In this document: one piece after another, positions 1 through 64,000 of the stretch
Numbering within the stretch: position 1 is the stretch's first letter
Layout of the letters: every line of letters begins with the position of its first letter
Source of the DNA: a virus
Reading direction: 5' to 3' (one strand)
UHGV virus genome: UHGV-0125199
Length of the DNA stretch: 64,000 bases
Made by a program: the position numbers and the translations under genes
Notes under the pieces: model-generated
Database searches by the model: none
Seen by the model: only the letters and a program-made list of their open reading frames with translations
Told to the model about the DNA's origin: nothing

Positions 1-1
1 A

Positions 2-265
2 GTCCATGGAGACAAAGATGACCCTAAAACGGTTGTGCAGAAACTATCGCTTATGACACAAATACGTCCAAATATTTTATATATGGGTCATCGTCATGTA
101 AATGCGATGTCTACTGTTTATAATGTGAAAATTTTACAATCAGGTTGTATTTCTGGAACAGATAACTATTGCTTGGATAACCGATTGCAAAATAAACCAG
201 AACAATTAATTTCAGTTATTAATAATGATGGATTAGATTGTGTGTACGATGTTAGGTTTCACTAG
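2..265 (+). CDS. partial CDS (5' end cut by window edge): C-terminal part of a calcineurin-like metallophosphoesterase
   Basis: Frame open from the window start to TAG at 263-265. MGHRHV resembles the GHxH motif of metallophosphatases. No start codon in the window. Confidence 0.35.
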   Translation, partial: VHGDKDDPKTVVQKLSLMTQIRPNILYMGHRHVNAMSTVYNVKILQSGCISGTDNYCLDNRLQNKPEQLISVINNDGLDCVYDVRFH

Positions 266-276
266 AGGAGATTGTT

Positions 277-420
277 ATGGAATATAAAGACGGATTACCA
301 GTATTAAACTTTGAAGAACTGGTTTCTTATATCATGGAGGAAAGTCAATATCCCAAAACAGATATTGAGAGAATTCTGGATTTAGAAACAGAATATATGG
401 AAAAAATTGGAATTATTTAG
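277..420 (+). CDS. small hypothetical protein (47 aa)
   Basis: ATG preceded by an AGAGGAGA SD at good spacing. Below the ORF-track size cutoff. No recognisable motif. Confidence 0.25.
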   Translation: MEYKDGLPVLNFEELVSYIMEESQYPKTDIERILDLETEYMEKIGII

Positions 421-748
421 AAAGAAGGATATCGGCTATCTGAAGTGTAGAAAGAACTTTTAACGAGAGAGTTCAATCCGCGGCTCAGGATAAGCAGATT
501 TACAGATTACCTATGTGGCAATCTACGCCAGTGCTCACGTACATGTTCCCACTTATTAAAGCGGAATCTGTCGTATGCACTAACATGTACAGGAGTTTCT
601 ATAGAATAAAAACTTGCCATACGTATCACCTGCCTTCCAAAATAAACTGCATCATCTTGGAGAACCGATATCCTAGAATGTGGAGAAATCCACGAAATAA
701 ATTATAAAAATTTACAAATTAGTTGATAGAAAAGGAGACATTTTAAAA

Positions 749-1027
749 ATGACAAGATCAGATTTAATTAAAACAATTGCAGAAAAAGTAGACGGAGTAA
801 CACAGGAAAAAGCAAAAGAGATTGTTGCTGTAACTCTTGATTCAATTGCAGATGCGCTTACCGCTGGAGATAAAGTACAGTTCGTCGGATTTGGAAGTTT
901 TGAAGTAAGAGAAAGAGCTGGAAGAACTGGACGAAATCCACAGGATGGAAGCGAAATTTATATTGAGCCATCTAAAAATGTAAAATTCAAAGCAGGAAAA
1001 GAATTAAAAGATAAAGTAAACGCTTAA
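749..1027 (+). CDS. hup: HU/IHF-family histone-like DNA-binding protein
   Basis: 92 aa. MTRSDLI...FGSFEVRERAGRTGRNPQDGSEI..PS.NVKFKAGKELK is the canonical HU beta-arm signature. AAAGGAGA SD. Confidence 0.9.
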   Translation: MTRSDLIKTIAEKVDGVTQEKAKEIVAVTLDSIADALTAGDKVQFVGFGSFEVRERAGRTGRNPQDGSEIYIEPSKNVKFKAGKELKDKVNA

Positions 1028-1045
1028 GATTGGCGGTGTGTCTAT

Positions 1046-1669
1046 TTGAAAAAAGAAATGATTAAGAAAACATATGATAATATCTATGAATTATGTGAAG
1101 ATGTTGTGGATACATATGACGTACTAGAATCAAATTATGACAATAATATTGTTTCTATTATTGCTAAATACGATGAGGCAAGTCTCATTGTTTCGGAATT
1201 ATGTACAATGGACTTCTCCATTTTTTCATGCGAATTACACGATCCGGAGTTTGCTGGATATACTGATGAATATTTGATTGAGATTATTGAAGATAAAATC
1301 TTTTGTGAGCCAGCAAAACGTAACGGTGATTACATTGGTTCTGGCAGTTCTATTGTATATGTATTAGACGACTGCAATTCGAAAGTCATCTCTAAATTTG
1401 AAGCAGACTATGCATATGAAGTACATTTGTATGATGAGAATGATGAAGATAATATGGAATATGATTGTGATGGATGTATCTTCTGTGATGAGTGCGACGA
1501 GTATGATGAGTATGGTTTTTTGTTGGATGATTGTGTAGATAACAAAGACATGCATGGATTTTCTGCCAGCAAGAGTGATGATTATGGTTATCACTCCGTA
1601 TCATTTTATTCAACAGAGCGAGTTAATCATGATGATATGATGGATTTACTTCGTATTTTTGGATTATAA
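1046..1669 (+). CDS. highly acidic, Cys-rich hypothetical protein (possible DNA mimic / anti-restriction-like)
   Basis: 207 aa, very D/E-rich with CDGCIFCDECDEYDEY clusters. No known motif recognised. TTG at 1046 or ATG at 1058. Confidence 0.5.
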   Translation: MKKEMIKKTYDNIYELCEDVVDTYDVLESNYDNNIVSIIAKYDEASLIVSELCTMDFSIFSCELHDPEFAGYTDEYLIEIIEDKIFCEPAKRNGDYIGSGSSIVYVLDDCNSKVISKFEADYAYEVHLYDENDEDNMEYDCDGCIFCDECDEYDEYGFLLDDCVDNKDMHGFSASKSDDYGYHSVSFYSTERVNHDDMMDLLRIFGL

Positions 1670-1940
1670 ATTTTCTGTTATATATGTACATTTCAAAGAT
1701 CCGTAGGTGTCAAAACTTACGGGTCTATTTTTGTGTTCTCAGTTAGGAGAATAAGAATTAGAAACATCAGCGAAAGGAATGTGTCGGGTAAGCTCCGACC
1801 GCGCTGCATGTTCCAATGCAACATTGGATTTTCAGGAGAGATACGGTGGATTAGCTACCTACCGGATAAGTGTAACCTCATTCGCACTTCTCTCCTATTT
1901 CTATGGAGTGAGGAGAAATAAAATATTTGAATAAAAGGAA

Positions 1941-2975
1941 GTGAGATTATTGAGTGAAGAAATTGCAAAGCGTTCAGAGGACATAACTGATGAGATTTGG
2001 AATCAGGTTAATGAATTCAATAGAGAAATGGTTCAGGATTATCTTGATAATCAAACTGACCTTTCACTAAAGACTCGTCCGGCGTATCGCTCTGGATTAA
2101 GAGTCTTTTTTGTATATGTAAAAGATCACTTGAACAATAAAGATTTTACACAAATAAAGAAAAAAGAATTTCAAAAATATCTTAATTGGTTGACTAATAG
2201 AGGTTTATCTGATTCAGCAATTAAATTTAAAAAATCATGTGTAAGTGCATTTTGTAATTATATAATGTTAATGTATGAAGAAGAATATCCTACATTCAGA
2301 AATTTTACTGTTGGATTAAAAGTAGTACAAACAGGATATGTTCATGAGAAAAACCCGCTGACACCGGAAGAATATTTAATGCTATGTAAAGAATTAGAAA
2401 AACGTGAAGAATGGCAAAAATTAGCATATTTAGTTTTTTCTTATAGCACAGGATGTAGACGAGCTGAGGCACGTCAACTTTTGAAAGAAGTTGTTGAGTA
2501 TAAACCAAAAGAGAAAGAAACAAAAATTAAAGGTGAAGATGGTGTAGAGCATGTTGCAATTTCTCGCCAATACTTAACACATACAATTAGATGTAAAGGC
2601 GCATCGTTGGTTGGAAAACAACGTAAACTAAAATTCGGAGAAGATGCTATGTATTGGTTAAAAAAATGGATTGAAGCGCGAGGAGAAGATGAATGTCCTT
2701 ATATGTTTGTTGTAAAACAAAGAAATGGAGAAACTCGTCAAGTTGGCGAGAATACGTTTAATGATTGGTGTAGTGGACTATTTACAGAAATAGTAGGTAG
2801 ACGCGTACATCCGCACCTGTTTCGAGAAAGTCGCGCAACTAATCTAGTAGTTTACGAAAATAAATCTCCAGAAGTTGCTCAAAAACTTTTAGGACATAAC
2901 GATGTTAGTACAACTACAAATCATTACATAATCAGAAATGATGATTTTGACGAGTCTGATGAAGCATTCATCTAA
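1941..2975 (+). CDS. tyrosine site-specific recombinase (phage integrase / XerC/D-like)
   Basis: 344 aa. N-terminal SAM-like domain, catalytic R...HPHLFRESRAT (HxxR) and a C-terminal ...TNHYI Tyr. GTG at 1941 or TTG at 1950. Confidence 0.85.
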   Translation: MRLLSEEIAKRSEDITDEIWNQVNEFNREMVQDYLDNQTDLSLKTRPAYRSGLRVFFVYVKDHLNNKDFTQIKKKEFQKYLNWLTNRGLSDSAIKFKKSCVSAFCNYIMLMYEEEYPTFRNFTVGLKVVQTGYVHEKNPLTPEEYLMLCKELEKREEWQKLAYLVFSYSTGCRRAEARQLLKEVVEYKPKEKETKIKGEDGVEHVAISRQYLTHTIRCKGASLVGKQRKLKFGEDAMYWLKKWIEARGEDECPYMFVVKQRNGETRQVGENTFNDWCSGLFTEIVGRRVHPHLFRESRATNLVVYENKSPEVAQKLLGHNDVSTTTNHYIIRNDDFDESDEAFI

Positions 2976-3066
2976 CCATCTTTAATTTCCCATAATTTAC
3001 CAGATCAATACTCTTCTATTCTGTGTTATACTGTTTCCGAGAATCATAGCACCGGAGGTTTATAGA

Positions 3067-3417
3067 ATGGAAAGACTGGTAAAAACAGGATACGTCAAAA
3101 TGATTGCAATTGATGTTCATGATTTGGAGTCAAAAATCTTAGATGAACGGAATACAAATTTTCTGTGTGATATAGAAAATTTTCAGAATAAGTATTCTAA
3201 TATATCTACAGTAAAATGTGTGTACATACATATGGACGATAATTATGATATCACTTTCTTAGATTATAAGAAAGTCCATCCACATATACATCCATTTGAT
3301 TATATGAGAGACATCGTCAAAAAGCATGATGGAAAGTTAATCAAGGGAAGTGATTATTTGCGGATCACACACGAAGATGATTATGTAGAATTAATCGAAA
3401 TAGATTTGAGAGATTAA
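3067..3417 (+). CDS. hypothetical protein (116 aa)
   Basis: Clean ORF followed by a terminator hairpin. No motif recognised. Confidence 0.5.
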   Translation: MERLVKTGYVKMIAIDVHDLESKILDERNTNFLCDIENFQNKYSNISTVKCVYIHMDDNYDITFLDYKKVHPHIHPFDYMRDIVKKHDGKLIKGSDYLRITHEDDYVELIEIDLRD

Positions 3418-3418
3418 T

Positions 3419-3450
3419 GGAGAGCTGTGCTGCTCTCCTATTTTTGTATT
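3419..3450 (+). terminator. rho-independent terminator
   Basis: GGAGAGC-tgtgct-GCTCTCC hairpin followed by TATTTTTGTATTT. Confidence 0.6.
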
Positions 3451-3451
3451 T

Positions 3452-3523
3452 GGCTCCATGGTCAAGAGGCTAAGACATCGCCCCTTCACGGAGGTAACAC
3501 TGGTTCAATTCCAGTTGGAGTCA
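3452..3523 (+). tRNA. tRNA-Glu(UUC)-like gene with an atypical anticodon arm (possibly a pseudo-tRNA)
   Basis: 72-nt cloverleaf that aligns position by position with Firmicutes tRNA-Glu. Acceptor GGCTCCA/TGGAGTC, 3-bp D-stem GTC/GAC, T-arm ACTGG-TTCAATT-CCAGT, discriminator A. The anticodon loop is CCTTCAC (C33 instead of the near-universal U33) and the anticodon stem has a G-A mismatch. Confidence 0.6.
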
Positions 3524-3600
3524 TTATTATATTCCGGCTTTCAAAAGAAATGCCGGTTTCATATCGGCAGAAAATAGAAAAAAGAAAGCGAGGGAAAATA

Positions 3601-4518
3601 ATGGTAACATTACAGAAAATTGGTGGTGACATGAATCGTAATGTATTAGAGATTACTGGATTATCTACAGACGAAAAACCTGTTGAATTTATCGAAACAA
3701 CATACATTACCAATGGAAGCACATATGAAGAAATTGATACTGGTACAGTGTATAAATATAACGAATCTGGCAAGAAATGGATAGAGCAACCTGCAATTGG
3801 TGGTTCAGGCGGAAATATTTCTCTTGATTATACTGCATTAACAAATAAGCCACAAATTTCCGGAATTGAATTAACTGGAAATAAAACCTTGGATGATCTT
3901 GGTATTCAGAAAAAAGGTACTTATATTACAAAAGAAACTGATCCAACTGTACCGGCATGGGCGAAAACTGAAGCAAAACCGACATATACCGCAGACGAAG
4001 TTGGAGCCTTACCAAAAACTACGACTACACTTCCAAATCCTAAAAAGATTAAATTTACAGGTGCAGTAACAGATGAGTATGACGGTTCTGTCGAAAAAAC
4101 AATTAACATTCCGACAGGAAGTTCTTATACTCTTCCACAGGCAACTGATCAGGTTCTTGGTGGTGTGAAAGCAAAAGCAAAGACAAACGAAACCGTAGAA
4201 GTTGCAATTGATACTACAACAGGCAAATTATTCGTCCCGGCTTATCCAACTGGTGCAGGAGCTGAACTTGACAAAACACTTGCTGTGGAAGGAAAAGCTG
4301 CGGATGCAAAAGCTGTTGGAGATGCATTGAAAACTAAGATTGGATCCGATGCTCTTGCACCATATATGAAGACAGTTGATGCAGATAAAAAGTATGCATT
4401 AAAAACTGAATTACCACAAAAGGGAGTTGCTGTCGCAGACGCTGGAGATGCAGATGTCAAAGATAAATTAAATGCTTTGTTGGCAAGTCTCAGAACTGCT
4501 GGGATTATTGCTCAGTAA
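3601..4518 (+). CDS. phage fibre-repeat protein (tail/head fibre-like)
   Basis: The ORF-track start at 3427 overlaps the terminator and tRNA, so the start is moved to ATG 3601 (GAGGG SD). Contains TYTLPQATDQVLGGVKAKAK (phage tail-fibre-repeat-like) and a C-terminal ...NALLASLRTAGIIAQ motif shared with the ORF at 17808. Confidence 0.55.
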   Translation: MVTLQKIGGDMNRNVLEITGLSTDEKPVEFIETTYITNGSTYEEIDTGTVYKYNESGKKWIEQPAIGGSGGNISLDYTALTNKPQISGIELTGNKTLDDLGIQKKGTYITKETDPTVPAWAKTEAKPTYTADEVGALPKTTTTLPNPKKIKFTGAVTDEYDGSVEKTINIPTGSSYTLPQATDQVLGGVKAKAKTNETVEVAIDTTTGKLFVPAYPTGAGAELDKTLAVEGKAADAKAVGDALKTKIGSDALAPYMKTVDADKKYALKTELPQKGVAVADAGDADVKDKLNALLASLRTAGIIAQ

Positions 4519-4531
4519 ATATGTATAAAAC

Positions 4532-4558
4532 AGGACGGTGCTACTGCCGTCCTATTAT
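4532..4558 (+). terminator. rho-independent terminator-like hairpin
   Basis: AGGACGG-tgctactg-CCGTCCT, 14 nt after the stop at 4518. Weak U-tract (ATTATGC). Confidence 0.5.
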
Positions 4559-4628
4559 GCTTGGATAGTTTAATGGAAAACGATTGACTTGTAATCAATT
4601 GTTCCCAGTTCAAATCTGGGTCTGAGCT
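4559..4628 (+). tRNA. tRNA-Thr (anticodon UGU)
   Basis: Acceptor GCTTGGA/TCTGAGC (two G-U pairs), D-arm GTTT..AAAC, anticodon arm ATTGA-CTTGTAA-TCAAT, T-arm CCCAG-TTCAAAT-CTGGG. No encoded CCA. Confidence 0.8.
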
Positions 4629-4669
4629 TTTATTGATATATAAATTAGTTGAGAAAGAAGGGATAAATT

Positions 4670-5710
4670 TTGTCAGAAGAAAAATCAACAAGAAGTCTAA
4701 CGATAACAACACCAAAAGACACGACCTCTGTTAAAAAAATACGATATTCCAAAACAGATGAACCAGATTTTTATAAATGTACAGTTTGTGGGACACCGTA
4801 TAAAAACTTAGATGGCAATTTTCCTGCATCTCAAAGCGAATTATACTCTGGATGGGATTATCATATTTCAACATGTAGAAAATGTCTTGACAGATTGTTT
4901 GAACATTATACCGAAGCTTATGGTGGAGATGAAGATATGGCAATACGTATAATTTGTCAAAAATATGATATTTATTACGATGTAAGCCTATTAAACGCAA
5001 GTAGAAAAATTACAAAAACAAGATCTCGAATCCATAATTACATTTCGAAATCTAACTTACGACAGTATGCGGGAAAAACTTTTGATACAACATTAGATGA
5101 AGAAAGAAAGGGCAATGTAATTGAAAACATTGATGATTTAAAAGAAAATAAATCAAAAATAAGAATAAAGACTGTAAAATTTTGGGGAACAGGTTTTACA
5201 GATGATGACTATGATTATTTGCAAGAGCAATATGACGATTGGACAAGTCGTCATGAGTGTAAAACTAAAACACAAGAAGAAGTATTTAAAAGAATTTGTT
5301 TCAAACAGCTAGAGATACTAAAAACCACTCGTGCAGGAAAAGATACAAAAGAACTTGATAAAACATTTCAAAATTATCTTGATACAGCTAATCTAAAACC
5401 ATGTCAGAACACGAATGCATTATCAGATGCACAAACTCTTGGAACGTTAATCCAAAAATGGGAAAATGAAAAACCTCTTCCGGATATTGATCCAGAATTA
5501 GAAGACGTAGATAAAATTGGATTATATATCGATGTATTTTTCAAAGGTCATTTAGCAAAAATGATGGGATTAAAAAATGGATTATCTAATTTGTATAATA
5601 AATTTATGAAAAAATATACCGTTGAAAAACCAGAATATAAAGATGACGAAAATAATGAAGCACTTTTTGATGCTATTTTCGGAAATGATGAGAAATTTGA
5701 GGATTTTTAA
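4670..5710 (+). CDS. hypothetical zinc-finger protein (CxxC...CxxC); possible small terminase or packaging accessory protein
   Basis: 346 aa, TTG start after a GAAGGG SD. Immediately upstream of the terminase large subunit. Zinc-ribbon motif CTVCGTP...CRKC. Confidence 0.45.
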   Translation: MSEEKSTRSLTITTPKDTTSVKKIRYSKTDEPDFYKCTVCGTPYKNLDGNFPASQSELYSGWDYHISTCRKCLDRLFEHYTEAYGGDEDMAIRIICQKYDIYYDVSLLNASRKITKTRSRIHNYISKSNLRQYAGKTFDTTLDEERKGNVIENIDDLKENKSKIRIKTVKFWGTGFTDDDYDYLQEQYDDWTSRHECKTKTQEEVFKRICFKQLEILKTTRAGKDTKELDKTFQNYLDTANLKPCQNTNALSDAQTLGTLIQKWENEKPLPDIDPELEDVDKIGLYIDVFFKGHLAKMMGLKNGLSNLYNKFMKKYTVEKPEYKDDENNEALFDAIFGNDEKFEDF

Positions 5711-5929
5711 ATGGCTACATTGAGAAAAATGACAGAACAAGAAGTTGCAAATGAGAAAGCAGAAAGGTTAATGAACGGTATTGCTTATTGGGCAGCTTTT
5801 TACAGAAAAAACCCACAACGTTTTTGTAAAGATTATTTAAATATAACTCTCAAATTATTCCAAAAGATATTGCTATATGCAATGATGTGCAATAATTATT
5901 TTATGTATATTGCCTCTCGTGGACAGGGT
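5711..5929 (+). CDS. terL: terminase large subunit, exon 1
   Basis: N-terminal TerL-like sequence (...[13 protein letters not shown]...[12 protein letters not shown]...IASRGQG) ending in the first half of a Walker A motif. The frame runs into an in-intron stop at 5933. Confidence 0.7.
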
Positions 5930-6960
5930 TTGTAAAAATATCACGAGTGGAGGAAATAACAAATGAGTAAATATGTTTACAATAAAGATTATTTCGAAAA
6001 AATTAACACATCAGAAAAAGCATATTGGCTAGGTTTTTTATATGCAGATGGATGTATTACAAGATTTTATAAGGGAGAAGTATTAAAATCTATGTCTTTA
6101 GAAATTACTTTAAAAGACGCAGATTGTGAACATCTTATTAAATTTAAAAACGCTTTAGAAAGTAATATTCCTATTCAACATAGAATTATTACCGGGAAAT
6201 ATAAAGCAGATAGAATAGTTGTTAATTGCACAAAAATATGTAATGATTTAATCAAATTAGGTTGTACTCCGACTAAAAGTCTAACATTAGAATTTCCTAT
6301 AAAAGATATAATACCTCAAGATTTTATAAGAGACTTTATTAGAGGTTATTTTGATGGAGATGGTGGTGTATCTTATACTGAAGGTAAATATTATAATAAT
6401 GCTAGAAAAAAATATTACAAACAGCATCACTATCGATGCTATTTTTGTGGAAACATACAATTTTTAACTGAATTAAAAAAAATATTGAATTCTAATGGAA
6501 TTAAAACATCTGATCTAAAAAAAGACAATAGAAGTAATGCAATTAATATTTATATATATGGAAGAGAAAATATAGAGAAATTTAAAAATTATATATATAC
6601 AGAGGGGTGTGTGAACTTATCAAGAAAATTTGATAAGTTCTTTTTTATTTCCCACAATAGCGATCTTCATATAAATAGATAACGCCATGTTTAGCCCTGT
6701 CTAAATTGGGGAAAATCGGTGAAGACTAAATTTATTTAAAATATAAAATAAATATGTTAATACCGAGATAACTTAATAGATTTCGTAAGGCTATTAAGCA
6801 TTGTAGAGAGTAGAGATTGAATAAATATAATATCTCCAAGAGTCCCCAACTACATTATTGTAGAAAATGTACTCCAAGCTGAGTTGGAAATGACCAACTG
6901 ATGAAAATGAAGGAAACTTCCAGAGCATAGGATAAAAAACCTATGGTTAATAACATACTG
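5930..6960 (+). mobile_element. group I self-splicing intron (1031 nt) inside terL, carrying a homing endonuclease gene
   Basis: 5' exon ends in U (5929). An internal guide sequence GCCCTG at 6694-6699 can pair with the exon end CAGGGT, giving a U-G pair at the splice site. P-like AAATTGGGGAAAATCGG, R-like GTGAAGACTAAA and S-like CAAGAGTCCCC elements are present. The terminal (omega) G is at 6960. Joining the exons reconstitutes the Walker A motif ASRGQG|KT. Confidence 0.7.
5963..6682 (+). CDS. LAGLIDADG-family homing endonuclease (two-motif)
   Basis: 239 aa. LGFLYADGC and RGYFDGDGGV match the two LAGLIDADG motifs. GGAGG SD. Sits in the P1 loop of the intron. Confidence 0.85.
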   Translation: MSKYVYNKDYFEKINTSEKAYWLGFLYADGCITRFYKGEVLKSMSLEITLKDADCEHLIKFKNALESNIPIQHRIITGKYKADRIVVNCTKICNDLIKLGCTPTKSLTLEFPIKDIIPQDFIRDFIRGYFDGDGGVSYTEGKYYNNARKKYYKQHHYRCYFCGNIQFLTELKKILNSNGIKTSDLKKDNRSNAINIYIYGRENIEKFKNYIYTEGCVNLSRKFDKFFFISHNSDLHINR

Positions 6961-8493
6961 AAAACATGGCTTACTGCTCTATTCTGCGTCGTTCGTTGCA
7001 TATTATTCCCAGGAAGCAAGATATGCATTGCTTCTTCAACAAGACCACAAGCGAATCAAGTCCTTTTGAAAATAACCGATGATTTTTGTAAAAACTATGG
7101 ATGGGGTTCAGATAATTTGAATAATGAAATAGGGTACAAATCAGTTGGTGCGAATAATGCGGTGATTGAATTTAAAAATGGGTCATGGATAAGAGTTGTA
7201 ACTGCATCTGACAGTGGACGAGGCGCACGTGCAAATATTCTAATTGTAGACGAATTTCGTATGGTTGATTTAAATGTTATTAATACTGTTCTTAGAAAAT
7301 TCTTAACAGCTCCGCGCACCCCAGGATATTTAAATATAAAAAAATATTCTCATCTAACTGAGCGTAATAAAGAAATATTTATGTCCAGCGCATGGTATAA
7401 ATCTCATTGGTCATTTGAAAAAGCGAAAGCATATGTCGTGAATTTTTTAGATAATAGTAAAAAATATTTTATTTGCGGACTACCGTATCAAATAGCAATC
7501 AAAGAAAATTTATTATCAAAAGAACAGGTTGAAGATGAATTTTCTGAGCAAGACTTTGATCAAACATCTTTTGATATGGAGATGGGATGTTTATGGTTTG
7601 GTGATACGGACGGTTCGTTTTTTACATTTGATGATTTATCTAAATGTAGAAAAATAAAAACACCGATGGAGACACATTTTTTCAAAAATAAAAAAATACC
7701 AGACTTAGCCCTTAATGAAAAAAGAATTATGTCTGTAGATATTGCATTAATGGGTTCTAGTAAATCAAAGAATAATGATGCAAGTTCAATTTTAATTAAT
7801 AGTGCTCTTCCAACAGAAAGCAATGAGTACATTTCAAATATTGTATTCTTAGAAAATCATGAAGGACTTACAACTGACGAATTAGGAATTATTGTCATGA
7901 GATTGTTCTATAGGTATAAATGTACAGATTTGGTAATCGATACAAATGGAGCCGGTTTAGGTGTATATGATTTTATTATAAAGAATCAGTTAGATCAAGA
8001 AACAGGTGATGTGTATAAAGCTCTTACTTGTTGTAATGATAAAGACATGGCAGAAAGATGTAAAGTCGAATCGGCAAATCCATGTATATGGTCGATAAAA
8101 GCCAATGCTGCTTTTAATAACGAGATGTGTGTTATGCTTCGTGCAGGAATACAAAATGGGAAGATCAATCTTCTTGTATCAGAATTTGAAGCAGAGGAAA
8201 TATTAAGAGACAAGATTAAGTCATATTCAAAGATGCAATCTTTTGAACAATTAAAATATAAAACACCATATATTCAAACAACATTGCTGATATATGAACT
8301 CATAAATTTACAGCATAAGATAGAAGGAACAAACATTAAAATAAAGGAAAAATCTGGTATGAGAAAAGATAGATATAGTTCTTTGGGATATAATTATCAC
8401 ATATTAAGAACATTAGAAAAAAATCTTAACACAGATTCTTATTCTTCAGATTTTTCAAATTTTACCCCATGTATTTCTTCTATATCATTTTAG
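6961..8493 (+). CDS. terL: terminase large subunit, exon 2
   Basis: Begins KTWLTALF (second half of the Walker A motif). ILIVDEFRMVD Walker B / DE motif. C-terminal nuclease-like region. Spliced product about 584 aa. The Met at 6943 called by the ORF track lies inside the intron. Confidence 0.75.
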   Translation, partial: KTWLTALFCVVRCILFPGSKICIASSTRPQANQVLLKITDDFCKNYGWGSDNLNNEIGYKSVGANNAVIEFKNGSWIRVVTASDSGRGARANILIVDEFRMVDLNVINTVLRKFLTAPRTPGYLNIKKYSHLTERNKEIFMSSAWYKSHWSFEKAKAYVVNFLDNSKKYFICGLPYQIAIKENLLSKEQVEDEFSEQDFDQTSFDMEMGCLWFGDTDGSFFTFDDLSKCRKIKTPMETHFFKNKKIPDLALNEKRIMSVDIALMGSSKSKNNDASSILINSALPTESNEYISNIVFLENHEGLTTDELGIIVMRLFYRYKCTDLVIDTNGAGLGVYDFIIKNQLDQETGDVYKALTCCNDKDMAERCKVESANPCIWSIKANAAFNNEMCVMLRAGIQNGKINLLVSEFEAEEILRDKIKSYSKMQSFEQLKYKTPYIQTTLLIYELINLQHKIEGTNIKIKEKSGMRKDRYSSLGYNYHILRTLEKNLNTDSYSSDFSNFTPCISSISF

Positions 8494-8508
8494 AAAGGAC
8501 GGTGAATA

Positions 8509-10194
8509 ATGTCAGATAATATTAACGAATCACAAGTTGATGACATTAAAAACTATAAAATATCTTTCGCATCAGATATTAAAGACAGCATCAGTTCTGA
8601 CGATGAAACCGTCATTGTATCAGGATTTGATGTTCAGCTATCAGAACAAGAGACAAATTGGATGCGCGACGCATTGCAGAGATTTGACAAAGGTGGAAGT
8701 CAATATTCTGTTGTGTTAAACGAAGAATCATCATCCGGAACAGCAAAAACCACAACATTAGATGATATTGATGATTTAGCTTTTAACGCGCAAAGTGATA
8801 TTTCAAAAATACAAAAAATAAATGCATTAGTACGGCAAGCATCAAATGAAGATGATATAATTGGAAAAGTTCATGAGGCTGTTGAATCAAACCTTAATTC
8901 TAACGTAAGAATATCTTTTGATACACTCCCATCAGACTATGACGAAGGAATAAAACTCGAAGCAGAATCAGAAATTGAACGTTTTCACAAAGAGATAAAT
9001 GTAAATGACATCGTAACTATTGCAATTACTACAACATATGATGAAGGTAATTGTATACAATACTTGAGATCAAAAAAATCTAAAGGTATTTATCATCATG
9101 TTGTTGATAGATATCCATTAGGAGTTGCTTTAATAAGCGACTATTCTATGAACACAATTCCTTACGTGTTGATTGACACATCCGAGCTAACAAACAGACT
9201 GCAGAAAACAATGCTAAAAAGCAAAAAGAATAAACCTTTATTTTTCAAAAATACTGCAGAAGAGATCAAAAATAATTATCCAAAAGAAGTTACGAAAGCT
9301 TACACATCGAAAGAAAAATACGCCATTCTTGATGTTCAAAGGACTGGAGTAAATCGATTTGGCAATATGAATCGTAAATATGGAATTTCGCCAGTTTTTA
9401 AAGCGTTGAAGCCTAAAATTATGCTTGATACATTTGATAAAACAGACAATGTTAATGCTAAAGCAAAGGCAAAAAAAATAATTGCCCAATATCTAAAAAA
9501 AGAAGTTTTAGGACAGCGTGGCGAAAAAAAAGGACTTGAGGATATGGCATATGCCCATGATTGCCTTGTACAGGCTTTTAAAAATAAAACTGTGCTGTAT
9601 ACTCCACCAGGCAGCGTTGAAAAGATTGAGTATGTAGAACCAAAAGTAGAAATGACTAATACAGAAACGATTACACAATATAGGTCTAGGGTTACATCTG
9701 CATTAGGCATATCATTTTTGAACACTGACGGAAAACAAACTGTAAGCACAGCAAATATTTCTATTAAACAACTCATGAAAACAATTAACAAAATTGCAGA
9801 AAGACAGGAAAAAATTTTGCAACGTTGGTATGAAGTTGTCTTATCTGAAGCAGGTATACCAATAGAGTATTGCCCTACTCCACATATTTTAGATTCAGAA
9901 ATGTTAGAGTTTGAAATCAAAAAGGATCTTGTAGAATTCCTATTTTCAAAACTCAATTGCTCATATCAAACAGCGTATGAATTTCTTGGCATGGATTTTG
10001 ATAATGAGGTTGTTCGTAGAAAATCCGAAAAAGAGAATGGTTATGATTTAATACTGACTCCTCATCCAACTTCTTACAATACATCTGGCTCAGATGAAAT
10101 TGGTGCAGGTCGACCAATGGGAGGAACAAACGAGGATAATGATGTGAATGAGAAAAAACAGGAATATGATAAAAATTATCGAGAATCTAAATAG
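8509..10194 (+). CDS. putative portal protein
   Basis: 561 aa, immediately after terL. Assigned by size and position only. Confidence 0.4.
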   Translation: MSDNINESQVDDIKNYKISFASDIKDSISSDDETVIVSGFDVQLSEQETNWMRDALQRFDKGGSQYSVVLNEESSSGTAKTTTLDDIDDLAFNAQSDISKIQKINALVRQASNEDDIIGKVHEAVESNLNSNVRISFDTLPSDYDEGIKLEAESEIERFHKEINVNDIVTIAITTTYDEGNCIQYLRSKKSKGIYHHVVDRYPLGVALISDYSMNTIPYVLIDTSELTNRLQKTMLKSKKNKPLFFKNTAEEIKNNYPKEVTKAYTSKEKYAILDVQRTGVNRFGNMNRKYGISPVFKALKPKIMLDTFDKTDNVNAKAKAKKIIAQYLKKEVLGQRGEKKGLEDMAYAHDCLVQAFKNKTVLYTPPGSVEKIEYVEPKVEMTNTETITQYRSRVTSALGISFLNTDGKQTVSTANISIKQLMKTINKIAERQEKILQRWYEVVLSEAGIPIEYCPTPHILDSEMLEFEIKKDLVEFLFSKLNCSYQTAYEFLGMDFDNEVVRRKSEKENGYDLILTPHPTSYNTSGSDEIGAGRPMGGTNEDNDVNEKKQEYDKNYRESK

Positions 10195-10233
10195 TCAAAT
10201 CTAACTTATATTTAAATATATGAAGGTGAAAAA

Positions 10234-11817
10234 ATGGTTAATAAAACAGAAATATTTTCTAGTTCACCTATTTCTATTGCAAGTCATGACAATTATAAAG
10301 AGGCAGTTTTTTTAATTAGCGTCTTAGACCAGCCAGACAGGATAAATCGTATTATACCTGTCGAATCAGGTAAAAAATACCATAAAACAATAATTGGATA
10401 TCCGCTTGTTGCAAAACTAAAAAAAGCAACTTCTGATTTTGGCGGTCATGAAATGAAAATAACAAAAACAAAAAAAGGAAAAAAGTTTTCTTTTGATACA
10501 TTCCCTATTGGAAGCATCACAGATTCGTGGATTGAAGAACGTGAAGTTGATGGATATGACGGAAAACAAAAATGCATCCTAGCAAAAACCAAATTATGGA
10601 CAAGTAGATTTCCTGAATATTTTAAAGTGTTCGATAAATTATGGGATGATGGAGAATTGTCTTCTTCTTGGGAGATGACGGTAACTGACTCAGAAAAAGA
10701 TGGTGACTGCACAATTCTTAAAGTGTTTGAATTTATTGGAAATGCATGTTTGGGAAGACTTAAAACTCCATGCGTTCCAGGCGCTGGTGTCATAGAATAT
10801 GCTGAACTAGAAAAAGATATTGATACAGAATTAGCCGAGGCTTTAGAAAAGGACTTGGTTAATTTAGATATAGAAGAAAATGATGTAAAGGAGGATATAG
10901 GCTTGGCAGAAAATACAAAAAAGAAAATAGAAAACGAAGAGACAGAAGATACAAAAACTTCTGTCAAAGAGACAGATGATAAAGAAAAAAAGACAGAAGA
11001 AACTGCCTCTTGTGGATCAGATTCTACAAAGAAAAAGACAAAAGTTGCAGAAGAAACAAAAGAGATCTCAGAAGAAAATGCTGAAGTAACAGAAATTGCA
11101 TCTCTGACTCAATGGGATCTTGAAAGTAAAATCAGGAAAGCTTGTGACGAAAAAATTGGGAAAAGAGTTTATGGATATGTCGCATTTTGGTTCCCAGAAG
11201 ATAATACTGTTTGGTATAAAACAGATGATAGCGAAAACCAACTTGATTACAAATTATTTACATATAAAGTTTCTGGAGATGAAGTTTTTGTTTCTGAACC
11301 AGTAGACGTTAAGCTTACAGTTGCAGTAAAAGATGTAAATATGGAAATTGCAAGTAAAGATGAAGAGATTGGAAATCTAAAAGCTGAATTAGATATTAAA
11401 AATGATGCTGTGATCAACGCAGGTAAAACAATTAATACCTTAAAAACCAAAATTGCTGAATTGGAACCTTTTAAAGAAAAGGTAGAAAAGGCAGAACAAG
11501 AAAAAATTGAAGCAGAAATTGCTGAAGAAAAAGATGCTCTTAGATGCAAGATGTTAAAAGGTAATTTGTTTACAGAATCTGAAATTGCCGAAACAGAAAT
11601 TGCTGAATTAATTGAATCAAGAAATGTTTCAGAAATCAATAATTTAATTGCTGAAAGATATATTGAGCGCATTGATAATGCTGCAGCAGAAGTCGCAGAA
11701 TTCGAGGAAACATCAAATGAAGAGTCTGTCGCAACAGCTAGTTTAGAAACTGATGACATTGCAGATGATTCTGTGTCATTTATGAGCAAATTTTTAAATG
11801 GTAGAAAACATAATTAA
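10234..11817 (+). CDS. head morphogenesis protein with acidic coiled-coil C-terminal half (putative scaffold or prohead protease-scaffold fusion)
   Basis: 527 aa. The C-terminal 250 aa are E/K-rich coiled coil. Lies between the portal candidate and the capsid candidate. Confidence 0.35.
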   Translation: MVNKTEIFSSSPISIASHDNYKEAVFLISVLDQPDRINRIIPVESGKKYHKTIIGYPLVAKLKKATSDFGGHEMKITKTKKGKKFSFDTFPIGSITDSWIEEREVDGYDGKQKCILAKTKLWTSRFPEYFKVFDKLWDDGELSSSWEMTVTDSEKDGDCTILKVFEFIGNACLGRLKTPCVPGAGVIEYAELEKDIDTELAEALEKDLVNLDIEENDVKEDIGLAENTKKKIENEETEDTKTSVKETDDKEKKTEETASCGSDSTKKKTKVAEETKEISEENAEVTEIASLTQWDLESKIRKACDEKIGKRVYGYVAFWFPEDNTVWYKTDDSENQLDYKLFTYKVSGDEVFVSEPVDVKLTVAVKDVNMEIASKDEEIGNLKAELDIKNDAVINAGKTINTLKTKIAELEPFKEKVEKAEQEKIEAEIAEEKDALRCKMLKGNLFTESEIAETEIAELIESRNVSEINNLIAERYIERIDNAAAEVAEFEETSNEESVATASLETDDIADDSVSFMSKFLNGRKHN

Positions 11818-11831
11818 GGAGGATTGGCTAC

Positions 11832-12317
11832 ATGTTAAGAGATATTCGTAGAAATGGCGCACAGCCAAAAGACACAATGCACAAAGCAAAAGTTGCAATG
11901 GTAACTGGGATGGGTGTAGTAAAAGAAGATACAAAAAATACAAAAGAGGTAAAGTTGCCTACTGCTGAGACAACAACAAATATCTACCTTGTAACAAAAG
12001 AAAGAATTCCTACAGGAATTAATGCAGCAAGACAGGAAATGTCTGATTACGATGATGATTTTACATCAGTAAAAATCGGAGAGTTTGTTGGTCTGGAAGT
12101 CTATACAGATGGAGAAAAATTTGGAACAGACCAGTTTAAGGCTGCTGATTTTGGAGACGAAGCGGAACCAGGATTCGCAATGTCTGTTGGAGCAGATGGA
12201 AAATGGCAAAAAGCAACAAAAGGAACTTCAAGATATGTATTTGCAGGAACAATGAAAGATAACGGTCATAAACTTGTGCTCGTAGAAGTTGTTGCTGATG
12301 CAGTATCTGTTGCGTAA
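11832..12317 (+). CDS. hypothetical head protein (161 aa)
   Basis: AAGGAGG SD. Position between the scaffold-like and capsid-like genes. Confidence 0.4.
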   Translation: MLRDIRRNGAQPKDTMHKAKVAMVTGMGVVKEDTKNTKEVKLPTAETTTNIYLVTKERIPTGINAARQEMSDYDDDFTSVKIGEFVGLEVYTDGEKFGTDQFKAADFGDEAEPGFAMSVGADGKWQKATKGTSRYVFAGTMKDNGHKLVLVEVVADAVSVA

Positions 12318-12341
12318 ATAAAATAAGGAGGACTTGATAAG

Positions 12342-13334
12342 ATGGCTATTAGAACAGAAATCGCAGAACTCATGGATAAAGATGGTGTTCTGTTTGAAGT
12401 TGCTGAAAAGGTAAATTATAAAAGAGAGCTTAACTCTGAAGAAAAAGAAATTGCTGAAATTTCCGATGCATGGGCAAGAGAAATCGGTAAAACAGGAAAG
12501 GATCCTAATTGCGAAATCGCAGAGTTTGTAACTAGAACTGTACAGGAAGAAGTGTACAACGCACCGGACGAACTTCTTGATCAGATTTTTGAAAGAGGTT
12601 CTGTTGGAGAGTTTGATGATTTAGAAGGAACAAAGGAGCCAAAAAATACACTTGTAGCACATGAAGCTGCAAAAGGCGGTAATGTAGATCGTTCTTACAT
12701 TGATATTGAAACTGTAAAACCTACATGGAAAAATCGTCAGGTTGAAACTGATATCTCATATGTAGATTTAAGAAAAAATGGTTTTAAATCCATCGCAACC
12801 TTAACTACATTTATGAAAGAAGCTTGTCAGAATGCGTTATTTTACGATGCACTTTCTATGGCGGATAACGCGGTTACAGGGGGAGAAGCTCTTATTGAAG
12901 TTACAGGAGCAACACCTACTCTTGAGGCTATGGATAAATTATCTCTTTATCTGAATGATAGGGGTGATGATAATGTTATTGTTACTTTGAATAAATATGC
13001 TCAGGCAATTAGACGTATGCCTAATTTTGCTCAGTATTTGTCAGGAGCTATGAAAGACGATTTTAACAGATATGGTTTAGTAAAAACATATGATGGAATT
13101 GGCATTGCAGGTATTTCAGGAGCAAAGAAAACTGGAACTGGACAGCTTCTCCTGCCAGACAAGAGGATCTATGGTATCGCAGATAAAATCGGAACACTGG
13201 ATATGAAAGGTGAAATTCACGTATATCAGGATATGAATAATCAAGGTGAAAAAGTTCATATTATGTTGAAAGATTTTACATACGGCTTTATGCTCACACA
13301 TATCGAAAACTTTGCAAAGGTTACTTTGAAATAA
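12342..13334 (+). CDS. putative major capsid protein
   Basis: 330 aa. Strong SD, followed by a strong hairpin. Position after the scaffold-like gene. Size fits an HK97-fold capsid protein. No motif proof. Confidence 0.45.
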   Translation: MAIRTEIAELMDKDGVLFEVAEKVNYKRELNSEEKEIAEISDAWAREIGKTGKDPNCEIAEFVTRTVQEEVYNAPDELLDQIFERGSVGEFDDLEGTKEPKNTLVAHEAAKGGNVDRSYIDIETVKPTWKNRQVETDISYVDLRKNGFKSIATLTTFMKEACQNALFYDALSMADNAVTGGEALIEVTGATPTLEAMDKLSLYLNDRGDDNVIVTLNKYAQAIRRMPNFAQYLSGAMKDDFNRYGLVKTYDGIGIAGISGAKKTGTGQLLLPDKRIYGIADKIGTLDMKGEIHVYQDMNNQGEKVHIMLKDFTYGFMLTHIENFAKVTLK

Positions 13335-13360
13335 GGTAGTCTTTTTTTATTGTTTAAATT

Positions 13361-13390
13361 TCTATCGGAGGGATTCCTTCGATAGAAATT
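13361..13390 (+). other. stable stem-loop downstream of the capsid-like gene (attenuator / partial terminator)
   Basis: TTTCTATCG-gagggattcctt-CGATAGAAA, a 9-bp perfect stem, but no downstream U-tract. Confidence 0.3.
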
Positions 13391-13409
13391 ATGAAGAGGA
13401 GGAGATTTT

Positions 13410-14060
13410 ATTAGTAGTAAATTTGGAATCACAAAACATTTTCAGGTTTTAAATTATAATGAACATTCTGTATGCATTACAATTGCGCCAGGTAAAACAT
13501 GTGTAATTGAATCCGCAGTAGATGGATCACCAACTACTCTTCCGCTTACGTGGGATGAAATTGTATACGCAAATAACAGTAACGTATTTAAAAGCGGATC
13601 ACTTGAATTCCAAGGAGATGTCGAAAATGATATCTATAACGAATTAGGAATTGTAAAAGAAAATGTTTTAAAATATGAAGAAATAAAAGAAATTTTACTT
13701 CATCCAGACAAGGATGGACTGAAAAAAATTTTAAAAATAAAAACGCTATCAGATTTTGATAGAGTTCGTGAAATTTTTCAAAAATTAAAATTTGAAGGTT
13801 ATTCAATTACTCTTGATGTAAATAATCTTGTAAAAAAAAGAACAGAAGAATTGTTTATGGGAAAATCATCTTCTTCCATTTTTGTTGATGACCCAGAAAA
13901 TACATCTTCAGATTCTAAGAAGGTTAAAGACTTGGAAAAACAGCTTGAGGAAATGAAGGCAATGATGGAATCTTTGCTTAAATCAAATGACACGGTGAAA
14001 ACTGATTCTGTCGAAAATACTCAGGTTAAAAAAACAGGAAGACCGAAAAAGTCTGATTAG
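13410..14060 (+). CDS. hypothetical protein with no canonical start (ATT 13410, or +1 frameshift from mini-ORF ATG 13391)
   Basis: The frame is open from 13395 to TAG at 14058 (more than 215 codons) with good coding character. The first in-frame ATG is at 13851. A GAAGAGGAGGAG SD sits at 13393-13404. A mini-ORF ATG-AAG-AGG-AGG-AGA-TTT-TAT-TAG overlaps in the -1 frame. Confidence 0.4.
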   Translation: MSSKFGITKHFQVLNYNEHSVCITIAPGKTCVIESAVDGSPTTLPLTWDEIVYANNSNVFKSGSLEFQGDVENDIYNELGIVKENVLKYEEIKEILLHPDKDGLKKILKIKTLSDFDRVREIFQKLKFEGYSITLDVNNLVKKRTEELFMGKSSSSIFVDDPENTSSDSKKVKDLEKQLEEMKAMMESLLKSNDTVKTDSVENTQVKKTGRPKKSD

Positions 14061-14081
14061 ATAACAGGGAGGTAATTTGGC

Positions 14082-14585
14082 ATGAAGTCAAATTCTTATA
14101 CTCCATTTAGTGAAATTTGTGATAGATTCTATGATCGATTAGAAAAGGATGATAAATTTTTTAATTATTATAACGTAGATGAATTAGAAGCAATTCAAAT
14201 TGCACATGAAAGGTCTAAAAGATATCTTATTGAATCATTAGATGACTTAACATCTCTTGGAAATATGCAAGTAGATTTTTCTGATTATGACACAGAAATT
14301 GAACGTATAAACTTCGAACTATTACCAAAAGAAATTAAAATCATTGTTGATATGATGTTTATTAAATACATGGAAAGAGATTTAGCATTGTTACACGCTA
14401 TGGAAATAAATTTTGCACCATCTGATTTAACTGTGTTTTCTCCAGCAAATGAAAGAACAAGTTATCGCAATTTTATTGAAACACTAAAATTAAATTTGCA
14501 AGATGAATTGGCTAATTATCAAGACAGGGATAGAAAAACAGGCAAATTAAAAGCGGTACTTGATTATTCTTTATATGACGAGTGA
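14082..14585 (+). CDS. hypothetical protein (167 aa)
   Basis: GGGAGG SD. No motif recognised. Confidence 0.5.
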   Translation: MKSNSYTPFSEICDRFYDRLEKDDKFFNYYNVDELEAIQIAHERSKRYLIESLDDLTSLGNMQVDFSDYDTEIERINFELLPKEIKIIVDMMFIKYMERDLALLHAMEINFAPSDLTVFSPANERTSYRNFIETLKLNLQDELANYQDRDRKTGKLKAVLDYSLYDE

Positions 14586-14595
14586 GGTGATAAAA

Positions 14596-15609
14596 ATGAA
14601 TTTGAATTATTTCAGAAAAATTCAGAATAGTTATCGTGTATCGTCAAAGAAAGAACAACAACTTAATATAATCAACAAGGAATCTGAAAAGCATTGGAAT
14701 AATATTGATTGCGAAGATGTTGTTATAAATGGTGAAAATAGAAAATTAATGGTGGTAAAAGACACCGATAATAATGCCTCAAAAAAGAAAATTAAATCAA
14801 TACATAGTGAGCCATTTAATCTTGGAGATTATATATACTGGAATAACCAAGTATGGATTGTAACAGTATTAGATCCTAATGAAAAGGCGTGGCATTCTGG
14901 ATATATGTATTTATGTACACTATTGCTAAATACAATAGATGAAAATGGAAGGCTTGTTCAAAAATGGTGCTATTCAGAAGATTTTACTAAGTATTCTTCT
15001 GGCGAAACAGGGAATACAAGTATCAAAGTCGGGGATTATCAATATGGATTGACATTGCCTGTTGATAATGACACCAAACGTTGGCGGCGCGACAAAAGAT
15101 TTTGCATTGATTTTGATGATTCGATTGAGCCAGACACATATCGATTAACAAATAGAAAATTGTTTTTATCAGATAATTCATATTTTAATCGAGGTGGTCT
15201 TATTCAACTTACACTTTCTCTCTCGTCATTTAACAAAGAAACAGATGCGCTTGTTGACTTTGATGGAAAAAAGTATTGGATAGCGGATTATATTAAATCA
15301 GATGTTTCTCAAGAAAAAAATAACACGTGCAAGATTTCTTATAATGGCAAAAACCAAGTTGGTGTTGGCGATATTGAAAAGAAATTTTTGGGCGAGTTTT
15401 ATTCTGGAAATGAAAAGATAGAGAACAAAGTTGGAAAATGGTATTTGAGCGATAACGTAAAAGATAAGGTGCATTTAAAAACAGAAAACAACACTGCGTT
15501 TATATGGATAGAAACAGAACAATTTGATCTAATTGGTGAAAAATTTAATTTATTTTTCGGTGACGATTTAGTTACAACAAATATAGAGCTTGAAATAGTT
15601 TACTTATAA
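14596..15609 (+). CDS. hypothetical protein (337 aa)
   Basis: The ORF-track start at 14560 overlaps the upstream gene. ATG 14596 has a GAGGTGA SD. Confidence 0.5.
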   Translation: MNLNYFRKIQNSYRVSSKKEQQLNIINKESEKHWNNIDCEDVVINGENRKLMVVKDTDNNASKKKIKSIHSEPFNLGDYIYWNNQVWIVTVLDPNEKAWHSGYMYLCTLLLNTIDENGRLVQKWCYSEDFTKYSSGETGNTSIKVGDYQYGLTLPVDNDTKRWRRDKRFCIDFDDSIEPDTYRLTNRKLFLSDNSYFNRGGLIQLTLSLSSFNKETDALVDFDGKKYWIADYIKSDVSQEKNNTCKISYNGKNQVGVGDIEKKFLGEFYSGNEKIENKVGKWYLSDNVKDKVHLKTENNTAFIWIETEQFDLIGEKFNLFFGDDLVTTNIELEIVYL

Positions 15610-15621
15610 TGAGGTGTCATT

Positions 15622-16107
15622 TTGTGGGATAAAAATATAAAAGATCTTGGGACAGTATTATCAAAAGTTATTTCAGCATTCAAGCATTCTGATGAAATCC
15701 GAGATGTACTGTTTGGCAGTCAAATTAATGAAAATGATTTTGATTTACAAAAGGCTTATGAGGATTGTATATGGGATTGTCTTTATATAAAAGGAATTCA
15801 AACAGAAGCAAAAACATATATTTGTGCAGATACAACAGTCTCACGAATAAATTCTAGCACAAAAAATGTTAAGCTCATTATACAGGTTTTTTGTGAAAAG
15901 TCGTTACTTAAGTATTCCAAAAAGGGATATGTTGGGAACAGACCTACTATCCTGGCAGAAATAATTGAGGAAATATTAATTAAAGACGAAGAATTTTCGA
16001 GAAATTTTGGCATAGGAAAATTAGAATTGAATAATGTAAACATTTTTACAAATGGCGAAAACCATTATGGTAAAACATTGGAATTTACCATTACAACTTT
16101 TAGATAA
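15622..16107 (+). CDS. hypothetical protein (161 aa)
   Basis: TTG start after an AGGTG SD. Position suggests head-tail joining, but not proven. Confidence 0.4.
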   Translation: MWDKNIKDLGTVLSKVISAFKHSDEIRDVLFGSQINENDFDLQKAYEDCIWDCLYIKGIQTEAKTYICADTTVSRINSSTKNVKLIIQVFCEKSLLKYSKKGYVGNRPTILAEIIEEILIKDEEFSRNFGIGKLELNNVNIFTNGENHYGKTLEFTITTFR

Positions 16108-16118
16108 GGATTTTAATT

Positions 16119-16898
16119 ATGAAATTAGATTATTTTGATCTAATCTCCCCTCTCCCACTTGATCTTGTTGGAATTGGAAGAATTAAATCTCCAAAGCTCA
16201 TTGAGATTGCTGACATATCTTATTACGTCTATGCACAATATGTGTCGTGTCTAAGAATGACTCCAAGTGATTATATTGAAGATTTTAAAATAGAAGATCC
16301 AGATATTAATTTGTATACAAAATTTGACCTTATTTTGTATGATTCAAATTTTAGAAATATGATTAAAAATGCTCTCAATTTTTTCTTTGTAGAGGATTTC
16401 GAATGGTTTGATGAATATAAATCATTTCTATACACAGAGGAAATTGTTAGAGAAAATGACGATACTGAACTTCTAGCAAAAGGAATTATAAATTCTAAAA
16501 ATTATTATGATGTGTTGGATATAATTCTTCAACGAGTGCATATTACACCGGACAATACAGAAGTGACTGATATTACAAAGATCAAAAATAAACGTGGATT
16601 AAAAATATACAAGAGGTTGCAAAAGGTAAAACGTGAATTCAAAAAAACTTCTGGCGGAAATCCAGATATGTCTTTACCTAACATCATATCGTCCGTTGCT
16701 GTAAGAAGTTTATCATTAAACTGGATAAATATATGGGATATTACAATTTATCAATTATTCAATGAATTTGAAAGGCTTCAGATAATTGATCAATATGACA
16801 TTGCTTCTACACAGGTGTCTGTATGGGGAGATAAAGAAAAGAAATTCAAGTTTGGTGCTTGGAGTTCAAATATATATAACAAAAATGACGCTGAGTAA
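16119..16898 (+). CDS. hypothetical protein (259 aa)
   Basis: Clean ORF in the head-tail connector region. Confidence 0.45.
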   Translation: MKLDYFDLISPLPLDLVGIGRIKSPKLIEIADISYYVYAQYVSCLRMTPSDYIEDFKIEDPDINLYTKFDLILYDSNFRNMIKNALNFFFVEDFEWFDEYKSFLYTEEIVRENDDTELLAKGIINSKNYYDVLDIILQRVHITPDNTEVTDITKIKNKRGLKIYKRLQKVKREFKKTSGGNPDMSLPNIISSVAVRSLSLNWINIWDITIYQLFNEFERLQIIDQYDIASTQVSVWGDKEKKFKFGAWSSNIYNKNDAE

Positions 16899-16951
16899 TT
16901 CAGTGTCTTTTTTATTGCAAAAAAAACAAATCTTATATAGGAGGAATTAAA

Positions 16952-17719
16952 ATGGCAAATCAATTTGGAAAACAGATGGCAAACCGAGAAGTCTGTGACA
17001 TGGTGTTTGTAGATTATAAAACAAAAGAACCATTTCTTTTCTGTGATTACGCAAATACATCAAGTCAGGAATTGACAGGTGAAAACGTATTTGCGTACGG
17101 TGGGAAAGGTCATCCAAAGAAAATTACATTCTCTGGAGAACGTGCTGGTACTCTTACGATTGAAACGCAGATTCAGACACCTAAGCTTTGGGAGCTGATG
17201 ACTGGAGGTAAGAGTTCTAAAACAGCAGAAATTATGAAGAGAGTCAAGGTAAAAGTTGGCGAAAGCAATAAAGTTAGTATTACTGACACAAAAGTTACTC
17301 TCACAAAAGAAAATGTATGGGTTTATGACGGAGCAGATTCTAACATGGAAACAAAACTTGGGGTAACTACTGTTTCTGGTCAGGACATTACATTGAAAGA
17401 TTCAAAGGCAGAAGGAACAGAAGTTGTTGTATTCTACCTTGCTACTAGAAATGATGTATACAATATCAGTATTAGATCTACTGACTTCCCGAAAGCGTTT
17501 ACTGTTTACGGCGATACATATATGAAAACAACAGATGAGGATGTGCTTCCATATCTGTTCAAGGCATATAAAGTAGTTCCGCAGGCTAATATGTCTCTGT
17601 CTTTTGCAAGTTCCGGAGATCCGGGTACTGTAACACTTACTTGTGACATGATGGTTGACGATGATGGAAACATGCTTGACCTGACTCTGTTACCGGACGA
17701 GGACGAACCGGGGGAATAG
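16952..17719 (+). CDS. major tail protein (phi13/TP901-like family)
   Basis: 255 aa. MANQFGKQMANREV...DYKTKEPFLFCDYANTSSQELTGENVFAYGGKGHPKKITFSGERAGTLTIETQ resembles the siphovirus major tail protein family. GGAGG SD. Confidence 0.7.
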   Translation: MANQFGKQMANREVCDMVFVDYKTKEPFLFCDYANTSSQELTGENVFAYGGKGHPKKITFSGERAGTLTIETQIQTPKLWELMTGGKSSKTAEIMKRVKVKVGESNKVSITDTKVTLTKENVWVYDGADSNMETKLGVTTVSGQDITLKDSKAEGTEVVVFYLATRNDVYNISIRSTDFPKAFTVYGDTYMKTTDEDVLPYLFKAYKVVPQANMSLSFASSGDPGTVTLTCDMMVDDDGNMLDLTLLPDEDEPGE

Positions 17720-17721
17720 AA

Positions 17722-17754
17722 CCCCCTGAAGATCTCGCCTTGATAGGCAGGGGG
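17722..17754 (+). other. stem-loop after the major tail protein gene
   Basis: CCCCCTG-(19 nt)-CAGGGGG, followed by AAAATCGG. Confidence 0.3.
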
Positions 17755-17807
17755 AAAATCGGAAAGGCAAAAGTCGGAAAATCAGAATGAATAAGGAGTG
17801 AGTAAAA

Positions 17808-18215
17808 ATGGCATATACACCAACGACATGGAGCGATGGAGATGTTATTACTGCTGAAAAGATGAACAAGCTGGAGCAAGGTGTAAAAAATGAACAGGTT
17901 GGCGCACCTGGAGCAGCCGCAGGATTCGGAACACCAACTGCAACGGTTGACGCAAATACTGGAGTTCCATCTGTAACTGTAACAGCAAGTGGAGCAAACA
18001 CAGCAAAGGTATTTAATTTTGCATTCAAAAATTTAAAAGGAGCAAAAGGAGATCCTGGTGCGACATACACTCTTCCGGCTGCGAATAAAACAACACTTGG
18101 AGGCGTAAAACAGTCTACTTTGGTTCCTGAAGCTGCAGGAGAAAATGTCACAAAGGCTGAGTTCAAAGCTTTGCTGGACGCTTTGAAAGCAGCCGGTATT
18201 ATGGCTACATCTTAA
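17808..18215 (+). CDS. small fibre-repeat protein (paralog of the 3601 ORF)
   Basis: 135 aa. TYTLPAANKTTLGGVKQS and a C-terminal KALLDALKAAGIMATS mirror TYTLPQATDQVLGGVKAK and NALLASLRTAGIIAQ of 3601..4518. Confidence 0.5.
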   Translation: MAYTPTTWSDGDVITAEKMNKLEQGVKNEQVGAPGAAAGFGTPTATVDANTGVPSVTVTASGANTAKVFNFAFKNLKGAKGDPGATYTLPAANKTTLGGVKQSTLVPEAAGENVTKAEFKALLDALKAAGIMATS

Positions 18216-18248
18216 AATAACGAGTGATAGATATTTAGTGTGAAGAAA

Positions 18249-18290
18249 GGGGTAAATATCTATTATCGGTATTTACCCCATTTTTTTACT
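18249..18290 (+). terminator. strong rho-independent terminator
   Basis: GGGGTAAATA-tctattatcgg-TATTTACCCC, a perfect 10-bp stem followed by ATTTTTTTACT. Confidence 0.8.
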
Positions 18291-18619
18291 CTGCTCCGAA
18301 TAAGTGAGGAGTGAACTCGAAATTAGAAAGTTAGACAATGAATACCGTACAGAATCTTCTCACGAAGTCTGTTATTTATCAGAATACGGAATTAAATATA
18401 CATTTGTAAAAAAAGAAGATGGTGTGACGGTATGGAAGTACAAAAAGAGTAAAGAACTTGGACTTGCTTTAGCTAAGTTCTGGGAACAAAAATAAAATAG
18501 GTTGTTCAAGATGATGAATATAAAGGTGGGTGTCATATTTTTGAGCGTAGTGTCACGCAGTACACAGGCAATAGTATTAAAGGACTACCACTCTCCTATT
18601 TGTATGAAAGGAAAAAATT

Positions 18620-18889
18620 ATGGAATTTTTGAATGAATTTATGATGCCGGTCGTACTTGGCATTTGCCTTTGCGTCGGATATATTATCAAGAAATGGATT
18701 AAAGATGTCGATAACAAGTACATCCCAACAATCTGTGGAGTATTGGGCATTGTGATAGCTGCATGGATTAATGGTTTTGCATTTAGCCCAGAAATTGTTT
18801 TAAGCGGTTTGATTAGTGGTCTTGCATCTACAGGTTTGCACCAGGCACTTACACAATTTATCGAAAAGAAAGAACAGAAAACTGAATAA
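18620..18889 (+). CDS. holin (two-TM, paralog of the holin at 61162)
   Basis: 89 aa. Two hydrophobic helices, a shared ...DKYIP..GxxGIVxxAxW... core with the 61162 ORF, and a charged C-terminus. Confidence 0.6.
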   Translation: MEFLNEFMMPVVLGICLCVGYIIKKWIKDVDNKYIPTICGVLGIVIAAWINGFAFSPEIVLSGLISGLASTGLHQALTQFIEKKEQKTE

Positions 18890-18891
18890 AT

Positions 18892-19593
18892 ATGGAATAT
18901 TTAGAAATGTTTTTTGAGCTAGATTTTGTTTCTATTATTCTCGCAATTGTTACCATACTTCTTGCATGGCAGTTTTTAGACAAATTGCTTGTATGGTTTT
19001 GGGAGAAAACAGGAATTGAATTTAGACATATCAGAAAAAGACGAGAAGAGCATGAGCTTCTTGTAAAAACCGCTGAAAATTTATCAAAACTACAAGAACA
19101 ACATCAAGAAGACGTGGAACGTGTTACTCAAAATGATAGGAAAATGCAACAGGAATTTTCAGAATTTGTCGAAGAGTTAAAGTCTGCTCTTACTGCTCAA
19201 CGAGAACAGATGGATATTTATGCTAAAAATAGAATTAACGATAGAGAAAAATCACGAGAAATTCAGAGAGATTTTAATGAATCTCAAAAAAAATTATCCG
19301 AATCCGTTGCTGTTATTTCAAAAAAATTGGATGATATGAAGGCTGAAACAGATATGCGTTTCCACGCCAATGAAGAAAAACAAAATAAAAAAGAGCAAGC
19401 AAAAATAAAGGCTGAAATTAGTAATCGGTACAGTATCTATCACGAAAGAAAGTGTATTACTGATATTGAGTTTGAAGCATTAGAAGGGCTTATAGCTACC
19501 TATGAATCGTTCGGGGGGCTGAATAGCTTTGTACATAGTGTTGTCCAAAAAGAAATGTTTACATGGAAAAAAGTTAACGAAAAAGAAGATTAA
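18892..19593 (+). CDS. membrane-anchored coiled-coil protein
   Basis: 233 aa. N-terminal TM helix, then an E/K/Q-rich coiled coil. Directly follows the holin. Confidence 0.5.
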   Translation: MEYLEMFFELDFVSIILAIVTILLAWQFLDKLLVWFWEKTGIEFRHIRKRREEHELLVKTAENLSKLQEQHQEDVERVTQNDRKMQQEFSEFVEELKSALTAQREQMDIYAKNRINDREKSREIQRDFNESQKKLSESVAVISKKLDDMKAETDMRFHANEEKQNKKEQAKIKAEISNRYSIYHERKCITDIEFEALEGLIATYESFGGLNSFVHSVVQKEMFTWKKVNEKED

Positions 19594-19640
19594 TAAATGG
19601 AGAAGTTACTAGTTGGTGACTTCTCTTCTTATTTAAAGAG

Positions 19641-20090
19641 GTGATAAAAATTACAAGATCAAAATTTAATGTAGATAAAGACAAAAGTAAACGAACACAT
19701 AATGGAATCGTATTTGATTCTGTATTAGAAATGAAATACTATCGCGACGTTCTTTGCCCTGCAGTGGAGAGTGGTGATGTGGTTAGTTATGAATTACAAA
19801 AACCATATGAATTACAACCAAAGTTTCGTCATGATGGAAAATCAGTTCAGCCAATTAAGTATGTGGCTGACTTTTTTATTGTTTATAAAGATGGGCATGA
19901 AGAAGTTGTTGATACTAAAGGATGTCCAGATTCAGTCGCACTATTAAAAAGAAAATTGTTTTGGCACAAGTTTCCAGAAGTTGATTATAAATGGGTTACT
20001 TGGGTGGAAAAATTTGGAGGCTGGATCGAATATGAAGAATATAAACGACTCAAACGAGAAGAAAAGGAAAATAAAGTTTCTGATATTTAA
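19641..20090 (+). CDS. DUF1064-like phage protein
   Basis: KRTHNGIVFDSVLEMKYYRDVL...VADFFIVYKDGHEEVVDTKG resembles DUF1064. GTG 19641 overlaps TGA of the mini-ORF 19597..19644 as GTGA, which suggests translational coupling. No ATG until codon 30. Confidence 0.5.
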   Translation: MIKITRSKFNVDKDKSKRTHNGIVFDSVLEMKYYRDVLCPAVESGDVVSYELQKPYELQPKFRHDGKSVQPIKYVADFFIVYKDGHEEVVDTKGCPDSVALLKRKLFWHKFPEVDYKWVTWVEKFGGWIEYEEYKRLKREEKENKVSDI

Positions 20091-20185
20091 TTATTAATTT
20101 TGTCAAAATATGCGTAACAAAATATCTTTACTACTCTTCTATTCAGTGATATGCTTGTATTATATAATATAAGGAGGCACAAGTC

Positions 20186-20479
20186 ATGGAAGAAAAAAGA
20201 AGAGGAAGACGTAAAAAAGTTGTAGAAAAGAATTACGATGTTTTGATTCAGCAGTGCAACCAAGAAATTTTAACCATCCAAAATAAAATGGATGAATTAA
20301 AAGTTCAGATGAAAGAAAAGAAAATTGAAATCAAGAAACTTGAAAAAGAAAAAGCTATCTATGATGAGATGAAAGCTGAACAAGAAAAATCTGAACGTAT
20401 TCGTGAACTCGCGGAAATGATTGATAAATCAGAATACACTTTGGATGAAATTAAGGAATTATTAAATCATAAAAACTAG
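20186..20479 (+). CDS. small coiled-coil protein (97 aa)
   Basis: AAGGAGG SD. K/E-rich heptads. Confidence 0.5.
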   Translation: MEEKRRGRRKKVVEKNYDVLIQQCNQEILTIQNKMDELKVQMKEKKIEIKKLEKEKAIYDEMKAEQEKSERIRELAEMIDKSEYTLDEIKELLNHKN

Positions 20480-20518
20480 AATTATAAATTACATCTAAAT
20501 CATAAAATGTTAATTAAT

Positions 20519-20545
20519 AGAGTCGGTTAACCGGCTCTTTTTTGA
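20519..20545 (+). terminator. rho-independent terminator
   Basis: AGAGTCGGTT-AACCGGCTCT palindromic hairpin followed by TTTTTTGA. Confidence 0.6.
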
Positions 20546-20685
20546 TGCAAAAATTCAAATCAAATTTCGCTTTCATTTAGAAATGAAAAGAGAATAAGAG
20601 ATATGGTGCTACTAAAATAGTAACATCATAATGGAAATGAGTTGATGATTTGATAAGCATCGCCAACATTATTGTACCAATCTTA

Positions 20686-20877
20686 TCACTTGGTACTGTT
20701 CTCACTTGCAAATTCGCAATTAACTTCTACAAAACCTTCCTTAAAGTTAGTAATAGCATGAAGTGAAGTCGGATTGTTTTGCAGAACCATCCATACTATT
20801 CCAAGAACAGTCATGGACAAAAAGGTAAAGATGATTGCGAGTTTTGCAAGTCTGAACGAATTTTTGCTGTCTGTCAT
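20686..20877 (-). CDS. small membrane protein (63 aa), minus strand
   Basis: GGAGGTGAAAAATG context on the minus strand. Single TM helix. One of two similarly built minus-strand small genes. Confidence 0.45.
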   Translation of the reverse strand: MTDSKNSFRLAKLAIIFTFLSMTVLGIVWMVLQNNPTSLHAITNFKEGFVEVNCEFASENSTK

Positions 20878-21140
20878 TTTTCACCTCCCTTCCGATTGTA
20901 TAGTAATCAACTATCATGGGGAGATCAGAATGAGCAGATCGCTCAGAATTGTATAAACTTCTGATGACTTTCACCTATCTTTCTGACTTATTATATAGTC
21001 GTGGTGATTGGTTTGTAGGTTCCTTGTATGTAGGAGCGTAACAGCCGTGGTTACGCACACGCCTTCCTGCATATAGATATTATACTACTCATAGAAAATA
21101 AAAACATCCAGAACATTTGTTTTAAAGGAGATAGAAAATC

Positions 21141-21842
21141 ATGAAAAAAGAAAATATGAAAATTAAAGAAATTATTACATTCGAAGATAAAGCAAACGCT
21201 ATTGAATATATTTGTAACAGTTTATTTGATTTTGGAGAAAATGGTGAAATTACCGACTACTCCCCTTATTATATTGAGCCAGCGCAGGTTTGTGCTATTA
21301 TGAATTACTTTGTAGATGGAATTGAATTTGAAGATGGAGAATCTGTTTACGATGTTGCAATTGCAGACAAAGAAGTTAATGATATTGTAAATCAGTTTTT
21401 CATCAAGAATACTACAACAGCAAAAAATCCAAAATTAACATATCCACAGGAGATTATGAAATTCGTCATGTCTCATGTTGTAGAAAAAGTTGAATATATG
21501 AAACAGAAAGCTATTCATGCTCCATCATATAGAAAAGATATGGTTGGAGAAGCTCTTGTTGATTTGATCAACGTATTGTCTTCAAAGGCAGAAGAATTAA
21601 ATGTATCCGAGGCGAATAAATTTATCGAGAAGTATAACTCACCAGACAAATCTATGGAAGATATTGCGAAGCAGTTTATGAAAGAGGAATTTGAAAAACG
21701 TACTGCTGAACTCGAAAATGCAAATACACAACCAATTTATAAGCCGGATAATGAAGAAAAGGCTACTAAAAATGAAAAGATGAGAGAGATGCTTAAACGC
21801 GCAATGGAGATTCATGAAACAGCCGAAAATCTTCCTTATTAG
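21141..21842 (+). CDS. hypothetical protein (233 aa)
   Basis: AAAGGAG SD. No motif recognised. Confidence 0.5.
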   Translation: MKKENMKIKEIITFEDKANAIEYICNSLFDFGENGEITDYSPYYIEPAQVCAIMNYFVDGIEFEDGESVYDVAIADKEVNDIVNQFFIKNTTTAKNPKLTYPQEIMKFVMSHVVEKVEYMKQKAIHAPSYRKDMVGEALVDLINVLSSKAEELNVSEANKFIEKYNSPDKSMEDIAKQFMKEEFEKRTAELENANTQPIYKPDNEEKATKNEKMREMLKRAMEIHETAENLPY

Positions 21843-21853
21843 AAGGTGTTGCT

Positions 21854-22255
21854 ATGGCAAAAAAAGTTGTTTCCAGTTTTTTGGAAGTTAAAGGATTGGT
21901 TGAAAAAGATGTGCACTCTGGTATGAATGATGCAAGGGATGAAGTTGAAATAAAATTAGAAGATAATGTAATGGGATATTATGACATTGGAAATCCGGTA
22001 AAATACGAAAGAACAGGAACATTATTGGAATCTCCTAACACTACTCCTGTTTCTGGTGGAGGAAATCATTTTGAATTTAAAGCAGAAATGCAAGACAATA
22101 TTTCTTATCATACTGGAACTTACACTGGGGCACAAGTAATTGATGCAACAGAGCAAGGACATTCTGGAACTCTTGGTAAACATGGATATTTTGCAAAGAC
22201 AGAAGCGGAAATTCCTGAAATTGTGGATAGGAATATGTCGAAGTATTTGAAGTGA
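21854..22255 (+). CDS. hypothetical protein (133 aa)
   Basis: AGAAGGTG SD. No motif recognised. Confidence 0.5.
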   Translation: MAKKVVSSFLEVKGLVEKDVHSGMNDARDEVEIKLEDNVMGYYDIGNPVKYERTGTLLESPNTTPVSGGGNHFEFKAEMQDNISYHTGTYTGAQVIDATEQGHSGTLGKHGYFAKTEAEIPEIVDRNMSKYLK

Positions 22256-22264
22256 AAATAATTA

Positions 22265-22289
22265 CCCAGGATGCGGCTAACATCCTGGG
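22265..22289. terminator. bidirectional terminator-like hairpin between convergent genes
   Basis: CCCAGGATG-cggctaa-CATCCTGGG, a perfect 9-bp stem. The U-tract is on the minus-strand side. Confidence 0.45.
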
Positions 22290-22345
22290 GTCGTAAAAAG
22301 GAAACTATTTAAATGACATATATGCAGAATTAATTAAATGATTTT

Positions 22346-22519
22346 TTACCTACGGTTCTTACGTAATGACAATGAGTATTCAAATTTTATATATTTGGAG
22401 AATTGAATTTTACATTTCGCGTTTTTAACATCCTTAGAAAATGTATTAAACGTAAAAACAAGAATAATTAAAAGAACTAATGCAATAACAATAAGACTTA
22501 AAATTATAATTGTTGTCAT
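22346..22519 (-). CDS. small membrane protein (57 aa), minus strand
   Basis: MTTIIILSLIVIALVLLIILVF... with a GGTGGTGAAAAATG start context, similar to the 20877 gene. Not in the ORF track because it is under 60 aa. Confidence 0.4.
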   Translation of the reverse strand: MTTIIILSLIVIALVLLIILVFTFNTFSKDVKNAKCKIQFSKYIKFEYSLSLRKNRR

Positions 22520-22783
22520 TTTTCACCACCCTTCTGTACTTTGATATACAGAACGGGAGTGTTTGCGAAAGAAATCCGCAGAGATATGATGTATAGAAAT
22601 GATACATATAATAATTAATCACCTTTCTGCCATATGTACTGTTTTCATTTCGTATACAAGATGTATACTTCCACAGACGCTTCTGCCAGATACATACCCG
22701 TGGCAACGGATTGGTTGTGGTAGATCCAATCGATATGTATCCAATTTCATTATAACAGAATTTCACTGGAATTAAATATAGAT

Positions 22784-22835
22784 TTTCTCCGTTTCGTATA
22801 GTATGATAATAACAAACTATTATGAAACGGAGAAA
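22784..22835 (+). repeat. 12-bp perfect inverted repeat (hairpin) that sequesters the SD of the downstream small ORF
   Basis: TTTCTCCGTTTC-(28 nt)-GAAACGGAGAAA. The 3' arm contains the GGAG SD, located 6 nt before ATG 22841. Confidence 0.5.
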
Positions 22836-22840
22836 TTATT

Positions 22841-22981
22841 ATGTGTGAAAATTCAAGAAACCGTGAACCTATTAGATGGGAAATATCAAGTAAGAATCCG
22901 TCGAGAGGTGATGCTCCATCTCCTATCGATATTTTCAATCAAGATATTTCTATGAATCAGGAAGGGGAAAACGAAGATTAA
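22841..22981 (+). CDS. acidic mini-protein (46 aa), first gene of the duplicated cassette
   Basis: MCENSRNREPIRWEISS...NQEGENED is a paralog of the mini-ORF at 39591 (MCSKNEISNRNVIVEISS...NQENQEE). Confidence 0.35.
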   Translation: MCENSRNREPIRWEISSKNPSRGDAPSPIDIFNQDISMNQEGENED

Positions 22982-23009
22982 TATAAATATCAATGAGTTA
23001 TTATACCAA

Positions 23010-23561
23010 ATGCCGCTCCTACTGGAATTCTTAGTTCCTGGTTTTATATTTATGACAATGTTTAATTATTTCACATCGTCAAAAATAGAACATTCAATTC
23101 TATGGAGCGTTGCAATAAGCTACATATTAAAAGCATTATGTAGTTTTTTACACGAGTTCATTTTTAAAGATGTTATTTTCAAATGGAATGAACGTGTTAT
23201 AATTCTTGTTTTAATATCAATTATTTTAACGATAATTCTAATTCGATTTTACGAGTCAGAATGGTTGCATAAAATATTCAAATTTATCAATTTCAAAACC
23301 CAACATGATTGTATTTGGAATGATGTAATTGATATGAAAAGAGGAACAACATTAAAAGTTATTTGTAATGACACAACTTATATAGGAATATTGTATATGT
23401 TTGAAGAACATGGAAAAGATTCTTGGTTTGTGTTATCAGATTATATTATAGAAGAAAATGGGAATGCTTATGATTCAAGTAAATCAAATTTTCCATGCAA
23501 AATTGCAATTAATTTGAATGATGCAAAAAGAATAGAATTATATTATGGAAACACAGAGTAG
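23010..23561 (+). CDS. three-TM membrane protein with C-terminal soluble domain, cassette copy 1
   Basis: 183 aa. A paralog of 39722..40318, with shared VPG(F/Y)IF...IW(N/D)DV...G(T/A)LK(V/I)...Y.G.L motifs. Confidence 0.55.
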   Translation: MPLLLEFLVPGFIFMTMFNYFTSSKIEHSILWSVAISYILKALCSFLHEFIFKDVIFKWNERVIILVLISIILTIILIRFYESEWLHKIFKFINFKTQHDCIWNDVIDMKRGTTLKVICNDTTYIGILYMFEEHGKDSWFVLSDYIIEENGNAYDSSKSNFPCKIAINLNDAKRIELYYGNTE

Positions 23562-23653
23562 ATTTATTTCTCTCTGTGTTTATTTATTTACTACTGCTCT
23601 CCTTTCGTGAGGGCTTTTTTGATGTCCAAATTTGAGAGGAGTGATTTTTAAAA

Positions 23654-24838
23654 ATGAGTGAATATGAAGTACGCGTTGACACGAATGTAGACACAAGTGA
23701 ACTCGATTCCGCACAGAAAAAATTAGATAGTTTAGTTAAAAATGGAAAACATATTAAAGTTGATTTTGATATTCAGGGAATGAAGAACCTGAATAAGATC
23801 AATGGTGTCTTAAAAGGAATCGAAAAAAATAATAAGATCAGTGTAAAAGCTGATATGGATACATCCGGAATTAAAAAAGGATTATCTGATATTGAAAAAG
23901 CGAAACGAAGTGTTTCTACTTTAAAGATTGATGCAGATGTTTCAAAAGCGAATGCAGATTTTAAAAAGTTTGAATCTCTTACGACAAAATCCGCGGAAAA
24001 GGCTCGAAAGTTATTATCTGACATCAATAAAGATATTAATAATGTGAAATTGGCTCCAAATGATTCCATTATGGAAATTAATTTTAAAAAACTTACCAGT
24101 GATTTAGAAAAGTACAGGAATCAGATTAAGGTTGTACAAAATGAGCAAAAAGCTCTTGGTAATTCTATTACATCTGTATCAAAATCATTTAGTAAAATTG
24201 ATGCAGTAACTGCCTCTAACAAGACCTTAACGTGGTTAAAAAACAATAGTCGCGCTGCAAAAGTATATGGCGATCAACTAAAAGAAATTGCAGAATCTCA
24301 GAGAAAAGCAACATCAGATTCAGAGCTAACTTCACTAAATAAAGATTTCAACAAAACTGTATCTGAGGCAAAATTACTTGGACTTACTGGTAAAAGTTTT
24401 ACAGCGGAATTTAAACGTGCATTTTCTCAAATTGCACAGTTTACGCAAATTTATGGTGGAATTGAAAATGTAATTCAGACTATTCAAAACTCTGTTATTG
24501 AATTAAAAAATGTTGATTCTATTTTAACAGAAATTTCTAAAACATCTGATATGACAACAGATCAACTTACAAAACTTGGAGAAACATCTTTTGATTCCGC
24601 AAGCAAGTGGGGAAAGAAAGCAAGTGATTACCTACTTGGTATCCAAGAAATGAGTAGATCTGGCTATTATGGCAAACAGGCTGAACAAATGGCTGAAACA
24701 AGTATTCTTGCTCAGGCAGCCGGTGATTTAAATTCAGATGTTGCAAATAGTTATCTTTTGGCATCGAATGCCGCATATCAATATTCTGGAAATGTTCAAA
24801 AACTTAATGCATTGCTTGATGGACAAAATATGATTAAT
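23654..24838 (+). CDS. tail tape measure protein, segment A (ORF runs to 24868; probable exon ending near 24838)
   Basis: N-terminal coiled coil, then a TP901-type tape-measure core: ...TDQLTKLGETSFDSASKWG...AQAAGDLNSDVANSYLLASNAAYQ. The core is truncated and continues in the ORF at 26020. Confidence 0.65.
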
Positions 24839-26061
24839 ATAGTGGTCATGCTATATAGAAATATATAGCTTCATAGTTGGCTTTTATCCCGGAAACTCCA
24901 GAGATGGACAATCGGGAGGATAAGTTAAATAAAATACGGTAGAAAGAGGATATTATAGAAATAAAATTAAAATCATGGCAAACTCTCGCAAACTGTAAAT
25001 TTTGTAATAAAGAGTTTGTAACTACTAAATATAAGGTTAATAATAATAAAAATGGTGTTTTTTGTAGTAGAAGTTGTTATGCTGACTACAAAAAAGAAAC
25101 GATGACAGGTTCACAAAATATAAATTATAAAGAAAAGGTAAAGGTTCATTGCGATAATTGTGGTAAGGAAATTGAAAAAATACCATCTTTAACACATAAT
25201 ATAAACAAACAAGGAGAAAACCATAACTTTTGTTCTTATGAATGTTATTGGGAATTTCGTAAAAAATATTATGTCGGGGATAAATTATATAATACTGGAA
25301 AAAAGATGGACGAAATTTTTTGCAATAAGGTAAGAGAAGCAACATTAAAACAATATCAAGATGGTATACTTGATAGACAAACAATACCACAAAAGATAGT
25401 TAATAGTATATTAGAAAAAAATAATATTAATTATATCAATGAAAAAACTTTTAAATATTATTCTGTCGATAATTATTTAATAGAACATAATTTAATTATT
25501 GAAGTTATGGGTGATTATTTTCATGTGAACCCTTTAATTTATACAGATTCAAATGAGATGAATAATATGCAGAAAAAGGATATTGATAGAGACAAAAGTA
25601 AACATACATATATAAAAAAATATCAGGATGTTGAAATTTTATACCTATGGGAATCCGATATAAAAAATAATCCTTTATTATGTGAAGAATTAATAAAAAA
25701 ATATATAGAATCAAATGGCAAGTTGGAAGAATATAATTCTTTTAACTTTTCTTTTTGTGATAACAATTTAAAATTAAATAACAATATTATTAAACCGTAT
25801 TTTATTTAACCCCCTAACGACTAAGTTGTAATATGGTAACATATTGCACACGCCGACTTCGATAGATATAGTCTATCCGTTACCTATAAGTCCGTAGGAA
25901 CGCCTAACGTAAAACGAGGGAAAAGATATAGTCTAGTCTCACGCTATAATCTAAAAATGAAACGTGAGAGGTAGGATTAACGTCCTATCCGCTTTATTGT
26001 TATTTAACAATAAAGTCCAATGCTTTGTCCTGGAAGCATAGTAATAGAACAAACTAACAGG
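24839..26061 (+). mobile_element. group I intron (about 1.2 kb) in the tape-measure gene, with a homing endonuclease gene
   Basis: The two tape-measure ORFs are in different frames and each continues the same conserved core domain. R-like AACGACTAAG at 25816-25825. Two near-consensus S elements AGATATAGTC at 25864-25873 and 25924-25933. A G at 26061 is 128 nt after the second S element. The exact 5' splice site is not resolved. Confidence 0.55.
24952..25809 (+). CDS. intron-encoded Vsr/DUF559-like homing endonuclease with tandem N-terminal zinc fingers
   Basis: IIEVMGDYFHV...DIDRDKSKHTYIKKYQDVEILYLWESD fits the Vsr/DUF559 (EDxHD-type) nuclease fold. Two CxxC...CxxxC fingers. The frame is open from 24943 after an AAAGAGGA SD with no canonical start before ATG 25102. 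Confidence 0.6.
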   Translation: MIEIKLKSWQTLANCKFCNKEFVTTKYKVNNNKNGVFCSRSCYADYKKETMTGSQNINYKEKVKVHCDNCGKEIEKIPSLTHNINKQGENHNFCSYECYWEFRKKYYVGDKLYNTGKKMDEIFCNKVREATLKQYQDGILDRQTIPQKIVNSILEKNNINYINEKTFKYYSVDNYLIEHNLIIEVMGDYFHVNPLIYTDSNEMNNMQKKDIDRDKSKHTYIKKYQDVEILYLWESDIKNNPLLCEELIKKYIESNGKLEEYNSFNFSFCDNNLKLNNNIIKPYFI

Positions 26062-26778
26062 AACAGTGTATCCATGCAGGATATGGCAGAAGCCACAACT
26101 CAAGCAGCTTCAATGGCATCAGAATTGGGGGTTCAAGAAAATCAACTTTCTGCGATGATTGGAACAATTGAGTCCAGAACAAAAGCAGGTGGCAATGAGG
26201 TTGGTAATGCGATCAAATCATTGTTGATAAACGTTCAGAATGTAAATAACTCAAAAATTGCAGAAACGTTTAAAAAAGCTGGCGTTGCTCAGACAGAGTT
26301 TGTAAACGGTGTAGAAAAAATGCGTAATCCAATTGAAGTATTGGAGGATCTTGCGAAAGTATTTAATCAATTAGAAGAGTCAGATCCACTGCGTACAGAA
26401 ATTCTTACAAATATTGGACAGAAATACCAAGCGAACAAACTAAGTGCTTTATTATCTGGATGGTCTGACTATGAAAAAATGCTTGTAGATTATTCTGAGG
26501 GTACAGGAAGTGCTGCAAAAGAAGCAGAAAAATCTGCAAATAACTGGGAAGGATCTCTAAATAAATTATCAAATACTTGGACTGGATTTATTCAGAATTT
26601 CGCTAATTCCAACATGATTACTTCTGGATTACAAGGACTTACTGGAATAATTAAAATAATCGACACAGTTGTTTCAAAAGCAGGAACACTCGAAACTGTT
26701 ATGGGAGTTTTAGGTGGAGGATTAGCGAGTAAAACAGGATGGGGTAAAACTATCGTAGTTTATAATGCCCCTTTCTAT
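26062..26778 (+). CDS. tail tape measure protein, segment B (ORF 26020..26790)
   Basis: VSMQDMAEATTQAASMASELGVQENQLSAMIGTIESRTKAGGNEVGNAIKS...LEDLAKVFNQLEE...NKLSALL continues the tape-measure core. The frame runs into the downstream intron-like element and stops at 26790. Confidence 0.6.
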
Positions 26779-27250
26779 AAGGTTGCATAATAACGCCATG
26801 CAATTAACGTAGAGAGTGTTCATATTATATATCGTAGTGTAATATGACCATCCTTGGAAATATAGATTTTCTAAATTGTCGAATATCGGGGGAAGCCGTA
26901 AGCCTATTTATATAGGTACCGGAGCGATGCAATAAAAGCGTATTATTATATAGAAGAAATACGTTCGTGAAGGAATAAGCATTTAATGCGAAAATGGTAG
27001 TCCCGACGCACTATAACTAAAACATGGAAGTGTAGTTCCATATATAGGGCGCGAGAGACTGACAAGACATGACGTGATACAGGCGTAATTGTATCATATG
27101 GTACACAACATACAGTCCGTACCTGGGGAAAGCCCAGGGTAGTCAATATGAGATACGGCAGTATACACTACTGCTCTATTGATGCAAACTACACAACCTG
27201 TTGCTGACTTGCAAAAACAGGACAGGATTATACGGCGTATCTCTCGTCGT
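26779..27250 (+). ncRNA. group I intron-like core sequence at the 5' end of a 4 kb intervening segment
   Basis: TAACGCCATG (26791-26800) is identical to the 10-mer after the terL-intron endonuclease gene. GTAGAG (26809-26814) can pair as a guide sequence with the exon end TTCTAT (26773-26778). P-like CTAAATTGTCGAATATCGGGGGAAG, R-like GAGAGACTGACA (27053-27064) and S-like GGGTAGTCAATA (27137-27148). Confidence 0.4.
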
Positions 27251-27296
27251 TTTCTAATAGAGATAAAAAAATAGACACAAATTGTTTACATTCTAC

Positions 27297-27324
27297 TTGA
27301 CTTAATACAAGAAGAATGTATAAT
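27297..27324 (+). promoter_or_regulatory. sigma-A-type promoter
   Basis: TTGACT-16 nt-TATAAT, with a TG upstream of the -10. Confidence 0.4.
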
Positions 27325-27366
27325 AATACATGAGTTAAAAAATATAGCTCGAAACACCACGATGTA

Positions 27367-27397
27367 AGGACAGGGGATTACCTCCTGTCCTTTTGTT
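27367..27397 (+). terminator. terminator/attenuator hairpin
   Basis: AGGACAGG-ggattacct-CCTGTCCT followed by TTTGTTAT. Confidence 0.4.
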
Positions 27398-27537
27398 ATG
27401 TTGTGGAAACAAATAAATAGAATAATTTTTTCTTTCCAAAAACACAAGAGATATTTTAAATATAGAGAAAACAACTATATATAGGAAAAATTTATATAAT
27501 TAGTGTGTTTTTTATTTTTCCGCACTATATCTAGCGG

Positions 27538-27566
27538 TTGAACAAATTTAATAAAAAATGTATAAT
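27538..27566 (+). promoter_or_regulatory. sigma-A-type promoter for the small-gene/GNAT operon
   Basis: TTGAAC-17 nt-TATAAT. The ATGTATAATAA motif recurs at 27316, 27558 and 27632. Confidence 0.45.
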
Positions 27567-27668
27567 AAGATACACAAAAAATAGTCTAATTTATTTCTCA
27601 CGTTATATTTCGACATTTTGTTTAATTTTTTTGATGTATAATTGCTTCAAATACCAAGGGGTGATTAT

Positions 27669-27881
27669 ATGAAGTTAGGTAAAAAAGGATCCATACATAC
27701 AAAAGAGGAGGTAAGACATATGGCAGTCTCAATGGCAGTTGTACCGTTATTAAAAGGGGAAGCGGCTACTAAAATCGTAGATGATTTTAAAAGCAGCAAA
27801 TTAAAACCATTTACAGACGATCAACGTAAGAAGACTAATGCTAAAGTAGCTGAGATACTCAAAGGTAAACGTAATGGATAA
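27669..27881 (+). CDS. small protein overlapping the GNAT gene (candidate antitoxin/regulator)
   Basis: 70 aa from ATG 27669 (AAGGGGTGA SD). Its stop overlaps the GNAT start by 8 nt. Confidence 0.4.
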   Translation: MKLGKKGSIHTKEEVRHMAVSMAVVPLLKGEAATKIVDDFKSSKLKPFTDDQRKKTNAKVAEILKGKRNG

Positions 27882-28431
27882 CACAGAAAACTTTCAATAT
27901 AAAGAAGAGTTACTAAGCAAAGAGTCATTAAGACATTTTATGTTAGTAGGTGATTTTTGCTGTGGTGCAGACAATCCATTAAATACTTTCTTATCAGATG
28001 ATGCATTTGATTATGCAGAAGAAAAGCAAGGACACACATACATTTTAATGGACAACGAATACACTTGTATACTAGCATTTTACACAATTAAGGCTAATGC
28101 AATTCATACATTTAATATAGATACAAACGAATATATGGCGTTGCCTGTTGTGGAAATAGCAAGAATTGCTGTAGATTTTGACTTCCAAGGGAATGGTTTA
28201 GGGAAAATATTATTTTATGATTATATAATACCTAAAATAAAAAAAGTAAGTAAGATTATTGCAATATATGGTATCATTGTATTTGTAGAATCGGAAAATG
28301 GTCAAGGAATACAATTTTATAATTCACTAGGATTTAAAAGAGCCAATAATGAAATACAAAAAGCAGTTGGTGATTCTTATAACGAAAAATGTGAATTGTA
28401 TGTGCTGAAATTAGATGATATAAAAGAGTAG
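27874..28431 (+). CDS. GNAT-family N-acetyltransferase
   Basis: 185 aa. VEIARIAVDFDFQGNGLGKIL matches the acetyl-CoA-binding R/QxxGxG/A motif with the preceding beta strand. Confidence 0.7.
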   Translation: MDNTENFQYKEELLSKESLRHFMLVGDFCCGADNPLNTFLSDDAFDYAEEKQGHTYILMDNEYTCILAFYTIKANAIHTFNIDTNEYMALPVVEIARIAVDFDFQGNGLGKILFYDYIIPKIKKVSKIIAIYGIIVFVESENGQGIQFYNSLGFKRANNEIQKAVGDSYNEKCELYVLKLDDIKE

Positions 28432-28556
28432 GGAGTAATCCTACTCTTTTATTATATTGGCTGATGTTTTTATTTTATAGAAACATATGTTCAGACTACT
28501 CTTCTATTCATTATTGGTATATAATGGAAATACTAAAGATGAATAGGAGTAATATA

Positions 28557-29366
28557 ATGCCGAAATTTAAAGCCAGTTCTGTTATTTCGATGCTGAAACG
28601 GTTTACAGATGAAGAAAAAAATAAAAAAACTCAGTCTTGTCCGGAATTGAAGAATGAGATTAAAAATGTATTAGACGATACAAAGATCATTCTATATAAA
28701 CAATCCAGAGAGGACGCGATTAAATATATTTTATGGCAAGGATTATTGAATAGATATGGGATTTTTGGGAGCAACAGAAGACAACACCGCTTATTTGGTC
28801 AAGATAAAACAGATTATTATGCTCAAGAGTACCAACATGGAGATATTGTAAGTATAGACTTCGGAACATCGAATATTGGAAGCGAATTTTCGTTTACTCA
28901 TACCGCACTTGTTTTGCATGAATTTACTGATTTTTTAATTGTTATACCTATTACTACTGCTAAAGATGGTAGATTAGAGAATAAGCCATTGGATGAACAG
29001 GAATCAACATTTGTAATACATAAAAGTGATTTTTCGTTTATAGAAGCTGATTCATATGTATTAATATACCAGATAAAATCTATTTCAAAAAATAGAATCA
29101 CGAAAAGAATTGGGAATATAACAGGGTCAAAGTTTTTGTGTGACGTTGATAGCGAAGTGTTTAACATACTATTAGATCCGCTTTCAAAAAAAATATCAGA
29201 AGAAATAACAAACCTAAATATAAAGATATCAGATTATAAAAATATGATTGAAGAAAAAGATGAAAAAATAAGAGAATTAAATTGCTTGGTGGAAAATTTA
29301 AAACAAAATATTAAAAATAATGATAAAAATGTGTTGACAAATCTGGATTTCCATGATACCATATAG
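28557..29366 (+). CDS. protein containing a MazF/PemK-like domain with a C-terminal coiled coil
   Basis: GDIVSIDFGTSNIGSEFSFTHTALVLHEFTDFLIVIPITTA matches the MazF/PemK consensus Gdiv.vdf.p.GsE..g.RPalVv...........v.PiTs. Start chosen at ATG 28557 (AGGAGT SD); the ORF-track start is 28464. Confidence 0.5.
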   Translation: MPKFKASSVISMLKRFTDEEKNKKTQSCPELKNEIKNVLDDTKIILYKQSREDAIKYILWQGLLNRYGIFGSNRRQHRLFGQDKTDYYAQEYQHGDIVSIDFGTSNIGSEFSFTHTALVLHEFTDFLIVIPITTAKDGRLENKPLDEQESTFVIHKSDFSFIEADSYVLIYQIKSISKNRITKRIGNITGSKFLCDVDSEVFNILLDPLSKKISEEITNLNIKISDYKNMIEEKDEKIRELNCLVENLKQNIKNNDKNVLTNLDFHDTI

Positions 29367-29597
29367 GCATAAAAGATAGATATTTTTAGCAATGGCTATT
29401 AAATATAACTACATGGAGAGGTCTTTACGAATAAACGTAAAGACCTTCTTACTATTTAAAAATATATTTACGTTTTAATTAAAAAAGACTGGGTTATCAT
29501 ACCTAGTCTTTTCTCATGTATATTTTTAAATTCCAACTACTCTCCTCCCCACTAAAAATAGCTCTTACAGTTATTACGCTTCCACTGTTTACCGATA

Positions 29598-30035
29598 TTA
29601 TTTTGGTATATTATTGATAATTGCACTAATGTATTCCGGATCATTTATTATTGCATTAAAAATTGTACTGGCGAGTGACATAATTCCATGAATAGACGCA
29701 ACCCCCATTTTCTTCGCAGATTTTTTCGTTGCATTCCATATTGTCTCTGGTCTAACCGTATTTATAAAATTATGACCGCTCCATGAAATGTCATCAACAT
29801 GACCTGATAATTTTCTGTCTTTCCCATTATAATTTTTATATCCAGTAATATAGCCAGCGCTCATTAATTGTGTCAGTGTATATGCAACATCTTCTTCGGA
29901 ATATTTATTGTCTTGTGATAGTTCATTTATTATCGTTTTAAAAGAAATACCTTTTATAGAAAAATATTCACACATCACAAGATTATCCTCTAAATATATT
30001 AATGTGTCTCTTACACATTCAGGATTTAGTTTCAT
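29598..30035 (-). CDS. DUF2513 (YjcQ)-like protein
   Basis: 145 aa. ...VRDTLIYLEDNL...EEDVAYTLTQLMSAGYITGY resembles the DUF2513 signature. GGAGGT SD on the minus strand. Confidence 0.45.
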   Translation of the reverse strand: MKLNPECVRDTLIYLEDNLVMCEYFSIKGISFKTIINELSQDNKYSEEDVAYTLTQLMSAGYITGYKNYNGKDRKLSGHVDDISWSGHNFINTVRPETIWNATKKSAKKMGVASIHGIMSLASTIFNAIINDPEYISAIINNIPK

Positions 30036-30065
30036 AAGTTATACCTCCAAGAAAGGAATGATTAA

Positions 30066-30287
30066 ATGAAAGATATTACTATTCATTATAAAACAGATGA
30101 TGAAATGACAAATAAAGATAATCCTCTTTATGATCTACGCAGCCGAATAGCGGTTCTAGTCGATGGAAAACCAATTGAAAGATTAAAAAGGTTCTCAATT
30201 GATTTTGATGTTAACGACATAGAACCAACTTATTGTGTGGAGCAATATATGGATTTTCCCAATAACGATCAAGACTATACGATATAA
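30066..30287 (+). CDS. hypothetical protein (73 aa)
   Basis: AAAGGAA SD. Divergent from the DUF2513-like gene. Confidence 0.4.
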   Translation: MKDITIHYKTDDEMTNKDNPLYDLRSRIAVLVDGKPIERLKRFSIDFDVNDIEPTYCVEQYMDFPNNDQDYTI

Positions 30288-30303
30288 GTCTATCACTCTC
30301 CTC

Positions 30304-30783
30304 TCACGGTTTCCATGTATGACCACAGTTAGAACATCTATTGACTGTTTTATTACTTCCTAAGAATCCAGTCAGGATTGAGTAGCCTTTTTGCCCGGCG
30401 GTAATTGATGTAGATCCACATTTCGGACAACGTGGTTTAGATTCCTCTGCTTTCTTACGTTCTTCCTCTGCTTCTTTGGCTTGAACTTGTGACCGGAATT
30501 GCGACATTTTTAATTCATATTCTATGATATCGTCATCGTGTAATTTTATCATTGCATCGTAGAAATCTGTGGAATCTGAGATTTTTGACAGAATAATAAA
30601 ATCATCATCCGGCATTGATGTCATGATTATTGGATGACCATATGGGCATTCTGTAGCAGTGTCTTCATAGAAATACACATAACCATTTCTATAAATTCCA
30701 TCTTGTATTTTTTCTTTTTTGCATGTTGGACATATTTTTAAATGATTAACCATATTTATCCCCCTATATATTTTTAATTGCAA
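30304..30783 (-). CDS. zinc-ribbon protein
   Basis: 159 aa. N-terminal CPTCKK...ECPYGH and C-terminal CPKCGS...CSNCGHTW zinc ribbons. AGGGGGA SD. Confidence 0.5.
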   Translation of the reverse strand: MQLKIYRGINMVNHLKICPTCKKEKIQDGIYRNGYVYFYEDTATECPYGHPIIMTSMPDDDFIILSKISDSTDFYDAMIKLHDDDIIEYELKMSQFRSQVQAKEAEEERKKAEESKPRCPKCGSTSITAGQKGYSILTGFLGSNKTVNRCSNCGHTWKP

Positions 30784-30907
30784 GTTATTTATATATAGTT
30801 TATCAGAACAATAGACGATTGTAAACTACGACTCTGATGCGGATAAATTCACATCTATTTTTGACAATTTTAAAAAGAAAACAAAACCTAAATTTAATCA
30901 AGATACA

Positions 30908-33900
30908 TTGGATTTTGCAAAAGAATTCAATAAGCTGGGTAAGAATTCAAATATTGATAATATAGTTTCTCAATTTAAAGAGGTGGATTCTAGTGTTGTT
31001 GATATGGCAAAGTCTGTAAAAGATGGTTCTATGTCAATGGATGAGTTCATTGAAAAATCTACAAAAGCTACAACTACCTCTTCTAAATTCAGTAGAATGG
31101 CAAAAACTGCTGGTACCGCACTGAAGTCAATTGGTGCTACTGCTCTGAATATGTTTGGTGGTTTTCTTATTGCTGAGGGGCTTAGTCTTGCAATAAAAGG
31201 AATTTATAATCTTATAAACGCAGACAAGATTGCAATTGAAAATGGGGAAAAGGCTCAACAGGAAATTAAGGAAGTATTTGATACTTACAACGGAAAAGTC
31301 GATACGATTAAAACGCTAGGAAAGAAATTTGCCCAAGATGCAGATTCAATCAAGACCACAGGTGATGCCGTAGAATCACTAACTAAAAAATATGCAGAAC
31401 TTAGAAAAGGTGTCAGTTCAGATAATACAAATCTTACTCTTTCTGAAAAGGAATACCAGGACTATCTTGACATAAGCAATCAATTAGCTGAATCATTCCC
31501 ATCACTTGTATCTGGTAGTGATGCAGCCGGAAATTCTATTTTAAATTTAGGTGACAATGCGTCTGTTGCCGCTGACAAAATGGAAAAACTGCAAAAAACA
31601 CAAATGACGTTGGCTCATAATGATATTGTTGATAAATCAAGAGATACATTTAGGGGTGCATTTGAAAAAGCAGACAATATTGAAGATGAGATAAAATCAT
31701 TAAAAGGTCAAGAAAAACAATTAAAAGAATCTGCTTCTCAAATATCTTTAAGCCGAGATGAAATCAGAGAACAGCTTAAAAGTGGACATCTTATCTTCAA
31801 GGATATGTCTAAAACCGACGCAGACAAGATGGAAAAGGCACTTGGAGCATATGTCGGGAAAGAATTGGGTCGTGTCAGACGGTCTGACGTATCTTTGGAT
31901 GGTCACACTATTGACAGAATCGAATTTACAATTGATCCTGTAGTAGATGAGAACAAACTTAATGAAGCAACTGATATGATTGAGGCTAGAGTTTTAGCTG
32001 GAGAAGATGAGATTGCAGCTAAAAAAGGTGAAATACAATCCAATATTAAAGCACAAGAACAAAAGCAAAAAGAAGTCTGGAATAGTTTTGCTGAAAGCAC
32101 AGTAAAACCTTATCTTGAAACATCTGCTGCTATTTCTGATATGCCTGTTGAATTACTTAATGCAGTAGAAAGTAATTTACAGAATTTAGATTGGAAAAAA
32201 CTTTATAAAGAATACGGCGGAGATGCCGATCAGATGCTTTTGGATGAATTAGTTTCGCCGCTAAACAGTCTAGAAAAACCGGCACAAGAAGCTTTGACAA
32301 AGGCTCTTAGTTTAGACCCATCAACAATGTCTATTGCTGAATATAATAAAGCTATTGACTCTGCTTTGAAGGAAGTTTCTGATAACAAAGCAACCAGAAA
32401 AGAATGGAAAAATAGATTCTTTAAATCTGCTATCGATTCTGCAACTGAAGATGCTAATGCATTAAAAGAGCAGTTTAAAGGCATAGATAAAGAGATCGAC
32501 AACTTAAGCGGAGAAGACAGGGAGTTAGCATACCAAATTGCTATTGAGGATGAGGATTTCGACGGAACTTGGCAAGATGTAATGGACAAGATTAAGACCA
32601 TGAAAGAAGAAGCCGAAAATCCGATGACATTCAATCTTGGTACATTTACATCAGAAGTTGGAGATGCGATTGCTTTAATTGATACATTAAATGCTGCTCT
32701 TGCAAATAGTTATTCTGGAAAAGGATTAAGCGTATCTTATGAAGTAGACGAAGAAACTGGTGTTGTACAGTTAACTGGAGACATCGCAAATCTTCAAGCA
32801 GCTTATTCAGATTTAGAAGGATATGATCCATCTATTCTATTCGAAAGAACAGCAAATGGTGTACATATTAACAGAGAAGCTCTTAGACAATTACAGGCTC
32901 AAGAAGAAGCTTTGAACAAGTCTAAATGGCTCGAAGACGAAAAGAATCTTACAGATCAATTAGCAGTGGCTACCAACAAATTAGCAAATGCAAAGAATTC
33001 TGGAAGTGAATCTGATGTTGCGTCCGCACAAGCAACCGTGGATTCATTACAACAACAGTTGGAGCAAGTTCAATTGTTGTCAGCTGCATATGACGGAGCC
33101 ACTTCTGCATATCAGCAATGGATAAATGTACAATCATCTGGTGAAGATGGAGATATGTATAGAAACGTCTCTGAAACTATGAAAACAAGGGGCGATGCGT
33201 TATACAAAGAAGGTCGATATAATACAGAAGAATTTCGTGCAATTGCCGACTACTTCTCCAATGAAGATTTGTCTACTGCACCAATGGAAAAACTTGTTGC
33301 TGCTTATGAAAATGCTGCTAATGCAAGAGAAAGATACTTTACCGGGAATAAACAGGGTATTGATAATTTCATGGCTGATATGCAAAATGATGCAGAATTA
33401 ATGTCAAAAGGGATTGTCAAAACACTTGAAGACGGAACTATGGAATTCCAAACTGGTTCAGATAAAATATTGGCTGATAAATTCCATCTTAGCGAAGAAG
33501 CAATTCAATCTATTTTAAGAGCTGCATCAGAATATGATGATGGTATAAAAATAGGTAAAATTGACGGTTCAGAAGACTTTAATGCATCTATTGATGAAAT
33601 GAAATCAAAAGCTGACGAAGCAAAAGGCAAACTTGAAGAATTAAAGAATGCTGGAAATCAGAGTCTGGATTTAGATTTTAATTTCGATAGTACAGACTTA
33701 GAAGATTTAGATAGTCAGATTGAACGTGCAAAATCTAATCTTGATCAATTCAAAAATTCAGATGGTCAGATTGATTTAAATGTCGAAGGCGCTCAAGAAG
33801 CTGTTACAATTTTACAAACCCTTATTCAGCAAAAGATTATGGTGAGCCAGCCGGCAATTATGACAATTGACACGACTGGACTTGATGAAGCTACTGCTGA

Positions 33901-36727
33901 TACGGTTTCTAAGTTGCAAGAATTTCAAGAGCAATTAAACACTGTTAATTCATTAGAGATGCAACAAGATTTTGGAATTCAAGTAGACACTAACCAACTT
34001 GACGCTGCGAAGGCTAAGGCTCAAGAATTATTCTCAGAATTGCAAGGAAAATCAGAAGATGGTTCACTTGAAATTACACCAGATGTAAAAGTTGATACAG
34101 GATCAATGGAGTCATTGGAGCAAAGTTTGTCTTCTATGACGCCTGAAATAAAAGCAAAAATTGTTCCAGATGGAAATGTATCTGATACTCTGGTTACTGG
34201 TGATATTAAGGTTGAAGACCAGACTGCAAAGGTAGATTATGTAAGAGGAAGCCAAGAAGCTCCTGCTGACAGAACTGCTTCTGTTGATTATATTAAAAAG
34301 GGCACAACACAAATTGAACCTGCCGACAAGAGTGCTGCTGTAACTTATAGTAAGATTGGCGGAGAACAAGCACCTCCATCGGACAAGAACGCAAATGTTA
34401 ATTATAAAAAAGGGGAACAAGAAGCACCGAGTAAGAAAAATGCAGTTGTCGATTATAAACGTGGATCACAAGAATTGCCTGATTCACCTAAAAGTGCAAC
34501 TGTTAATTATACTCTTGGAAATGTTGCTACTCCACCAGACGCTTATGTAAAAGTACACTATGATACATCCGGAAAACCAAAAGGTAGTAGTCCAGCCAAT
34601 GGTACTGCTCATTCACAAGGAAGTGCCAACTCTGGTCATGCATTTTCTAGTGGATCGTGGGGATTAAAACAACCTGAAAAGGGCGCTCTGATAAATGAAT
34701 TAGGTGCAGAAATTATTGTCAGAAATGGACAGTGGTTTGTAGAAAATAATGGATATCCTACTATCACTAATCTCAAAAAGAATGATATCGTGTTCAATCA
34801 TGAACAATCCAAAGCTTTGTTAGAACGAGGATATGTTACTGGATCTCATGCTAAATTAGCATATGAAGGCAATTCTCATGCAAAAGGAACTGCATTTTCT
34901 GGGGGGTCTTGGACTTTTGGGAATACAGGTGGTGGAAACATTGGAGGCACCAACACTACTTCCAACAATCTCAACTCCGCATCAAATAATCTTGCCAAAG
35001 CTGCTTCTGATACTTCCAAAGCAGCATCTGATACATCCGAAGCTGCCGAGAAATTATCAGAAGCAGTATCCGGATACACGGACTGGGTTGAGGTGTTATT
35101 CAAACGCTTAGAATCACAGTATGATTTGCTGATGAGTCAAATGGAGCGTATCGCACATCTCCCAGACAAGCAACAGAAACTGTATGAGGCAATGTCTAAG
35201 AACAGTGAACTACTGAATAGGACTCAGCAAGCAATTGGGACTTATCAAAGTCATTTTGATTCTATTGTACAACAGAGTGGAATAAACCCACTTATCGTAC
35301 ATCAGATTCAGAACGGGTCTATGGATATTTCAAAATACGACCAGGATACTCAAAAAATAATCAGTGAGTTGCAGTCTTATTATGATAAGCTCGTAGACTG
35401 CAATAAACAGTACGATGACCTCTTAAATAAACAGAGTGAACTGGCGCAGACAGCATTGGATAATATTGAAGATTACATCGATATGATGACTGGAATTGAG
35501 TCCTCTGCTGTAGATTATCAGGAAGCATTACGTGAATTAGCAGCTGCAAAAGGAGAATCTGCATATTCCGATAATATGTATGGCTCTCTGCAAGAATCTA
35601 TTAAAAATCAACAGGACGTTGCAGGTAAATTACAGTCACAGATTAAATCATATCAAGATGAAATCAATAAACTCATGGCAAATGGGTATATGGCTGAATA
35701 CTCAACGGAATGGTTTGAAGCACAAGCTGCATTAAATGGATTCCGGCAAGAAGCTGCTGAAGCTGAGAAAACACTGATTGAATTACAAGATCAGTTAAGA
35801 GAACTTGATTTACTGAAACTGCAACAGGTTATTGATGAGTTAGACAGAACTGCAAAACGACTGGAAAACAATTCTGACCTTACAGAATCAAAAGGTGAAC
35901 AGGTATCTGAAAAAGATTTACAGGCACAGCTTGACAATGCAAATGCACAGATTCAGGCAAATTACGATAAGCGGAATGAACTATTAAAGGATCAGGCAAA
36001 ATATGATGTCGGTTCTGACAAATATAATGAAATTGCGGAAGAGATAGAAAAGCTCGATGACGCTATCTTTGATGCAATGGAGAACATTGAAGACCTCAAA
36101 AATAAAATCTGGGAAGTAAGATGGCAACCGTTCTTTGATGGACAGGAAGCATTAGGTGATCTGATTGACCAGACAGATGATTTAAGAGGACTTTTAAATA
36201 GTGATGCTTTTCTTGATAAGAACGGCGGTTTAACTGTAGATGGTATTGCAAATTTGTCTTTGATTAGTCAGGGTATGAATGCTGCGAAACAGCAAATCAA
36301 GAATTATCAAGAGGCATTGAAGAAGCTTGATGAGGATTTAAAGAACGGGAATATCTCAACAAGTGAATATAAGGAGCAGCAAAAAGAATTTCTCAATCAG
36401 ATTTCAAGCTCTGTTGGCGTTGTTGAAGACTACAAAGATTCTATTGTTGATCTCTATACAAAGATGCTTGAGCAAGAGAATGAAGTTGCTCAAAAATCGA
36501 TTGATAAGCAGAAGGAATTGTTGGATATCAAAAAGAAAAATGCTGATTACAATAAGACTCTGCGTAAACAGGCTAGAGATGTGAATACATTGAAAGCTCA
36601 GATTTCAGCACTCGAAGGCGTGAAGTTATTTGCGCGACTTCTATTTAATAGCGGGAAAGTCCCCACAACCCTATCTTGCTACAACGGAACTGGAAACGGT
36701 AAACGTGAATGCGGTACGAGTTTATAA
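30908..36727 (+). CDS. tail tape measure protein, main segment C (1939 aa ORF; frame open from 30815; probable exon about 30818..36676)
   Basis: Glycine-zipper hydrophobic segment AKTAGTALKSIGATALNMFGGFLIAEGLSLAIKG, more than 1000 aa of helical repeats, a conserved ...GAEIIVRNGQWF...DIVFNHEQSKAL tape-measure C-region, then a 600-aa coiled coil. TTG start in the ORF track. Confidence 0.7.
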   Translation: MDFAKEFNKLGKNSNIDNIVSQFKEVDSSVVDMAKSVKDGSMSMDEFIEKSTKATTTSSKFSRMAKTAGTALKSIGATALNMFGGFLIAEGLSLAIKGIYNLINADKIAIENGEKAQQEIKEVFDTYNGKVDTIKTLGKKFAQDADSIKTTGDAVESLTKKYAELRKGVSSDNTNLTLSEKEYQDYLDISNQLAESFPSLVSGSDAAGNSILNLGDNASVAADKMEKLQKTQMTLAHNDIVDKSRDTFRGAFEKADNIEDEIKSLKGQEKQLKESASQISLSRDEIREQLKSGHLIFKDMSKTDADKMEKALGAYVGKELGRVRRSDVSLDGHTIDRIEFTIDPVVDENKLNEATDMIEARVLAGEDEIAAKKGEIQSNIKAQEQKQKEVWNSFAESTVKPYLETSAAISDMPVELLNAVESNLQNLDWKKLYKEYGGDADQMLLDELVSPLNSLEKPAQEALTKALSLDPSTMSIAEYNKAIDSALKEVSDNKATRKEWKNRFFKSAIDSATEDANALKEQFKGIDKEIDNLSGEDRELAYQIAIEDEDFDGTWQDVMDKIKTMKEEAENPMTFNLGTFTSEVGDAIALIDTLNAALANSYSGKGLSVSYEVDEETGVVQLTGDIANLQAAYSDLEGYDPSILFERTANGVHINREALRQLQAQEEALNKSKWLEDEKNLTDQLAVATNKLANAKNSGSESDVASAQATVDSLQQQLEQVQLLSAAYDGATSAYQQWINVQSSGEDGDMYRNVSETMKTRGDALYKEGRYNTEEFRAIADYFSNEDLSTAPMEKLVAAYENAANARERYFTGNKQGIDNFMADMQNDAELMSKGIVKTLEDGTMEFQTGSDKILADKFHLSEEAIQSILRAASEYDDGIKIGKIDGSEDFNASIDEMKSKADEAKGKLEELKNAGNQSLDLDFNFDSTDLEDLDSQIERAKSNLDQFKNSDGQIDLNVEGAQEAVTILQTLIQQKIMVSQPAIMTIDTTGLDEATADTVSKLQEFQEQLNTVNSLEMQQDFGIQVDTNQLDAAKAKAQELFSELQGKSEDGSLEITPDVKVDTGSMESLEQSLSSMTPEIKAKIVPDGNVSDTLVTGDIKVEDQTAKVDYVRGSQEAPADRTASVDYIKKGTTQIEPADKSAAVTYSKIGGEQAPPSDKNANVNYKKGEQEAPSKKNAVVDYKRGSQELPDSPKSATVNYTLGNVATPPDAYVKVHYDTSGKPKGSSPANGTAHSQGSANSGHAFSSGSWGLKQPEKGALINELGAEIIVRNGQWFVENNGYPTITNLKKNDIVFNHEQSKALLERGYVTGSHAKLAYEGNSHAKGTAFSGGSWTFGNTGGGNIGGTNTTSNNLNSASNNLAKAASDTSKAASDTSEAAEKLSEAVSGYTDWVEVLFKRLESQYDLLMSQMERIAHLPDKQQKLYEAMSKNSELLNRTQQAIGTYQSHFDSIVQQSGINPLIVHQIQNGSMDISKYDQDTQKIISELQSYYDKLVDCNKQYDDLLNKQSELAQTALDNIEDYIDMMTGIESSAVDYQEALRELAAAKGESAYSDNMYGSLQESIKNQQDVAGKLQSQIKSYQDEINKLMANGYMAEYSTEWFEAQAALNGFRQEAAEAEKTLIELQDQLRELDLLKLQQVIDELDRTAKRLENNSDLTESKGEQVSEKDLQAQLDNANAQIQANYDKRNELLKDQAKYDVGSDKYNEIAEEIEKLDDAIFDAMENIEDLKNKIWEVRWQPFFDGQEALGDLIDQTDDLRGLLNSDAFLDKNGGLTVDGIANLSLISQGMNAAKQQIKNYQEALKKLDEDLKNGNISTSEYKEQQKEFLNQISSSVGVVEDYKDSIVDLYTKMLEQENEVAQKSIDKQKELLDIKKKNADYNKTLRKQARDVNTLKAQISALEGVKLFARLLFNSGKVPTTLSCYNGTGNGKRECGTSL

Positions 36728-37330
36728 CTCAACAGTCTTCGGATAGAAACCATAAAAAACAGATAGGTCAGGGATAACCGGGTGTGCAAGTCACCCAGAC
36801 GCAACGAACTTCCTAAGTCATATATGATTTATGATATGGAAGACGCTCAACGACTGGTAAGTCCTATATATTATAATATGTAGGCATAGGGTTACAAGCG
36901 ATTGGTAACTCGAAAAATATAGACTATTTGAATAAGAAATGAAATGAACAATTAAATATGATATATGTTATAATTAAGATACATCTATGATGCACTTATG
37001 AATACAAGAACGTATGTTTTGTATATATTTAACAATTGTAAACATATCACTTTGTTTGTATTTTGTGTAGAATTTTCTCCGTATATGGGATATAATAATA
37101 ACAAGAAAACAGCAGTGTTTTCTTAAATATATCTGGTGTGATGCAGCGTAATATGACTGCTATAAATAATCTTTGAAGTGTACGCCGGGTTAGGAACCGG
37201 TTTACATGGAGATTTACAAAGGTGCGAGGATTTACCATAGCCTAACTAGGAACTATGTTCTGAAAGAAAGTCCTTGAATGAATAGAAGGGTCATCACCAG
37301 TGACTCTTCTATTTTTATACCAAGGAGAAG

Positions 37331-37932
37331 TTATGGATAATATATCATTGGCACTAAATAATTTCAAAGAATTGATGAATTGCAATTATGATTTTATAAT
37401 AGTTTGTAATAAGCAAAAATCAGATATAAAACTTACATTTGAATCAAAAGATTTTTATCATTTAGTAGGGTTTCAATACTTAAAAGATATAGACATCCCT
37501 AAAAATGAAAAACAGTTATTTAAAAAAATAGAATCTCTTAAGATTACTGATGAGTATTTAGGCAAAAGTGTGTTTTATACAAAAGTGGATTACAGCTATG
37601 CAAATGTAAAAGAACGAATTTCCGGATTTAAAGATGTTGATAAATTTATAGAAAACAAAAATATTATATGTAGATATATAAAAACTAATAACCCTTCATC
37701 GGCTATAAAAGCGGATTATTTAATAAAAAGTACTTTATATAACAGAACGGCATATATGTTTTTGAGAAAAAGAAGCAAAGGAGATGAATATTGTATGTGT
37801 TCATTTTTTATGCAACCACAAAATGAATATATAGGTCAAAAAACATATTGGTTGTATAAAGCCAAAAAACGTATATCGGACAATTATGTTAAAATATTGT
37901 TAGATAGAATATCGGAATCCACAGAGCAGTAA
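37331..37932 (+). CDS. intron-located ORF of unknown family (candidate homing endonuclease)
   Basis: 200 aa from ATG 37331 (AAGGAGAAG SD). Sits between the R and S elements. No LAGLIDADG, GIY-YIG, HNH or Vsr motif recognised. Followed by the terminator at 37924-37958. Confidence 0.45.
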
Positions 37933-37958
37933 CAGGTAATACTACTGCTCTTTTATTA
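37924..37958 (+). terminator. rho-independent terminator after the intron ORF
   Basis: GAGCAGTA-(11 nt)-TACTGCTC followed by TTTTATTATG. Confidence 0.5.
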
Positions 37959-38152
37959 TGTCCAAAATCATTTCAAAAAAAATTCCAAATTATTCAAATA
38001 GAAGGTATAGTCTCAACTTCTGAGGATAACTCAGAGAAGTTCATAAGAGAACTGCATAGCGTAGCGAACTATGTGAAGATAATTGAAATAATGCGAGTGC
38101 TCAGGCTGAATTAAAGAGGTTAAAAGCACAACTCAGAGATACAGAAGAAGAA

Positions 38153-39499
38153 ATGCAAGACACCCGTGATGACCATGAATATGATGTGCGTCAGAATGGT
38201 CTGGACGGTTTGAGTGAGGATCTCGATAAGCAGCTGGAGGAAACATTATACGATGTTACTCATAATGCTGAAAAGCAGGAACAAGTAATATCTGGAATGT
38301 TAAACCGCGTTGTTGGAAACTACCAACAGGCTTATGACAAAATTCAGCAAATCATCAACAGTACAGGATTTGTACCGAATAAGGATTTATCCAATAATCT
38401 TGGAAATCTTGGTACAAGTAATGGAGCGCAGAACCAGGTAGACAACAGTATGACTACTGCTCCTAATTATAGACCGGATGATTGGACGGATGTGAATACC
38501 GGTCAGATTCAGAACGGAACAACACAGGATAAGAATGACCAGATTCAAGGCGATATCAGCAAGAATCCAGACTTATCCAACAGACCTGTTGCAGAAATTG
38601 TATTAAGTCCGGGGACGCTTTCTATACAGGAAGGTTCCACAGGTACAGTTTCAGCAACAATCAGACCAAATGATGCAAAAAATAAGAGTTTGCAGTGGGT
38701 GTCATCAAATCCAGATGTTGCTACGGTTGCAAATGGAACTGTTCATGCTGTCAAAGCAGGTAGTGCTACTATTAGTGCAATTGCAACAGATGGTGGAGGT
38801 GCTACTTCAACAAATAGTTGTGCAGTAACTGTCACACCAAAACCAGAACCGCCAAAACCAACTACACCACCACCGAGTAATAATGGTGGAGGAGACGGAG
38901 TACCGAATGTTGGAGACAAAGTAATATTCGCAAGTGGAGATTACTACTACTCTTCTGACGGTCAGTCCCCTGCTGGAAATGAAATGCGTGGTCAGGAAGT
39001 ATATATTACCAGTGTTAATAATGCTAATTGGGCACAGAAGAAATATCATATTAGTAGAACACCTCGTTTCGGAGAGCGTGACCTTGGTTGGGTAAGTCTT
39101 GACCAGTTAAGAGGTTATGCGTCTGGAACAAAGAAATTTGTAAATGGTTCAGAAATTGTTCGCATCAATGAAGGAAATAATCCTGAAATGATGGTTAGGC
39201 GTGGTGCATTGACAGGAACAGCTACGACAATTACTTATGGTGATGCTGTTGTAAATGCAAGACTGTCAAAGAACATTATGGATCTTGGTGAACACAAAGA
39301 TGATATTTATAGTTCATTGAACATTGCCAACAGCCTTGGTGAAAGACCTAATGTAACAAATAATTACTATGACAAGATGATAGAAGTTCAAGGAAGTATT
39401 GACAAGGAAACTTATCCAGGCATGAAGAAAGTAATTGAAGGAGTTACAAAGGAATTTACCAAAGAGGCAAAAAGAGCTGGTGTACACAGATCATTTTAA
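38153..39499 (+). CDS. coiled-coil / Big_2 (Ig-like) / SH3-like domain protein (possible fourth tape-measure exon, in frame from 38096)
   Basis: N-terminal coiled coil continues the theme of segment C (SAQAELKRLKAQLRDTEEE...). Big_2-like SATIRPNDAKNKSLQWVSSNPDVATVANGTVHAVKAGSATISAIATDGGG, a Pro-rich linker, and an SH3b-like GDKVIFASGDYYYSSDG...WVSLDQLRGY. No good SD before ATG 38153. Confidence 0.55.
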   Translation: MQDTRDDHEYDVRQNGLDGLSEDLDKQLEETLYDVTHNAEKQEQVISGMLNRVVGNYQQAYDKIQQIINSTGFVPNKDLSNNLGNLGTSNGAQNQVDNSMTTAPNYRPDDWTDVNTGQIQNGTTQDKNDQIQGDISKNPDLSNRPVAEIVLSPGTLSIQEGSTGTVSATIRPNDAKNKSLQWVSSNPDVATVANGTVHAVKAGSATISAIATDGGGATSTNSCAVTVTPKPEPPKPTTPPPSNNGGGDGVPNVGDKVIFASGDYYYSSDGQSPAGNEMRGQEVYITSVNNANWAQKKYHISRTPRFGERDLGWVSLDQLRGYASGTKKFVNGSEIVRINEGNNPEMMVRRGALTGTATTITYGDAVVNARLSKNIMDLGEHKDDIYSSLNIANSLGERPNVTNNYYDKMIEVQGSIDKETYPGMKKVIEGVTKEFTKEAKRAGVHRSF

Positions 39500-39503
39500 A
39501 AAT

Positions 39504-39536
39504 AAGCGGCGGGATTTATTGTCCTGCCGCTTGTAA
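39504..39536. terminator. terminator-like hairpin
   Basis: AAGCGGCGGG-atttattgt-CCTGCCGCTT (one G-U pair). The U-tract is stronger on the minus strand. Confidence 0.4.
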
Positions 39537-39590
39537 TAAATATACACATATGATAAAATATATCAAAATATTGTGTATGGAGATAATTAT

Positions 39591-39725
39591 ATGTGTAGTA
39601 AAAATGAAATTTCTAATCGTAACGTCATTGTAGAAATATCTTCTACAGAACGTAACGAGTTTACTAATAACATAAAAGGATGGATTCAGCAAGAATCATC
39701 TAATCAAGAAAATCAAGAGGAGTGA
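39591..39725 (+). CDS. acidic mini-protein (44 aa), first gene of cassette copy 2
   Basis: A GGAGA SD 8 nt upstream. Its TGA stop overlaps the GTG start of the downstream membrane protein as GTGA. Paralog of the 22841 ORF. Confidence 0.4.
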   Translation: MCSKNEISNRNVIVEISSTERNEFTNNIKGWIQQESSNQENQEE

Positions 39726-40318
39726 TCAGTATAAACTGGATTACTGAAATTATAAATCAATTACCACAAATTCTTTCTTATATTGTTCCTGGATATATAT
39801 TTTTAACTATATATCAATGGACAAGATTTAGAGATGGAGATTCTCTAAAAAATATTGTATTGAAAAGTATTGTGGTATCATATGTTATTAAAATTCTTTT
39901 AAACATATTATTTAAAGAATTACATATTGCAATAAATGATGAGATCATATTTGTAGGGATATGTATCATAATTGCAACAATTTCTTCTATATTGTTAAGC
40001 ATAATTATATCATCTCGTAGATATAATAAAATACTGCGGATACTAAATATAAGTCGCACAACAAACAAAAACATATGGGATGATGTATATCAAAATGGCA
40101 CCGCATTAAAGATATATCAAAGCGATGGAACATTTTACGCCGGTCATTTAAGATTTTGTGAAGAGAATCAGAGAGAGCCACTTGTTGTATTATCAAGGTA
40201 TGGTCTGTTTGACGAGAATAATAATATCCTCATGGACAAAACAGAGGATAGTTCAGAAGAAATAATGCTGAATACAAAAGATTTTAAAAAGATAGAGATT
40301 AAACATTTTAAAAAATAA
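39722..40318 (+). CDS. three-TM membrane protein with C-terminal soluble domain, cassette copy 2
   Basis: 198 aa. GTG start coupled to the upstream mini-ORF. Paralog of 23010..23561. Confidence 0.55.
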   Translation: MISINWITEIINQLPQILSYIVPGYIFLTIYQWTRFRDGDSLKNIVLKSIVVSYVIKILLNILFKELHIAINDEIIFVGICIIIATISSILLSIIISSRRYNKILRILNISRTTNKNIWDDVYQNGTALKIYQSDGTFYAGHLRFCEENQREPLVVLSRYGLFDENNNILMDKTEDSSEEIMLNTKDFKKIEIKHFKK

Positions 40319-40502
40319 ATCATATTATTACTGTGACCGTATAAATTGTTTGACTCTGTTCTCTAACTAATATTAGAAATAATTTGGAATATTCTGTCAA
40401 ACGGATATTCCTGTCATTTATGAATAACGAATACACGAAGAGTTGAGAATTTTCTCAGCTCTTTTTTGATATAAAAATGAAAGAAAGTTGAGGTGAATTA
40501 TA

Positions 40503-41576
40503 TTGATTCTAGTATGTAAAGATTTTGAATTTGATGAGCAAACTTTGAAACAACAGAATCTTTCTTCTGTTAATTTTGATGACGATACTTCCCTTCCATC
40601 AACTATTGTGAGGGAAATGGAATCTACTACAATGAATAAATATCGACCAGAGGTGACTGGATTTGGAACAACATATACAGAAACACTTGTATTTGAAATA
40701 CATATCACAAAGGATTACGAGGTAAATACATCTCAGGAAGAATTAGAATTATCTACAGAAGAATATGAGGAAACGGTTTCATGGCTCACATCACCTCAAG
40801 AACATAGATGGTTAAAAATCACAACACAGCAAGAAGAAGTTGTAAAAGTAAAGGGTTACTTCTCTTCTGTTACCCCATATGAAAATTGGGGAATTTGTTA
40901 CGGTCTCCGCTGCACATTTACATGTAACTCTCCATTTTCTTATGTAGAAAAACAAGATCAACAAATCATTACACGTAGTAAAAACTTTATGTTGCAGAAT
41001 ACAAGCAGCGACAAATACGGATATGTATATCCAGTTATTAATATACATCCGAAAGCCACAGAACAAATCTATATCCATAATCTGTCAGACAGTAAAACAC
41101 TTGAATCTGGCACAATCTCACTACAATCCACAAACAAATTGACGTTACAATTATTGATGAATAAAATTGAAAATTACGCAAAAATGAATGGGTATACTCT
41201 TGAATATGTATATGACAAAGATAGTCATGTGGTATCTGTATGCAACAACACTGCTATCCTATTCTATCTTACCGATTCTTACGGAGTGAAGAATAAGTAT
41301 GGCGCGTACTATATTGAAAACGGGCAGTATTATATTTTTCAGGGAGGATTTTTCTACTGCCAGGTGCAACGAGACTTACAGTTAAAATTGGATTGCAAAA
41401 ATCTTGCATTATATGATGAACTTGGACGACCAGTCGTTTTTGAACGTGTTGGGATTCAAGCAGAGGATAATATTTATTGGATTAGATTAATCAATGGATA
41501 TAATACAATCAGGGCGTTTGGAAATGTTACTTTAGATATAACTTACTTGGAACCAAGGAAAGGAGCGCTGATTTAA
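40503..41576 (+). CDS. putative distal tail protein (Dit)
   Basis: 357 aa. The first structural gene after the tape-measure locus; size and position typical of a siphovirus Dit. TTG start with a GAGGTGA SD. Confidence 0.5.
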   Translation: MILVCKDFEFDEQTLKQQNLSSVNFDDDTSLPSTIVREMESTTMNKYRPEVTGFGTTYTETLVFEIHITKDYEVNTSQEELELSTEEYEETVSWLTSPQEHRWLKITTQQEEVVKVKGYFSSVTPYENWGICYGLRCTFTCNSPFSYVEKQDQQIITRSKNFMLQNTSSDKYGYVYPVINIHPKATEQIYIHNLSDSKTLESGTISLQSTNKLTLQLLMNKIENYAKMNGYTLEYVYDKDSHVVSVCNNTAILFYLTDSYGVKNKYGAYYIENGQYYIFQGGFFYCQVQRDLQLKLDCKNLALYDELGRPVVFERVGIQAEDNIYWIRLINGYNTIRAFGNVTLDITYLEPRKGALI

Positions 41577-44500
41577 TTGCATTTTAATTATGATATATAC
41601 GGAAAGCACGAAAAAACAGTCGCTTACCTTGCCACGCCAAGCAGAGTCATCTTGTGTGCTATAAATGGAATTGATGAATCAACTGGGAGTTTTGAAGGAG
41701 TTTGTAATGATGTGTCTACTATCGCATTTGACGTGAATCGATATATCGAAACTGATGATGGTAAGATGACAGAATCAAATGCGTATAACTGGTTGTCCAA
41801 ATATATGAAGATGTATATATCTGGATTAGGCTGGTTTATTATGGATAGCCCGGAAATACATGGAATCGGAACAAAAGAATATAAAAGCATAACGGCGAAT
41901 TCCGCTCAAGGAGAGTATGGACAAATACCATTGGACGGATGGAAAGTTAATTGCGGAACAACTGATTCTTTAGAAATGTTGGTAGATGGAAATGTAGAAG
42001 AAATTGAAGGTGTTGAATTTGCAAAGGAACAAATTAAATTCTACAACGAAAAAACTCCTCAATTAAGTCTGGTTAATATTTTAGTAGATAAAGTACCTGG
42101 ATGGAAGGTCGGATATATCGATAATATTCCAAAAGAATATGAAACGATTGAAAACGGCGAGGTTAAAAAGAAAATTGTTTACTTAAAAGACGAAATCGGA
42201 ACATTCAATATTGATTACAATGATGTGTACAGTTTTATCACACAGGATTTTGAGAAATTTTTTAGCTGTATTGTTGAATTCGATTATAAAAATCTTGTTG
42301 TTAATTTTTATCGTGTAGAGAATTTTGGAGAAGAAACGAACGTCACAATAGGATATCGAAATGTGCAGAACTCACACGATATTACTGTAGATGATGAAAA
42401 TGTGTATACAAAATATCGAGTGTCTGGAGCAGATGATTTAGGAATTGAACAATGTAACGGTGGAAGTAACACACTCTTCTATCTCGATCCATTCTGGCTC
42501 AACAATAAATATCTTAGCAATTCTACGATTGAAAAATATAAAGCTTGGTTCAGTTTCTGCGAACAGGCTAGAGTTGACTATTCAAATATGTCTAAAGAAT
42601 GGAATACACTTCAGGACAAAATAACTGAAATTTATATTCGCATACCGACCGGAGACTGCGATCCAGATAATTGGCATAGCTTGTCCGATACTGCTCTCGA
42701 AGCTTTAAAAAAGGACTATGAGGCGCAGAAACTTGGATATGAAAAAATATATGTAGACGAGGACGGAAATTTTGATATCGATGCTCTTAATGCATCTCCC
42801 GATGCAAATATGTATCATCAGATTGTGGATACGATTCTTCCTAATATCCAGATTGAATTTGATAATCGAAAATTACCAACATCGGAAGGTGAAAAGGATT
42901 ATATTGAAGACTATGAAACAACATGGAAATATTATGGTATCAATGAACTTGAAGTAAAGTTAAAATCTTATCAAGATCAGGCAAAGTTATTAGCCAAAAG
43001 CCATTATGATTTGACATGGGAAAGGTATCAGGAACTCACAAAAGAAGATCCGGAAAAATATCCGGCTTTAACCGAGGACGGATTTAAAGACAAACATGAA
43101 CTCTATGAAAAAAATGCATATCAAACAGACGAAAATAATTCTGATTCATGTGCTGCTGCTTTAAAAGAGCGTAGAGAAGAAGCTAAAACAGAGGAAGATA
43201 AACAAAAAAAACTCGGAAAGAAGCGCGCTTCTCTTGGACAAGATATGGCATTAGAATCTTGGACAAGTGATACTCTAGGTGGTTTTGAAAAGGAAGAATT
43301 GGCGGAGCTTTATCACATAACAAACCCTACTCCATATACGAATGAAAATATATTTGTAGGAAGTCAAGATTCTCTCACAGATATTGTAACTGTACAAACA
43401 GAATTATGTAGGATTGCAATGGAAGAATTAATGGCATCTTCTGTTCCTCAAACAACATATTCTACTGATGTGGATAATTTACTTTCTGCAATAGGATCTG
43501 AGCTACACGCTCTGTCTTTAGATTTTGGAAACTTCATTTGGTTAGGAATTCGTGATGACTATTTTGTCAAATTGAGGGTCATGACAATTTCATTTAATCC
43601 ATTTCTTTTTGATAATAATTTTTCTATTACATTCTCCAACATGATAAAGTCCAGATCGAAAAGAAATGACTTTATTTCAATTCTTGGTTCAGGATCAAAC
43701 CTTGGTGGATCAGGCGCTCGAAATAATTATGTCGGAAATCTGCAACTTACAGACGATAATATTTATCAAATCTTACAGAAGATACTTCAGTCATCATCAT
43801 TCACTAATAAAGTGCAAAATATTGTAAATGGATCTGGAGGAAGTATTATTGGAGGTTCTGGTGGAAATTACATCACACCAGGAACCCTTGAAGCAGAAAT
43901 GATTAAATGTATTAATATACACGCTGAAAATGGATTCTTTCAATATTTACAAGCTGAACTTATTTCTGCTGGACAAATCGTTGCTCAATCTGGTGATTTC
44001 AAAAAACTTGCTGCTTATGTTGCGAATATTGATAACTTGATCTCCGGTAATGTTTCGGCAGAACTCGGTCACATTATCAATTTGACAGCACAAAATGTGA
44101 TAATTGATGAAGCTGTTATTAAAGATTTGATTGCAGCACAGATTACAGTATCAATGTTAAAAGCAGGTACTATTTCTGCAGATAAATTTCAGATTGAATC
44201 TGATGACGGTGGAATGGCAATTGCAGGAAATACAATGCAATTCAAAGACAAGAACGGAACAGTTCGTATTCAAATAGGAAGAGATTCAAACAATGATTTT
44301 ACGTTCTGTCTGTATGACGAAACTGGAAAAGGTGTTCTTATTGATTCTACTGGAATTAAAGAATCTGCAATTGAAGATGGTTTAATCAAAAATGACATGA
44401 TTGCAGATTCCACAATTGCTAAAGAGAAATTAGCTTTTCAAGCTGTAGAACAAGATAACGATGGGAAAATACATGTGTCTGATGTTGTTATTAATGGACA

Positions 44501-44879
44501 AGGTATCAACGCATCATTCACTACTATCGAAAACAAATTTTCTAATATGCAAACACAGATTGATGGAATTAAAGTGTCTACTCCGTACACAATGAATATC
44601 TATTCCTCTAACGGAACGATGTTCAGACCCGGAATGATAAATACTACTCTCTCACCGACGTTATATCTTGGTCAGAGCAATATTACAGATATGTACGATG
44701 AGACACATTTTATATGGACAAGACAATCTCCAGATTCTGATGGGGATCATTACTGGAACACAGCACATGCAAACGGAACGAAAGGTTTGCATATTACAAA
44801 CGAAGATGTATTCGGAGGAGCAAGTTTTACTTGTTCCTTTTTTAATGAAGATAAAGAACTCGCAAGAGCAGTTTTTTAA
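41577..44879 (+). CDS. putative tail-associated/tip protein (Tal-like, 1100 aa)
   Basis: Large protein directly after the Dit candidate, start abutting its stop. The C-terminal third has fibre-like repeats. Assigned by position only. Confidence 0.45.
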   Translation: MHFNYDIYGKHEKTVAYLATPSRVILCAINGIDESTGSFEGVCNDVSTIAFDVNRYIETDDGKMTESNAYNWLSKYMKMYISGLGWFIMDSPEIHGIGTKEYKSITANSAQGEYGQIPLDGWKVNCGTTDSLEMLVDGNVEEIEGVEFAKEQIKFYNEKTPQLSLVNILVDKVPGWKVGYIDNIPKEYETIENGEVKKKIVYLKDEIGTFNIDYNDVYSFITQDFEKFFSCIVEFDYKNLVVNFYRVENFGEETNVTIGYRNVQNSHDITVDDENVYTKYRVSGADDLGIEQCNGGSNTLFYLDPFWLNNKYLSNSTIEKYKAWFSFCEQARVDYSNMSKEWNTLQDKITEIYIRIPTGDCDPDNWHSLSDTALEALKKDYEAQKLGYEKIYVDEDGNFDIDALNASPDANMYHQIVDTILPNIQIEFDNRKLPTSEGEKDYIEDYETTWKYYGINELEVKLKSYQDQAKLLAKSHYDLTWERYQELTKEDPEKYPALTEDGFKDKHELYEKNAYQTDENNSDSCAAALKERREEAKTEEDKQKKLGKKRASLGQDMALESWTSDTLGGFEKEELAELYHITNPTPYTNENIFVGSQDSLTDIVTVQTELCRIAMEELMASSVPQTTYSTDVDNLLSAIGSELHALSLDFGNFIWLGIRDDYFVKLRVMTISFNPFLFDNNFSITFSNMIKSRSKRNDFISILGSGSNLGGSGARNNYVGNLQLTDDNIYQILQKILQSSSFTNKVQNIVNGSGGSIIGGSGGNYITPGTLEAEMIKCINIHAENGFFQYLQAELISAGQIVAQSGDFKKLAAYVANIDNLISGNVSAELGHIINLTAQNVIIDEAVIKDLIAAQITVSMLKAGTISADKFQIESDDGGMAIAGNTMQFKDKNGTVRIQIGRDSNNDFTFCLYDETGKGVLIDSTGIKESAIEDGLIKNDMIADSTIAKEKLAFQAVEQDNDGKIHVSDVVINGQGINASFTTIENKFSNMQTQIDGIKVSTPYTMNIYSSNGTMFRPGMINTTLSPTLYLGQSNITDMYDETHFIWTRQSPDSDGDHYWNTAHANGTKGLHITNEDVFGGASFTCSFFNEDKELARAVF

Positions 44880-44891
44880 AGGAGGTATTTT

Positions 44892-47381
44892 ATGGCTTTA
44901 GCAAAAGCATATAGTTCTATTACAATTACTGATGCTACAGATGTTGGTCGAATTAGCTTGTATATCACAAGTAGCTTACCACAGACTGTCATCGAAAATC
45001 CGAATGAAGCTACGACTGTATATACTCCAGATTGGAGTAAAACAAATTTGGTTCTTACACCAATTATGTATTTTAATGATCAACAGCTTACACTGCCAAA
45101 AACAGGTCTTACTGTAACATGGAAAAGACAAGAGGGATCATCTGCTCCAACGGATTTAAAAACAGGAGAAACTGTAAAAGATGGAGTTCTTACAGTTTCA
45201 CAGAATTTTCTTGGGACAATTCAAAGCGGAATCCTTACATATATTGCAAATGTACAGTATACAGACCCAAGCACCAATGTAACATTAGAGACACAGGCTC
45301 AGATGACTTTTTCACTGTCTAAGCAAGCAACTGAGGCAAAATATTGTTCAGTTTCTGGAGAGTCTGTATTTTTATATAATTCAAATCAGACTTTAGTAGG
45401 TGTTGATACTATTGTGTTAACTGCTACTTGTACAAACGTAAATATTTCACAGTGGCAATATAAAAATGCAAATGGTTCATTTGTTGCAATGCCAACGACA
45501 AACAATCCATCCATTAACGGAGCTACTATCAATATTAAAGCATCGGAAAATATTTTATTTAATAATGATGTGGCAGTAATTAAGTTGGTAACAAATGATT
45601 CATCTGTATATGACTTACATACAATCACAAAAATCAGAGATGGTGCTGCCGGAAACAGTACCGTAGCAGTTGTATTAAGTAACGAAAGTCATACCCTTCC
45701 TTGTAATTCAAGTGGTGTTGTTAATCCAGACACTGGTTATAAAGGAGCAGAAACAACTGTAGGCGTATTTGAAGGTGGTGTTGATGTAACATCTAAATGG
45801 ACTATCAGTGCAGTTCCAAGTGAAGGAATTACAGGTACGTTTGTAGGCAATAAATACACGGTAACAAAAATGGATAATAATATTGATGTTGGTCATGTTG
45901 AATTTTCATGTGTGTCAAAAGCAACAACTTTGAAAAAGAGATTTTCATTAATTAAACAGCGTGCCGGTGTTGATGGGTCTGATGCGGTTATTTATTCTGT
46001 TGAAGCATCTACACTTTCTATGAATCTTGGAAAGAATAATGTATTTGCACCAGCTAATGTAACATTTTCAGGAATGAAGCAAGTTGGAGCAGCAACAACA
46101 CAAACCGTATATAATGGTAGATTTGTTATTTTAGAATCAACGGATGGTTTAAATTTCGGAACAGCTAAATATACATCCTCAACAGATGAGCCTAGTAAAG
46201 TATACACACCGTCCAACACAACTGTAAGAGCAATTAAATGTGAGTTGTATGCGTCAGGTGGAACTACAACAAAATTGGACTCACAGACTGTAATGGTTAC
46301 AAGAGACGGTACTGATGGTGGAAATGGTAAACCGGGTGAAGATTCTATTTCTGTAATTATGGGTAATGAAGCAGAGGTCATCCCATGTAATGCAAATGGT
46401 ACTGTTAAGATTTCAAGAGATATCAATATCCCATTTTATGCATATAAGGGATTAAGCAGAGCTGCAGTAACATGCACTCCTGGAACTTTACCATCTGGAG
46501 TTACTGTAAAAACAAACACAGCCGGTACAACATCTAATGATGGATTGCTGATTATAAATGTTCCTGCAGGAAATAACCTCGGTTCTGCTTCTGATTTATC
46601 AGGAACATTCTCTCTTACTTTCACTGTAGGTGGTGTTTCTGTTGTTAAAAAATTTGGTTGGACAAAGAGTATTCAAGCAACGAATGCGGTACTGTTACAG
46701 ATTTATGCTCCGCAAGGTGATGTAATCGTAAATGGTGGTAATAATGTCGTATTAGAAACTCAACTTTCTGACGGAAGTACAATTATCGCTTCAGGCATTA
46801 CATATAAGTGGGCAAAATTCAAAAGTGGAAATTACGAAATTATTGAGGGGCAGACAACAAGTAAATTAACAGTTACTCCAGTGATGGTAGATTCTCTCGC
46901 TTCATTTAAATGTACAGCGACATATGGCGGGAAAGAATATATTGCATATTGGACTGTGACCGATAAAAATGACCCGCTTGATTTACAAGTGTTATGTTCT
47001 GTAGGTACACAACTTACAAATGAAACAACTTTTGGAGCGGTGTATACTTTAGCATATTTAAATGGAGAAGAAGTTGATCCAATTAAATCAACTACATTCT
47101 CTACAGAAGCTCCAAAGTCTCCTCATACAGGAGACTTCTATTATCATATTGATAAGGTAAAAAAAGAAGTTGTTCTCAAGAAATATAATGGATCCGCATG
47201 GGCTGATGCTGTAGAAAGTGATTTACCAACTGGAGTTTATAAGTATTACAGACGGCAAAATGGAGTCGAGCTTGACACAGACAAAGAATGGAAAACAGGA
47301 AAAGTTATTTTTGTCGATAGAGAACTTGTGAATAAGAATCTGGTGATTAATTGCGAGGCAGAAATTTCTTTAACAACATAA
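44892..47381 (+). CDS. tail fibre/adhesin with repeated Ig-like modules (829 aa)
   Basis: Repeated roughly 90-aa modules (...ESHTLPCNSSGVV...; ...AEVIPCNANGTV...), short G-x-x-G collagen-like stretches, and paralogous modules in 47444. Confidence 0.5.
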   Translation: MALAKAYSSITITDATDVGRISLYITSSLPQTVIENPNEATTVYTPDWSKTNLVLTPIMYFNDQQLTLPKTGLTVTWKRQEGSSAPTDLKTGETVKDGVLTVSQNFLGTIQSGILTYIANVQYTDPSTNVTLETQAQMTFSLSKQATEAKYCSVSGESVFLYNSNQTLVGVDTIVLTATCTNVNISQWQYKNANGSFVAMPTTNNPSINGATINIKASENILFNNDVAVIKLVTNDSSVYDLHTITKIRDGAAGNSTVAVVLSNESHTLPCNSSGVVNPDTGYKGAETTVGVFEGGVDVTSKWTISAVPSEGITGTFVGNKYTVTKMDNNIDVGHVEFSCVSKATTLKKRFSLIKQRAGVDGSDAVIYSVEASTLSMNLGKNNVFAPANVTFSGMKQVGAATTQTVYNGRFVILESTDGLNFGTAKYTSSTDEPSKVYTPSNTTVRAIKCELYASGGTTTKLDSQTVMVTRDGTDGGNGKPGEDSISVIMGNEAEVIPCNANGTVKISRDINIPFYAYKGLSRAAVTCTPGTLPSGVTVKTNTAGTTSNDGLLIINVPAGNNLGSASDLSGTFSLTFTVGGVSVVKKFGWTKSIQATNAVLLQIYAPQGDVIVNGGNNVVLETQLSDGSTIIASGITYKWAKFKSGNYEIIEGQTTSKLTVTPVMVDSLASFKCTATYGGKEYIAYWTVTDKNDPLDLQVLCSVGTQLTNETTFGAVYTLAYLNGEEVDPIKSTTFSTEAPKSPHTGDFYYHIDKVKKEVVLKKYNGSAWADAVESDLPTGVYKYYRRQNGVELDTDKEWKTGKVIFVDRELVNKNLVINCEAEISLTT

Positions 47382-47443
47382 AATTGTCATTCACGGAGAG
47401 TAGGAAGCACTACTCTCCTATTTTAATATAAGGATGGTGAAAT

Positions 47444-49885
47444 ATGAAAGCATATGGACAAATTACACTAACTGTTGTGAATGATGGCGAACAAGGAAAT
47501 CCCGGAACACCCGCATTAAATGTAGTAGTTGCGAATGAATCACAGTCGATCCCATGTACGAATGCAGGACTTGTAAGCAAACAAATGCTGCTTGAAATAC
47601 CTTTCACTGGATATGAAGGCTTTACAAAAATTGCGTGTGAGGTTACAGTTGGTGAATTGCCATCCGGAATATCTCATACCGTTGAAAATGCAACACCTGA
47701 GAAGGACGGAAAAGTTATTTTAAATGTTGCTAAAAATGCAACTCTTGGTGGAGCCGATATTTTGAACGGTGTTATTAATCTAACATTTACGCTAAAAGGA
47801 CAGTCTGTTGTAAAACAATTCTCTTGGACAAAAACGAAAGATGGGGCTAATGGTTCTGCGCGAGTATATATGTTACAACCATCTACTTTAATTGTTAAGA
47901 AGCTTTCTGGTGATAAGTTTTCACCAGAAGCTGTTACATTTTCTGGTTTTTATAAAGATGGAAATGCGGCGGCTACAAATGAATATTCGGGTCGTTTTAT
48001 CATAGAAAGAAGCATAAATGGAACAACGTTTGAAACAGTATATACCTCTTCAAAAGATGAAGCAATCTCCATATATAAAGTACAAAAAGACGATGCTGCA
48101 ATTAAATGTACTTTATGTGCAAGTGGAAGTATTACTAATAAATTGGATTATCAGACTGTTACTGTCTTGAATGACGGAAGCAATACAAATTCTGGAGGAG
48201 TAAATCTTGTAGAAGAAACAAACAGGGGAGATAAAAATTGGCGATGGAATATGGAAGTTGGCGATTATACTACTTCTGCCGAATCTTCAAATAAAATAAA
48301 TTGTGCAAAACTAACGCGAGGGTCTTTGGCACAAACTGGATGGTCTTACATTTTGTATAGTAAAATCATGCCTGAAAAATACAAGCCTAATGAAGATTAT
48401 ATGATTTCTTTTGATGTGAAATCTAACGTTACTACTTCTATTAATGCGTATTTATGCGATGAAAACAGTATTAAGAATACCAATGATCTTGGAGAAACAT
48501 ATACTGCAATCAAAAATGAGATTGTGAAAGATGAATGGAAACAATGTATTTTTCAGGTGAGAACAAAGAAAGCTATTCCTGATACTAGGCAACAAGTACT
48601 GTATCTCACTGATATGGATTCAAAACCGAATACATATTATATGTTTAAAAATCTTCAAATTGAACGAGGAACAATTGTTACGGACTGGAAGCCTGCCCCA
48701 GAAGATATTAGTAATGGAATGTCTTCATTGGAAGAAACAATTATTACAAAGATTGGATTAGAGGTCGATAACTTAAATAAAAAGATTAGTGCGAAGGTTG
48801 ACCAGACAAAATTCAATCAGTATGTTGGAGAAAATGGAGAAATAATAACAGGCATCAATGATAAAGTAAATGATGTCCAAATTGGATTAGATGGCATCAA
48901 TACAAAAGTAAGCGAAGTTCAATCCACGCTTGACAAGAAAGCTGATGGAAGTACAGTACAAACATTAAGTCAAGAATTTTCTGAATTCAAACAATCGACA
49001 GAAGGATTTCAACAGACAGTTGTAAAGGACTATGTTACCAAAAAAGGACTTAGCGAAGAATTAAAAAAGAATGCTTCCTTTACTATTTCTCTCACAAATG
49101 ATGACCATACAATCCCAACAGATTCTCAGGGAAATAACGGAAATTATGCAGGGTGCGAAACCATAGTTGCAGCAACATTTGGTTCAGAAGATGTAACGAA
49201 AGATTGTTCATTTACACAGTCTCCGTCAGAAGGTGTGACAGGAACATGGAATTCTGGCACATTCACGTATACAGTTACAAATATGACAACTGATACTGGA
49301 TATGTGGATATTACAGGAAATTATACTGTCACTATTGATGAAAAGCAACAAGTCAAAACCAGTACCAAACGTTTTGTGCTGTCTAAGCGAAAAGATTCTA
49401 ATGCAGAAAATGCTATAGTATATATTCTTCAAGCATCTGACACAATCATTAAGAAATTAACTGAAACTACTTTTGATCCTGCAAAAATTACATTCTCTGC
49501 ATTTTGTAGAGAAGGAGCATCTGCACAAAAGAAATTTAAAGGTGTGTTTAAGATATCAGAAGCTGAAGGAAATGGCTCTTTCATTGAAAAATATTCATCT
49601 CAAGTTCTTGAAAATGAAGTTGTATATACTCCAAAATCTAAAAGCGTACAGAAAATACAGTGCATACTTTATAAAGATTTAAACAGGACGGAAGAATTAG
49701 ATAGACATACAATTACTGTTGTGTCAGATGCAACCGTAGATATTGGTTGCAGAAACTTAATCCGTAATTCCAAAACAATGTTGTTTGACGCATACGGATT
49801 TGTTAATGCTCCGAAAAATATTTACGCAACCGATCAGGACGGTTATAGATTAACAGATGAAAATGGAAATAGACTCATATATTAA
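47444..49885 (+). CDS. tail fibre/adhesin paralog (813 aa)
   Basis: N-terminal modules homologous to 44892 (...NESQSIPCTNAGLV...; ...DDHTIPTDSQGNNG...). A WKPAPEDI hinge motif shared with 51340 (WTPAPEDNI). Confidence 0.5.
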   Translation: MKAYGQITLTVVNDGEQGNPGTPALNVVVANESQSIPCTNAGLVSKQMLLEIPFTGYEGFTKIACEVTVGELPSGISHTVENATPEKDGKVILNVAKNATLGGADILNGVINLTFTLKGQSVVKQFSWTKTKDGANGSARVYMLQPSTLIVKKLSGDKFSPEAVTFSGFYKDGNAAATNEYSGRFIIERSINGTTFETVYTSSKDEAISIYKVQKDDAAIKCTLCASGSITNKLDYQTVTVLNDGSNTNSGGVNLVEETNRGDKNWRWNMEVGDYTTSAESSNKINCAKLTRGSLAQTGWSYILYSKIMPEKYKPNEDYMISFDVKSNVTTSINAYLCDENSIKNTNDLGETYTAIKNEIVKDEWKQCIFQVRTKKAIPDTRQQVLYLTDMDSKPNTYYMFKNLQIERGTIVTDWKPAPEDISNGMSSLEETIITKIGLEVDNLNKKISAKVDQTKFNQYVGENGEIITGINDKVNDVQIGLDGINTKVSEVQSTLDKKADGSTVQTLSQEFSEFKQSTEGFQQTVVKDYVTKKGLSEELKKNASFTISLTNDDHTIPTDSQGNNGNYAGCETIVAATFGSEDVTKDCSFTQSPSEGVTGTWNSGTFTYTVTNMTTDTGYVDITGNYTVTIDEKQQVKTSTKRFVLSKRKDSNAENAIVYILQASDTIIKKLTETTFDPAKITFSAFCREGASAQKKFKGVFKISEAEGNGSFIEKYSSQVLENEVVYTPKSKSVQKIQCILYKDLNRTEELDRHTITVVSDATVDIGCRNLIRNSKTMLFDAYGFVNAPKNIYATDQDGYRLTDENGNRLIY

Positions 49886-49897
49886 GGGAGGGAAATT

Positions 49898-50695
49898 ATG
49901 GCAGATAAAAAATTAACTGACGTTGATGTGGTGTCCTCTGCGGATGATTCCGATAATTTAATTTTGATTAAGGGAGGTGTTGCAAAAGCGGTTAGACAAA
50001 TTGCTATCTCCTCTCTTAATTTAGGAGGTGGAACATCCGGAACTATTATAGCTGTGGAGCTGCAAAAAACTGGAGATAAAGTACAATGGCGAGCAAAAAT
50101 GGAAGATGGACGCTTTAGTAGTTGGAAAGATTTGTTTAGTCTGACGGATGTAAAGGGGAATCCTGGCGATCCTGGAAAAGACGGGACAAGTCCAGTAATT
50201 TCTATTGGTACAGTTGAAACAGTTGAAAACAACATACCTGCTGCCGTTACTAAAACAGGAACAAGCGCCAGTCCTATCTTTAACTTTAAAATTCCAAAAG
50301 GCAAAAACGGGACAGGTTCTGGTGACGTAACCACAGAAATGCTTAATGCTACAATCAAAACAAATGTAACAGACAAGAATTTCTTACAGCAATCTCAAGC
50401 AGAATCTACTTATTTGAAGATAACTGAAGCAAACAACAAATACCAGACTATTTCTGGAATGTCTAATTATGTGACAAACAGTGCATTGAATAGCAAAGGA
50501 TATTTAACACAGTCTACAGCGGATAGTAGGTATATGACACAATCTCAATCCAGTAATTTTCTTACAACTTCTCAGGCATCTAGTACTTATGCCACAAAAG
50601 TAAGTGTTCCTTTTAACTTTGAAGAAATATCACAGGATGACTATGACAGACTTTCTCAAAAAGACAGCAACACAGTTTATATGATTGTGGGGTGA
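49898..50695 (+). CDS. collagen-like repeat tail fibre protein
   Basis: GNPGDPGKDGTSP Gly-X-Y repeat. S/T-rich C-terminal repeats. GGAGGG SD. Confidence 0.55.
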   Translation: MADKKLTDVDVVSSADDSDNLILIKGGVAKAVRQIAISSLNLGGGTSGTIIAVELQKTGDKVQWRAKMEDGRFSSWKDLFSLTDVKGNPGDPGKDGTSPVISIGTVETVENNIPAAVTKTGTSASPIFNFKIPKGKNGTGSGDVTTEMLNATIKTNVTDKNFLQQSQAESTYLKITEANNKYQTISGMSNYVTNSALNSKGYLTQSTADSRYMTQSQSSNFLTTSQASSTYATKVSVPFNFEEISQDDYDRLSQKDSNTVYMIVG

Positions 50696-50699
50696 TTGA

Positions 50700-51326
50700 A
50701 TGGGTATGGAAAAGGATGACAACACACTCAATGATGATTATGAGAAGGCAAAAACATGGACTATTACATACAATGCAAATGGTGGAACGAATGCACCACC
50801 ATCCCAGACTGTAAATGTCGGAGAATATATTACGATCACATCGTTAGAGCCTACCAGAAAAGGATATACTTTTTTAGGTTGGTCTACATGGAATGAATCG
50901 CCAGAACCTGAAGCAATGTTTACGCCGGGATATTCTTATAAGTCTGATTATAATTTAACTTTATATGCAGTGTGGAGGGAAGTACCCAAAAAAACATTCA
51001 CCATTACATATAATAAGAACACTATTGATACCGTTATTGGAATGCCAACAAATCAAACAAAAACAGAAGGAATCGGAATTTCTCTTTCAAAAGAAGTTCC
51101 AGTTAGAAGCGGATATGTATTTGTGCATTGGTCTGAGTCTTCTAGTGATAATGGAATTTCGTATAATCCAGGTGGCACATACACAAAAGACAACAACATG
51201 ACATTATATGCAATATGGAAACAAGAACATGAAAATATGTACATTGGCTCATCTTCTGTTTCTTCTATATATATAGGTAGTAACAAAGTTTCTGCGATGT
51301 ATATAGGAACAACAAAAATATGGTAA
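50700..51326 (+). CDS. protein with two Listeria-Bacteroides (Flg_new) repeats
   Basis: WTITYNANGGTNAPPSQTV...RKGYTFLGWST and FTITYNKNT...RSGYVFVHWSE match the Flg_new (PF09479) repeat consensus. Confidence 0.55.
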   Translation: MGMEKDDNTLNDDYEKAKTWTITYNANGGTNAPPSQTVNVGEYITITSLEPTRKGYTFLGWSTWNESPEPEAMFTPGYSYKSDYNLTLYAVWREVPKKTFTITYNKNTIDTVIGMPTNQTKTEGIGISLSKEVPVRSGYVFVHWSESSSDNGISYNPGGTYTKDNNMTLYAIWKQEHENMYIGSSSVSSIYIGSNKVSAMYIGTTKIW

Positions 51327-51339
51327 AGGAGGCGATATA

Positions 51340-53055
51340 TTGTCATCTTTTGAATCAGTAAAAATGGACAATCCATATGGGATTGATGATGAAGTATTAA
51401 AACTTACAATAGAATCAGAAGCAGATAGTTATCGTCTGCCTGATCTTGTGACAGAACCTGATAGTTACATATTCGTAATCTGGCATAAAACAGATACCCC
51501 TTGTACTATCTCATTTGATATATTTGGTGAAACTGTTGAATCTGAATCAAGTTCTCAATGGACGAAACTAGTGAAAGTCAAAAAGATTTCTGACTTAACA
51601 AATACTTCAATTGATATTACACCACCCACAAACAGCACCACATATTTCTATGAGGCATATCTAGCACGTGGAACAACGGATACATCTTGGACTCCTGCCC
51701 CAGAAGATAACATAGAAGATATTACCGGTCTAAAATCAGAAATCAAACAGACCGCAGAAAGAATTGATTTGGTCGTTGGAAACCTGAAAGGTCAAATGGC
51801 AGAACTGTCTATACAGGCAGATAAGATTGCTCAGAGAGTTGAAGATGTAAATAGTGGGCTTTCATCACAAATTGAACAGACAGAAAAGAATATTACACAA
51901 AGAGTAGATGATGTTGAAAATGGATTGTCTACTCAAATTGAACAGACGGAACAGGATATTATTCACTCTGTCGGGAAAACACATGTAACAGCTATTAGAT
52001 ATATTAGAGACTGGCTTAACGGAAGCAATTTAGATACGTCTAATAGATGGGCAGAATTAAATGTAATGTCTAATAATGTAGATATTGCTTCTGGAAAAAT
52101 ACCAGTATGTAAAAATGAAGAACATGAAGATGTGACTATATCTAACCCAGAATTGTATACTGACGGAGATACAACGAGATATATCGAAGCATCTGAAGGC
52201 TTAAAATATCTGGAACTTGATCTTGGAGATGTCAGAAATGATATAGACTCAATTACTGTATGGCACGAGTATCCGCTAACAAGTGGAGAAGAACAAAACG
52301 GTAAAATTTTTAATCATAAACTGCAAGTATCATCAGATAAAAATATTTGGTTTACTTTATATGATTCAAAATATCAGCAAAGCGGAGGATATAAAGAGGA
52401 TCCTAGTGGGAAAACTTATTTTATAAACGATACAATTATCAATGACAGCTTCTCTTCTGTTCAGCAGACAATTGATGGAATAAATACAACAATTCAGAAT
52501 GTTGAAAATAATTTAAAGACAGAAATCAAAGAAACAGCCAATGGATTTAATGTAAACATTCAAAAAATTCAGAACGATTTAGAGAACGCCAAATCATCTT
52601 TAAACAATGCAATCGACGCATTGAATACATCTTTTAACGTAGAGTTAGGGAAAATTTCTGGTGTTATTGAGGGTATAGATAAAGAAACAGACGAAAAGAT
52701 TTCTTCTGCAATTGAGCAATCTGCTTCTGGGTGGCAAGGTGTTTTCAAAAAGTATGGAATGTTTAAGGATGGAACATCTGTAAAAGAGTTAAATGTTAAT
52801 ATCAATGGAGAGGGAATTGAAGTACTGAATCCAGGAACATCAAGAAGTACTAAAATGAACACGCAAGGTTTTGAAGGATGGTTTAACGGGAATAAAGTTT
52901 TCTGGATGCAGGAAGATGCTACGAAAACATCACGTGTGTATGCAGACAGAGGTATTGAGTTGCCTACGCTAAAAATGATTCCTTTGACAGTACAAGACGG
53001 AAATAATATTACACGAAATGGAATCGCATTTGTAAAAACAGGTGGTTCAAGTTAA
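51340..53055 (+). CDS. tail fibre protein with coiled coil and a discoidin/F5-8-type-C-like carbohydrate-binding region
   Basis: 571 aa. TTG start after AAAGGAGG. Repeated coiled-coil heptads (GLSSQIEQTEKNITQRVDDVENGLSTQIEQTEQ) and a RWAELNVMS...DGDTTRYIEASEG..YLELDLG...WHEY beta-sandwich-like block. Confidence 0.45.
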   Translation: MSSFESVKMDNPYGIDDEVLKLTIESEADSYRLPDLVTEPDSYIFVIWHKTDTPCTISFDIFGETVESESSSQWTKLVKVKKISDLTNTSIDITPPTNSTTYFYEAYLARGTTDTSWTPAPEDNIEDITGLKSEIKQTAERIDLVVGNLKGQMAELSIQADKIAQRVEDVNSGLSSQIEQTEKNITQRVDDVENGLSTQIEQTEQDIIHSVGKTHVTAIRYIRDWLNGSNLDTSNRWAELNVMSNNVDIASGKIPVCKNEEHEDVTISNPELYTDGDTTRYIEASEGLKYLELDLGDVRNDIDSITVWHEYPLTSGEEQNGKIFNHKLQVSSDKNIWFTLYDSKYQQSGGYKEDPSGKTYFINDTIINDSFSSVQQTIDGINTTIQNVENNLKTEIKETANGFNVNIQKIQNDLENAKSSLNNAIDALNTSFNVELGKISGVIEGIDKETDEKISSAIEQSASGWQGVFKKYGMFKDGTSVKELNVNINGEGIEVLNPGTSRSTKMNTQGFEGWFNGNKVFWMQEDATKTSRVYADRGIELPTLKMIPLTVQDGNNITRNGIAFVKTGGSS

Positions 53056-53116
53056 TAAAAATTTTATGTCGTGTGCAGCATGGCATCCTTTTATATAGAT
53101 TGGAGAGTGATAAAGT

Positions 53117-55423
53117 TTGGCAAATTATGAAGTAGACTTTCAAGTCATAAGCCAAGTGAGAGATGAAGCAGCAAATGCTAGCAATGTAATAATTGCATTA
53201 AGATTTAGGAGAACTGATTACTATTACGTTGGGTGGAATTATCTCGATCAAGAAAGATGGAGATTAAACGCAGAAAATTTTTCAAACCAAGACACTGGGG
53301 ATGTCTCATGGGACTTAAATTACGGATATAATAATCCACTTCCGCAAAATCAATGGAGAGAAGTAGGAAGGAATAATTTTAGGTTGCCCCATAATGAAGA
53401 TGGTTCTCTCTCAATCAATATATATGGAAAAATTTATTTTGGAGTAAATCCAGGAACGCTTGAAGCAAGGAAGACTATTACATGTACTCCTAACAACAGA
53501 AATGTAAAGATTACTCAATTTGAAAAGAACGGAAGTACATATGGAACGACTGTTGGGTTTAATTGGTCTACATCTGATAATATTGACGCACTACACTTAT
53601 ACGACGGAGACACAAAGCTTAAAGAATTCTCTGTTTCTGGCAAATCCGGATCAATTACATATACAGTCACACCAAACAGAAATTATAGATTTCAAATTCG
53701 TGTCAAAAAAACTGGAACAAGTTTATGGACAAATAGTGGATATATAGACCATACTGTCGGGTATCCATCTATTACAGGTGATTTTAACTTTAATATCAAC
53801 TCTCCGATAAATTTATATTTTACTGGAACTACTCCAGCATCATCCGTATATTTATATGTAAATTCTAAGGATGACAGTAATTATATTGCTGAGAGAACAA
53901 ATATAACAAGTTCAAGCGTATCTATCAATTTAACCACGGAACAGAAAAATAAAATTTACCAGAAAGCTGGTCAAAAAGACTGGATCACAATAGTTGTTGT
54001 GCAGAACTTGCATTTGAATGGAGTTGAGACTCCGTATCAGCAGTATTCTGCAACAATGCAGCTTAATATATCTGGAACGGCACCAACATTTTCCAATTAT
54101 TCATACAGTAATAAAAACAGTACAATTTCAGGTATTCTTGGACAGAATAAAACACTAGCTAATGTAGAAGGTATGCAAGTTCAAATATCTACATCAAATA
54201 AAGCATACTCTTCTGTTTCTACAATTAGTAAATACGTATGCACTATTTCCGGTGGCAACAACAATAGTTTTAGCAGAACATATGAAGCGCAGGAATCACA
54301 ATCAGATGTATTGATCGATCTTGGAGCGATTACTGAATATGGAAGATACTCTATATCTGTTTATGCTGTAGATGCGCGTGGAATATCTTCTTCGCCTGTA
54401 ACGAAACAAAATGCTTTTGAAGTAATTGATTATCATGTTCCTCTTGCTACGACATTTGAACTGAAAAGGCAAGGGAATTTTGAAAAGGAAGTCAGCTTGA
54501 ATGTTGTTTGTAATATCTCTAGGGTAAGCGGATACAACACTTCTTTTGCTGCCTATTACAGATATTGTAAAACTGGAACAAGTATGCCTTCATCATGGAC
54601 TACTATAACAAATATTCAAAACGGAGGTACTAATGGTGACGATTATCGAAAAACCATAACAGATTCTAATTTCTTAATACTAGAAAAGGGAGAATCTTAT
54701 GATTTCCAATTTAAGTTTAAAGACAGGTTTTCTGAAGTCATCATCAATCCATCTTTGTCTCAAGGTGTTGCGCCACTGTCTGTTTATGAAGATGGTACTG
54801 TTGCTATAAATCGTGTCCCTGATTTTAATCAGACAGATAGGGCAAAATTGCAGATTGACGGAGATATCATGATAAACAGAAATAGTGATGATGAAGAGGT
54901 ATTCGTTGCAGAATCTTTGGAGTCTATGAGCACAAAGCTTAGCACGATTGAAGAAAACAATTCACAAATATTGTCAAAACTTAATGGAAAGATAGACCGG
55001 TCTGATATTGTTGATAATTTAACTTCCAGCTCGTCAACTGTTCCTTTAAGTGCAAATCAAGGACGAGTTTTAAAAGGGCAAATTAACAGTGTTCTTACAG
55101 TCGAAACAAGGGATTTATACGGGCTGCCTTGGGGAAATTCTATGAATGTAAGATTAGCAAAACTTGGATCAATTTGTATATGTAATATTGTTTGGACTGG
55201 TGCTACTGGCACTAGTAAATATGGAACTATATCCGAAATAACTATTCCTGATGGATTTAGACCTTATGGATCGGTTTATGCGACTACACAAAATGTCACA
55301 TCTAATTCTACATATGGCGCTTCAACACGAATTCAAATATCAAGCAATGGTAGGATTAGCTTTGTTACAGATAATACCGGGATGTTGGAACGACATGTTA
55401 CATTCGCATACAGTACAGCTTAA
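53117..55423 (+). CDS. large tail/baseplate structural protein (768 aa)
   Basis: TTG start after GGAGAGTGA. Beta-rich S/T/N-rich composition typical of receptor-binding proteins. Confidence 0.45.
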   Translation: MANYEVDFQVISQVRDEAANASNVIIALRFRRTDYYYVGWNYLDQERWRLNAENFSNQDTGDVSWDLNYGYNNPLPQNQWREVGRNNFRLPHNEDGSLSINIYGKIYFGVNPGTLEARKTITCTPNNRNVKITQFEKNGSTYGTTVGFNWSTSDNIDALHLYDGDTKLKEFSVSGKSGSITYTVTPNRNYRFQIRVKKTGTSLWTNSGYIDHTVGYPSITGDFNFNINSPINLYFTGTTPASSVYLYVNSKDDSNYIAERTNITSSSVSINLTTEQKNKIYQKAGQKDWITIVVVQNLHLNGVETPYQQYSATMQLNISGTAPTFSNYSYSNKNSTISGILGQNKTLANVEGMQVQISTSNKAYSSVSTISKYVCTISGGNNNSFSRTYEAQESQSDVLIDLGAITEYGRYSISVYAVDARGISSSPVTKQNAFEVIDYHVPLATTFELKRQGNFEKEVSLNVVCNISRVSGYNTSFAAYYRYCKTGTSMPSSWTTITNIQNGGTNGDDYRKTITDSNFLILEKGESYDFQFKFKDRFSEVIINPSLSQGVAPLSVYEDGTVAINRVPDFNQTDRAKLQIDGDIMINRNSDDEEVFVAESLESMSTKLSTIEENNSQILSKLNGKIDRSDIVDNLTSSSSTVPLSANQGRVLKGQINSVLTVETRDLYGLPWGNSMNVRLAKLGSICICNIVWTGATGTSKYGTISEITIPDGFRPYGSVYATTQNVTSNSTYGASTRIQISSNGRISFVTDNTGMLERHVTFAYSTA

Positions 55424-55461
55424 TGACAGCCAATACAGACTGTTTTTTTATTTGAAACGAG

Positions 55462-56103
55462 GTGATTACAATTTACACAATAATTATGAATGACGACAAA
55501 TCTCTCACTGCTACTGTCGTCACAACACTATATCAAAGAGAAAAATTAGCAGATAAAATTCAAATTTTAATTCCACAGAAATATGGAGATTTAAACCTAA
55601 TTGAATTTACCGCACTGTTAAAATATGTGGATCAGGCAAACGTTCCGCACGTAGAAATTCTACAAAAGGATAAAGACTTATATAAAGAACATATTCGTTA
55701 TGTACTTCCTGTAGACACCAATCTTACTCAATACGCAGGAGATATTGCAATTAGAATTACATTGCAAAAGAATGATATGGAAGTGAGAAAAACGTATGTA
55801 GTGCATACTGGAGAACTGATTATTAATATCAGTCCTTTAAAAGACTATTACACTTTTGTGCCAGATGAATCGTTGGAGTTTGTAGATCAGATTGTTGCAG
55901 ATTTACAGAACAAGATTGAGGCACTGGATAAAGTAGCTGACACTTATGACAAAACAAAAGCGGATAATATTCAAATTAAGAATGGAAACGAAATACAACT
56001 ACTTTCAAACAAAGTTCCTATCGGAGACAAAATCACTGTCACAAATGGTGGTTCTGGTGGAGAAACCGGTGGAAGCTGTAGTTTTGAAATTGTTGAATTT
56101 TAG
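55462..56103 (+). CDS. hypothetical structural protein (213 aa)
   Basis: GTG 55462 or ATG 55486. The C-terminus GGSGGETGGSC is flexible. Confidence 0.4.
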   Translation: MITIYTIIMNDDKSLTATVVTTLYQREKLADKIQILIPQKYGDLNLIEFTALLKYVDQANVPHVEILQKDKDLYKEHIRYVLPVDTNLTQYAGDIAIRITLQKNDMEVRKTYVVHTGELIINISPLKDYYTFVPDESLEFVDQIVADLQNKIEALDKVADTYDKTKADNIQIKNGNEIQLLSNKVPIGDKITVTNGGSGGETGGSCSFEIVEF

Positions 56104-56168
56104 AAATTAGGCGATAGGATCATTCCTGTCGTCTTTTTTATATATGAAAAATAAAGGAGGAACAAAAC

Positions 56169-57158
56169 ATGGCAGATTTAAATGTAAAATTTGCAACAGG
56201 TGAAAAGGGCAAGATTGAAGAAGCAAAAACAGCCGGAAAGTTGGATGCGAATGATTTTGTTGTGACAAGCGACACAGATGAACTTGCATTCATCAATAAA
56301 GACGGTGAGACAAAGTTTCTGAAATCTAAGTCTACAAAAGAGTATACACTGAAAGGAACTGATCTTGGTGCTCTTAAAGCCGGGCAGACTATCCCAAAAG
56401 AAATCGATATGGATGGATTACTGAACTTAATTACACAAAAATCTATTCCTGCAACATATACAAAACCGAGTGTTACTCTTACAAATAATGCTGGCTCTGC
56501 GGCGGGTAATGTTGAAGCAGGAACAAGCATTACTCCAAAATTGAGAGCCACATTTAACAAGAATGATGCAGGTGATTTGACAGCTATTTCTATTAAAAAA
56601 GGCGCTCAAAGTGTGAAAGATGGAACAGCATCTCCGCTTGATTACGCCGGAGAAGCAATCATTGTTGGAGATGAGACAGTTACATTTACTGCTTCTGCTA
56701 CTTATAAAGAAGGAGCAATTAAGAATGATAACCTTGGTAATCCATCTCCAAACGGACATATTCTGGCAGGAACTGTTGCATCTAGTGGATATTCAATTAC
56801 CGGGAAAAGAAATCTGTTTTATGGAACCGGAGTTGGAAATTTGCCAGAATTAAATTCTGCAACTGTTCGTGGTTTGGCAAATAAACAGTTGAATCCTTCC
56901 AATGGTCTTTCATTCAACATTAATATTGCACAAGGACAGCAGTTTATTATTTTTGCATACCCAGCAACTTTAAGAGACGTTAATCAGGTAATGTACGTTG
57001 AAACAAATGATACCGGAATGGCTTCTAGCTTTACAAAAACACTCGTTGACGTTGCGGATGCAAGAGGTGGAGAAAACGGAAAAACATCATATAAAGTATA
57101 TAGTTACCGGATGTCTACACCCGCTGCTGCTGGAATGACTTTTAAAGTAACCATTTAA
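56169..57158 (+). CDS. hypothetical tail fibre-associated protein (329 aa)
   Basis: AAAGGAGG SD. Beta-rich composition. Confidence 0.45.
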   Translation: MADLNVKFATGEKGKIEEAKTAGKLDANDFVVTSDTDELAFINKDGETKFLKSKSTKEYTLKGTDLGALKAGQTIPKEIDMDGLLNLITQKSIPATYTKPSVTLTNNAGSAAGNVEAGTSITPKLRATFNKNDAGDLTAISIKKGAQSVKDGTASPLDYAGEAIIVGDETVTFTASATYKEGAIKNDNLGNPSPNGHILAGTVASSGYSITGKRNLFYGTGVGNLPELNSATVRGLANKQLNPSNGLSFNINIAQGQQFIIFAYPATLRDVNQVMYVETNDTGMASSFTKTLVDVADARGGENGKTSYKVYSYRMSTPAAAGMTFKVTI

Positions 57159-57177
57159 ATAAAGGAGGATTGTAATT

Positions 57178-58512
57178 ATGGCTATTGATTCTAAAAATTT
57201 GCTCGTTGCTGTGAAGGCTTTTGCTCCTGCGAATCCACTTCCACTTGATTCACGTTCATTATGGGGTTCTCAAGGAGAAGCTGAAACGTATGCAAAGCAA
57301 CCAAATGCTTACGCCGGACAAATTATCACAGCAAAGGTAAACGGTAAATATAAAGCATTTGTACTACAAGGAGAAAACGGAAACTGTACTCTCGAAGCAG
57401 TTGGAGCTGACCCATCTGCTTTAAAACAGTATGTAATCGTTGGAACAAGACCAGAATCCGGACAGCAACAGGGCGTTATCTATATTGATACAAATGTTGG
57501 TTACATTTGGGATGGTGCTAAATGGGTTAAGGTATTTGAAGATGTGTCTACATCTATCACTGATTTCCAGAAACGTATTACGAAATTAGAAAGTGATATT
57601 AACCTGAAAGCAAACATTGCAAATGCTAACTTTACAGGAACAGTAAAACTGGAAGGAAAAGATTTAGCAACGAAAGAGTACGCAGAATCTCTCGTTAATG
57701 CTGCAAAATCTGAAGTTCCGATTGTAATTGACGAAGATCATCAATTCCCATCAGAAGCATATAAAGCTGGTCAGAAGTATGTTGTTGCTCTTGCCGGAAC
57801 ATACCTTGGACAGAAATGCGAAATCGGTGATTTGATTCTTATCGTAAAAGATTACAATGTTGAATCTGCATCTAATGCTGATGGAATCGTGTTGCAGTCT
57901 AACATTGACGGTGCCGTTACGAGTGCCGATCCTTCTGCTATTGAAGGCGAGATTGTTGTAATGAGCGGTGCTACCGGAAAGGTTATCAAATCTTCCAAAG
58001 TAAATATCTCTGCTCTGAATGAAGCAATCGCAAAAGCTCATGAACATGCAAATAAGGATAAACTTGACACATACACAAAGACTCAGGGAGAATTACTTGC
58101 GGCTGCTTCTGTTGATGCACAGAGCAAAGTAGACAAACTGAAAGAAACTGTAGATGGTAAGGCTGATAAAGCTACAACACTTGCAGGATACGGCATCGAG
58201 GATGCATACACAAAGACTGACATTGACGGAAAACTGAAAGTTATCAAAGATAATGTCAATACAAAAGTAGATGCTGCAACTGTTGATTCTAAGATTTCTG
58301 CTGCAAAACCAGGAATTTTATCTGAAGCTGCGCAGGCTGCCAATGAAGCCTTGAATACAAAAGTTGGCGATTTAGGTGAGTCTGGAACAGTTGTTGATTA
58401 TGTAAAACGTGCGGTAGGATCAGGAGGAGTAGATATAACCGACCAAATCAACGACGCTATTAAGCAAAGCAAAGCCTATACAGATGATAAATTGTCTATT
58501 ACAGAATTTTAA
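57178..58512 (+). CDS. tail fibre-like protein (444 aa)
   Basis: AAAGGAGG SD. Central coiled coil (ITDFQKRITKLESDINLKANIANANFTGTVKLEG) followed by repetitive K/D-rich helices. Confidence 0.45.
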   Translation: MAIDSKNLLVAVKAFAPANPLPLDSRSLWGSQGEAETYAKQPNAYAGQIITAKVNGKYKAFVLQGENGNCTLEAVGADPSALKQYVIVGTRPESGQQQGVIYIDTNVGYIWDGAKWVKVFEDVSTSITDFQKRITKLESDINLKANIANANFTGTVKLEGKDLATKEYAESLVNAAKSEVPIVIDEDHQFPSEAYKAGQKYVVALAGTYLGQKCEIGDLILIVKDYNVESASNADGIVLQSNIDGAVTSADPSAIEGEIVVMSGATGKVIKSSKVNISALNEAIAKAHEHANKDKLDTYTKTQGELLAAASVDAQSKVDKLKETVDGKADKATTLAGYGIEDAYTKTDIDGKLKVIKDNVNTKVDAATVDSKISAAKPGILSEAAQAANEALNTKVGDLGESGTVVDYVKRAVGSGGVDITDQINDAIKQSKAYTDDKLSITEF

Positions 58513-58546
58513 CTATAAAAATATATAAGAATCGGAGGTGCTAATT

Positions 58547-60688
58547 ATGGCAAAAGCTGAAACAAAAACTATATTAAAGGCATACTCCACAGTTGAATCT
58601 AAGTTGTCTACTCTCCCACCTGAGGATGGGCAACTTATTTTCGTTTACGATAAAAAGAAGATTATATTAGATAATCATGGAGTTCGTACGGTTTATGAGC
58701 AAATACAAACCATAGAAACAGAAGAACAACGTAATGATTTACTTGCACCTATTGATTCTTTTTATTTCGTAATTGAAACATCTATATTGTGGAGATATAC
58801 AAATGGACATTGGAATCAAATAACAACCTCCCCTCAAGAACAAATTGATAGAATTGTCGCAGAGGGAGCGAAGCAGATCAAGGAAGTACAGGATAAAGGC
58901 GCAGAGGTATTGCAGTCTATTCCGGAAGACTTTGCAACGCAGATGGAAACTAAGCTGAATAAACAGCAGGGAATCGAGAATAAGGGTAAAGTCCTTGTGA
59001 TCGGAGAAGATGGTAATGTAATGCCTGAAGAAGTCGCTAGTGGCGGTGGAGACGGTATTGCAATCATAAACACCATGAGTGGAGAAAGCCCACTTGTGAT
59101 ACCGGATAGTGCTGAGAGAGTAAATAAGAGGTTGGAGCTTGGTGGGAAGACGGAGCAGGTGCAGACTACAGGAGCGCAGTTGCTAAAACCAAAAGATGGT
59201 TCGTATACAGTTTTTGGAGTATCTGTTGATATTGCAAATGGAGAAATTAAACTGTCTGGAACAGCAACTTCTAGCGGAGGGCGAACCATCAGATTATCAG
59301 AACCATTTCTGCTAAAGGCAGGAACGTATTCATCGGAAGTAGATGGAAAAATTGATTTCATTTTGAGTAAAAATTCTGATAATTCATATCTTGTCAATCT
59401 TGCTGTGAAAAATTTTAATGTGAATGAAGACACGGAGGTTTACGTCGGTCTTAATGTTATGGCTCAGAATACGTATAACAATAAGTATCACATTATGTTA
59501 AACAGTGGAAATATCGCGTTACCTTACGAACCCTACACAGGCGGTAAGCCATCTCCAAGCCCAGAATATCCGCAGGAAATCAAGAGTGTCGGAAAGTGGA
59601 ATGATGAGAAGCAGAAGTATGAAGTTGAGATTTCTATAAGTGGCAGAAACCTATTTGATTTTTCCACCTGTGAAGAAGGAAAAATATTTGAAGGCAGTGG
59701 GAATATTGTTAGTACAACTAACGGTGTCTTAACTGATTTTATACCATGTTTTCCTAATTCGCAGTACAGCAGAAGTCGCACTGGAAGTACAGTAGTTGCA
59801 TTCTATGACTGCAATAAAAATAAGATAGGATTCGAAATTGTCGGAAATACCACTTTTGTTACGCCCGAAAAATGTAGATACTTTAGGTTCTCAGCAGTTA
59901 AGACACAAGTAGACTATACAAAGATAGTAGCATGTCCGGGGAACACAGTAATGGATTACGAGCCGTACAAGAAACCGCAATCCCTCACCCTCACATCCGA
60001 CCGCCCAATAACAAAGTGGGACAGACTGGTAGAGCAGGGTGGACAGATTGGGTGGCTGTATCAGAGTTCTAAAATGATACTCGATGGAACTAAAATAAAG
60101 TGGTTGCACAGCAACAAACCAGAAAATTCATATTTTGCAACTACTATCATTGATGCATACGGAGGAAAAGGTGCTAGTTTTTGTAAAACATATAGAAATA
60201 TACAAGATTCTGCGTATGTTATTAAATACGCAAACGAACGATGTATTTATAGTGACCACCCTACTTATACCTCTGGAGATAAATTTTTCAGGGCGCCAAA
60301 TGAGAACGTAACGACATTGGAACAATGGAAAGAGTTTATCGATGAAAATCCAATTGAAATGCTATACCATACGAAAAACTCAGAATTCGTCCCCCTCCCA
60401 CAATCCGAACAAAACGCTATCAGAGCCTTAACAACGCATTATCCAACCACAGTAATCACAGTGGACGGAGGGGAGCTTGACCCCGATATTAAAGTAACAT
60501 ATACGGCGGATACAAAGAACTATATTGATGGAAAAGTGTCTGCAAAAGTGGCAAGTATATTAAGACAATACCAGGCTGACACAGCAAATCTGCTATCTTT
60601 AATGCCTATGGAAACACAGGCAACAATGATAGAAAATGACACGAATAACATTTTAAACAACTTAGAAAGTGAGGAAGCACATGAATAA
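58547..60688 (+). CDS. large tail protein (713 aa), possibly chimeric (GC content rises from about 58.85 kb)
   Basis: ATG 58547 with a GGAGGTG SD (the ORF-track GTG at 58538 lies inside the SD). The 3' two-thirds is clearly GC-richer than the rest of the window. Confidence 0.45.
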   Translation: MAKAETKTILKAYSTVESKLSTLPPEDGQLIFVYDKKKIILDNHGVRTVYEQIQTIETEEQRNDLLAPIDSFYFVIETSILWRYTNGHWNQITTSPQEQIDRIVAEGAKQIKEVQDKGAEVLQSIPEDFATQMETKLNKQQGIENKGKVLVIGEDGNVMPEEVASGGGDGIAIINTMSGESPLVIPDSAERVNKRLELGGKTEQVQTTGAQLLKPKDGSYTVFGVSVDIANGEIKLSGTATSSGGRTIRLSEPFLLKAGTYSSEVDGKIDFILSKNSDNSYLVNLAVKNFNVNEDTEVYVGLNVMAQNTYNNKYHIMLNSGNIALPYEPYTGGKPSPSPEYPQEIKSVGKWNDEKQKYEVEISISGRNLFDFSTCEEGKIFEGSGNIVSTTNGVLTDFIPCFPNSQYSRSRTGSTVVAFYDCNKNKIGFEIVGNTTFVTPEKCRYFRFSAVKTQVDYTKIVACPGNTVMDYEPYKKPQSLTLTSDRPITKWDRLVEQGGQIGWLYQSSKMILDGTKIKWLHSNKPENSYFATTIIDAYGGKGASFCKTYRNIQDSAYVIKYANERCIYSDHPTYTSGDKFFRAPNENVTTLEQWKEFIDENPIEMLYHTKNSEFVPLPQSEQNAIRALTTHYPTTVITVDGGELDPDIKVTYTADTKNYIDGKVSAKVASILRQYQADTANLLSLMPMETQATMIENDTNNILNNLESEEAHE

Positions 60689-60863
60689 CACAGTAATCGT
60701 AAAATTAATGACAAATTTGATCGAAAAGAAGTTTTACAACACAAAGGATGAAGCGGTTGCAAAACTGGATGTCTATTTCGCTATGAACCGAATCAGCGAA
60801 GAGGAATACGCAACTCTGACGCTTCTGGCGGAGACAACTTACGCAGAAGTACAGACTGTTTAG
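60681..60863 (+). CDS. XkdX-like small phage protein
   Basis: 60 aa from ATG 60681 (GAGGAAG SD). ...FYNTKDEAVAKLDVYFAMNRISEEEYATLT resembles the XkdX family. Confidence 0.4.
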   Translation: MNNTVIVKLMTNLIEKKFYNTKDEAVAKLDVYFAMNRISEEEYATLTLLAETTYAEVQTV

Positions 60864-60934
60864 ACATTTTTATAGGTGGCGAATATGGAGATCAGAGCAA
60901 GACCGTGATGGTCTTATTTTTATGCATAAACTAA

Positions 60935-61165
60935 ATGGAAGGCAGTGAGAAAATGACAGATACAGTTATAGTAGCAATTATATCTCTGCTTGGCACTTTG
61001 CTTGGAAGTTTCGGGGGAACGCAGCTTGTAAAGTACCGGATAGAGCAGTTAGAAAAGAAGGTAGAGAAGCACAACTCTATTGTAGAAAGAACATATATTT
61101 TAGAGGAAAAAGTGAAAGTAGCAAATCATAGAATTGAGGATTTGGAGAGGAAAGGTGAGGAATGA
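60935..61165 (+). CDS. BhlA/UviB-family holin-like protein
   Basis: 76 aa. N-terminal TM helix (VIVAIISLLGTLLGSFGG) then coiled coil (RIEQLEKKVEKH...RIEDLERKGEE). Confidence 0.5.
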   Translation: MEGSEKMTDTVIVAIISLLGTLLGSFGGTQLVKYRIEQLEKKVEKHNSIVERTYILEEKVKVANHRIEDLERKGEE

Positions 61166-61458
61166 TGGAACAGATCATGAATTATGTAAAACCGGAACTG
61201 ATTGTTGTAGCAGTGGTACTGTATTTTATTGGAACTGGACTGAAACAGTCTCAGACAGTAAAGGATAAGTACATCCCGCTTATTCTGGGCGGAATCGGGA
61301 TTGTGTTATGTGCAGTGTGGGTGATTGCATCTTGCCCGATCAGTACCGGACAGGAGATTGCGATGGCGGTATTTACAGCAATCGTACAGGGGATTTTAGT
61401 GGCTGGTCTGAGTACATATGTGAATCAGACAATTAAACAGATTGGGAAAAATGAATAG
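61162..61458 (+). CDS. holin (paralog of 18620)
   Basis: 98 aa. Two to three TM helices. The ...DKYIPLILGGIGIVLCAVWV... core is shared with 18620..18889. Immediately upstream of the endolysin. Confidence 0.6.
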   Translation: MMEQIMNYVKPELIVVAVVLYFIGTGLKQSQTVKDKYIPLILGGIGIVLCAVWVIASCPISTGQEIAMAVFTAIVQGILVAGLSTYVNQTIKQIGKNE

Positions 61459-61471
61459 GATTTAGAATAGT

Positions 61472-61500
61472 GGGAGAGCTTGGAAACAGGCTCTCTTTTA
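61472..61500 (+). terminator. rho-independent terminator
   Basis: GGGAGAGC-ttggaaacag-GCTCTCT followed by TTTTATTG. Confidence 0.6.
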
Positions 61501-61518
61501 TTGTGCGACATCGCACAA
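61501..61518. promoter_or_regulatory. perfect palindrome TTGTGCGA-CA-TCGCACAA (candidate operator)
   Basis: An 8-bp-arm palindrome directly between the terminator and the SD of the leader ORF / endolysin. Confidence 0.35.
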
Positions 61519-61530
61519 GGAGGTGAGAAC

Positions 61531-61620
61531 ATGAGCGAACAGAACGAATTTGGCAGAGTATCCGCAGAGGAACTGGAAAAGGCATTTGAAACTGAAAATC
61601 AGGAGGAAGAAAAAGAATGA
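61531..61620 (+). CDS. acidic leader mini-ORF (29 aa) translationally coupled to the endolysin
   Basis: AAGGAGGTGA SD. Its stop TGA overlaps the amidase start as ATGA. It contains the amidase SD (CAGGAGGAAG). Confidence 0.3.
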   Translation: MSEQNEFGRVSAEELEKAFETENQEEEKE

Positions 61621-62423
61621 AAATTGGCTTAAGGGGAGGACACTCCCCAAATTGTAAAGGAGCAATCGGTCTGATCGATGAGCAGGTAGAAGTGCGGAAG
61701 ATCTACAATGAGCTCGCACCAATGTTACAGGCTGTCGGTCATACTGTGGTTGATTGTAATTCCAACGCATCCAATGTGTCTGGTGAGCTGTCTGACGGCA
61801 CAAATAAGGCGAATAGTGCGGGGTGCGATATCTATGTCACCTTGCACATGAATGCGGCAGGAGCGGAATCAGCTGGCGGTACAGAGGTGTGGTTATACGA
61901 TGCATCTAACCAGACAATGAACACGATCGCAAGCAACATCTGTAATAATTTTGCAGGAAAAGGATTTACTAACCGTGGTGTAAAGTACAGTTCGGGATAC
62001 CATGATCTGAATGCATCTAATATGCCTGGCATGATCGTAGAGACATTATTTTGCACCGGCACAGATGATGTAGCACGGTATCGTAGTTTAGGCACAAAAG
62101 GAATTGCGGAGCCGATTGCAAAGGCAATCGACAGTAGAGCGTCTGCATGCAGCGAACAAAAAAATAACCAGAATACAGGAATCGAACAGGAAGGAGAAGA
62201 AGAGATGAAATGTTTATTTACAGTAGAGGGAAAAGGTGCAGTGTATTATTTTGACGGTCAAAAAGTAATAACATTGGGTCATCCAGACGAATTAAAAATC
62301 ATCCAGCAGATTTACAAGGACAACAATGGTAAGGACATGCCGTGTTACAAGTGGAGTCCTAAAGCGCCATGGTATGCAAGATTGATGGCAGTCGTTAATA
62401 GAAAAGAGACTACGTCAATTTAA
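61617..62423 (+). CDS. N-acetylmuramoyl-L-alanine amidase endolysin (Amidase_3) with C-terminal binding domain
   Basis: 268 aa. ...CDIYVTLHMNAAG...GTEVWLYD... matches the Amidase_3 H-x-N / E motifs. GC-rich (about 48%) relative to the window. Confidence 0.8.
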   Translation: MKIGLRGGHSPNCKGAIGLIDEQVEVRKIYNELAPMLQAVGHTVVDCNSNASNVSGELSDGTNKANSAGCDIYVTLHMNAAGAESAGGTEVWLYDASNQTMNTIASNICNNFAGKGFTNRGVKYSSGYHDLNASNMPGMIVETLFCTGTDDVARYRSLGTKGIAEPIAKAIDSRASACSEQKNNQNTGIEQEGEEEMKCLFTVEGKGAVYYFDGQKVITLGHPDELKIIQQIYKDNNGKDMPCYKWSPKAPWYARLMAVVNRKETTSI

Positions 62424-62475
62424 GAGAACGTTGATATCTTTATACATAACGGTTAGTTAATTATAACTATTATTT

Positions 62476-62512
62476 TATGGGTAGTTGAGGTTAATTCCTC
62501 TTCTACCCATTT
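62476..62512 (+). terminator. rho-independent terminator
   Basis: GGGTAG..GAGG-ttaatt-CCTC..CTACCC followed by ATTTTTTTAC. Confidence 0.6.
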
Positions 62513-62535
62513 TTTTACTTTTTTGTATCCTTCAT

Positions 62536-62564
62536 TTTACAAATGGTACTAATTCGTGTATAAT
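62536..62564 (+). promoter_or_regulatory. sigma-A-type promoter upstream of the integrase
   Basis: TTTACA-17 nt-TATAAT, 30 nt before the GGAGGTG SD. Confidence 0.45.
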
Positions 62565-62595
62565 GTGTATACGAATATATGTTTGGAGGTGCAAA

Positions 62596-63813
62596 ATGGC
62601 TGAAGTACGAGCAATTAAACGTGGCAAAAAGTGGCAGTATATATTTGAAATTGCAAAAGTAGGAGGCAAAAGGCAACGAATATCTAAAAGTGGTTTTGAC
62701 ACAAAGGGTGCTGCATTGGAAGCGGGCACAAAGGCGAAAGCGGATTACGATAACGCAGGAATTGTCGTAAAAGAAAATGATATATCTCTTCATGATTATC
62801 TTGAGATATGGTTGGAGCAATATTGTGATGTGAATTTGAATCCACAGACAGTACATGGATACCGTAAAAAAATTAGACTTTATATTGATCCGGTACTAGG
62901 GAAATATCGAATAACTTCGTTGACACCAATTATTCTTCAAGATTTTATAAACGATAAATTTAATGAGGGATTTTCGAGAAATACTTTGAGCAGTATAAAA
63001 GGAATTTTAAATAAAAGTCTTAAACATGCGGTATCAAAATATCAATTTCTAAAATCAAACCCTATGAAAGAAGTTGAGCTACCCATGGCAACAGCAAAAG
63101 CAAAAGTTCCAACTAGGAAAAAAGTCCGTGTTCCTGTAACAAAGGAGCAATTTGAGAAAATTATAGATCGATTCCCGGAGGGAACTTCACAGCACATTCC
63201 TCTTATTTTAGGATATAAGTGTGGATTAAGACTAGGAGAAGTTTTCGCTCTTGATATTATGAAAGACTTTGACGAAGAAAGTAAAGTAATTTTTATCAAT
63301 CATCAAGTACAACATAATGATACTAAAAATTTTTGGTATTTGTCTAATCCTAAATATGATTCTAAACGTACAATAGATTTGGACGATGAAACATTTAATT
63401 TACTATTACGAAAGAAAAAGCAGATGTTAAAAGATATGGATTACTATGGAGATATGTATACAAGATTGTATTTAACAAAAGATTTAGAAATTACTGACGA
63501 ATATGATGAATTGAATCCAGATAATTATATTGAGTTCAACCCATTAAACAGATACCAGGATGGTAGATATATACAGCCTAGAATTATGCAACATTGCGGA
63601 AGAATTGTTCATTATCAATTAGATCTTCCTGATTGGGACTTTCATTCTTTAAGACATACACACGCTTCTATTTTGTTAGCCGCAGGTGCAGATATTAAAT
63701 ATGTCCAAGATAGATTGGGACACAAAAATATCGAAACGACTTTGAATGTTTATAGTCATGTAATGGAAGAAATGAGAAAAAATAATGTAGAAATTTTAAA
63801 TGGATGCTTCTAA
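62596..63813 (+). CDS. int: tyrosine integrase (phage integrase family)
   Basis: 405 aa from ATG 62596 (the ORF-track start 62485 spans the terminator and promoter). N-terminal arm-binding-like domain. C-terminal HSLRHTHASILLAAGADIKYVQDRLGHKNIETTLNVYSHV carries the R..HxxR..Y catalytic signature. Confidence 0.85.
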   Translation: MAEVRAIKRGKKWQYIFEIAKVGGKRQRISKSGFDTKGAALEAGTKAKADYDNAGIVVKENDISLHDYLEIWLEQYCDVNLNPQTVHGYRKKIRLYIDPVLGKYRITSLTPIILQDFINDKFNEGFSRNTLSSIKGILNKSLKHAVSKYQFLKSNPMKEVELPMATAKAKVPTRKKVRVPVTKEQFEKIIDRFPEGTSQHIPLILGYKCGLRLGEVFALDIMKDFDEESKVIFINHQVQHNDTKNFWYLSNPKYDSKRTIDLDDETFNLLLRKKKQMLKDMDYYGDMYTRLYLTKDLEITDEYDELNPDNYIEFNPLNRYQDGRYIQPRIMQHCGRIVHYQLDLPDWDFHSLRHTHASILLAAGADIKYVQDRLGHKNIETTLNVYSHVMEEMRKNNVEILNGCF

Positions 63814-63825
63814 TTTATTAAATAC

Positions 63826-63895
63826 CAGCTGTGTACTTGTGTACCACTTATATCTTAGGTACACAAAATGTACACAACTGGTATTATTTTTTGTT
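63826..63895 (+). terminator. large imperfect palindrome / terminator downstream of int
   Basis: AATACCAGCTGTGTAC-TTGTGTACC ... GGTACACAA-aat-GTACACAACTGGTATT, followed by ATTTTTTGTTTTTT. Confidence 0.55.
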
Positions 63896-64000
63896 TTTTA
63901 GAATGTATTGTGTAATCTAAACAAACTTATACAAATTGAACAGTCCCTTATTCTAAGCCAATTTTCTTAGAATTTTCCTTCTTTTGCTGATTCCTCAATA

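Follow-up and report, generated by a model that had tools for sequence, protein, structure and literature searches.

Organization of the terL locus

The window, the 64,000-nt stretch of DNA that was analysed, comes from an SPbeta-like (pro)phage, apparently one of Mediterraneibacter gnavus. Its gene for the terminase large subunit, terL, lies in two pieces with an intervening sequence between them, and this sequence contains an open reading frame for a LAGLIDADG homing endonuclease (Table 1). A YonG-like gene at 4670-5710 (phrog_3314; PF27269/PF27316 in relatives) is located upstream of terL, and an ORF in the portal position is located downstream. The identification of the product as a TerL of the SPbeta YonF type is supported by colinearity, an intact Walker A motif and this terminase gene neighbourhood.

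The final codon of the first piece, GGT (5927-5929), is followed by TTG and TAA. An in-frame stop just inside the intron is general in phage group I introns (PMC2504315). An earlier reading, made from the sequence only, had proposed that terL is split by a group I intron with a LAGLIDADG endonuclease. The fold, the covariation, the empty site and the homology described below all argue for this proposal.

Table 1. Coordinates of the features at the split terL locus
Feature	Position	Strand	Remarks
terL exon 1	5711-5929	+	ATG 5711; 73 codons; ends ...IASRGQG; last base U5929
Hairpin enclosing 5' splice site	5916-5947	+	CUCGUG 5916-5921 / CACGAG 5942-5947
Putative group I intron	5930-6960	+	1031 nt; 26.7% G+C
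In-frame UAA	5933-5935	+	stops exon 1 translation two codons into intron
GGAGG ribosome-binding site of endonuclease	5949-5953	+	9 nt before ATG; read from sequence
LAGLIDADG homing endonuclease gene	5963-6682	+	239 aa; motifs LGFLYADG and GYFDGDGG; in P1 loop
Terminator-like hairpin and T-run	6613-6650	+	12 bp; inside 3' end of endonuclease ORF
Internal guide sequence	6687-6699	+	P10 strand AUGUUU 6687-6692, A6693, P1 strand GCCCUG 6694-6699
P3 5' strand and P4-P6 domain	6706-6802	+	P3 5' strand 6706-6711; predicted fold and covariation
P4	6716-6721/6761-6766	+	4 pairs with compensatory changes
P5	6724-6726/6756-6758	+	
P5a	6730-6737/6746-6753	+	
P6	6767-6769/6800-6802	+	proximal P6 also covaries
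P6a	6772-6779/6791-6798	+	8 pairs with compensatory changes
GUAA loop	closed by C6784-G6789	+	GNRA varies (GUAA, GAAA, GCAA) among relatives
Catalytic core	6806-6875	+	P7, P7.1, P3 3' strand, P8, J8/7
P7	6806, 6808-6812/6870-6875	+	G6806, bulged A6807; 3/6 pairs with compensatory changes
P7.1	6813-6817/6832-6836	+	5/5 compensatory; conserved loop UGAAUAAAUAUAAU
P3 3' strand	6844-6849	+	P3: 6/6 pairs with compensatory changes
P8	6850-6854/6859-6863	+	5/5 pairs with compensatory changes
J8/7	6864-6869	+	6 nt
P9 domain and 3' end	6879-6960	+	P9 6879-6881/6921-6923
P9a	6882-6887/6894-6899	+	
P9b	6909-6912/6917-6920	+	GAAA loop
P9.1	6926-6931/6940-6945	+	
terL exon 2	6961-8493	+	510 codons and stop; begins AAA ACA TGG CTT (KTWLTALF)

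Boundaries of the putative intron and the TerL product

Near-isogenic intron-less phages set the intron boundaries to the base. The empty site in these phages reads GGTCAGGGT joined to AAAACATGG, and in L032 it reads TTGCAAGTCGTGGTCAGGGT joined to AAAACATGGCTTACTGC. In phages L032-L035, exactly 5930-6960 is missing. Their terL is 98.6-98.7% identical to that of the window, and the 1-kb flanks are 99.7-100% identical. With this comparison, a shift of the boundaries by even one base is impossible. The empty site also fixed the 3' boundary at G6960, a terminal G that had been read from the sequence, and all aligned relatives likewise end in G.

Joining the exons gives a TerL of 583 aa (1752 nt including the stop) on recount, not the 584 aa originally given. 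As the exon ends had suggested, the Walker A motif SRGQGKT is restored, with the junction between the last Gly and the Lys. Exon 1 is colinear with the intron-less TerL proteins P0001 and P0243 and with SPbeta YonF. Uninterrupted homologues run straight across the Gly-Lys junction: P0001 has 97% amino acid identity and P0243 differs at 3 of 583 residues. SPbeta YonF and the TerL of phiCD211 are 47% and 37% identical to the joined protein over the full length, and ASRGxGK is invariant. A comparison with intron-less TerL proteins, which had been suggested as a check, thus places the junction between G and K in P0001, P0243, YonF and phiCD211. The joined protein scored 29.3 bits against Pfam Terminase_6N (cutoff 22; profile positions 1-214), and exon 2 alone scored 18 bits, which is below the cutoff. 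The exons of the window and L032 have 24 nucleotide differences that result in only 3 amino acid differences; judging by sequence, the terL exons are under selection.

An exact look-up of the 583-aa spliced protein found no entry in the protein collection. The window-type ligated junction, TCTCGTGGACAGGGTAAAACATGGC, had 0 matches in an exact search of metagenome and viral contigs, and this search found no contig with the window-type exon 1 fused straight to exon 2.

Structure and covariation of the predicted ribozyme

The whole ribozyme (6687-6960) sits 3' of the endonuclease ORF. It has the group I topology, with a P3/P7 pseudoknot and a P4-P6 domain with an A-rich J3/4. The lack of a P2 helix in the window intron counts against the assignment. 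The P-, R- and S-like elements noticed in the sequence-only reading correspond to real helices, P4 and P7. The consensus structure has 13 helices with 71 pairs in total. Across 18 related introns, 96.2% of the pair cells were paired, compared to 33-44% for slid controls, and 45 of the 71 pairs had changed on both sides. The covariation score was 0.505, compared to at most 0.094, and none of 500 shuffles reached the observed values. The window copy forms all the pairs of each consensus helix. The G6808-C6874 pair beside the bulged A6807 is invariant (18/18), and the 6806-6875 pair covaries. This predicted P7 geometry, with its pair and bulge, fits the known guanosine-binding site.

The guide sequence is complementary to both exons. 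Its P1 strand pairs with CAGGGU (5924-5929), which leaves a U5929·G6694 wobble at the splice site, and this is the 6-bp P1 helix originally proposed. The P10 strand, directly 5' of the P1 strand, pairs with AAACAU (6962-6967). The P10 pairing was added in the present analysis. Among composition-matched random 23-mers, 1.2% contain a P1-like 6-bp match by chance, and the frequency falls to 2.75e-5 for a P1 with an adjoining 6-bp P10.

P1 was found in all 8 aligned terL-site relatives. It is invariant in this family because the GQG codons constrain it, and it therefore adds nothing to the covariation signal. In P10, by covariation, the pairing follows the codons of exon 2 (AUGUUU/AAACAU, AAGUUU/AAACUU, AGGUUU/AAACCU and GGAAC-UUUU/AAAAcGUUCC), and it is weak or offset in L020 and L028. 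The 9-bp P10 of L030 was read by hand. An extra insertion in the P9.1 region of L030 misaligns its 3' end in alignment A2, which results in lower P10 and P9.1 counts there. L029 diverges most among the terL-site relatives and was excluded from the P1 and P10 counts; its guide is GCC only with no convincing P1, and it has a P2. CACGAG (5942-5947) was considered as an alternative P1 strand and rejected, as it pairs 8 nt upstream of the junction and excludes U5929.

This same CACGAG forms the intron strand of a hairpin that encloses the 5' splice site. The hairpin crosses P1, so it would be either an alternative structure or part of a pseudoknot. It is found in the minimum free energy fold of 7 of the 10 relatives folded (window included), and its intron strand tracks the exon codons (AGUCGUG/CAUGAUU, CGAGAG/CUCUCG, CGCGG/CCGCG and AGCCGUG/CAUGGCU). 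It adjoins the endonuclease ribosome-binding site and could act as a switch that couples endonuclease translation and splicing to terL translation.

The endonuclease gene

The endonuclease ORF lies between the 5' splice site and the guide sequence and thus in the P1 loop, as had been proposed. Its product matches Pfam PF14528 LAGLIDADG_3 with 45.5 bits (cutoff 22.5; E 9.4e-12) and the PHROG 4645 endonuclease with an E of 1.6e-49. Residues D29, G30 and D131-G134, which include the acidic residues D29, D131 and D133, are invariant in 11 endonuclease homologues. A PDB sequence search with the endonuclease gave no solved structure at E <= 0.01. The terminator-like hairpin persists in L016, in L028, where a synonymous change compensates, and partly in L017. 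It is absent in L020, L027, L029 and L030.

Database searches for the intron

An Infernal search with Rfam RF00028 had been proposed as a check of the group I assignment. When it was run on 5600-7200 and on 6680-6975, there was no match at E <= 10, and only chance snoRNA-like matches appeared. Control introns were searched as well. RF00028 also misses the introns of JCL1032, AR9, CpeS-1181, cr6_1 and phiR1-37. For the T4 td and nrdB introns its scores are 40.3 and 35.7 bits, which fall short of its own threshold of 50 bits. Since annotated relatives are missed too and even T4 td is below threshold, the negative result says little. It reflects a limit of the model and not a defining feature of the group I class.

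A scan of the whole window at Rfam gathering thresholds found only two tRNAs and a drum RNA. Further copies of the intron in the window were looked for with a motif search, which gave 11 matches compared to 7.9 expected, only the known site being exact. Self-searches of the window with tblastn and blastn found no second copy.

Distribution and alleles

Nine further SPbeta-like contigs have the same intron and LAGLIDADG gene at the same terL site. The endonuclease homologues at this site range from 79% down to 50% identity. Four IMG/VR contigs of 33-166 kb hold the intron at 99.7-99.9% identity, and IMG/VR dataset 3300045988 holds both intron-bearing and empty alleles. The differences from the empty allele concentrate around the insertion, within the first ~500 nt of terL. 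Such clustering is the pattern that co-conversion would leave, and together with the coexistence of the two alleles it lends indirect support to a site-specific cut of the intron-less allele by the endonuclease. Near-isogenic intron-bearing and intron-less phages in the same samples provide a natural system in which homing and intron-mediated competition between gut phages could be measured.

Interpretation and alternative explanations

We conclude that 5930-6960 is very probably a mobile group I intron that belongs to the IA-like phage family of the JCL1032 terL intron and lies between the Gly and Lys codons of Walker A. We infer its splicing catalysis, the activity and target of its endonuclease, and homing, and propose the following mechanism. 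terL would be transcribed as a precursor, and ribosomes on exon 1 would halt at the in-frame UAA, while the endonuclease would be translated from its own ribosome-binding site within the P1 loop. Once the ribozyme is transcribed, the guide would pair with the end of exon 1 to form P1, and an external guanosine bound in P7 would attack after U5929. P10 would then align exon 2, G6960 would enter the G site, and the exons would be ligated. The mRNA junction would be GGACAGGGU followed by AAAACAUGG, which would encode the 583-aa TerL with an intact P-loop. On the DNA level, the LAGLIDADG enzyme would cut intron-less terL at GGT/AAAACA in co-resident phages, and repair from the intron-bearing copy would bring the intron, together with neighbouring exon sequence, into the cut allele. 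A cut close to the insertion point that leaves 4-nt 3' overhangs would be typical of this enzyme family.

A very improbable alternative is that a free-standing homing endonuclease gene was inserted into terL and that the two halves, of 74 aa and 516 aa, assemble unspliced. The ORF at 6943-8493 opens with an in-frame ATG that has AGGA upstream, so it could in principle start exon 2 independently, and in relatives the pieces are treated as separate genes by gene callers and in GenBank. However, ATG 6943 is not conserved, being absent in L018 and followed by a stop in L028, and in the window it is part of the 3' strand of P9.1, with the AGGA in the 5' strand. The break falls within the P-loop (GQG/KT), and the 278 nt that separate the ORF from exon 2 take on a group I core fold with covariation. 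A split gene would also have no need for a guide that pairs with both exon ends or for a P10 that tracks exon 2 codons.

The element could also be a decayed, non-splicing relic in a defective prophage, in which case terL would be a pseudogene here. The failure of RF00028 to recognise the RNA would suit such a relic, as would a terminator-like hairpin upstream of the ribozyme. We consider it very improbable nonetheless, given the fully paired helices of the window copy, the intact endonuclease ORF and exons, the 3 amino acid differences for 24 nucleotide differences between the exons and the empty allele, and the near-identical copies in the four IMG/VR contigs. Other intervening elements can carry similar proteins: inteins often contain LAGLIDADG_3 domains, and some group II introns have LAGLIDADG ORFs. 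The chance that the insert is one of these is negligible. It is out of frame, given the UAA at 5933-5935, and its ORF comes with a separate ribosome-binding site and ATG, which excludes an intein. A group II intron was rejected because the insert lacks a GUGYG 5' end, domain V/VI and a reverse transcriptase and does not match RF00029. The covarying fold, moreover, has group I topology, against either element.

A mobile group I intron at this site has good support and is an ordinary case of a known sort of mobile element, and it leaves the understanding of group I introns unchanged. It does matter for annotation. Public records list the terL of these gut phages and prophages in three parts: a 'hypothetical protein' of 74 aa, an endonuclease and a truncated 'terminase family protein'. 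Once the intron is recognised, the packaging ATPase is complete again. The standard Rfam model does not detect the phage group I intron family of Lactobacillus, Staphylococcus, Clostridium, crAss-like and SPbeta-like phages, and surveys based on this model will undercount it.

More tentatively, the ribozyme family may be specialised for P-loop codons. The guide, a U-run followed by GCC..., complements GGU/AAA(A), the Gly-Lys codons of Walker A, and family members are found exactly at the Gly-Lys junction in three ATPase genes: the TerL of SPbeta-like phages, the TerL of JCL1032 and the helicases of crAss-like phages. Due to this match, RNA-level target recognition (reverse splicing) and not the endonuclease could drive spread between unrelated genes. 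We regard this idea as rather unlikely, and give no better odds to the separate proposal that the hairpin at the 5' splice site is a switch.

Comparison with known systems

Homologues of the intron that carry a group I annotation or have been published as such are those of JCL1032 terL, the AR9 topoisomerase and ROSA. Relatives of the JCL1032 and ROSA introns have been published as group I IA1/IA2, and the Bacillus cereus prophage intron term-IVS1 matches JCL1032 (Table 3 in PMC2504315). The intron in terL of Lactobacillus delbrueckii phage JCL1032 (NC_019456, annotated join) is of the same ribozyme family, with 80% identity over 90 nt. It aligns helix for helix with the window from P3 to P9.1, with compensatory changes. 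It also splits Walker A between Gly and Lys (RKNG/KTT), has no P2, and has the same guide layout of a U-run for P10 followed by GCC... for P1. In contrast, it is only 226 nt long and ORF-less, with an 8-nt P1 loop, and its P9 is a single hairpin where the window has a three-way junction. The two TerL proteins are alignable only around the motif, and not at the DNA level. The 3' part of the intron in topoisomerase II of Bacillus phage AR9 (annotated join) is 96% identical to 6878-6954.

Within the phage collection, the Clostridium perfringens phage vB_CpeS-1181 (MW478292) best matches the 3' two-thirds of the ribozyme, with 79.8% identity over ~200 nt from P6 to P9.1. Its terL intervening sequence is annotated as two terL CDS and a hypothetical protein. 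It likewise bears an ORF, but in the P5 loop instead of the P1 loop, has a P2 hairpin, and is inserted at a different terL position outside the P-loop.

The T4 td intron, which encodes I-TevI and is the classic mobile member of group I (IA2), has the same mechanism as the one proposed here, with a P1 U·G and a terminal G (PMC3984707). Both introns have an insertion of the P7.1 type separating P7 from P3', a stop codon soon after the intron begins, and an endonuclease ORF in a peripheral loop, whose product drives homing in td and would do so here. They differ in that I-TevI belongs to the GIY-YIG enzymes, its ORF lies in P6a, td has a P2, and RF00028 matches td with an E of 9e-8 and gives no match in the window. 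The terL introns of Bastillevirinae, which we liken to this one by description, are group I and mostly IA-like, often with a nuclease ORF in a long loop that separates parts of the ribozyme. They were found with RF00028 and GISSD models and mostly carry HNH or VSR-like nucleases; a LAGLIDADG enzyme was seen once in these phages, in a DNA polymerase intron (PMC11878797).

Structure of the interrupted terL gene

The sequence-only reading had proposed that terL is split by a group I intron, with exon 1 ending in SRGQG and exon 2 opening with KTWLTALF. Both exon ends were re-read in the sequence and agree with this layout, but the joined product has 583 aa rather than the 584 claimed. Uninterrupted homologues of this conceptual spliced protein number in the thousands and are 580-593 aa long. 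Bacillus phage SPbeta YonF (47% identity) and Clostridioides phage phiCD211 TerL (37%) both align without a gap across ASRGQG/KTWL, and the G/K junction held in this comparison with intron-less TerL. An uninterrupted homologue with 97% aa identity, P0001, has a gene of 1752 nt, exactly the length of exon 1 plus exon 2. Four near-isogenic phage contigs without the intron (L032-L035) are 99.7-100% identical to the window in the 1-kb flanks and 98.6-98.7% in terL. The segment missing from them is exactly 5930-6960, and their empty site reads GGTCAGGGT followed directly by AAAACATGG. If the intron boundary is moved by one base, either way, this site is not regenerated. We take the placement of the predicted splice junction to be exact.

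Where the intron-bearing and empty alleles differ, they do so mostly within the first ~500 nt of terL, close to the insertion. Over 5711-6200 there are 4, 2, 6, 4 and 2 differences per 100 nt, and about 0 beyond that. This cluster looks like a co-conversion tract, as would be expected from homing. In IMG/VR, the intron junction is found on five contigs and the empty site on three, and dataset 3300045988 holds both alleles.

From its gene order (YonG-like, TerL, portal position) and its homologies, the phage is SPbeta-like. Peptides that differ little from exon 1 and share its 90%-identity cluster go by the name 'hypothetical protein' in Mediterraneibacter gnavus records. One such variant occurs on 656 contigs, among them a 3.57-Mb chromosome, and a 475-aa 'terminase family protein' adjoins one copy. 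It follows from these records that the intron is common in M. gnavus prophages and unannotated there.

Other features of the window were noted. Two tRNA genes (3452-3523 and 4559-4628) lie just 5' of the YonG-like gene, and the first is overlapped by a mechanical ORF, 3427-4518. A drum RNA (RF02958, 66 bits) at 37168-37278 is directly followed by an ORF (37300-37932) with a PBECR4 domain, a phage Barnase-EndoU-ColicinE5/D-RelE-like nuclease domain. The 256-aa ORF 26020-26790 matches only the C-terminal half of PhageMin_Tail/tape-measure profiles. It stands apart from the 1939-aa ORF 30908-36727, with a GNAT acetyltransferase ORF (27874-28431) between them, and could be part of another interrupted gene.

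Secondary structure and covariation

A secondary structure was derived by reading the window against related phage introns, and it is that of a complete group I intron. The final G claimed for the intron is present.

Features of the terL intron and its exons
Feature	Position	Strand	Remarks
terL exon 1	5711-5929	+	ATG 5711 to GGT 5927-5929; 73 codons, ...YIASRGQG; TTG TAA next
P1	5924-5929 / 6694-6699	+	U5929·G6694
GGAGG	5949-5953	+	upstream of endonuclease ORF
Endonuclease ORF	5963-6682	+	239 codons
P10	6687-6692 / 6962-6967	+	guide strand with exon 2 start
J1/3			UCUAAA; P2 absent
P3	6706-6711 / 6844-6849	+	
J3/4			AAAA
P4	6716-6721 / 6761-6766	+	
P5	6724-6726 / 6756-6758	+	
P5a	6730-6737 / 6746-6753	+	
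P6	6767-6769 / 6800-6802	+	
P6a	6772-6779 / 6791-6798	+	capped by GNRA loop
J6/7			GUA
P7	6806, 6808-6812 / 6870-6875	+	bulge A6807
P7.1	6813-6817 / 6832-6836	+	
P8	6850-6854 / 6859-6863	+	
J8/7			AAAAUG
P9	6879-6881 / 6921-6923	+	three-way junction with P9a, P9b
P9a	6882-6887 / 6894-6899	+	
P9b	6909-6912 / 6917-6920	+	GAAA loop
P9.1	6926-6931 / 6940-6945	+	
Intron 3' end	6960	+	terminal guanosine, G6960
terL exon 2	6961-8493	+	KTWLTALF...; stop 8491-8493

P3 and P7 cross to form a pseudoknot, a typical feature of group I introns. Covariation was tested with an alignment of 18 related introns (A2), using partners slid by 1-3 columns and 500 shuffles as controls. Standard pairs occupy 96.2% of 1080 pair cells, compared to 33-44% in the slid controls, and both partners change in 45 of the 71 pairs. 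A covariation score of 0.505 compares with at most 0.094 in the slid controls, and none of the 500 shuffles matched any observed measure. The pair adjoining the bulge, G6808-C6874, is invariant in A2 and would fit a guanosine-binding site. The window RNA alone also folds better than its shuffles (z = -2.99).

Pairing of the intron with its exons

The P1 proposed earlier, in which GCCCTG complements CAGGGT and the junction pair is U·G, was recovered. The same intron with a LAGLIDADG gene is found at the same terL position on nine further SPbeta-like contigs, with endonucleases 50-79% and introns 67-82% identical to those of the window. P1 is invariant among these terL-site relatives because the GQG codons fix it, and P10 co-varies with the codons of exon 2. 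The guide and exon 2 strands are AUGUUU and AAACAU in the window, AAGUUU and AAACUU in L016 and L017, AGGUUU and AAACCU in L018, and GGAAC-UUUU and AAAAcGUUCC in L030. This covariation indicates selection for base pairing of the intron RNA with the exon that follows it, and among the sequence-only evidence for splicing it is the strongest. Among composition-matched random 23-mers, a P1-like match directly next to a P10-like one has a frequency of 2.75e-5.

CUCGUG (5916-5921) in exon 1 pairs with CACGAG (5942-5947) in the intron, forming a hairpin whose loop contains the 5' splice site. This hairpin crosses P1 and stops 1 nt short of the endonuclease ribosome-binding site. In relatives, the intron strand follows the exon codons (e.g., CGAGAG/CUCUCG, CGCGG/CCGCG and AGCCGUG/CAUGGCU). 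It may serve to couple endonuclease translation or to present the splice site.

The endonuclease ORF

As the sequence-only reading had placed it, the ORF occupies the P1 loop: all of it falls after the 5' splice site and before the guide sequence. It matches Pfam LAGLIDADG_3 (45.5 bits) and PHROG 4645 'endonuclease' (E 1.6e-49). The acidic residues of both LAGLIDADG motifs, LGFLYADG and GYFDGDGG, are invariant in 11 homologues, and on this basis a monomeric two-motif enzyme is predicted. Relatives place their ORFs differently. CpeS-1181, ROSA and phiCDKH02 have it in the P5 loop, and in cr6_1 and Lbo-JY46 it reaches from the P1 loop into the core. These varied positions are consistent with separate ORF invasions of one ribozyme family.

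Upstream of the ribozyme, the 3' end of the ORF contains a terminator-like hairpin (12 bp plus a T-run, 6613-6650). This hairpin is retained in L016, L028 and partly L017, with a synonymous compensatory change in L028 (UUAUCA/UGAUAA to UUGUCA/UGACAA), and is absent in relatives L020, L027, L029 and L030. Two relatives, L017 (300-1094) and L020 (327-1052), carry a free-standing GIY-YIG endonuclease gene just 5' of the yonG-like gene, and the window has none at that place.

Alternatives to splicing

The two halves of terL could instead be translated separately with no splicing. However, ATG 6943 is part of the P9.1 helix (3' strand), L018 lacks it and in L028 a stop comes right after it, and the break falls within the P-loop. 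A split gene would also leave the covarying ribozyme and guide sequence unexplained. Another possible explanation is that the intron is a decayed relic, but the window copy shows pairing in every helix and has intact ORFs, and its exons are under purifying selection. The 24 nt differences between the window terL and L032 result in only three amino-acid changes. An intein and a group II intron were excluded by sequence. We conclude that the group I intron proposed in terL is real and that its interpretation is supported, with catalysis, endonuclease activity and homing as predictions.

Related ribozymes and known introns

A search with the Rfam group I model RF00028, suggested earlier as a check, gave no match in the window at E <= 10. 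None of five relatives (L001, L006, L007, L008 and L009) matched either, and two of these, JCL1032 and AR9, have their introns annotated. In phage T4 (L031), RF00028 scored td at 40.3 bits and nrdB at 35.7 bits, both below its 50-bit threshold. The model is functional but does not reach this intron family, and surveys relying on it will miss the family. The missing match is recorded as such, yet carries no weight against the mechanism.

By blastn, 6683-6975 matched 33 records in the phage collection, and in nearly all of those inspected the match lies in an unannotated gap within a split gene. These genes encode TerL (Clostridium phage vB_CpeS-1181, Lactobacillus phage JCL1032 and Staphylococcus phage vB-SscS-F1), topoisomerase (Bacillus phage AR9 and Yersinia phage phiR1-37), helicase (crAss-like phages cr6_1 and cr118_1), DNA polymerase (a Leptolyngbya phage) and structural proteins (Staphylococcus phage ROSA and Clostridioides phage phiCDKH02). 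For JCL1032 terL and AR9 topoisomerase II, the annotation gives a joined CDS. Family members sit exactly between the Walker A Gly and Lys codons of three different ATPase genes: the SPbeta-like terL of the window, JCL1032 terL (L006 1446-1671) and the crAss-like phage helicases (cr118_1, L015 1356-1692; cr6_1, L008). The contexts are RKNG/KTT (JCL1032) and GSG/KSS, with GQG/KT in the window. The guide sequence, a U-run then GCC, complements GGU/AAA.

Phage terL group I introns are already documented (PMC2504315, PMC11878797, PMC3984707). The more interesting sides of this one are the gap in the Rfam model, the recurrence of the family at the Walker A G/K site in unrelated ATPases and the covarying 5'-splice-site hairpin. 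Tourasse and Kolstø assign group I introns in the terminase genes of Bacillus cereus prophages to IA1/IA2 and give JCL1032 and ROSA as matching phages (PMC2504315). In the topoisomerase/gyrase intron of the Bacillus jumbo phages AR9 and PBS1, the 3' part is 96% identical to the P9 domain of the window (6878-6954), whereas the P4-P6 domain is unlike the window's, which suggests that the ribozyme arose as a recombinant mosaic.

Follow-up and report, generated by a model that had tools for sequence, protein, structure and literature searches.

Two open reading frames on the + strand of a 64,000-nucleotide stretch of viral DNA (the window), ORF A (23654-24868) and ORF B (26020-26790), each hold part of a tape-measure core. 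They come from an SPbeta-like phage, or prophage, whose hosts are human-gut Lachnospiraceae and which has relatives in Mediterraneibacter gnavus. Are the two frames parts of a single protein? What separates them, how did it arrive, and could it be removed from the transcript? Our reading, to which we assign a probability of about 80% on sequence evidence, is that positions 24835-26051 represent a mobile group I intron, bearing a homing endonuclease, which would still splice despite ending in A rather than the usual guanosine (omega-G).

Continuity of the tape-measure core

ORF A alone covers positions 2-79 of the 201 in PF10145 and ORF B alone 85-197. At 16.8 bits ORF A is under the curated cut-offs for the tape-measure core profiles (28.8 bits for TIGR01760, 33.2 bits for PF10145). 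Conceptual splicing gives one match to each profile, both in a single stretch: 2-197 of 201 for PF10145 (74.5 bits) and 16-339 of 349 for TIGR01760 (109.5 bits). Judged by these profiles, a single TP901-type tape-measure core is divided between ORFs A and B, as the first-pass annotation had proposed.

DNA of five intronless alleles (L001-L004, L008) aligns with the window up to 24834 and then again from 26052, whilst intact homologues, hundreds of which have a contiguous core, read ...LDGQNMI|TNRNSVSMQD... at the junction. Alignment of joined A and B with these proteins places the break at the same point, ...GQNMI|TNRNSVSM. On these two grounds the insert is assigned to 24835-26051 (+ strand, 1217 nt), boundaries that can slide by 1 nt to 24836-26052. 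Exon 1 (23654..24834, +) is ORF A minus its intron-encoded tail and ends ...CAA AAT ATG AT, with the protein alignment terminating at ...GQNMI. Exon 2 (26052..26751, +) starts A ACT AAC AGG (..I TNR..) and has an approximate 3′ end, at the next insertion. Translated intron accounts for the N that ends ORF A and the MLCPGSIVIEQ that opens ORF B. The T-N-R residues and the segment length at the junction are conserved and gap-free in all homologues. An earlier placement of the intron at 24839-26061 gives way to these alignments, and we rejected the junction 24838|26062 (with G26061 as last base), which would delete conserved residues and conflicts with the intronless DNA. In relatives the gene is either contiguous or interrupted at this site by a homologous intron; separate A and B genes with no intron were not seen among them.

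Might A and B nonetheless be made as separate proteins that assemble into a split tape measure with no joining of RNA? This is very improbable. ORF B does open with ATG (26020), and some 160 database sequences have a gene-caller product of 256 aa from it, but no Shine-Dalgarno sequence precedes that ATG, which is buried in a helix (P9.3) and has no in-frame counterpart in the divergent copies L011 and L015. The break interrupts one conserved domain, which hundreds of homologues have unbroken, and the spacer is a conserved ribozyme fold.

Structure and classification of the insert

Searches for an Rfam group I match gave none over the whole window at the gathering threshold, in 24000-34000 at E≤10 or in 26740-27340, and the sole Intron_gpI match on the window copy, from a search of 25780-26070, is partial (10.2 bits, E 3.8) and ends at the S element. 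Comparative structure was used as the test because Rfam offered nothing beyond this partial match. The Infernal comparison proposed at the outset therefore fails for the window copy itself, at 10.2 bits against an RF00028 gathering score of 50. An ORF-free near relative (L201) gives 14.6 bits, but a second ORF-free relative (L191, 4170-4357) passes with 61.8 bits. A 5′-half intron HMM matches the L191 intron at E 9e-8, and that intron shares P1, P2, P4-P5, P9-P9.3 and the 3′ tail with the window intron. The core topology is that of RF00028; the low scores of the window copy and L201 are likely due to extra hairpins between P7 and P3′ and between P3′ and P8. Hairpins of phage type are also a feature of the window intron.

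Alignment A3 comprises seven divergent intron copies with the ORF replaced by GAAA. Across 15 helices 92.0% of cells are paired, as opposed to 34.8-46.6% when partners are slid, and double-sided changes occur in 52 of 105 pairs, a count reached by none of 500 shuffles. Pairing is complete (100%) in P3, P4, P7, P8 and the hairpins H1 and H2. The ORF-deleted window intron has a minimum free energy of -119 kcal/mol (z -7.99). The architecture consists of P1-P2, a P3/P7 pseudoknot, P4-P6 with consensus P, Q, R and S elements, P8 and an extended P9-P9.3. On the basis of the covariation-supported structure, the fold z-score of -8.0 and homology to the ORF-free intron that passes RF00028, we take the insert to be a group I intron, in agreement with the initial proposal. 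Membership rests on homology and structure, with omega-G treated as canonical and not strictly defining, since a natural exception is published. A group II intron was rejected; there is no GUGYG 5′ end, domain V or reverse transcriptase ORF to be read in the sequence.

All elements lie on the + strand. P1 (24830..24849) pairs AUGAUUA (24830-36) with UGGUCAU (24843-49). The 5′ splice site follows U24834, which forms a wobble pair with G24845; U24835 and G24844 form a second U.G pair. The splice-site pair is U.G in six of the seven copies in A3, and compensatory changes give GAGAUUA/UGGUUUC in L011 and L035 and CAGGUUA/UAGCCUG in L103. The P10 guide UAGU (24840..24843) is, by inspection, complementary to ACUA of exon 2 (26053-56), a feature specific to the window-type intron and missing from the omega-G relatives L038, L035, L103 and L040. 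The P2 hairpin, GCUAUAUA-GAAA-UAUAUAGC (24850..24869), in which five of eight pairs change on both sides, contains the in-frame stop of ORF A (UAG, 24866-68). The stretch 24876..24917 includes the P and Q elements (AUCCCGGAAA and AAUCGGGAGG) and is formed by the P3 5′ strand GUUGGC (24876-81), P4 UCCCGG (24887-92) with P4′ UCGGGA (24912-17) and, between the P4 strands, P5 UCCA-GAGA-UGGA (24897-908). These helices are 96-100% paired with double changes, P3 being GUCUGC/GCAGAC in L103. The P6 5′ strand GUUAAAUAAAAUACGG (24924..24939) pairs across the endonuclease ORF with CCGUAUUUUAUUUAAC (25795..25810), which includes the ORF stop (UAA, 25807-09), and in L011 P6 has a compensating 2-bp insertion (UC/GA).

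An R-like element had been noted previously and is present as TAACGACTAAG at 25815-25. In this R element, UAACGACUAAG (25815..25825), A25817 and G25819-A25823 form the P7 5′ strand with C25818 bulged. A P7.1-like peripheral hairpin, UGUAAUAUG-GUAA-CAUAUUGCA (25827..25848), lies between P7 and P3′; six of its nine pairs are double-changed and it is missing from the minimal relative L191. The P3 3′ strand GCCGAC (25852..25857) completes the pseudoknot with P7.

Two exact copies of AGATATAGTC are present, at 25864-73 and 25924-33, and both had been taken as S elements. Covariation with R identifies the second copy as the S/P7′ element: the third P7 pair changes from C-G to G-C in L103 and L040 and to A-U in L044, tracked by this copy only. 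The first copy makes up the loop and the 3′ arm of another hairpin, GAUAGA-UAUAG-UCUAUC (25861..25877), which covaries on its own account (GAUGGG/CCCAUC in L035, AAUAUG/CAUAUU in L040) and ignores changes in R; this copy as S, and a twintron, were both rejected. The number of S motifs alone is not significant (eight matches with up to one mismatch, 4.9 expected). The true S element, AGAUAUAGUC (25924-33; AAGAUAUAGUC in the P/Q/R/S set), follows P8, CCUAACGUAAAACGAGG (25903-19), and J8/7 within 25903..25934, with UAGUCU (25929-34) as P7′. The P, Q, R and S assignments were read from the sequence and their pairing confirmed by covariation in A3.

Further covarying helices complete the 3′ domain: P9 (25937-43/25963-69), P9.1 (25970-89), P9.2 (25992-26015) and P9.3 (26020-25/26034-39), the last enclosing the ATG of ORF B. 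This domain (25937..26039) is conserved in approximately 60 viral loci and 101 species genomes, and an nhmmer search found the intron 3′ domain behind about 60 endonuclease homologues.

The endonuclease and the movement of the intron

The P6 loop contains an ORF (24943..25809, +; 288 codons between stops) with two zf-FCS-type fingers and a Vsr-like EDxHD domain; tandem zinc fingers and a Vsr-like nuclease were predicted in the first-pass annotation and both are upheld. Pfam recognises two zf-FCS stretches (CxxC...C..C; E 3.5e-10, 40 bits where the cut-off is 22.4), and the family profile also matches the MYM zinc finger 2das. Pfam, PHROGs, NCBIfam and a single-sequence phmmer search of the PDB gave no nuclease domain, which came to light only through a family profile and a predicted structure. 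The profile, when compared with the PDB, has 3r3p (I-Bth0305I) as best match (E 6.6e-5), in an alignment that pairs the catalytic Asp and His. The AlphaFold (AF2) model has a pLDDT of 89.6 and Foldseek likewise places 3r3p first (E 2.9e-4, TM 0.82, 22% identity), then the Vsr entries 1cw0 (5e-4) and 1vsr (3.7e-3), and NGO0050 (3hrl, 5e-3). There are at least 548 homologues. Residues invariant in 38 of them are E167, D176, E187, G190, H194, D217, K220 and E237. Asp176 and His194 align in the profile with the positions mutated in 3r3p (D196A/H213A); E167 and D217 would then be the E and last D of the composite EDxHD motif.

I-Bth0305I, from the recA intron of B. thuringiensis phage 0305phi8-36, is the prototype of the EDxHD family (Taylor et al. 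2011, PMC3239194; PDB 3R3P). Like the window protein it is intron-encoded with a C-terminal Vsr-like catalytic domain, in which D196 and H213 correspond to D176 and H194. The proteins differ in DNA binding, I-Bth0305I using two N-terminal NUMOD2/HTH motifs. Pfam detects no such N-terminal region in the window protein and two zf-FCS (MYM-type) fingers occupy its place, an accessory and not a catalytic feature. The local motif is E-x-M-G-D-Y-x-H as opposed to E-x-N-G-x-Y-W-H, and the ORF is located in P6 rather than P5. A little-studied family is thereby extended to a zinc-finger DNA-binding architecture, of possible interest to enzyme engineers. In this copy the enzyme may be produced poorly or in shortened form because no ATG, GTG or TTG precedes finger 1; the sole canonical start is ATG 25102, downstream of that finger. 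We note an SD-like AGAGGA at 24946-51, upstream of AUU/AUA codons.

Four alleles (L005, L007, L009, L010) carry the intron at 98.4-99.8% identity, whereas their flanking exons are 88.8-97.4% identical. The exons have dS up to 0.61, dN/dS of 0.05-0.15 and zero stops, conservation which is largely older than the arrival of the intron and alone does not prove function after insertion. In L007 and L010 the identical exon tracts extend just 62 nt upstream and 12 nt downstream, as in short co-conversion tracts. Alleles up to 11% apart that share an intron of about 99% identity, together with such tracts, indicate recent homing, and the sequences present a clean natural example of it. A derivative with the endonuclease deleted at the same site (L201) and frameshifted endonuclease copies (L005-L007) fit the homing cycle. 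The EDxHD enzyme, binding DNA through its two zinc fingers, would cut intronless tape-measure alleles near ...AATATGATA|ACTAACAGG..., as the co-conversion tracts and the intron and exon identities indirectly suggest, and repair would then copy the intron into the target. More remotely, L012 has the same omega-A intron at 92% identity, in a tape-measure protein with 59% amino-acid identity in the exon-2 region.

Beyond these relatives, a blastn search (labelled distant) of 50,697 isolated phages with 23654-27000 and with the 3′ core gave nothing except a 37-nt Vibrio phage match, tblastn of the endonuclease gave only matches below 34% identity, and two scans of viral contigs by intron-core patterns gave no additional contigs. 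Tape-measure genes of Bacillus cereus-group prophages carry group I introns TMP-IVS1, -IVS2 and -IVS3a/b (Tourasse & Kolsto 2008, PMC2504315). The window intron resembles them in being of phage type (IA) and in frame in a conserved tape-measure part of a prophage, in the use of several sites per gene, with related introns at different sites and different introns at one site, in early stops within P1/P2 and in remnants left by endonuclease loss. It differs in its gut Lachnospiraceae host, in an enzyme of EDxHD and not GIY-YIG or HNH type, and in its terminal A.

A terminal adenosine in place of omega-G

The intron is a known kind of selfish element and is unusual only in ending with A rather than the almost universal G. 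Its 3′ tail, AGUAAUAGAACA (26040..26051, +), departs from the family consensus (A)AGUAACAG-N3-4-G at two positions, U for C at 26045, so that the conserved GUAACAG of relatives is GUAAUAG, and A for omega-G at 26051. The terminal A is common to all six window-type copies, whilst G occupies the homologous position in every relative examined (tails ...GUAACAG-N3-4-G). The exact window-type 3′ end has no match in species-representative genomes. The terminal G first assigned at 26061 is not supported, as A26051 is the base that aligns with omega-G of the relatives. The second splicing step may be impaired because the terminal base is A while the G-binding pair in P7 is still G-C, and this lowers confidence that the window copy splices normally. 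There is a precedent: a Coxiella burnetii 23S rRNA intron (Raghavan et al. 2007, J Bacteriol 189:6572) reportedly has no canonical omega-G and is described as self-splicing in the title of the report. It too is a bacterial group I intron with a terminal non-G, said to be A, but it interrupts an rRNA gene and belongs to an unrelated lineage, whereas the window intron lies in a phage protein gene and its splicing is predicted.

In the mechanism that we favour the late transcript would fold and free guanosine would attack after U24834 (or U24835), which forms a wobble pair with G in P1. Exon 1, once released, would be joined to A26052 (or A26053), aligned by a continuous 10-bp P1+P10 guide, UAGUGGUCAU, and the ligated mRNA would encode an unbroken ...LDGQNMITNRNSVSMQD... 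core. On unspliced RNA ribosomes would halt at UAG 24866-68 inside P2. The intron probably still splices, less efficiently, helped by the P10 pairing particular to window-type copies. If so, the omega-A copy would be a second natural test of P10 or peripheral contacts standing in for the terminal guanosine.

Two other outcomes should be considered. When omega-G is mutated in the Tetrahymena intron, cryptic 3′ sites come into use, and splicing here might likewise shift to the next G downstream, to give a tape-measure protein three residues shorter. Two combinations, G26060 with the 5′ site after U24834 or G26061 with U24835 (...QNMMNSVSM... or ...QNMINSVSM...), are in frame and, read from the sequence, obey the U(-1)/G(omega) rule; the second U.G pair in window-type P1 would permit a 1-nt shift. 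The 3′ tail alignment nevertheless puts A26051 at the omega position, the 4-bp P10 (ACUA/UAGU) suits the canonical junction but neither cryptic one, and the T-N-R segment that would be lost is gap-free across all homologues. We consider cryptic splicing unlikely.

Slightly less likely still is a splicing-dead relic, in which the replacement of omega-G by A, along with the mutated tail, blocks exon ligation and leaves a truncated protein and a tail-defective phage or prophage. The omega-A with an unchanged G-C binding pair, the deviant tail, an endonuclease with no canonical start for its full length and the frameshifted ORF of some copies would fit such a relic. Against this, copies of the same omega-A intron that are 98-99.8% identical occupy four or more diverged alleles, where co-conversion tracts accompany them, and L012 has a copy of 92% identity. 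Spread of this kind requires repeated successful transfer between viable phages, and given such identity across diverged alleles an intron that kills an essential tail gene could not have spread thus. In addition all core helices are intact, the downstream exons are open for more than 2,300 codons, and the Coxiella intron is a reported natural case of omega-A. A mobile intron that still splices remains the better account.

Further insertions in the tape-measure gene

The two-piece split first described holds for A and B but understates the fragmentation; within the window three or more insertions interrupt the gene and leave it in at least four pieces. Besides the intron between A and B there are two whose cargo is non-homing. 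The second (26752-30817) includes a 3.5-kb variable island with a GNAT pair and MazF-like, DUF2513 and Zn-ribbon proteins, toxin-antitoxin or defence-like in character. The best duplex for a stem to close this island, -24.9 kcal/mol compared with -18.3 ± 3.2 for shuffles, is not convincing. The third (36622-38085) has an orphan 'drum' RNA and a PBECR4 nuclease; a rough fold of the cargo-deleted intron gives z -2.5, with the P8 stem mis-cut in the construct. We tentatively suggest, at somewhat less than even odds, that three or more self-splicing introns make a mosaic of the tape-measure gene in this phage lineage. The first alone would be a classical homing intron, omega-A and still homing, and the other two would serve as phenotypically silent 'safe harbours' for accessory genes in an essential structural gene.

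Rfam's single group I model misses a widespread intron subfamily, so such splits stay mis-annotated in gut viromes. In gene-caller output this tape-measure protein is broken into fragments of 404, 256, 1939 and approximately 450 aa plus a 235-aa 'hypothetical' protein, and hundreds of similar database entries are pieces of one intron-interrupted gene.

Position and identity of the insert

The tape-measure core is divided between ORF A (23654-24868, 404 aa) and ORF B (26020-26790, 256 aa). ORF B matches positions 85-197 of 201 in Pfam PhageMin_Tail and ORF A on its own gives a sub-threshold match to positions 2-79. A trial A+B fusion used as a database query retrieved over 500 relatives. Many (e.g. 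P0001, 95% identical, P0002 and P0009) are unbroken at the split site and read ...LNALLDGQNMITNRNSVSMQDMAEATT... Alignment of the fusion to intact tape-measure proteins, a check set beforehand, thus found contiguous homologues across the break.

DNA of five intronless alleles (L001-L004, L008) matches the window to 24834 and then again from 26052. This puts the insert at 24835-26051 (1217 nt); because an A follows both boundaries, it could slide by 1 nt. The end of ORF A (N IVVMLYRNI) and the start of ORF B (MLCPGSIVIEQ) are translated intron. The first-pass annotation described the ORFs correctly and the split is real, but the junction it placed at ...MIN|NSV..., with a terminal G at 26061, is contradicted by the intronless DNA. 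Exons fused at the true junction give a single match to TIGR01760 (16-339 of 349, 109.5 bits) and to PF10145 (2-197 of 201, 74.5 bits).

Group I introns have already been described in tape-measure genes of Bacillus cereus group prophages, with several sites per gene, P1/P10 adaptation, early stop codons and decay of the homing endonuclease gene (PMC2504315), and EDxHD endonucleases are known from phage group I introns (PMC3239194). The window intron accordingly belongs to a known kind; its gut-phage lineage is uncultured. There are two departures from the known systems, the A at the terminal position of the intron (omega, normally G) and the zinc-finger DNA-binding module of its endonuclease.

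Structure and family of the intron

Rfam gave no call of the intron at the gathering threshold, nor at E ≤ 10 over 10 kb, and only a partial match of 10.2 bits when 291 nt were searched alone. The structure was therefore modelled by hand and tested on relatives. Queries with exon 2 and the intron ORF recovered intron copies at 92% (L012) and approximately 71% identity (L011, L015, L016); remoter copies occupy the same tape-measure site (L038, L103, L044) or lie in another gene (L040). Seven divergent copies were aligned after a GAAA loop had been substituted for the ORF.

The proposed structure comprises P1 (AUGAUUA/UGGUCAU), a GAAA-capped hairpin P2, P3 (GUUGGC/GCCGAC), P4 (UCCCGG/UCGGGA), P5 (UCCA-GAGA-UGGA), a 16 bp P6 that spans the ORF, P7 (A.GACUA/UAGUCU), P8, P9, P9.1, P9.2, P9.3 and two peripheral hairpins. 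The P, Q, R and S elements all come close to consensus. Standard pairs occupy 92.0% of the cells in the seven-copy alignment, compared to 34.8-46.6% with the 3' partners displaced by one to three columns, and both partners change in 52 of 105 pairs. In 500 column shuffles no observed measure was equalled. The ORF-deleted RNA has a folding energy of -119.1 kcal/mol (z = -7.99).

The first-pass annotation had claimed two S elements. Both copies of AGATATAGTC are present in the intron, although with one mismatch allowed the motif occurs eight times against 4.9 expected, a count not above chance, and R pairs only with the second copy (25924-33). In L103 and L040, R reads GAGUA instead of GACUA and the second S follows with UACUC in place of UAGUC; the first copy is still UAGUC in L103. 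That first copy is not S but the loop and 3' arm of a separate hairpin, GAUAGA/UCUAUC, which covaries independently (GAUGGG/CCCAUC in L035, AAUAUG/CAUAUU in L040). AGATATAGTC has a third exact copy on the minus strand (52134-52143), within a 571-aa ORF (51340-53055); this is likely a chance occurrence.

The 3' domain is kept behind some 60 endonuclease homologues on viral contigs, and the family tail motif (UGGUCAGUA...GAAAGUAACAG) is present in 101 species genomes (L116-L216). The hosts range from Bacillota to Patescibacteria, Bartonella, Psychrobacter, Actinomycetota and DPANN/Methanosarcinales archaea. An ORF-free relative in Oceanobacillus (L191, 4170-4357, minus strand) has P1, P2, P4-P5, P9-P9.3 and the tail in common with the window intron and reaches 61.8 bits with Rfam Intron_gpI, whose gathering score is 50. 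The Infernal search with group I models was thus positive for this relative and only partial for the window copy. The Rfam model appears insensitive to the subfamily, because even an ORF-free near relative, L201, scores just 14.6 bits; the extra hairpins are probably the cause. Together, the covarying structure and the Rfam-positive relative bear out the original reading of the insert as a group I intron.

The Oceanobacillus locus holds three tandem Rfam-positive group I introns in 1.5 kb (L191, 3156-4655). Weak 'skipping-rope RNA' matches of 16.7 and 17.1 bits (gathering score 36.7) recur in the P8-P7'-P9-P9.1 region and are probably due to chance. In Acetatifactor muris a family intron has a genuine skipping-rope RNA (69.5 bits) 3 kb away. 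The loci concerned are 25909-25997 in the window, 146-237 in L201 and 4213-4292 in L164.

The 3' end, the endonuclease and homing

Introns of the family end ...(G)AAAGUAACAG-N3-4-G, and omega-G is also found in the closest same-site relatives (L038, L201 and the clusters P0075, P0081 and P0087). All six copies of the window type end ...AUAGUAAUAGAACA, with A at omega (26051) and U replacing a conserved C. It is A26051, not G26061, that aligns with the omega-G of the relatives. The guanosine-binding pair in P7 is unchanged, G-C. No upstream G used as 3' splice site gives an in-frame product; the downstream Gs at 26060 and 26061 do so with the loss of three conserved residues, and a cDNA from such cryptic sites would read ...ATGAT(G|T)AACAGT...

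Can such an intron splice? Ligation at the omega-A site would give ...AATATGAT(A/T)ACTAACAGG..., with the peptide NMITNR across the junction. The guide UAGUGGUCAU can pair with the ligated exons AUGAUU|ACUA in a continuous 10 bp that includes two wobbles, and a comparable P10 is absent in the omega-G relatives L038, L035, L103 and L040. We read this P10 as a compensation that would fix the canonical junction. Since the omega-A intron has reached several diverged alleles, and the gene is essential, we infer that it splices; a natural bacterial group I intron without omega-G is on record, as cited in PMC5423948.

The endonuclease ORF is open from 24943 to 25809. Its sole canonical start, ATG 25102, is downstream of the first of its two zinc fingers (finger 1), and AUU/AUA codons follow an SD-like AGAGGA (24946-51). 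Finger 1 is part of those homologues that have a proper ATG start; the window protein would either use a non-canonical start or be missing that finger. Pfam identifies two zf-FCS (MYM-type) fingers (E 3.5e-10), in agreement with the tandem zinc fingers first noted. I-Bth0305I instead carries two NUMOD2/HTH DNA-binding motifs (PMC3239194).

None of the sequence libraries searched recognised the C-terminal half. There are at least 548 homologues, two of which carry a JGI label of Vsr-type, and E167, D176, E187, G190, H194, D217, K220 and E237 are invariant in 38 that were aligned. An AlphaFold model (mean pLDDT 89.6) matches best in the PDB the catalytic domain of I-Bth0305I (3r3p, E 2.9e-4, TM 0.82), and other top matches are E. 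coli Vsr (1cw0, 1vsr) and the DUF559-like NGO0050 (3hrl). The family profile detects 3r3p by sequence (E 6.6e-5) and aligns D176 and H194 with the two positions that carry mutations in the crystallised protein (D196A, H213A; PMC3239194). Because fold and profile agree and these residues fall on catalytic positions, the assignment to the Vsr-like (EDxHD) class was right. In some homologues the ORF runs into the ribozyme core (...NPLTTKL = AACCCCCUAACGACUAAGUUG), so the endonuclease and intron families travel together.

The introns of L005, L007, L009 and L010 are 98.4-99.8% identical to the window copy, whereas identity in their flanking exons is lower, 88.8-97.4%; the exons have dS values as high as 0.61, dN/dS of 0.05-0.15 and no stops. 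In L007 and L010 the exons stay identical for no more than 62 nt before the intron and 12 nt after it, and outside these tracts there are 10-20 differences per 100 nt. Such short identical tracts are the classical signature of co-conversion. The endonuclease ORF is frameshifted in several copies (L005-L007) and reduced to a remnant in L201, as expected of a homing cycle. The predicted target, the intronless site with a cut near ATGATA|ACTAAC, is at 11150-11215 in L002.

Other insertions in the gene

The gene is interrupted at least three times within the window. In L013 one continuous protein of at least 1927 aa covers the boundary between ORF B and the 1939-aa ORF C, so B (to approximately 26751) and C (from approximately 30818) are one protein. 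Some 4.07 kb lie between them (gap 2, 26752-30817), and the joined product would carry GWGKTIVNYDSDADK or a variant at the junction. The first 500 nt of gap 2 are group-I-core-like. The remainder, an island of variable content, has sigma-70-like promoters of its own, such as TTGACT-17-TATAAT at 27298-27326, and encodes a small ORF and a GNAT protein (27642-28431), a MazF/PemK-like protein (28464-29366) and, on the minus strand, DUF2513 (29598-30035) and Zn-ribbon (30304-30783) proteins. The cargo differs in relatives (Peptidase_M78, Trypsin_2, Panacea-like) and the 'GK' site is taken by other intron lineages too. The distal junction is near-repeated at 27262 (AATAGACG ATTGTAAAC).

Compared with the intact allele of L001, which reads ...ALDSVNNEAAKAE, the third insertion (36622-38085) is bounded in the canonical U|...G| manner; the exon ends ...GGCGU| and omega is G38085. 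The joined product would carry ALEGVNNASAQAELK. R/S-like elements are present together with an 11-bp stem (near 36918 and 37992). Within that stem sit a 'drum' RNA recognised by Rfam (37168-37278, 66 bits), a terminator and an ORF for a PBECR4 nuclease (37334-37932). A homing endonuclease is absent. The order promoter, RNA, terminator, nuclease is reminiscent of type III toxin-antitoxin loci. On sequence features gap 2 and 36622-38085 are candidate group I introns; these cargo-bearing insertions are the most unusual feature of the region.

A further insertion of approximately 1.9 kb, with ORFs of 61 and 393 aa, follows ...EKSANNWE in several close relatives, L002 (11680-13570), L009 and L010, making the gene a multi-site intron hotspot. 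The window lacks it, the equivalent site being 26549/26551.

The phage is SPbeta-like, with YomU/V/W Pfam families upstream in L002, a Mediterraneibacter gnavus genome. In L002 (6125-8024), L003 and L004 a Y1 transposase and a 486-aa ORF, an IS200/IS605-like unit and possibly an IStron, precede the tape-measure gene; the window lacks this unit and 22255-23650 holds only a 183-aa membrane-like ORF. Two tRNA genes lie between ORFs at 3452-3523 and 4559-4628 (Rfam, 48 and 66 bits).

Follow-up and report, generated by a model that had tools for sequence, protein, structure and literature searches.

Group I introns usually carry a homing endonuclease gene as their cargo. IStrons combine a 5'-terminal group I core with an IS element embedded at their 3' end (PMC4227781, PMC3984707), and the tape-measure (TMP) genes of prophages contain group I introns, where one and the same site can hold different introns (PMC2504315). 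In the window analyzed here, a 64,000-nucleotide stretch of the viral genome UHGV-0125199, the stretch 26779–30817 interrupts the TMP gene of an SPbeta-like Mediterraneibacter gnavus prophage; it consists of a structured RNA of ~490 nt (26779–27265), followed by six genes that come with promoters and terminators of their own (Table 1). The interruption is probably one group-I-type intron that is removed at the RNA level to join TMP segments B and C and that harbors accessory ("moron") genes. The closest known system is the IStron, yet the element has no transposase.

The open reading frame (ORF) of segment B (26020–26790) reads into the element, where it extends four codons (KVA*) past the candidate 5' splice site directly 3' of U26778, and the frame of C reopens at 30815, in agreement with the first-pass annotation. 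Alleles without the A/B intron set the exon A/exon B junction, and exon C probably ends near 36.7 kb, at the beginning of the next intron. Both splice sites coincide with codon boundaries, so placed that exon B ends in ...NAPFY and exon C begins with IVNYDSD...; the predicted RNA junction would join ...CCCCUUUCUAU to AUUGUAAAC.... Relatives L009 and L010 encode A, B and C as a single 2721-aa TMP and the gene was thus once continuous. Other relatives carry, at the same TMP codon, three other RNA families (X, Y and Z, the present one being W) with 2–8 kb of unrelated cargo. Gene callers and NCBI list B-type and C-type ORFs as separate.

Table 1. Features of the TMP interruption and its flanks in the window.
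Feature	Position	Strand	Basis or remark
TMP exon B (after A/B intron)	26053..26778	+	Pfam PhageMin_Tail
Exon-1 arm of exon1-exon2 helix (UCGUAGUUUAUAAU)	26753..26766	+	pairs with 30818-30831
GCCCC linker and P1 exon strand (UUUCUAU)	26767..26778	+	window vs L031 identity begins at G26767
Ribozyme-like core	26779..27265	+	fold z, 16 variants, hand model
P1a	26781-88/26798-805	+	hand model
Guide sequence (IGS)	26809-15	+	hand model
P2	26820-30/37-47	+	hand model
P2.1	26856-61/66-71	+	hand model
P3	26876-80/27061-65	+	hand model
P4	26887-91/27001-05	+	hand model
P5 region	26896-26989	+	hand model
P6/P6a	27007-51	+	hand model
P7	G27055-C27118 and 27057-60/27114-17	+	hand model; A27056 bulged
P8	27074-97	+	hand model
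P9	27122-38	+	hand model
P9.1	27197-221	+	hand model
H-type pseudoknot closing core	27233..27264	+	S1 27233-37/27245-49; S2 27239-44/27259-64
Strong promoter (27297-27324), ~65 nt transcript, intrinsic terminator (27366-27392)	27297..27397	+	conserved in W variants and L016
Second promoter, 5' of TA pair	27538..27566	+	10/12 consensus matches
70-aa ORF, candidate antitoxin	27669..27881	+	gene order, 8-nt overlap with GNAT gene
GNAT acetyltransferase, TacT/KacT/AtaT toxin type	27874..28431	+	Pfam GNAT
300-aa protein, central PemK/MazF-like domain (residues 125-223)	28464..29366	+	Pfam E 8e-10
Terminator between convergent genes	29418..29447	+	scan
DUF2513 protein	29598..30035	-	Pfam E 1.9e-19
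73-aa ORF	30066..30287	+	conserved in L001/L031; 49% identity in L006
Zinc-ribbon protein, last cargo gene	30304..30783	-	Pfam
Intron 3' tail	30778..30817	+	invariant UUGCAAGU (30778-85); ends ACG, terminal G 30817
Promoter-like site for zinc-ribbon gene	30797..30825	-	straddles 3' splice site; -35 box in exon 2
Exon-2 arm of exon1-exon2 helix	30818..30831	+	begins at exon 2 base 1
TMP exon C	30818..36727	+	no usable start; coding constraint from +1

The first-pass annotation had described at least two promoters, a terminator and six genes on both strands, among them a GNAT gene pair and MazF-like, DUF2513 and zinc-ribbon genes, and had seen toxin/antitoxin or defence-like signatures in four of the six. 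The ORF list gives the same six genes, Pfam matches bear out the four assignments, and two terminators are seen; the first promoter matches the consensus at 11 of 12 positions. The top PDB matches of the GNAT gene are GNAT toxins of toxin–antitoxin (TA) systems (E about 2e-8), and the 300-aa protein also matches MazF-like in PHROGs; a PDB sequence search with the latter gave no match. The 70-aa ORF has no family match and no recognisable antitoxin domain; both it and the GNAT gene are conserved in L001-5, L013 and L147. Toxin/antitoxin signatures are therefore supported for the GNAT gene and the PemK domain; PADLOC gave no matches, and "defence island" is too strong a label. Judged from these similarities, the cargo appears to consist of a TA pair and ordinary prophage accessory genes. 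Equipped with promoters and terminators of its own, it could be expressed in the prophage without relying on late transcription of the TMP gene. X-family introns carry zinc-ribbon genes at the same position. On the minus strand of L031, equivalent hexamers of the zinc-ribbon promoter-like site (TTGAAA, 17 nt, TACACT) can be seen by eye.

In L031 the element is 97.4% identical over 26731–30556 (3.8 kb), while the TMPs there are only 23–36% identical. Identity begins on the left at 26767 and breaks at 30556, within the zinc-ribbon gene; the linker and P1 exon strand (26767–26778) are the sole exon bases kept between the two TMP contexts. On the same core the cargo varies, with intron lengths of 3272 to 5024 nt and of about 5.7 kb in M. 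gnavus. These comparisons indicate that the element moves as a unit and that the cargo on the W core can be swapped. The pseudoknot on the left and the tail on the right may anchor the exchange of cargo cassettes by recombination. The search for an empty site, which the first-pass annotation had proposed, found none among close relatives or in viral, genome or protein collections.

Two features of the RNA are new and covary, namely a pseudoknot at the core/cargo boundary and a helix between exon 1 and exon 2. Both stems of the pseudoknot covary across families (S1 CGGCG/CGUCG and S2 AUCUCU/AGAGAU in the window; S1 CGGCA/UGUCG and S2 ACCUCU/AGAGGU in L007; CGAU/AUCG and CAUUAC/GUAAUG in L008). 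It would end the core at 27233–64, with the whole cargo 3' of it, and the cargo diverges right after it. The exon1-exon2 helix has 14 bp with one G·U and ends precisely at the 3' splice site. Its arms are the 14-bp inverted repeat of the first-pass annotation, which is real but lies 2 and 1 nt away from the coordinates given there. In L031/L144, where the arms read CAUAGUUGAA/UUCAACUAUG, two of the double changes are compensatory; elsewhere variants show changes to G·U or G-C only. Support for the helix comes from only two independent exon contexts. This covariation, in which complementarity is kept including G·U pairs, points to pairing in RNA rather than to transposition ends, and the repeat lies in divergent exons, outside the unit that is conserved. 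We propose that the helix would keep the 3' exon beside the P1 loop over 4 kb, thereby taking on the usual job of P10. The exon-2 arm is itself coding sequence and shares bases with a candidate -35 box.

At the 3' end, nine tails from two lineages were aligned. All nine end in ACG, preceded by a variable base; G30817, the putative terminal guanosine, is conserved, whereas G30814 is not. The "S-like" TATATAGTTTATC noted earlier is indeed present at 30792–30804; L031/L144, with the same core, do not conserve it, and it is probably not P7. Complementarity between UUGCAAGU and ACUUGCAA (27206-13, P9.1 loop) is not above chance, and no conserved pairing bracketing the cargo was established. On the way from the core to exon 2 there are two plus-strand intrinsic terminators (27366–92 and 29418–47) and two genes on the minus strand, so splicing in cis needs 4 kb of read-through. 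A rather unlikely alternative is joining in trans, in which a first transcript (exon B and core) would end at the pseudoknot or the ~27392 terminator, exon C would have a transcript of its own, starting from a promoter close to the 3' end, and the 14-bp helix would unite the two RNAs for a split-intron reaction. The strong terminator 100 nt past the core, the second at 29418 and the convergent minus-strand genes between would suit such an arrangement, as would an invariant TTGCAA 40 nt 5' of the 3' splice site and a covarying helix that is present in the W family only. However, no convincing plus-strand promoter is kept in both tail lineages (-10 candidates match at 3–4 of 6 positions), the promoter scan lists none near the 3' end, and Z-family introns of 4–8 kb work without the helix. 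Phage late transcription often passes through terminators and, as far as we know, trans-splicing has not been demonstrated for any group I intron of phages or bacteria, which also counts against joining in trans.

The region 26740–27400 folds far better than its shuffles (z = -6.97). The P1-compatible guide sequence seen at first pass holds up: exon UUUCUAU (26772–78) pairs with GUAGAGA (26809–15), with U26778·G26809 at the junction, and P1 is without any change in 16 variants. The U·G in P1 and the conserved terminal G fit group I. A group-I-like core model from P1 to P9.1, its helices assigned by hand, fits the W RNA; across the 16 variants 98.8% of cells keep their pairing and double changes occur in P2 (two), P6 and P9 (two), but P3, P4, P7 and P8, the helices that define group I, are invariant. 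The ~490-nt RNA would be the catalyst of self-splicing, modeled as a group-I-type ribozyme, and would choose the 5' splice site through P1. A loose descriptor of the core topology can be satisfied in hundreds of ways by each of these AT-rich RNAs and therefore does not discriminate. The Rfam group I model found no match in W, X or Y, including targeted searches at E <= 10. This counts for little, because the other two interruptions of the same TMP, in which R/S-like motifs are visible by eye, give no match (A/B) or 19.5 bits only (C/D). The 10-mer said to be shared with a terL intron was not identified; a 9-mer, CTACTGCTC, recurs instead, occurring five times.

The 5' RNA might alternatively be a self-splicing or protein-assisted intron of a non-group-I class, with convergent or coincidental junction signals, which we hold to be unlikely. 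The missing Rfam signal in W, X and Y, against 19–23 bits in Z and the C/D intron, would be explained, as would the exon-exon clamp, the terminal H-type pseudoknot and the branched P1 loop, all odd features; but a U·G in P1, a guide 30–90 nt downstream, a terminal G and a helix order compatible with P3–P9, with a bulged-A/G-C P7 in W and Y, are jointly what group I predicts. The group II hallmarks (GUGYG start, domain V, reverse transcriptase) were not found. Moreover, the codon at which W, X and Y are inserted is also that of the Z-family group I intron, which has a weak Rfam Intron_gpI match (23 bits), canonical R and S elements and a covarying P7 (GACUA/UAGUC in L006, GAGUA/UACUC in L043); X and Y have a P1 with U·G and compensatory changes in P8/P9.

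Exon C cannot start on its own. Before 30908 we found no in-frame ATG, GTG or TTG and no Shine-Dalgarno sequence; the codon at 30908 reads TTA in L001, and a stop codon lies two codons 5' of 30818. Between the window and L001, +1 to +90 of exon 2 holds 17 differences, spread 7/1/9 over the three codon positions; synonymous codons number 7 in frame versus 1 and 0 out of frame, which reveals coding constraint from the very first base. Protein similarity of the two exon-2 contexts (IVNYDSD vs VFNYDKD) also begins at +1. C must therefore be joined to B. It is accordingly very unlikely that an accessory-gene or transposon insertion is never removed and that separate B and C proteins jointly form the tape measure, as in the first-pass alternative of an insertion with terminal inverted repeats. 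The stop codon of B, the separate annotation of the ORFs and the flanking repeat agree with it, but the repeat covaries with the exons, searches of the element for a transposase, recombinase or homing endonuclease found none, and there would be no explanation for the conserved 490-nt RNA with its P1 pairing. Excision from DNA in lytic growth, restoring an intact TMP gene as in sporulation-gene intervening elements, is extremely unlikely: SPbeta-like prophages are known for developmentally excised elements, and YonJ_N and an integrase occur in the neighborhood, but this element has neither a recombinase nor direct repeats at its ends, virion-derived contigs contain the insertion, and viral, genome and protein collections gave no empty-site DNA. 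We therefore favor a group I intron carrying an accessory-gene island, one of two readings offered at first pass, given that C is untranslatable alone, the junction signals, the core 5' of the cargo and the relatives' introns at the same codon; its putative group I core has no Rfam match.

Prophage morons are likewise self-promoted, terminator-bounded accessory genes, and GNAT/RHH type II TA modules (TacAT, KacAT, AtaRT) likewise have a GNAT toxin after a small overlapping ORF; unlike these, which lie between genes, the present cargo is housed within an intron that interrupts an essential structural gene, and its 70-aa ORF has no recognisable counterpart to their antitoxin domain. The phage T4 nrdD (sunY) intron also has its core 5' of a long ORF-containing 3' extension, but with one endonuclease ORF of about 0.8 kb rather than several genes. 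The cyanobacterial tRNA-Leu intron, too, occupies the loop of a hairpin with a stem formed by exon-exon pairing; that stem serves the function of the mature RNA, whereas here it lies in coding sequence. The Bacillus cereus group introns TMP-IVS1-3 are reportedly of ordinary size, with or without an endonuclease gene, and we know of none described with multi-gene accessory cargo. As at our locus, their host gene is the TMP, a TMP can hold several of them, a given site is occupied by different introns in different phages, and some have no complete homing endonuclease gene (PMC2504315). IStrons (CdISt1, BcISt1) likewise have the ribozyme core wholly 5', kilobases of protein-coding DNA ahead of a distant 3' splice site, insertion after a short T-rich sequence ending in U, and Clostridia-class hosts and their phages (PMC4227781, PMC3984707). 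In contrast to IStrons (~1.4–2.6 kb, at many genomic sites), the TMP elements reach 3.3–8 kb and occupy a single fixed site in one gene; the element has no IS200/IS605/IS607 transposase or TnpB, its core is not recognised by Rfam, it has an exon-exon helix, and its cargo, a variable set of accessory genes encoded on both strands, brings promoters and terminators of its own. If the favored reading is right, this is an intron with swappable accessory genes in place of the usual homing endonuclease.

The element at 26779-30817 is best supported as a group-I-type intron with its entire core lying 5′ of an embedded, exchangeable gene cassette. It interrupts the tape-measure protein (TMP) gene of a low-GC prophage with no close relative among GenBank phages (megablast, blastn and tblastn gave zero DNA matches and a single TMP match at 28%). 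Identical or near-identical copies of the window are found on IMG/VR contigs of 107-177 kb and on Mediterraneibacter gnavus chromosomes, with assembly GCA_002959615.1 representing a cultured carrier. The chromosomal copies adjoin genes for an integrase and a YonJ_N-domain protein, a neighbourhood pointing to an SPbeta-like prophage. The TMP gene of the window is divided into segments A, B and C and a further piece; two more distant relatives, L009 and L010, encode A, B and C as a single 2721-aa TMP and the gene was therefore formerly continuous. The M. gnavus loci L147-L149 encode proteins (P0005/P0006) annotated as a 611-614-aa 'tape measure protein', in which an N-terminus that is terminase-large-subunit-like by eye is fused to the C-terminal part of segment A. 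This fusion suggests a large deletion in that prophage copy, which retains an intron of the window type (~5.7 kb) whose cargo differs and includes a Trypsin_2 protein.

The B frame runs four codons beyond the candidate splice site to a stop at 26790, while the C frame is open from 30815 and has a TAG two codons upstream of 30818. The first in-frame ATG, GTG or TTG from 30815 is a TTG at 30908, for which no Shine-Dalgarno sequence was found and which is TTA in the relative L001. Over the first 90 nt of exon 2 the window and L001 differ at 17 positions, distributed 7/1/9 over the codon positions, and the synonymous codon changes number seven in frame versus one and zero in the other frames. Similarity between very divergent TMP proteins (IVNYDSD vs VFNYDKD) begins at codon 1 of exon 2. 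As there is no start, yet coding constraint and protein similarity from the first codon, the C frame is translated without an initiation site of its own, which calls for joining to B, most likely at the RNA level.

Candidate positions for both splice sites come from comparison between hosts. The same element, 97.4% identical over 26731-30556, is carried by L031/L032 and L144, whose TMPs have A and B contiguous and are only 23-36% identical to the TMP of the window. At the left edge identity starts at G26767 (GCCCCUUUCUAU|AAG) and the upstream exon diverges between hosts; the exon strand of P1 lies within these 12 conserved bases, the sole exon stretch common to both TMP contexts. In P1, UUUCUAU (26772-78) pairs with GUAGAGA (26809-15) and the helix ends in U26778·G26809, such that the 5′ exon end and an internal guide sequence form the U·G pair at the splice site that is characteristic of group I introns. 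This helix belongs to the minimum-free-energy fold, and all 16 variants keep it unchanged. A 5′ splice site at 26750 was rejected, the exon there diverging between hosts with the intron guide sequence unchanged. At the right edge all nine available tails of the window type end in ACG and the base preceding ACG is variable, which makes G30817 the best candidate for the terminal guanosine (omega-G) found at the 3′ end of group I introns. An alternative 3′ site after 30814 is in frame and not conserved. Both proposed sites are codon boundaries, the intron is 4039 nt long, and the spliced B-C junction is predicted to read ...GCCCCUUUCUAU|AUUGUAAACUACGA..., giving the peptide NAPFY-IVNYDSD. The uninterrupted TMP of L009/L010 is too divergent at the B/C site to fix the junction, and no close empty site turned up in a protein search for the spliced junction or in DNA pattern searches covering viral and genome contigs, the two DNA matches being due to chance. 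A group II intron was also rejected: the boundaries do not fit that class, the 3′ end lacks a domain-V-like hairpin and no reverse transcriptase is encoded.

The region 26740-27400 folds far better than its shuffles (z = -6.97). In 16 distinct cores of the window type (family W), which are 90-98% identical, 98.8% of cells are paired in the secondary structure and compensatory double changes are found in P2 (two pairs), P6 (one) and P9 (two); no shuffle matched these values. Placement of the helices was aided by comparison with two further families, X and Y, which share with W a homologous P8 loop (GGCGUAAU in W, UGCCAUAAAU in X/Y) and a GAGAG-type motif ahead of P7. Based on the hand model, which has canonical helix order and junction lengths (J3/4 of 6 nt, J4/5 GAA) and a bulged A beside the G57-C17 pair of P7, we propose that the core is group-I-like. 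UAGUC at 27140-44 was initially assigned to P7 as its 3′ strand and then discarded, being altered in L001-type variants, and a home-made loose descriptor of group I topology was non-discriminating, since each RNA examined gave solutions by the hundreds to thousands.

Segments of the TMP gene, hand-modelled core helices, boundary pseudoknot and intron families
Feature	Position or loci	Details
TMP segment A	23654-24835	
TMP segment B	26053-26778	
TMP segment C	from 30818	
Further TMP piece	after ~38.1 kb	
P3	26876-80/27061-65	hand model
P4	26887-91/27001-05	hand model
P6	27007-51	hand model
J6/7		CGA; hand model
P7	G27055-C27118, 27057-60/27114-17	A27056 bulged; hand model
P8	27074-97	hand model
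P9	27122-38	GAAAG loop; hand model
Pseudoknot, window	27233-64	S1 CGGCG/CGUCG; S2 AUCUCU/AGAGAU
Pseudoknot, L007		S1 CGGCA/UGUCG; S2 ACCUCU/AGAGGU
Pseudoknot, L008		S1 CGAU/AUCG; S2 CAUUAC/GUAAUG
Family W	window, L001-5, L013/17/31/32	intron 3.3-5.0 kb, ~5.7 kb in M. gnavus
Family X	L007, L008, L011/12	intron 2.2-5 kb
Family Y	L016, L018	3′ junction outside the loci
Family Z	L006, L034-47	intron 3.8-7.9 kb

Rfam searches of the window and its relatives used both the gathering threshold and E-value cut-offs. The group I model RF00028 (Intron_gpI) had no match at E ≤ 10 on 26740-27300 or on 24500-31500, and targeted searches of X and Y likewise gave none. This negative has limited weight, because the intron between A and B is also missed, although its R and S elements (CUAACGACUAAG, AAGAUAUAGUCUAG) look canonical and its empty sites are proven, and the C/D intron and family Z (L006) score only 19.5 and 23 bits against a gathering score of 50. 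Group I membership is supported at the junctions (the P1 U·G and the terminal G) and unproven for the group-I-like core noted in the first-pass annotation: P3, P4, P7 and P8 are invariant across the 16 cores, and the core has no Rfam match. The 'S-like' motif reported at the 3′ end is not conserved in relatives with the same core. The structural description itself holds, including the B stop, the C frame, the fold, the promoters and terminators, the six ORFs and the Pfam domains.

An inverted repeat bracketing the segment had been noted with slightly different coordinates; it is present, with exon 1 bases 26753-26766 pairing with the first 14 bases of exon 2 (30818-30831). In the first TMP context the sole changes in the arms are U/C opposite G and A/G opposite U. 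In the second context the arms are CAUAGUUGAA and UUCAACUAUG, with two base pairs changed on both sides, and the helix again abuts the 3′ splice site. The energy of the duplex alone is unremarkable (17/2000 shuffles reach the same value and other genomic partners are lower still), so the case for the helix is one of position and covariation. Because exon 2 differs between the two contexts of this intron and offers weak P10 pairing in each, we infer that the exon-exon helix takes over alignment of the 3′ exon from P10. Family Z has no such helix. A hairpin would remain in the mature mRNA, with a 14-nt loop made up of GCCCC and the P1 strand and ending where the exons are ligated, a geometry similar to that of an intron placed in a tRNA anticodon loop.

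How B and C are joined admits several readings. Joining in trans, between separate transcripts, is kept alive because two strong plus-strand terminators and two antisense genes separate the core from the 3′ splice site; against it, we found no convincing conserved plus-strand promoter ahead of exon 2. Were it to occur, it would be natural trans-splicing in a phage. Excision at the DNA level is much less likely: the element has no recombinase and no direct repeats, and no empty sites were found. The proposal of a transposon bounded by terminal inverted repeats fails, since its supposed ends lie outside the conserved mobile unit, in flanks that diverge between hosts while the element is 97% identical, and no transposase is encoded. 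Separate translation of B and C, which that proposal entailed, founders on the missing start codon for C. The data hence favor the other initial alternative, a group I intron with an accessory-gene island, by virtue of a core 5′ of the cassette, the junction signals and a C frame lacking a start. No endonuclease gene is present in the element. Homing with short co-conversion, followed by recombination, would fit its edges, as the left junction is precise to 12 nt and the right breakpoint falls inside the cargo.

The core is closed by an H-type pseudoknot, both stems of which covary across families, and the cargo differs immediately 3′ of it. In L016 a Y-type core is joined to W-type cargo at this boundary. 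The exon-exon helix and the boundary pseudoknot are apparently undescribed RNA features. A metagenome search with a 17-mer from the pseudoknot returned about three quarters of its matches in unrelated contexts and 23 with the pseudoknot (24 including L101, added by hand); the 17-mer, GTCGTTTTCTAATAGAG, also occurs in an unrelated context abundant in the human gut, TGCTTTTTTTATCATTGTATGTGTCGTTTTCTAATAGAGACGTAATTTCTC (metagenome loci L050, L052, L055 and ~40 others). A helix closing the cargo was rejected, duplex energies between core and 3′ tail being no better than with shuffled tails; a recurrent ACUUGCAA/UUGCAAGU pairing between them is a lead only. A 3′-tail pattern search of viral contigs gave mainly chance AT-rich matches.

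Four RNA families, W to Z, interrupt the TMP gene at a homologous codon (...AFFKxxx|). Introns of family X end in YUG and those of Z in UAG. Family Z matches the Rfam group I model below threshold and shows canonical R and S elements; its P7 covaries (GACUA/UAGUC in L006, GAGUA/UACUC in L043). The cargo of relatives includes a Bro-N/KilAC antirepressor, a Spo0A_C-like protein, zinc-ribbon proteins, a protein with an ImmA/IrrE-like HExxH motif (L018, by eye) and small ORFs with N-termini resembling membrane or lipoprotein signal sequences (by eye); many of the proteins have no family. The family-wide pattern is one of 2-8 kb cassettes inside an essential phage gene.

In the window the cargo comprises six ORFs on both strands, with two strong plus-strand promoters and two plus-strand terminators, and has Pfam matches to GNAT, a PemK/MazF domain, DUF2513 and a zinc ribbon. 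In the PDB the GNAT protein is matched best by TacT, KacT and AtaT, which are toxins of type II toxin-antitoxin systems. In TacAT, KacAT and AtaRT the toxin is preceded by an overlapping RHH/DUF1778 antitoxin, whereas the 70-aa ORF that precedes the GNAT gene here, with an 8-nt overlap, has no family match. The MazF-domain protein is atypical, with 300 aa and no PDB sequence match. PADLOC found zero matches among the six proteins, which does not bear out the suggested defence island, and the best description of the cargo is a set of self-promoted prophage accessory ('moron') genes. Pfam, PHROGs, NCBIfam and PADLOC revealed no transposase (IS200/IS605, IS607 TnpA) or TnpB in the cargo ORFs, nor was either found in the cargo of relatives. 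The cargo opens (27297-27397) with a near-consensus promoter and, ~45 nt on, a strong terminator, an arrangement that is kept in W variants and L016 and predicts a ~65-nt transcript (small RNA or leader).

The TMP gene of the window is interrupted at two other places. For the A/B interruption, L006, L009 and P0005 provide an exact empty site. These intron-less alleles set the junction at ATGATT|ACTAAC, which means that the intron (24836-26052) ends in ...GAACAA, with A rather than G; it contains a 235-aa ORF (25102-25809) with a weak homing-endonuclease match. At the third interruption (36730-38150), group-I-like R (~36848) and S (~38001; Intron_gpI 19.5 bits) elements flank an insert with an Rfam 'drum' RNA (37168-37278, 66 bits), a PBECR4 nuclease gene (37300-37932) and a terminator. 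Drum RNA, listed as being of unknown function (PMC5737381), thus appears, together with its associated protein gene, to be cargo of a group I intron. The 9-mer CTACTGCTC has five plus-strand copies (23591, 27168, 31137, 37942, 38454) versus ~0.24 expected, and those at 27168 and 37942 form the 3′ arm of GCAGTA...TACTGC hairpins. In relatives, exon B is further interrupted at 10531-12422 (L004/L005, residues 177/178), at 10384-10896 (L011/L012, residues 138/139) and near 10543 (L033, residue ~181), which makes the TMP gene of this phage group a hotspot with at least six insertion sites.

If splicing is confirmed, phage group-I-type introns would be harbours and shuttles for multi-gene accessory cassettes, with toxin-antitoxin modules, antirepressors and lipoproteins and not only homing endonucleases or IS elements. 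This would be a route of accessory-gene traffic overlooked by gene-by-gene annotation, in which such TMP genes are now recorded as truncated or split, and Rfam would have a blind spot for intron cores abundant in the human gut. The exon-exon clamp, choosing a 3′ splice site 4 kb away, and the boundary pseudoknot would be candidate RNA devices. We consider it rather improbable that the boldest reading holds in all its parts, namely that W, X and Y belong to a hitherto undescribed branch of self-splicing introns, or make up a class of their own, serving as exchangeable cassette platforms in an essential gene of SPbeta-like gut prophages, with a pseudoknot-ended core, an exon clamp instead of P10 and possibly trans-splicing.

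In other prophages, too, the TMP gene harbours group I introns (PMC2504315); in the searchable literature we found no description of such cargo-carrying TMP elements. We would classify the element as a cargo-carrying, IStron-like group I-type intron. It differs from IStrons in having no IS200/IS605/IS607 transposase or TnpB, and resembles them in its layout, with the core (26779-27265) followed by the cargo (27297-30783) and a 3′ splice site after 30817 (PMC4227781, PMC3984707).
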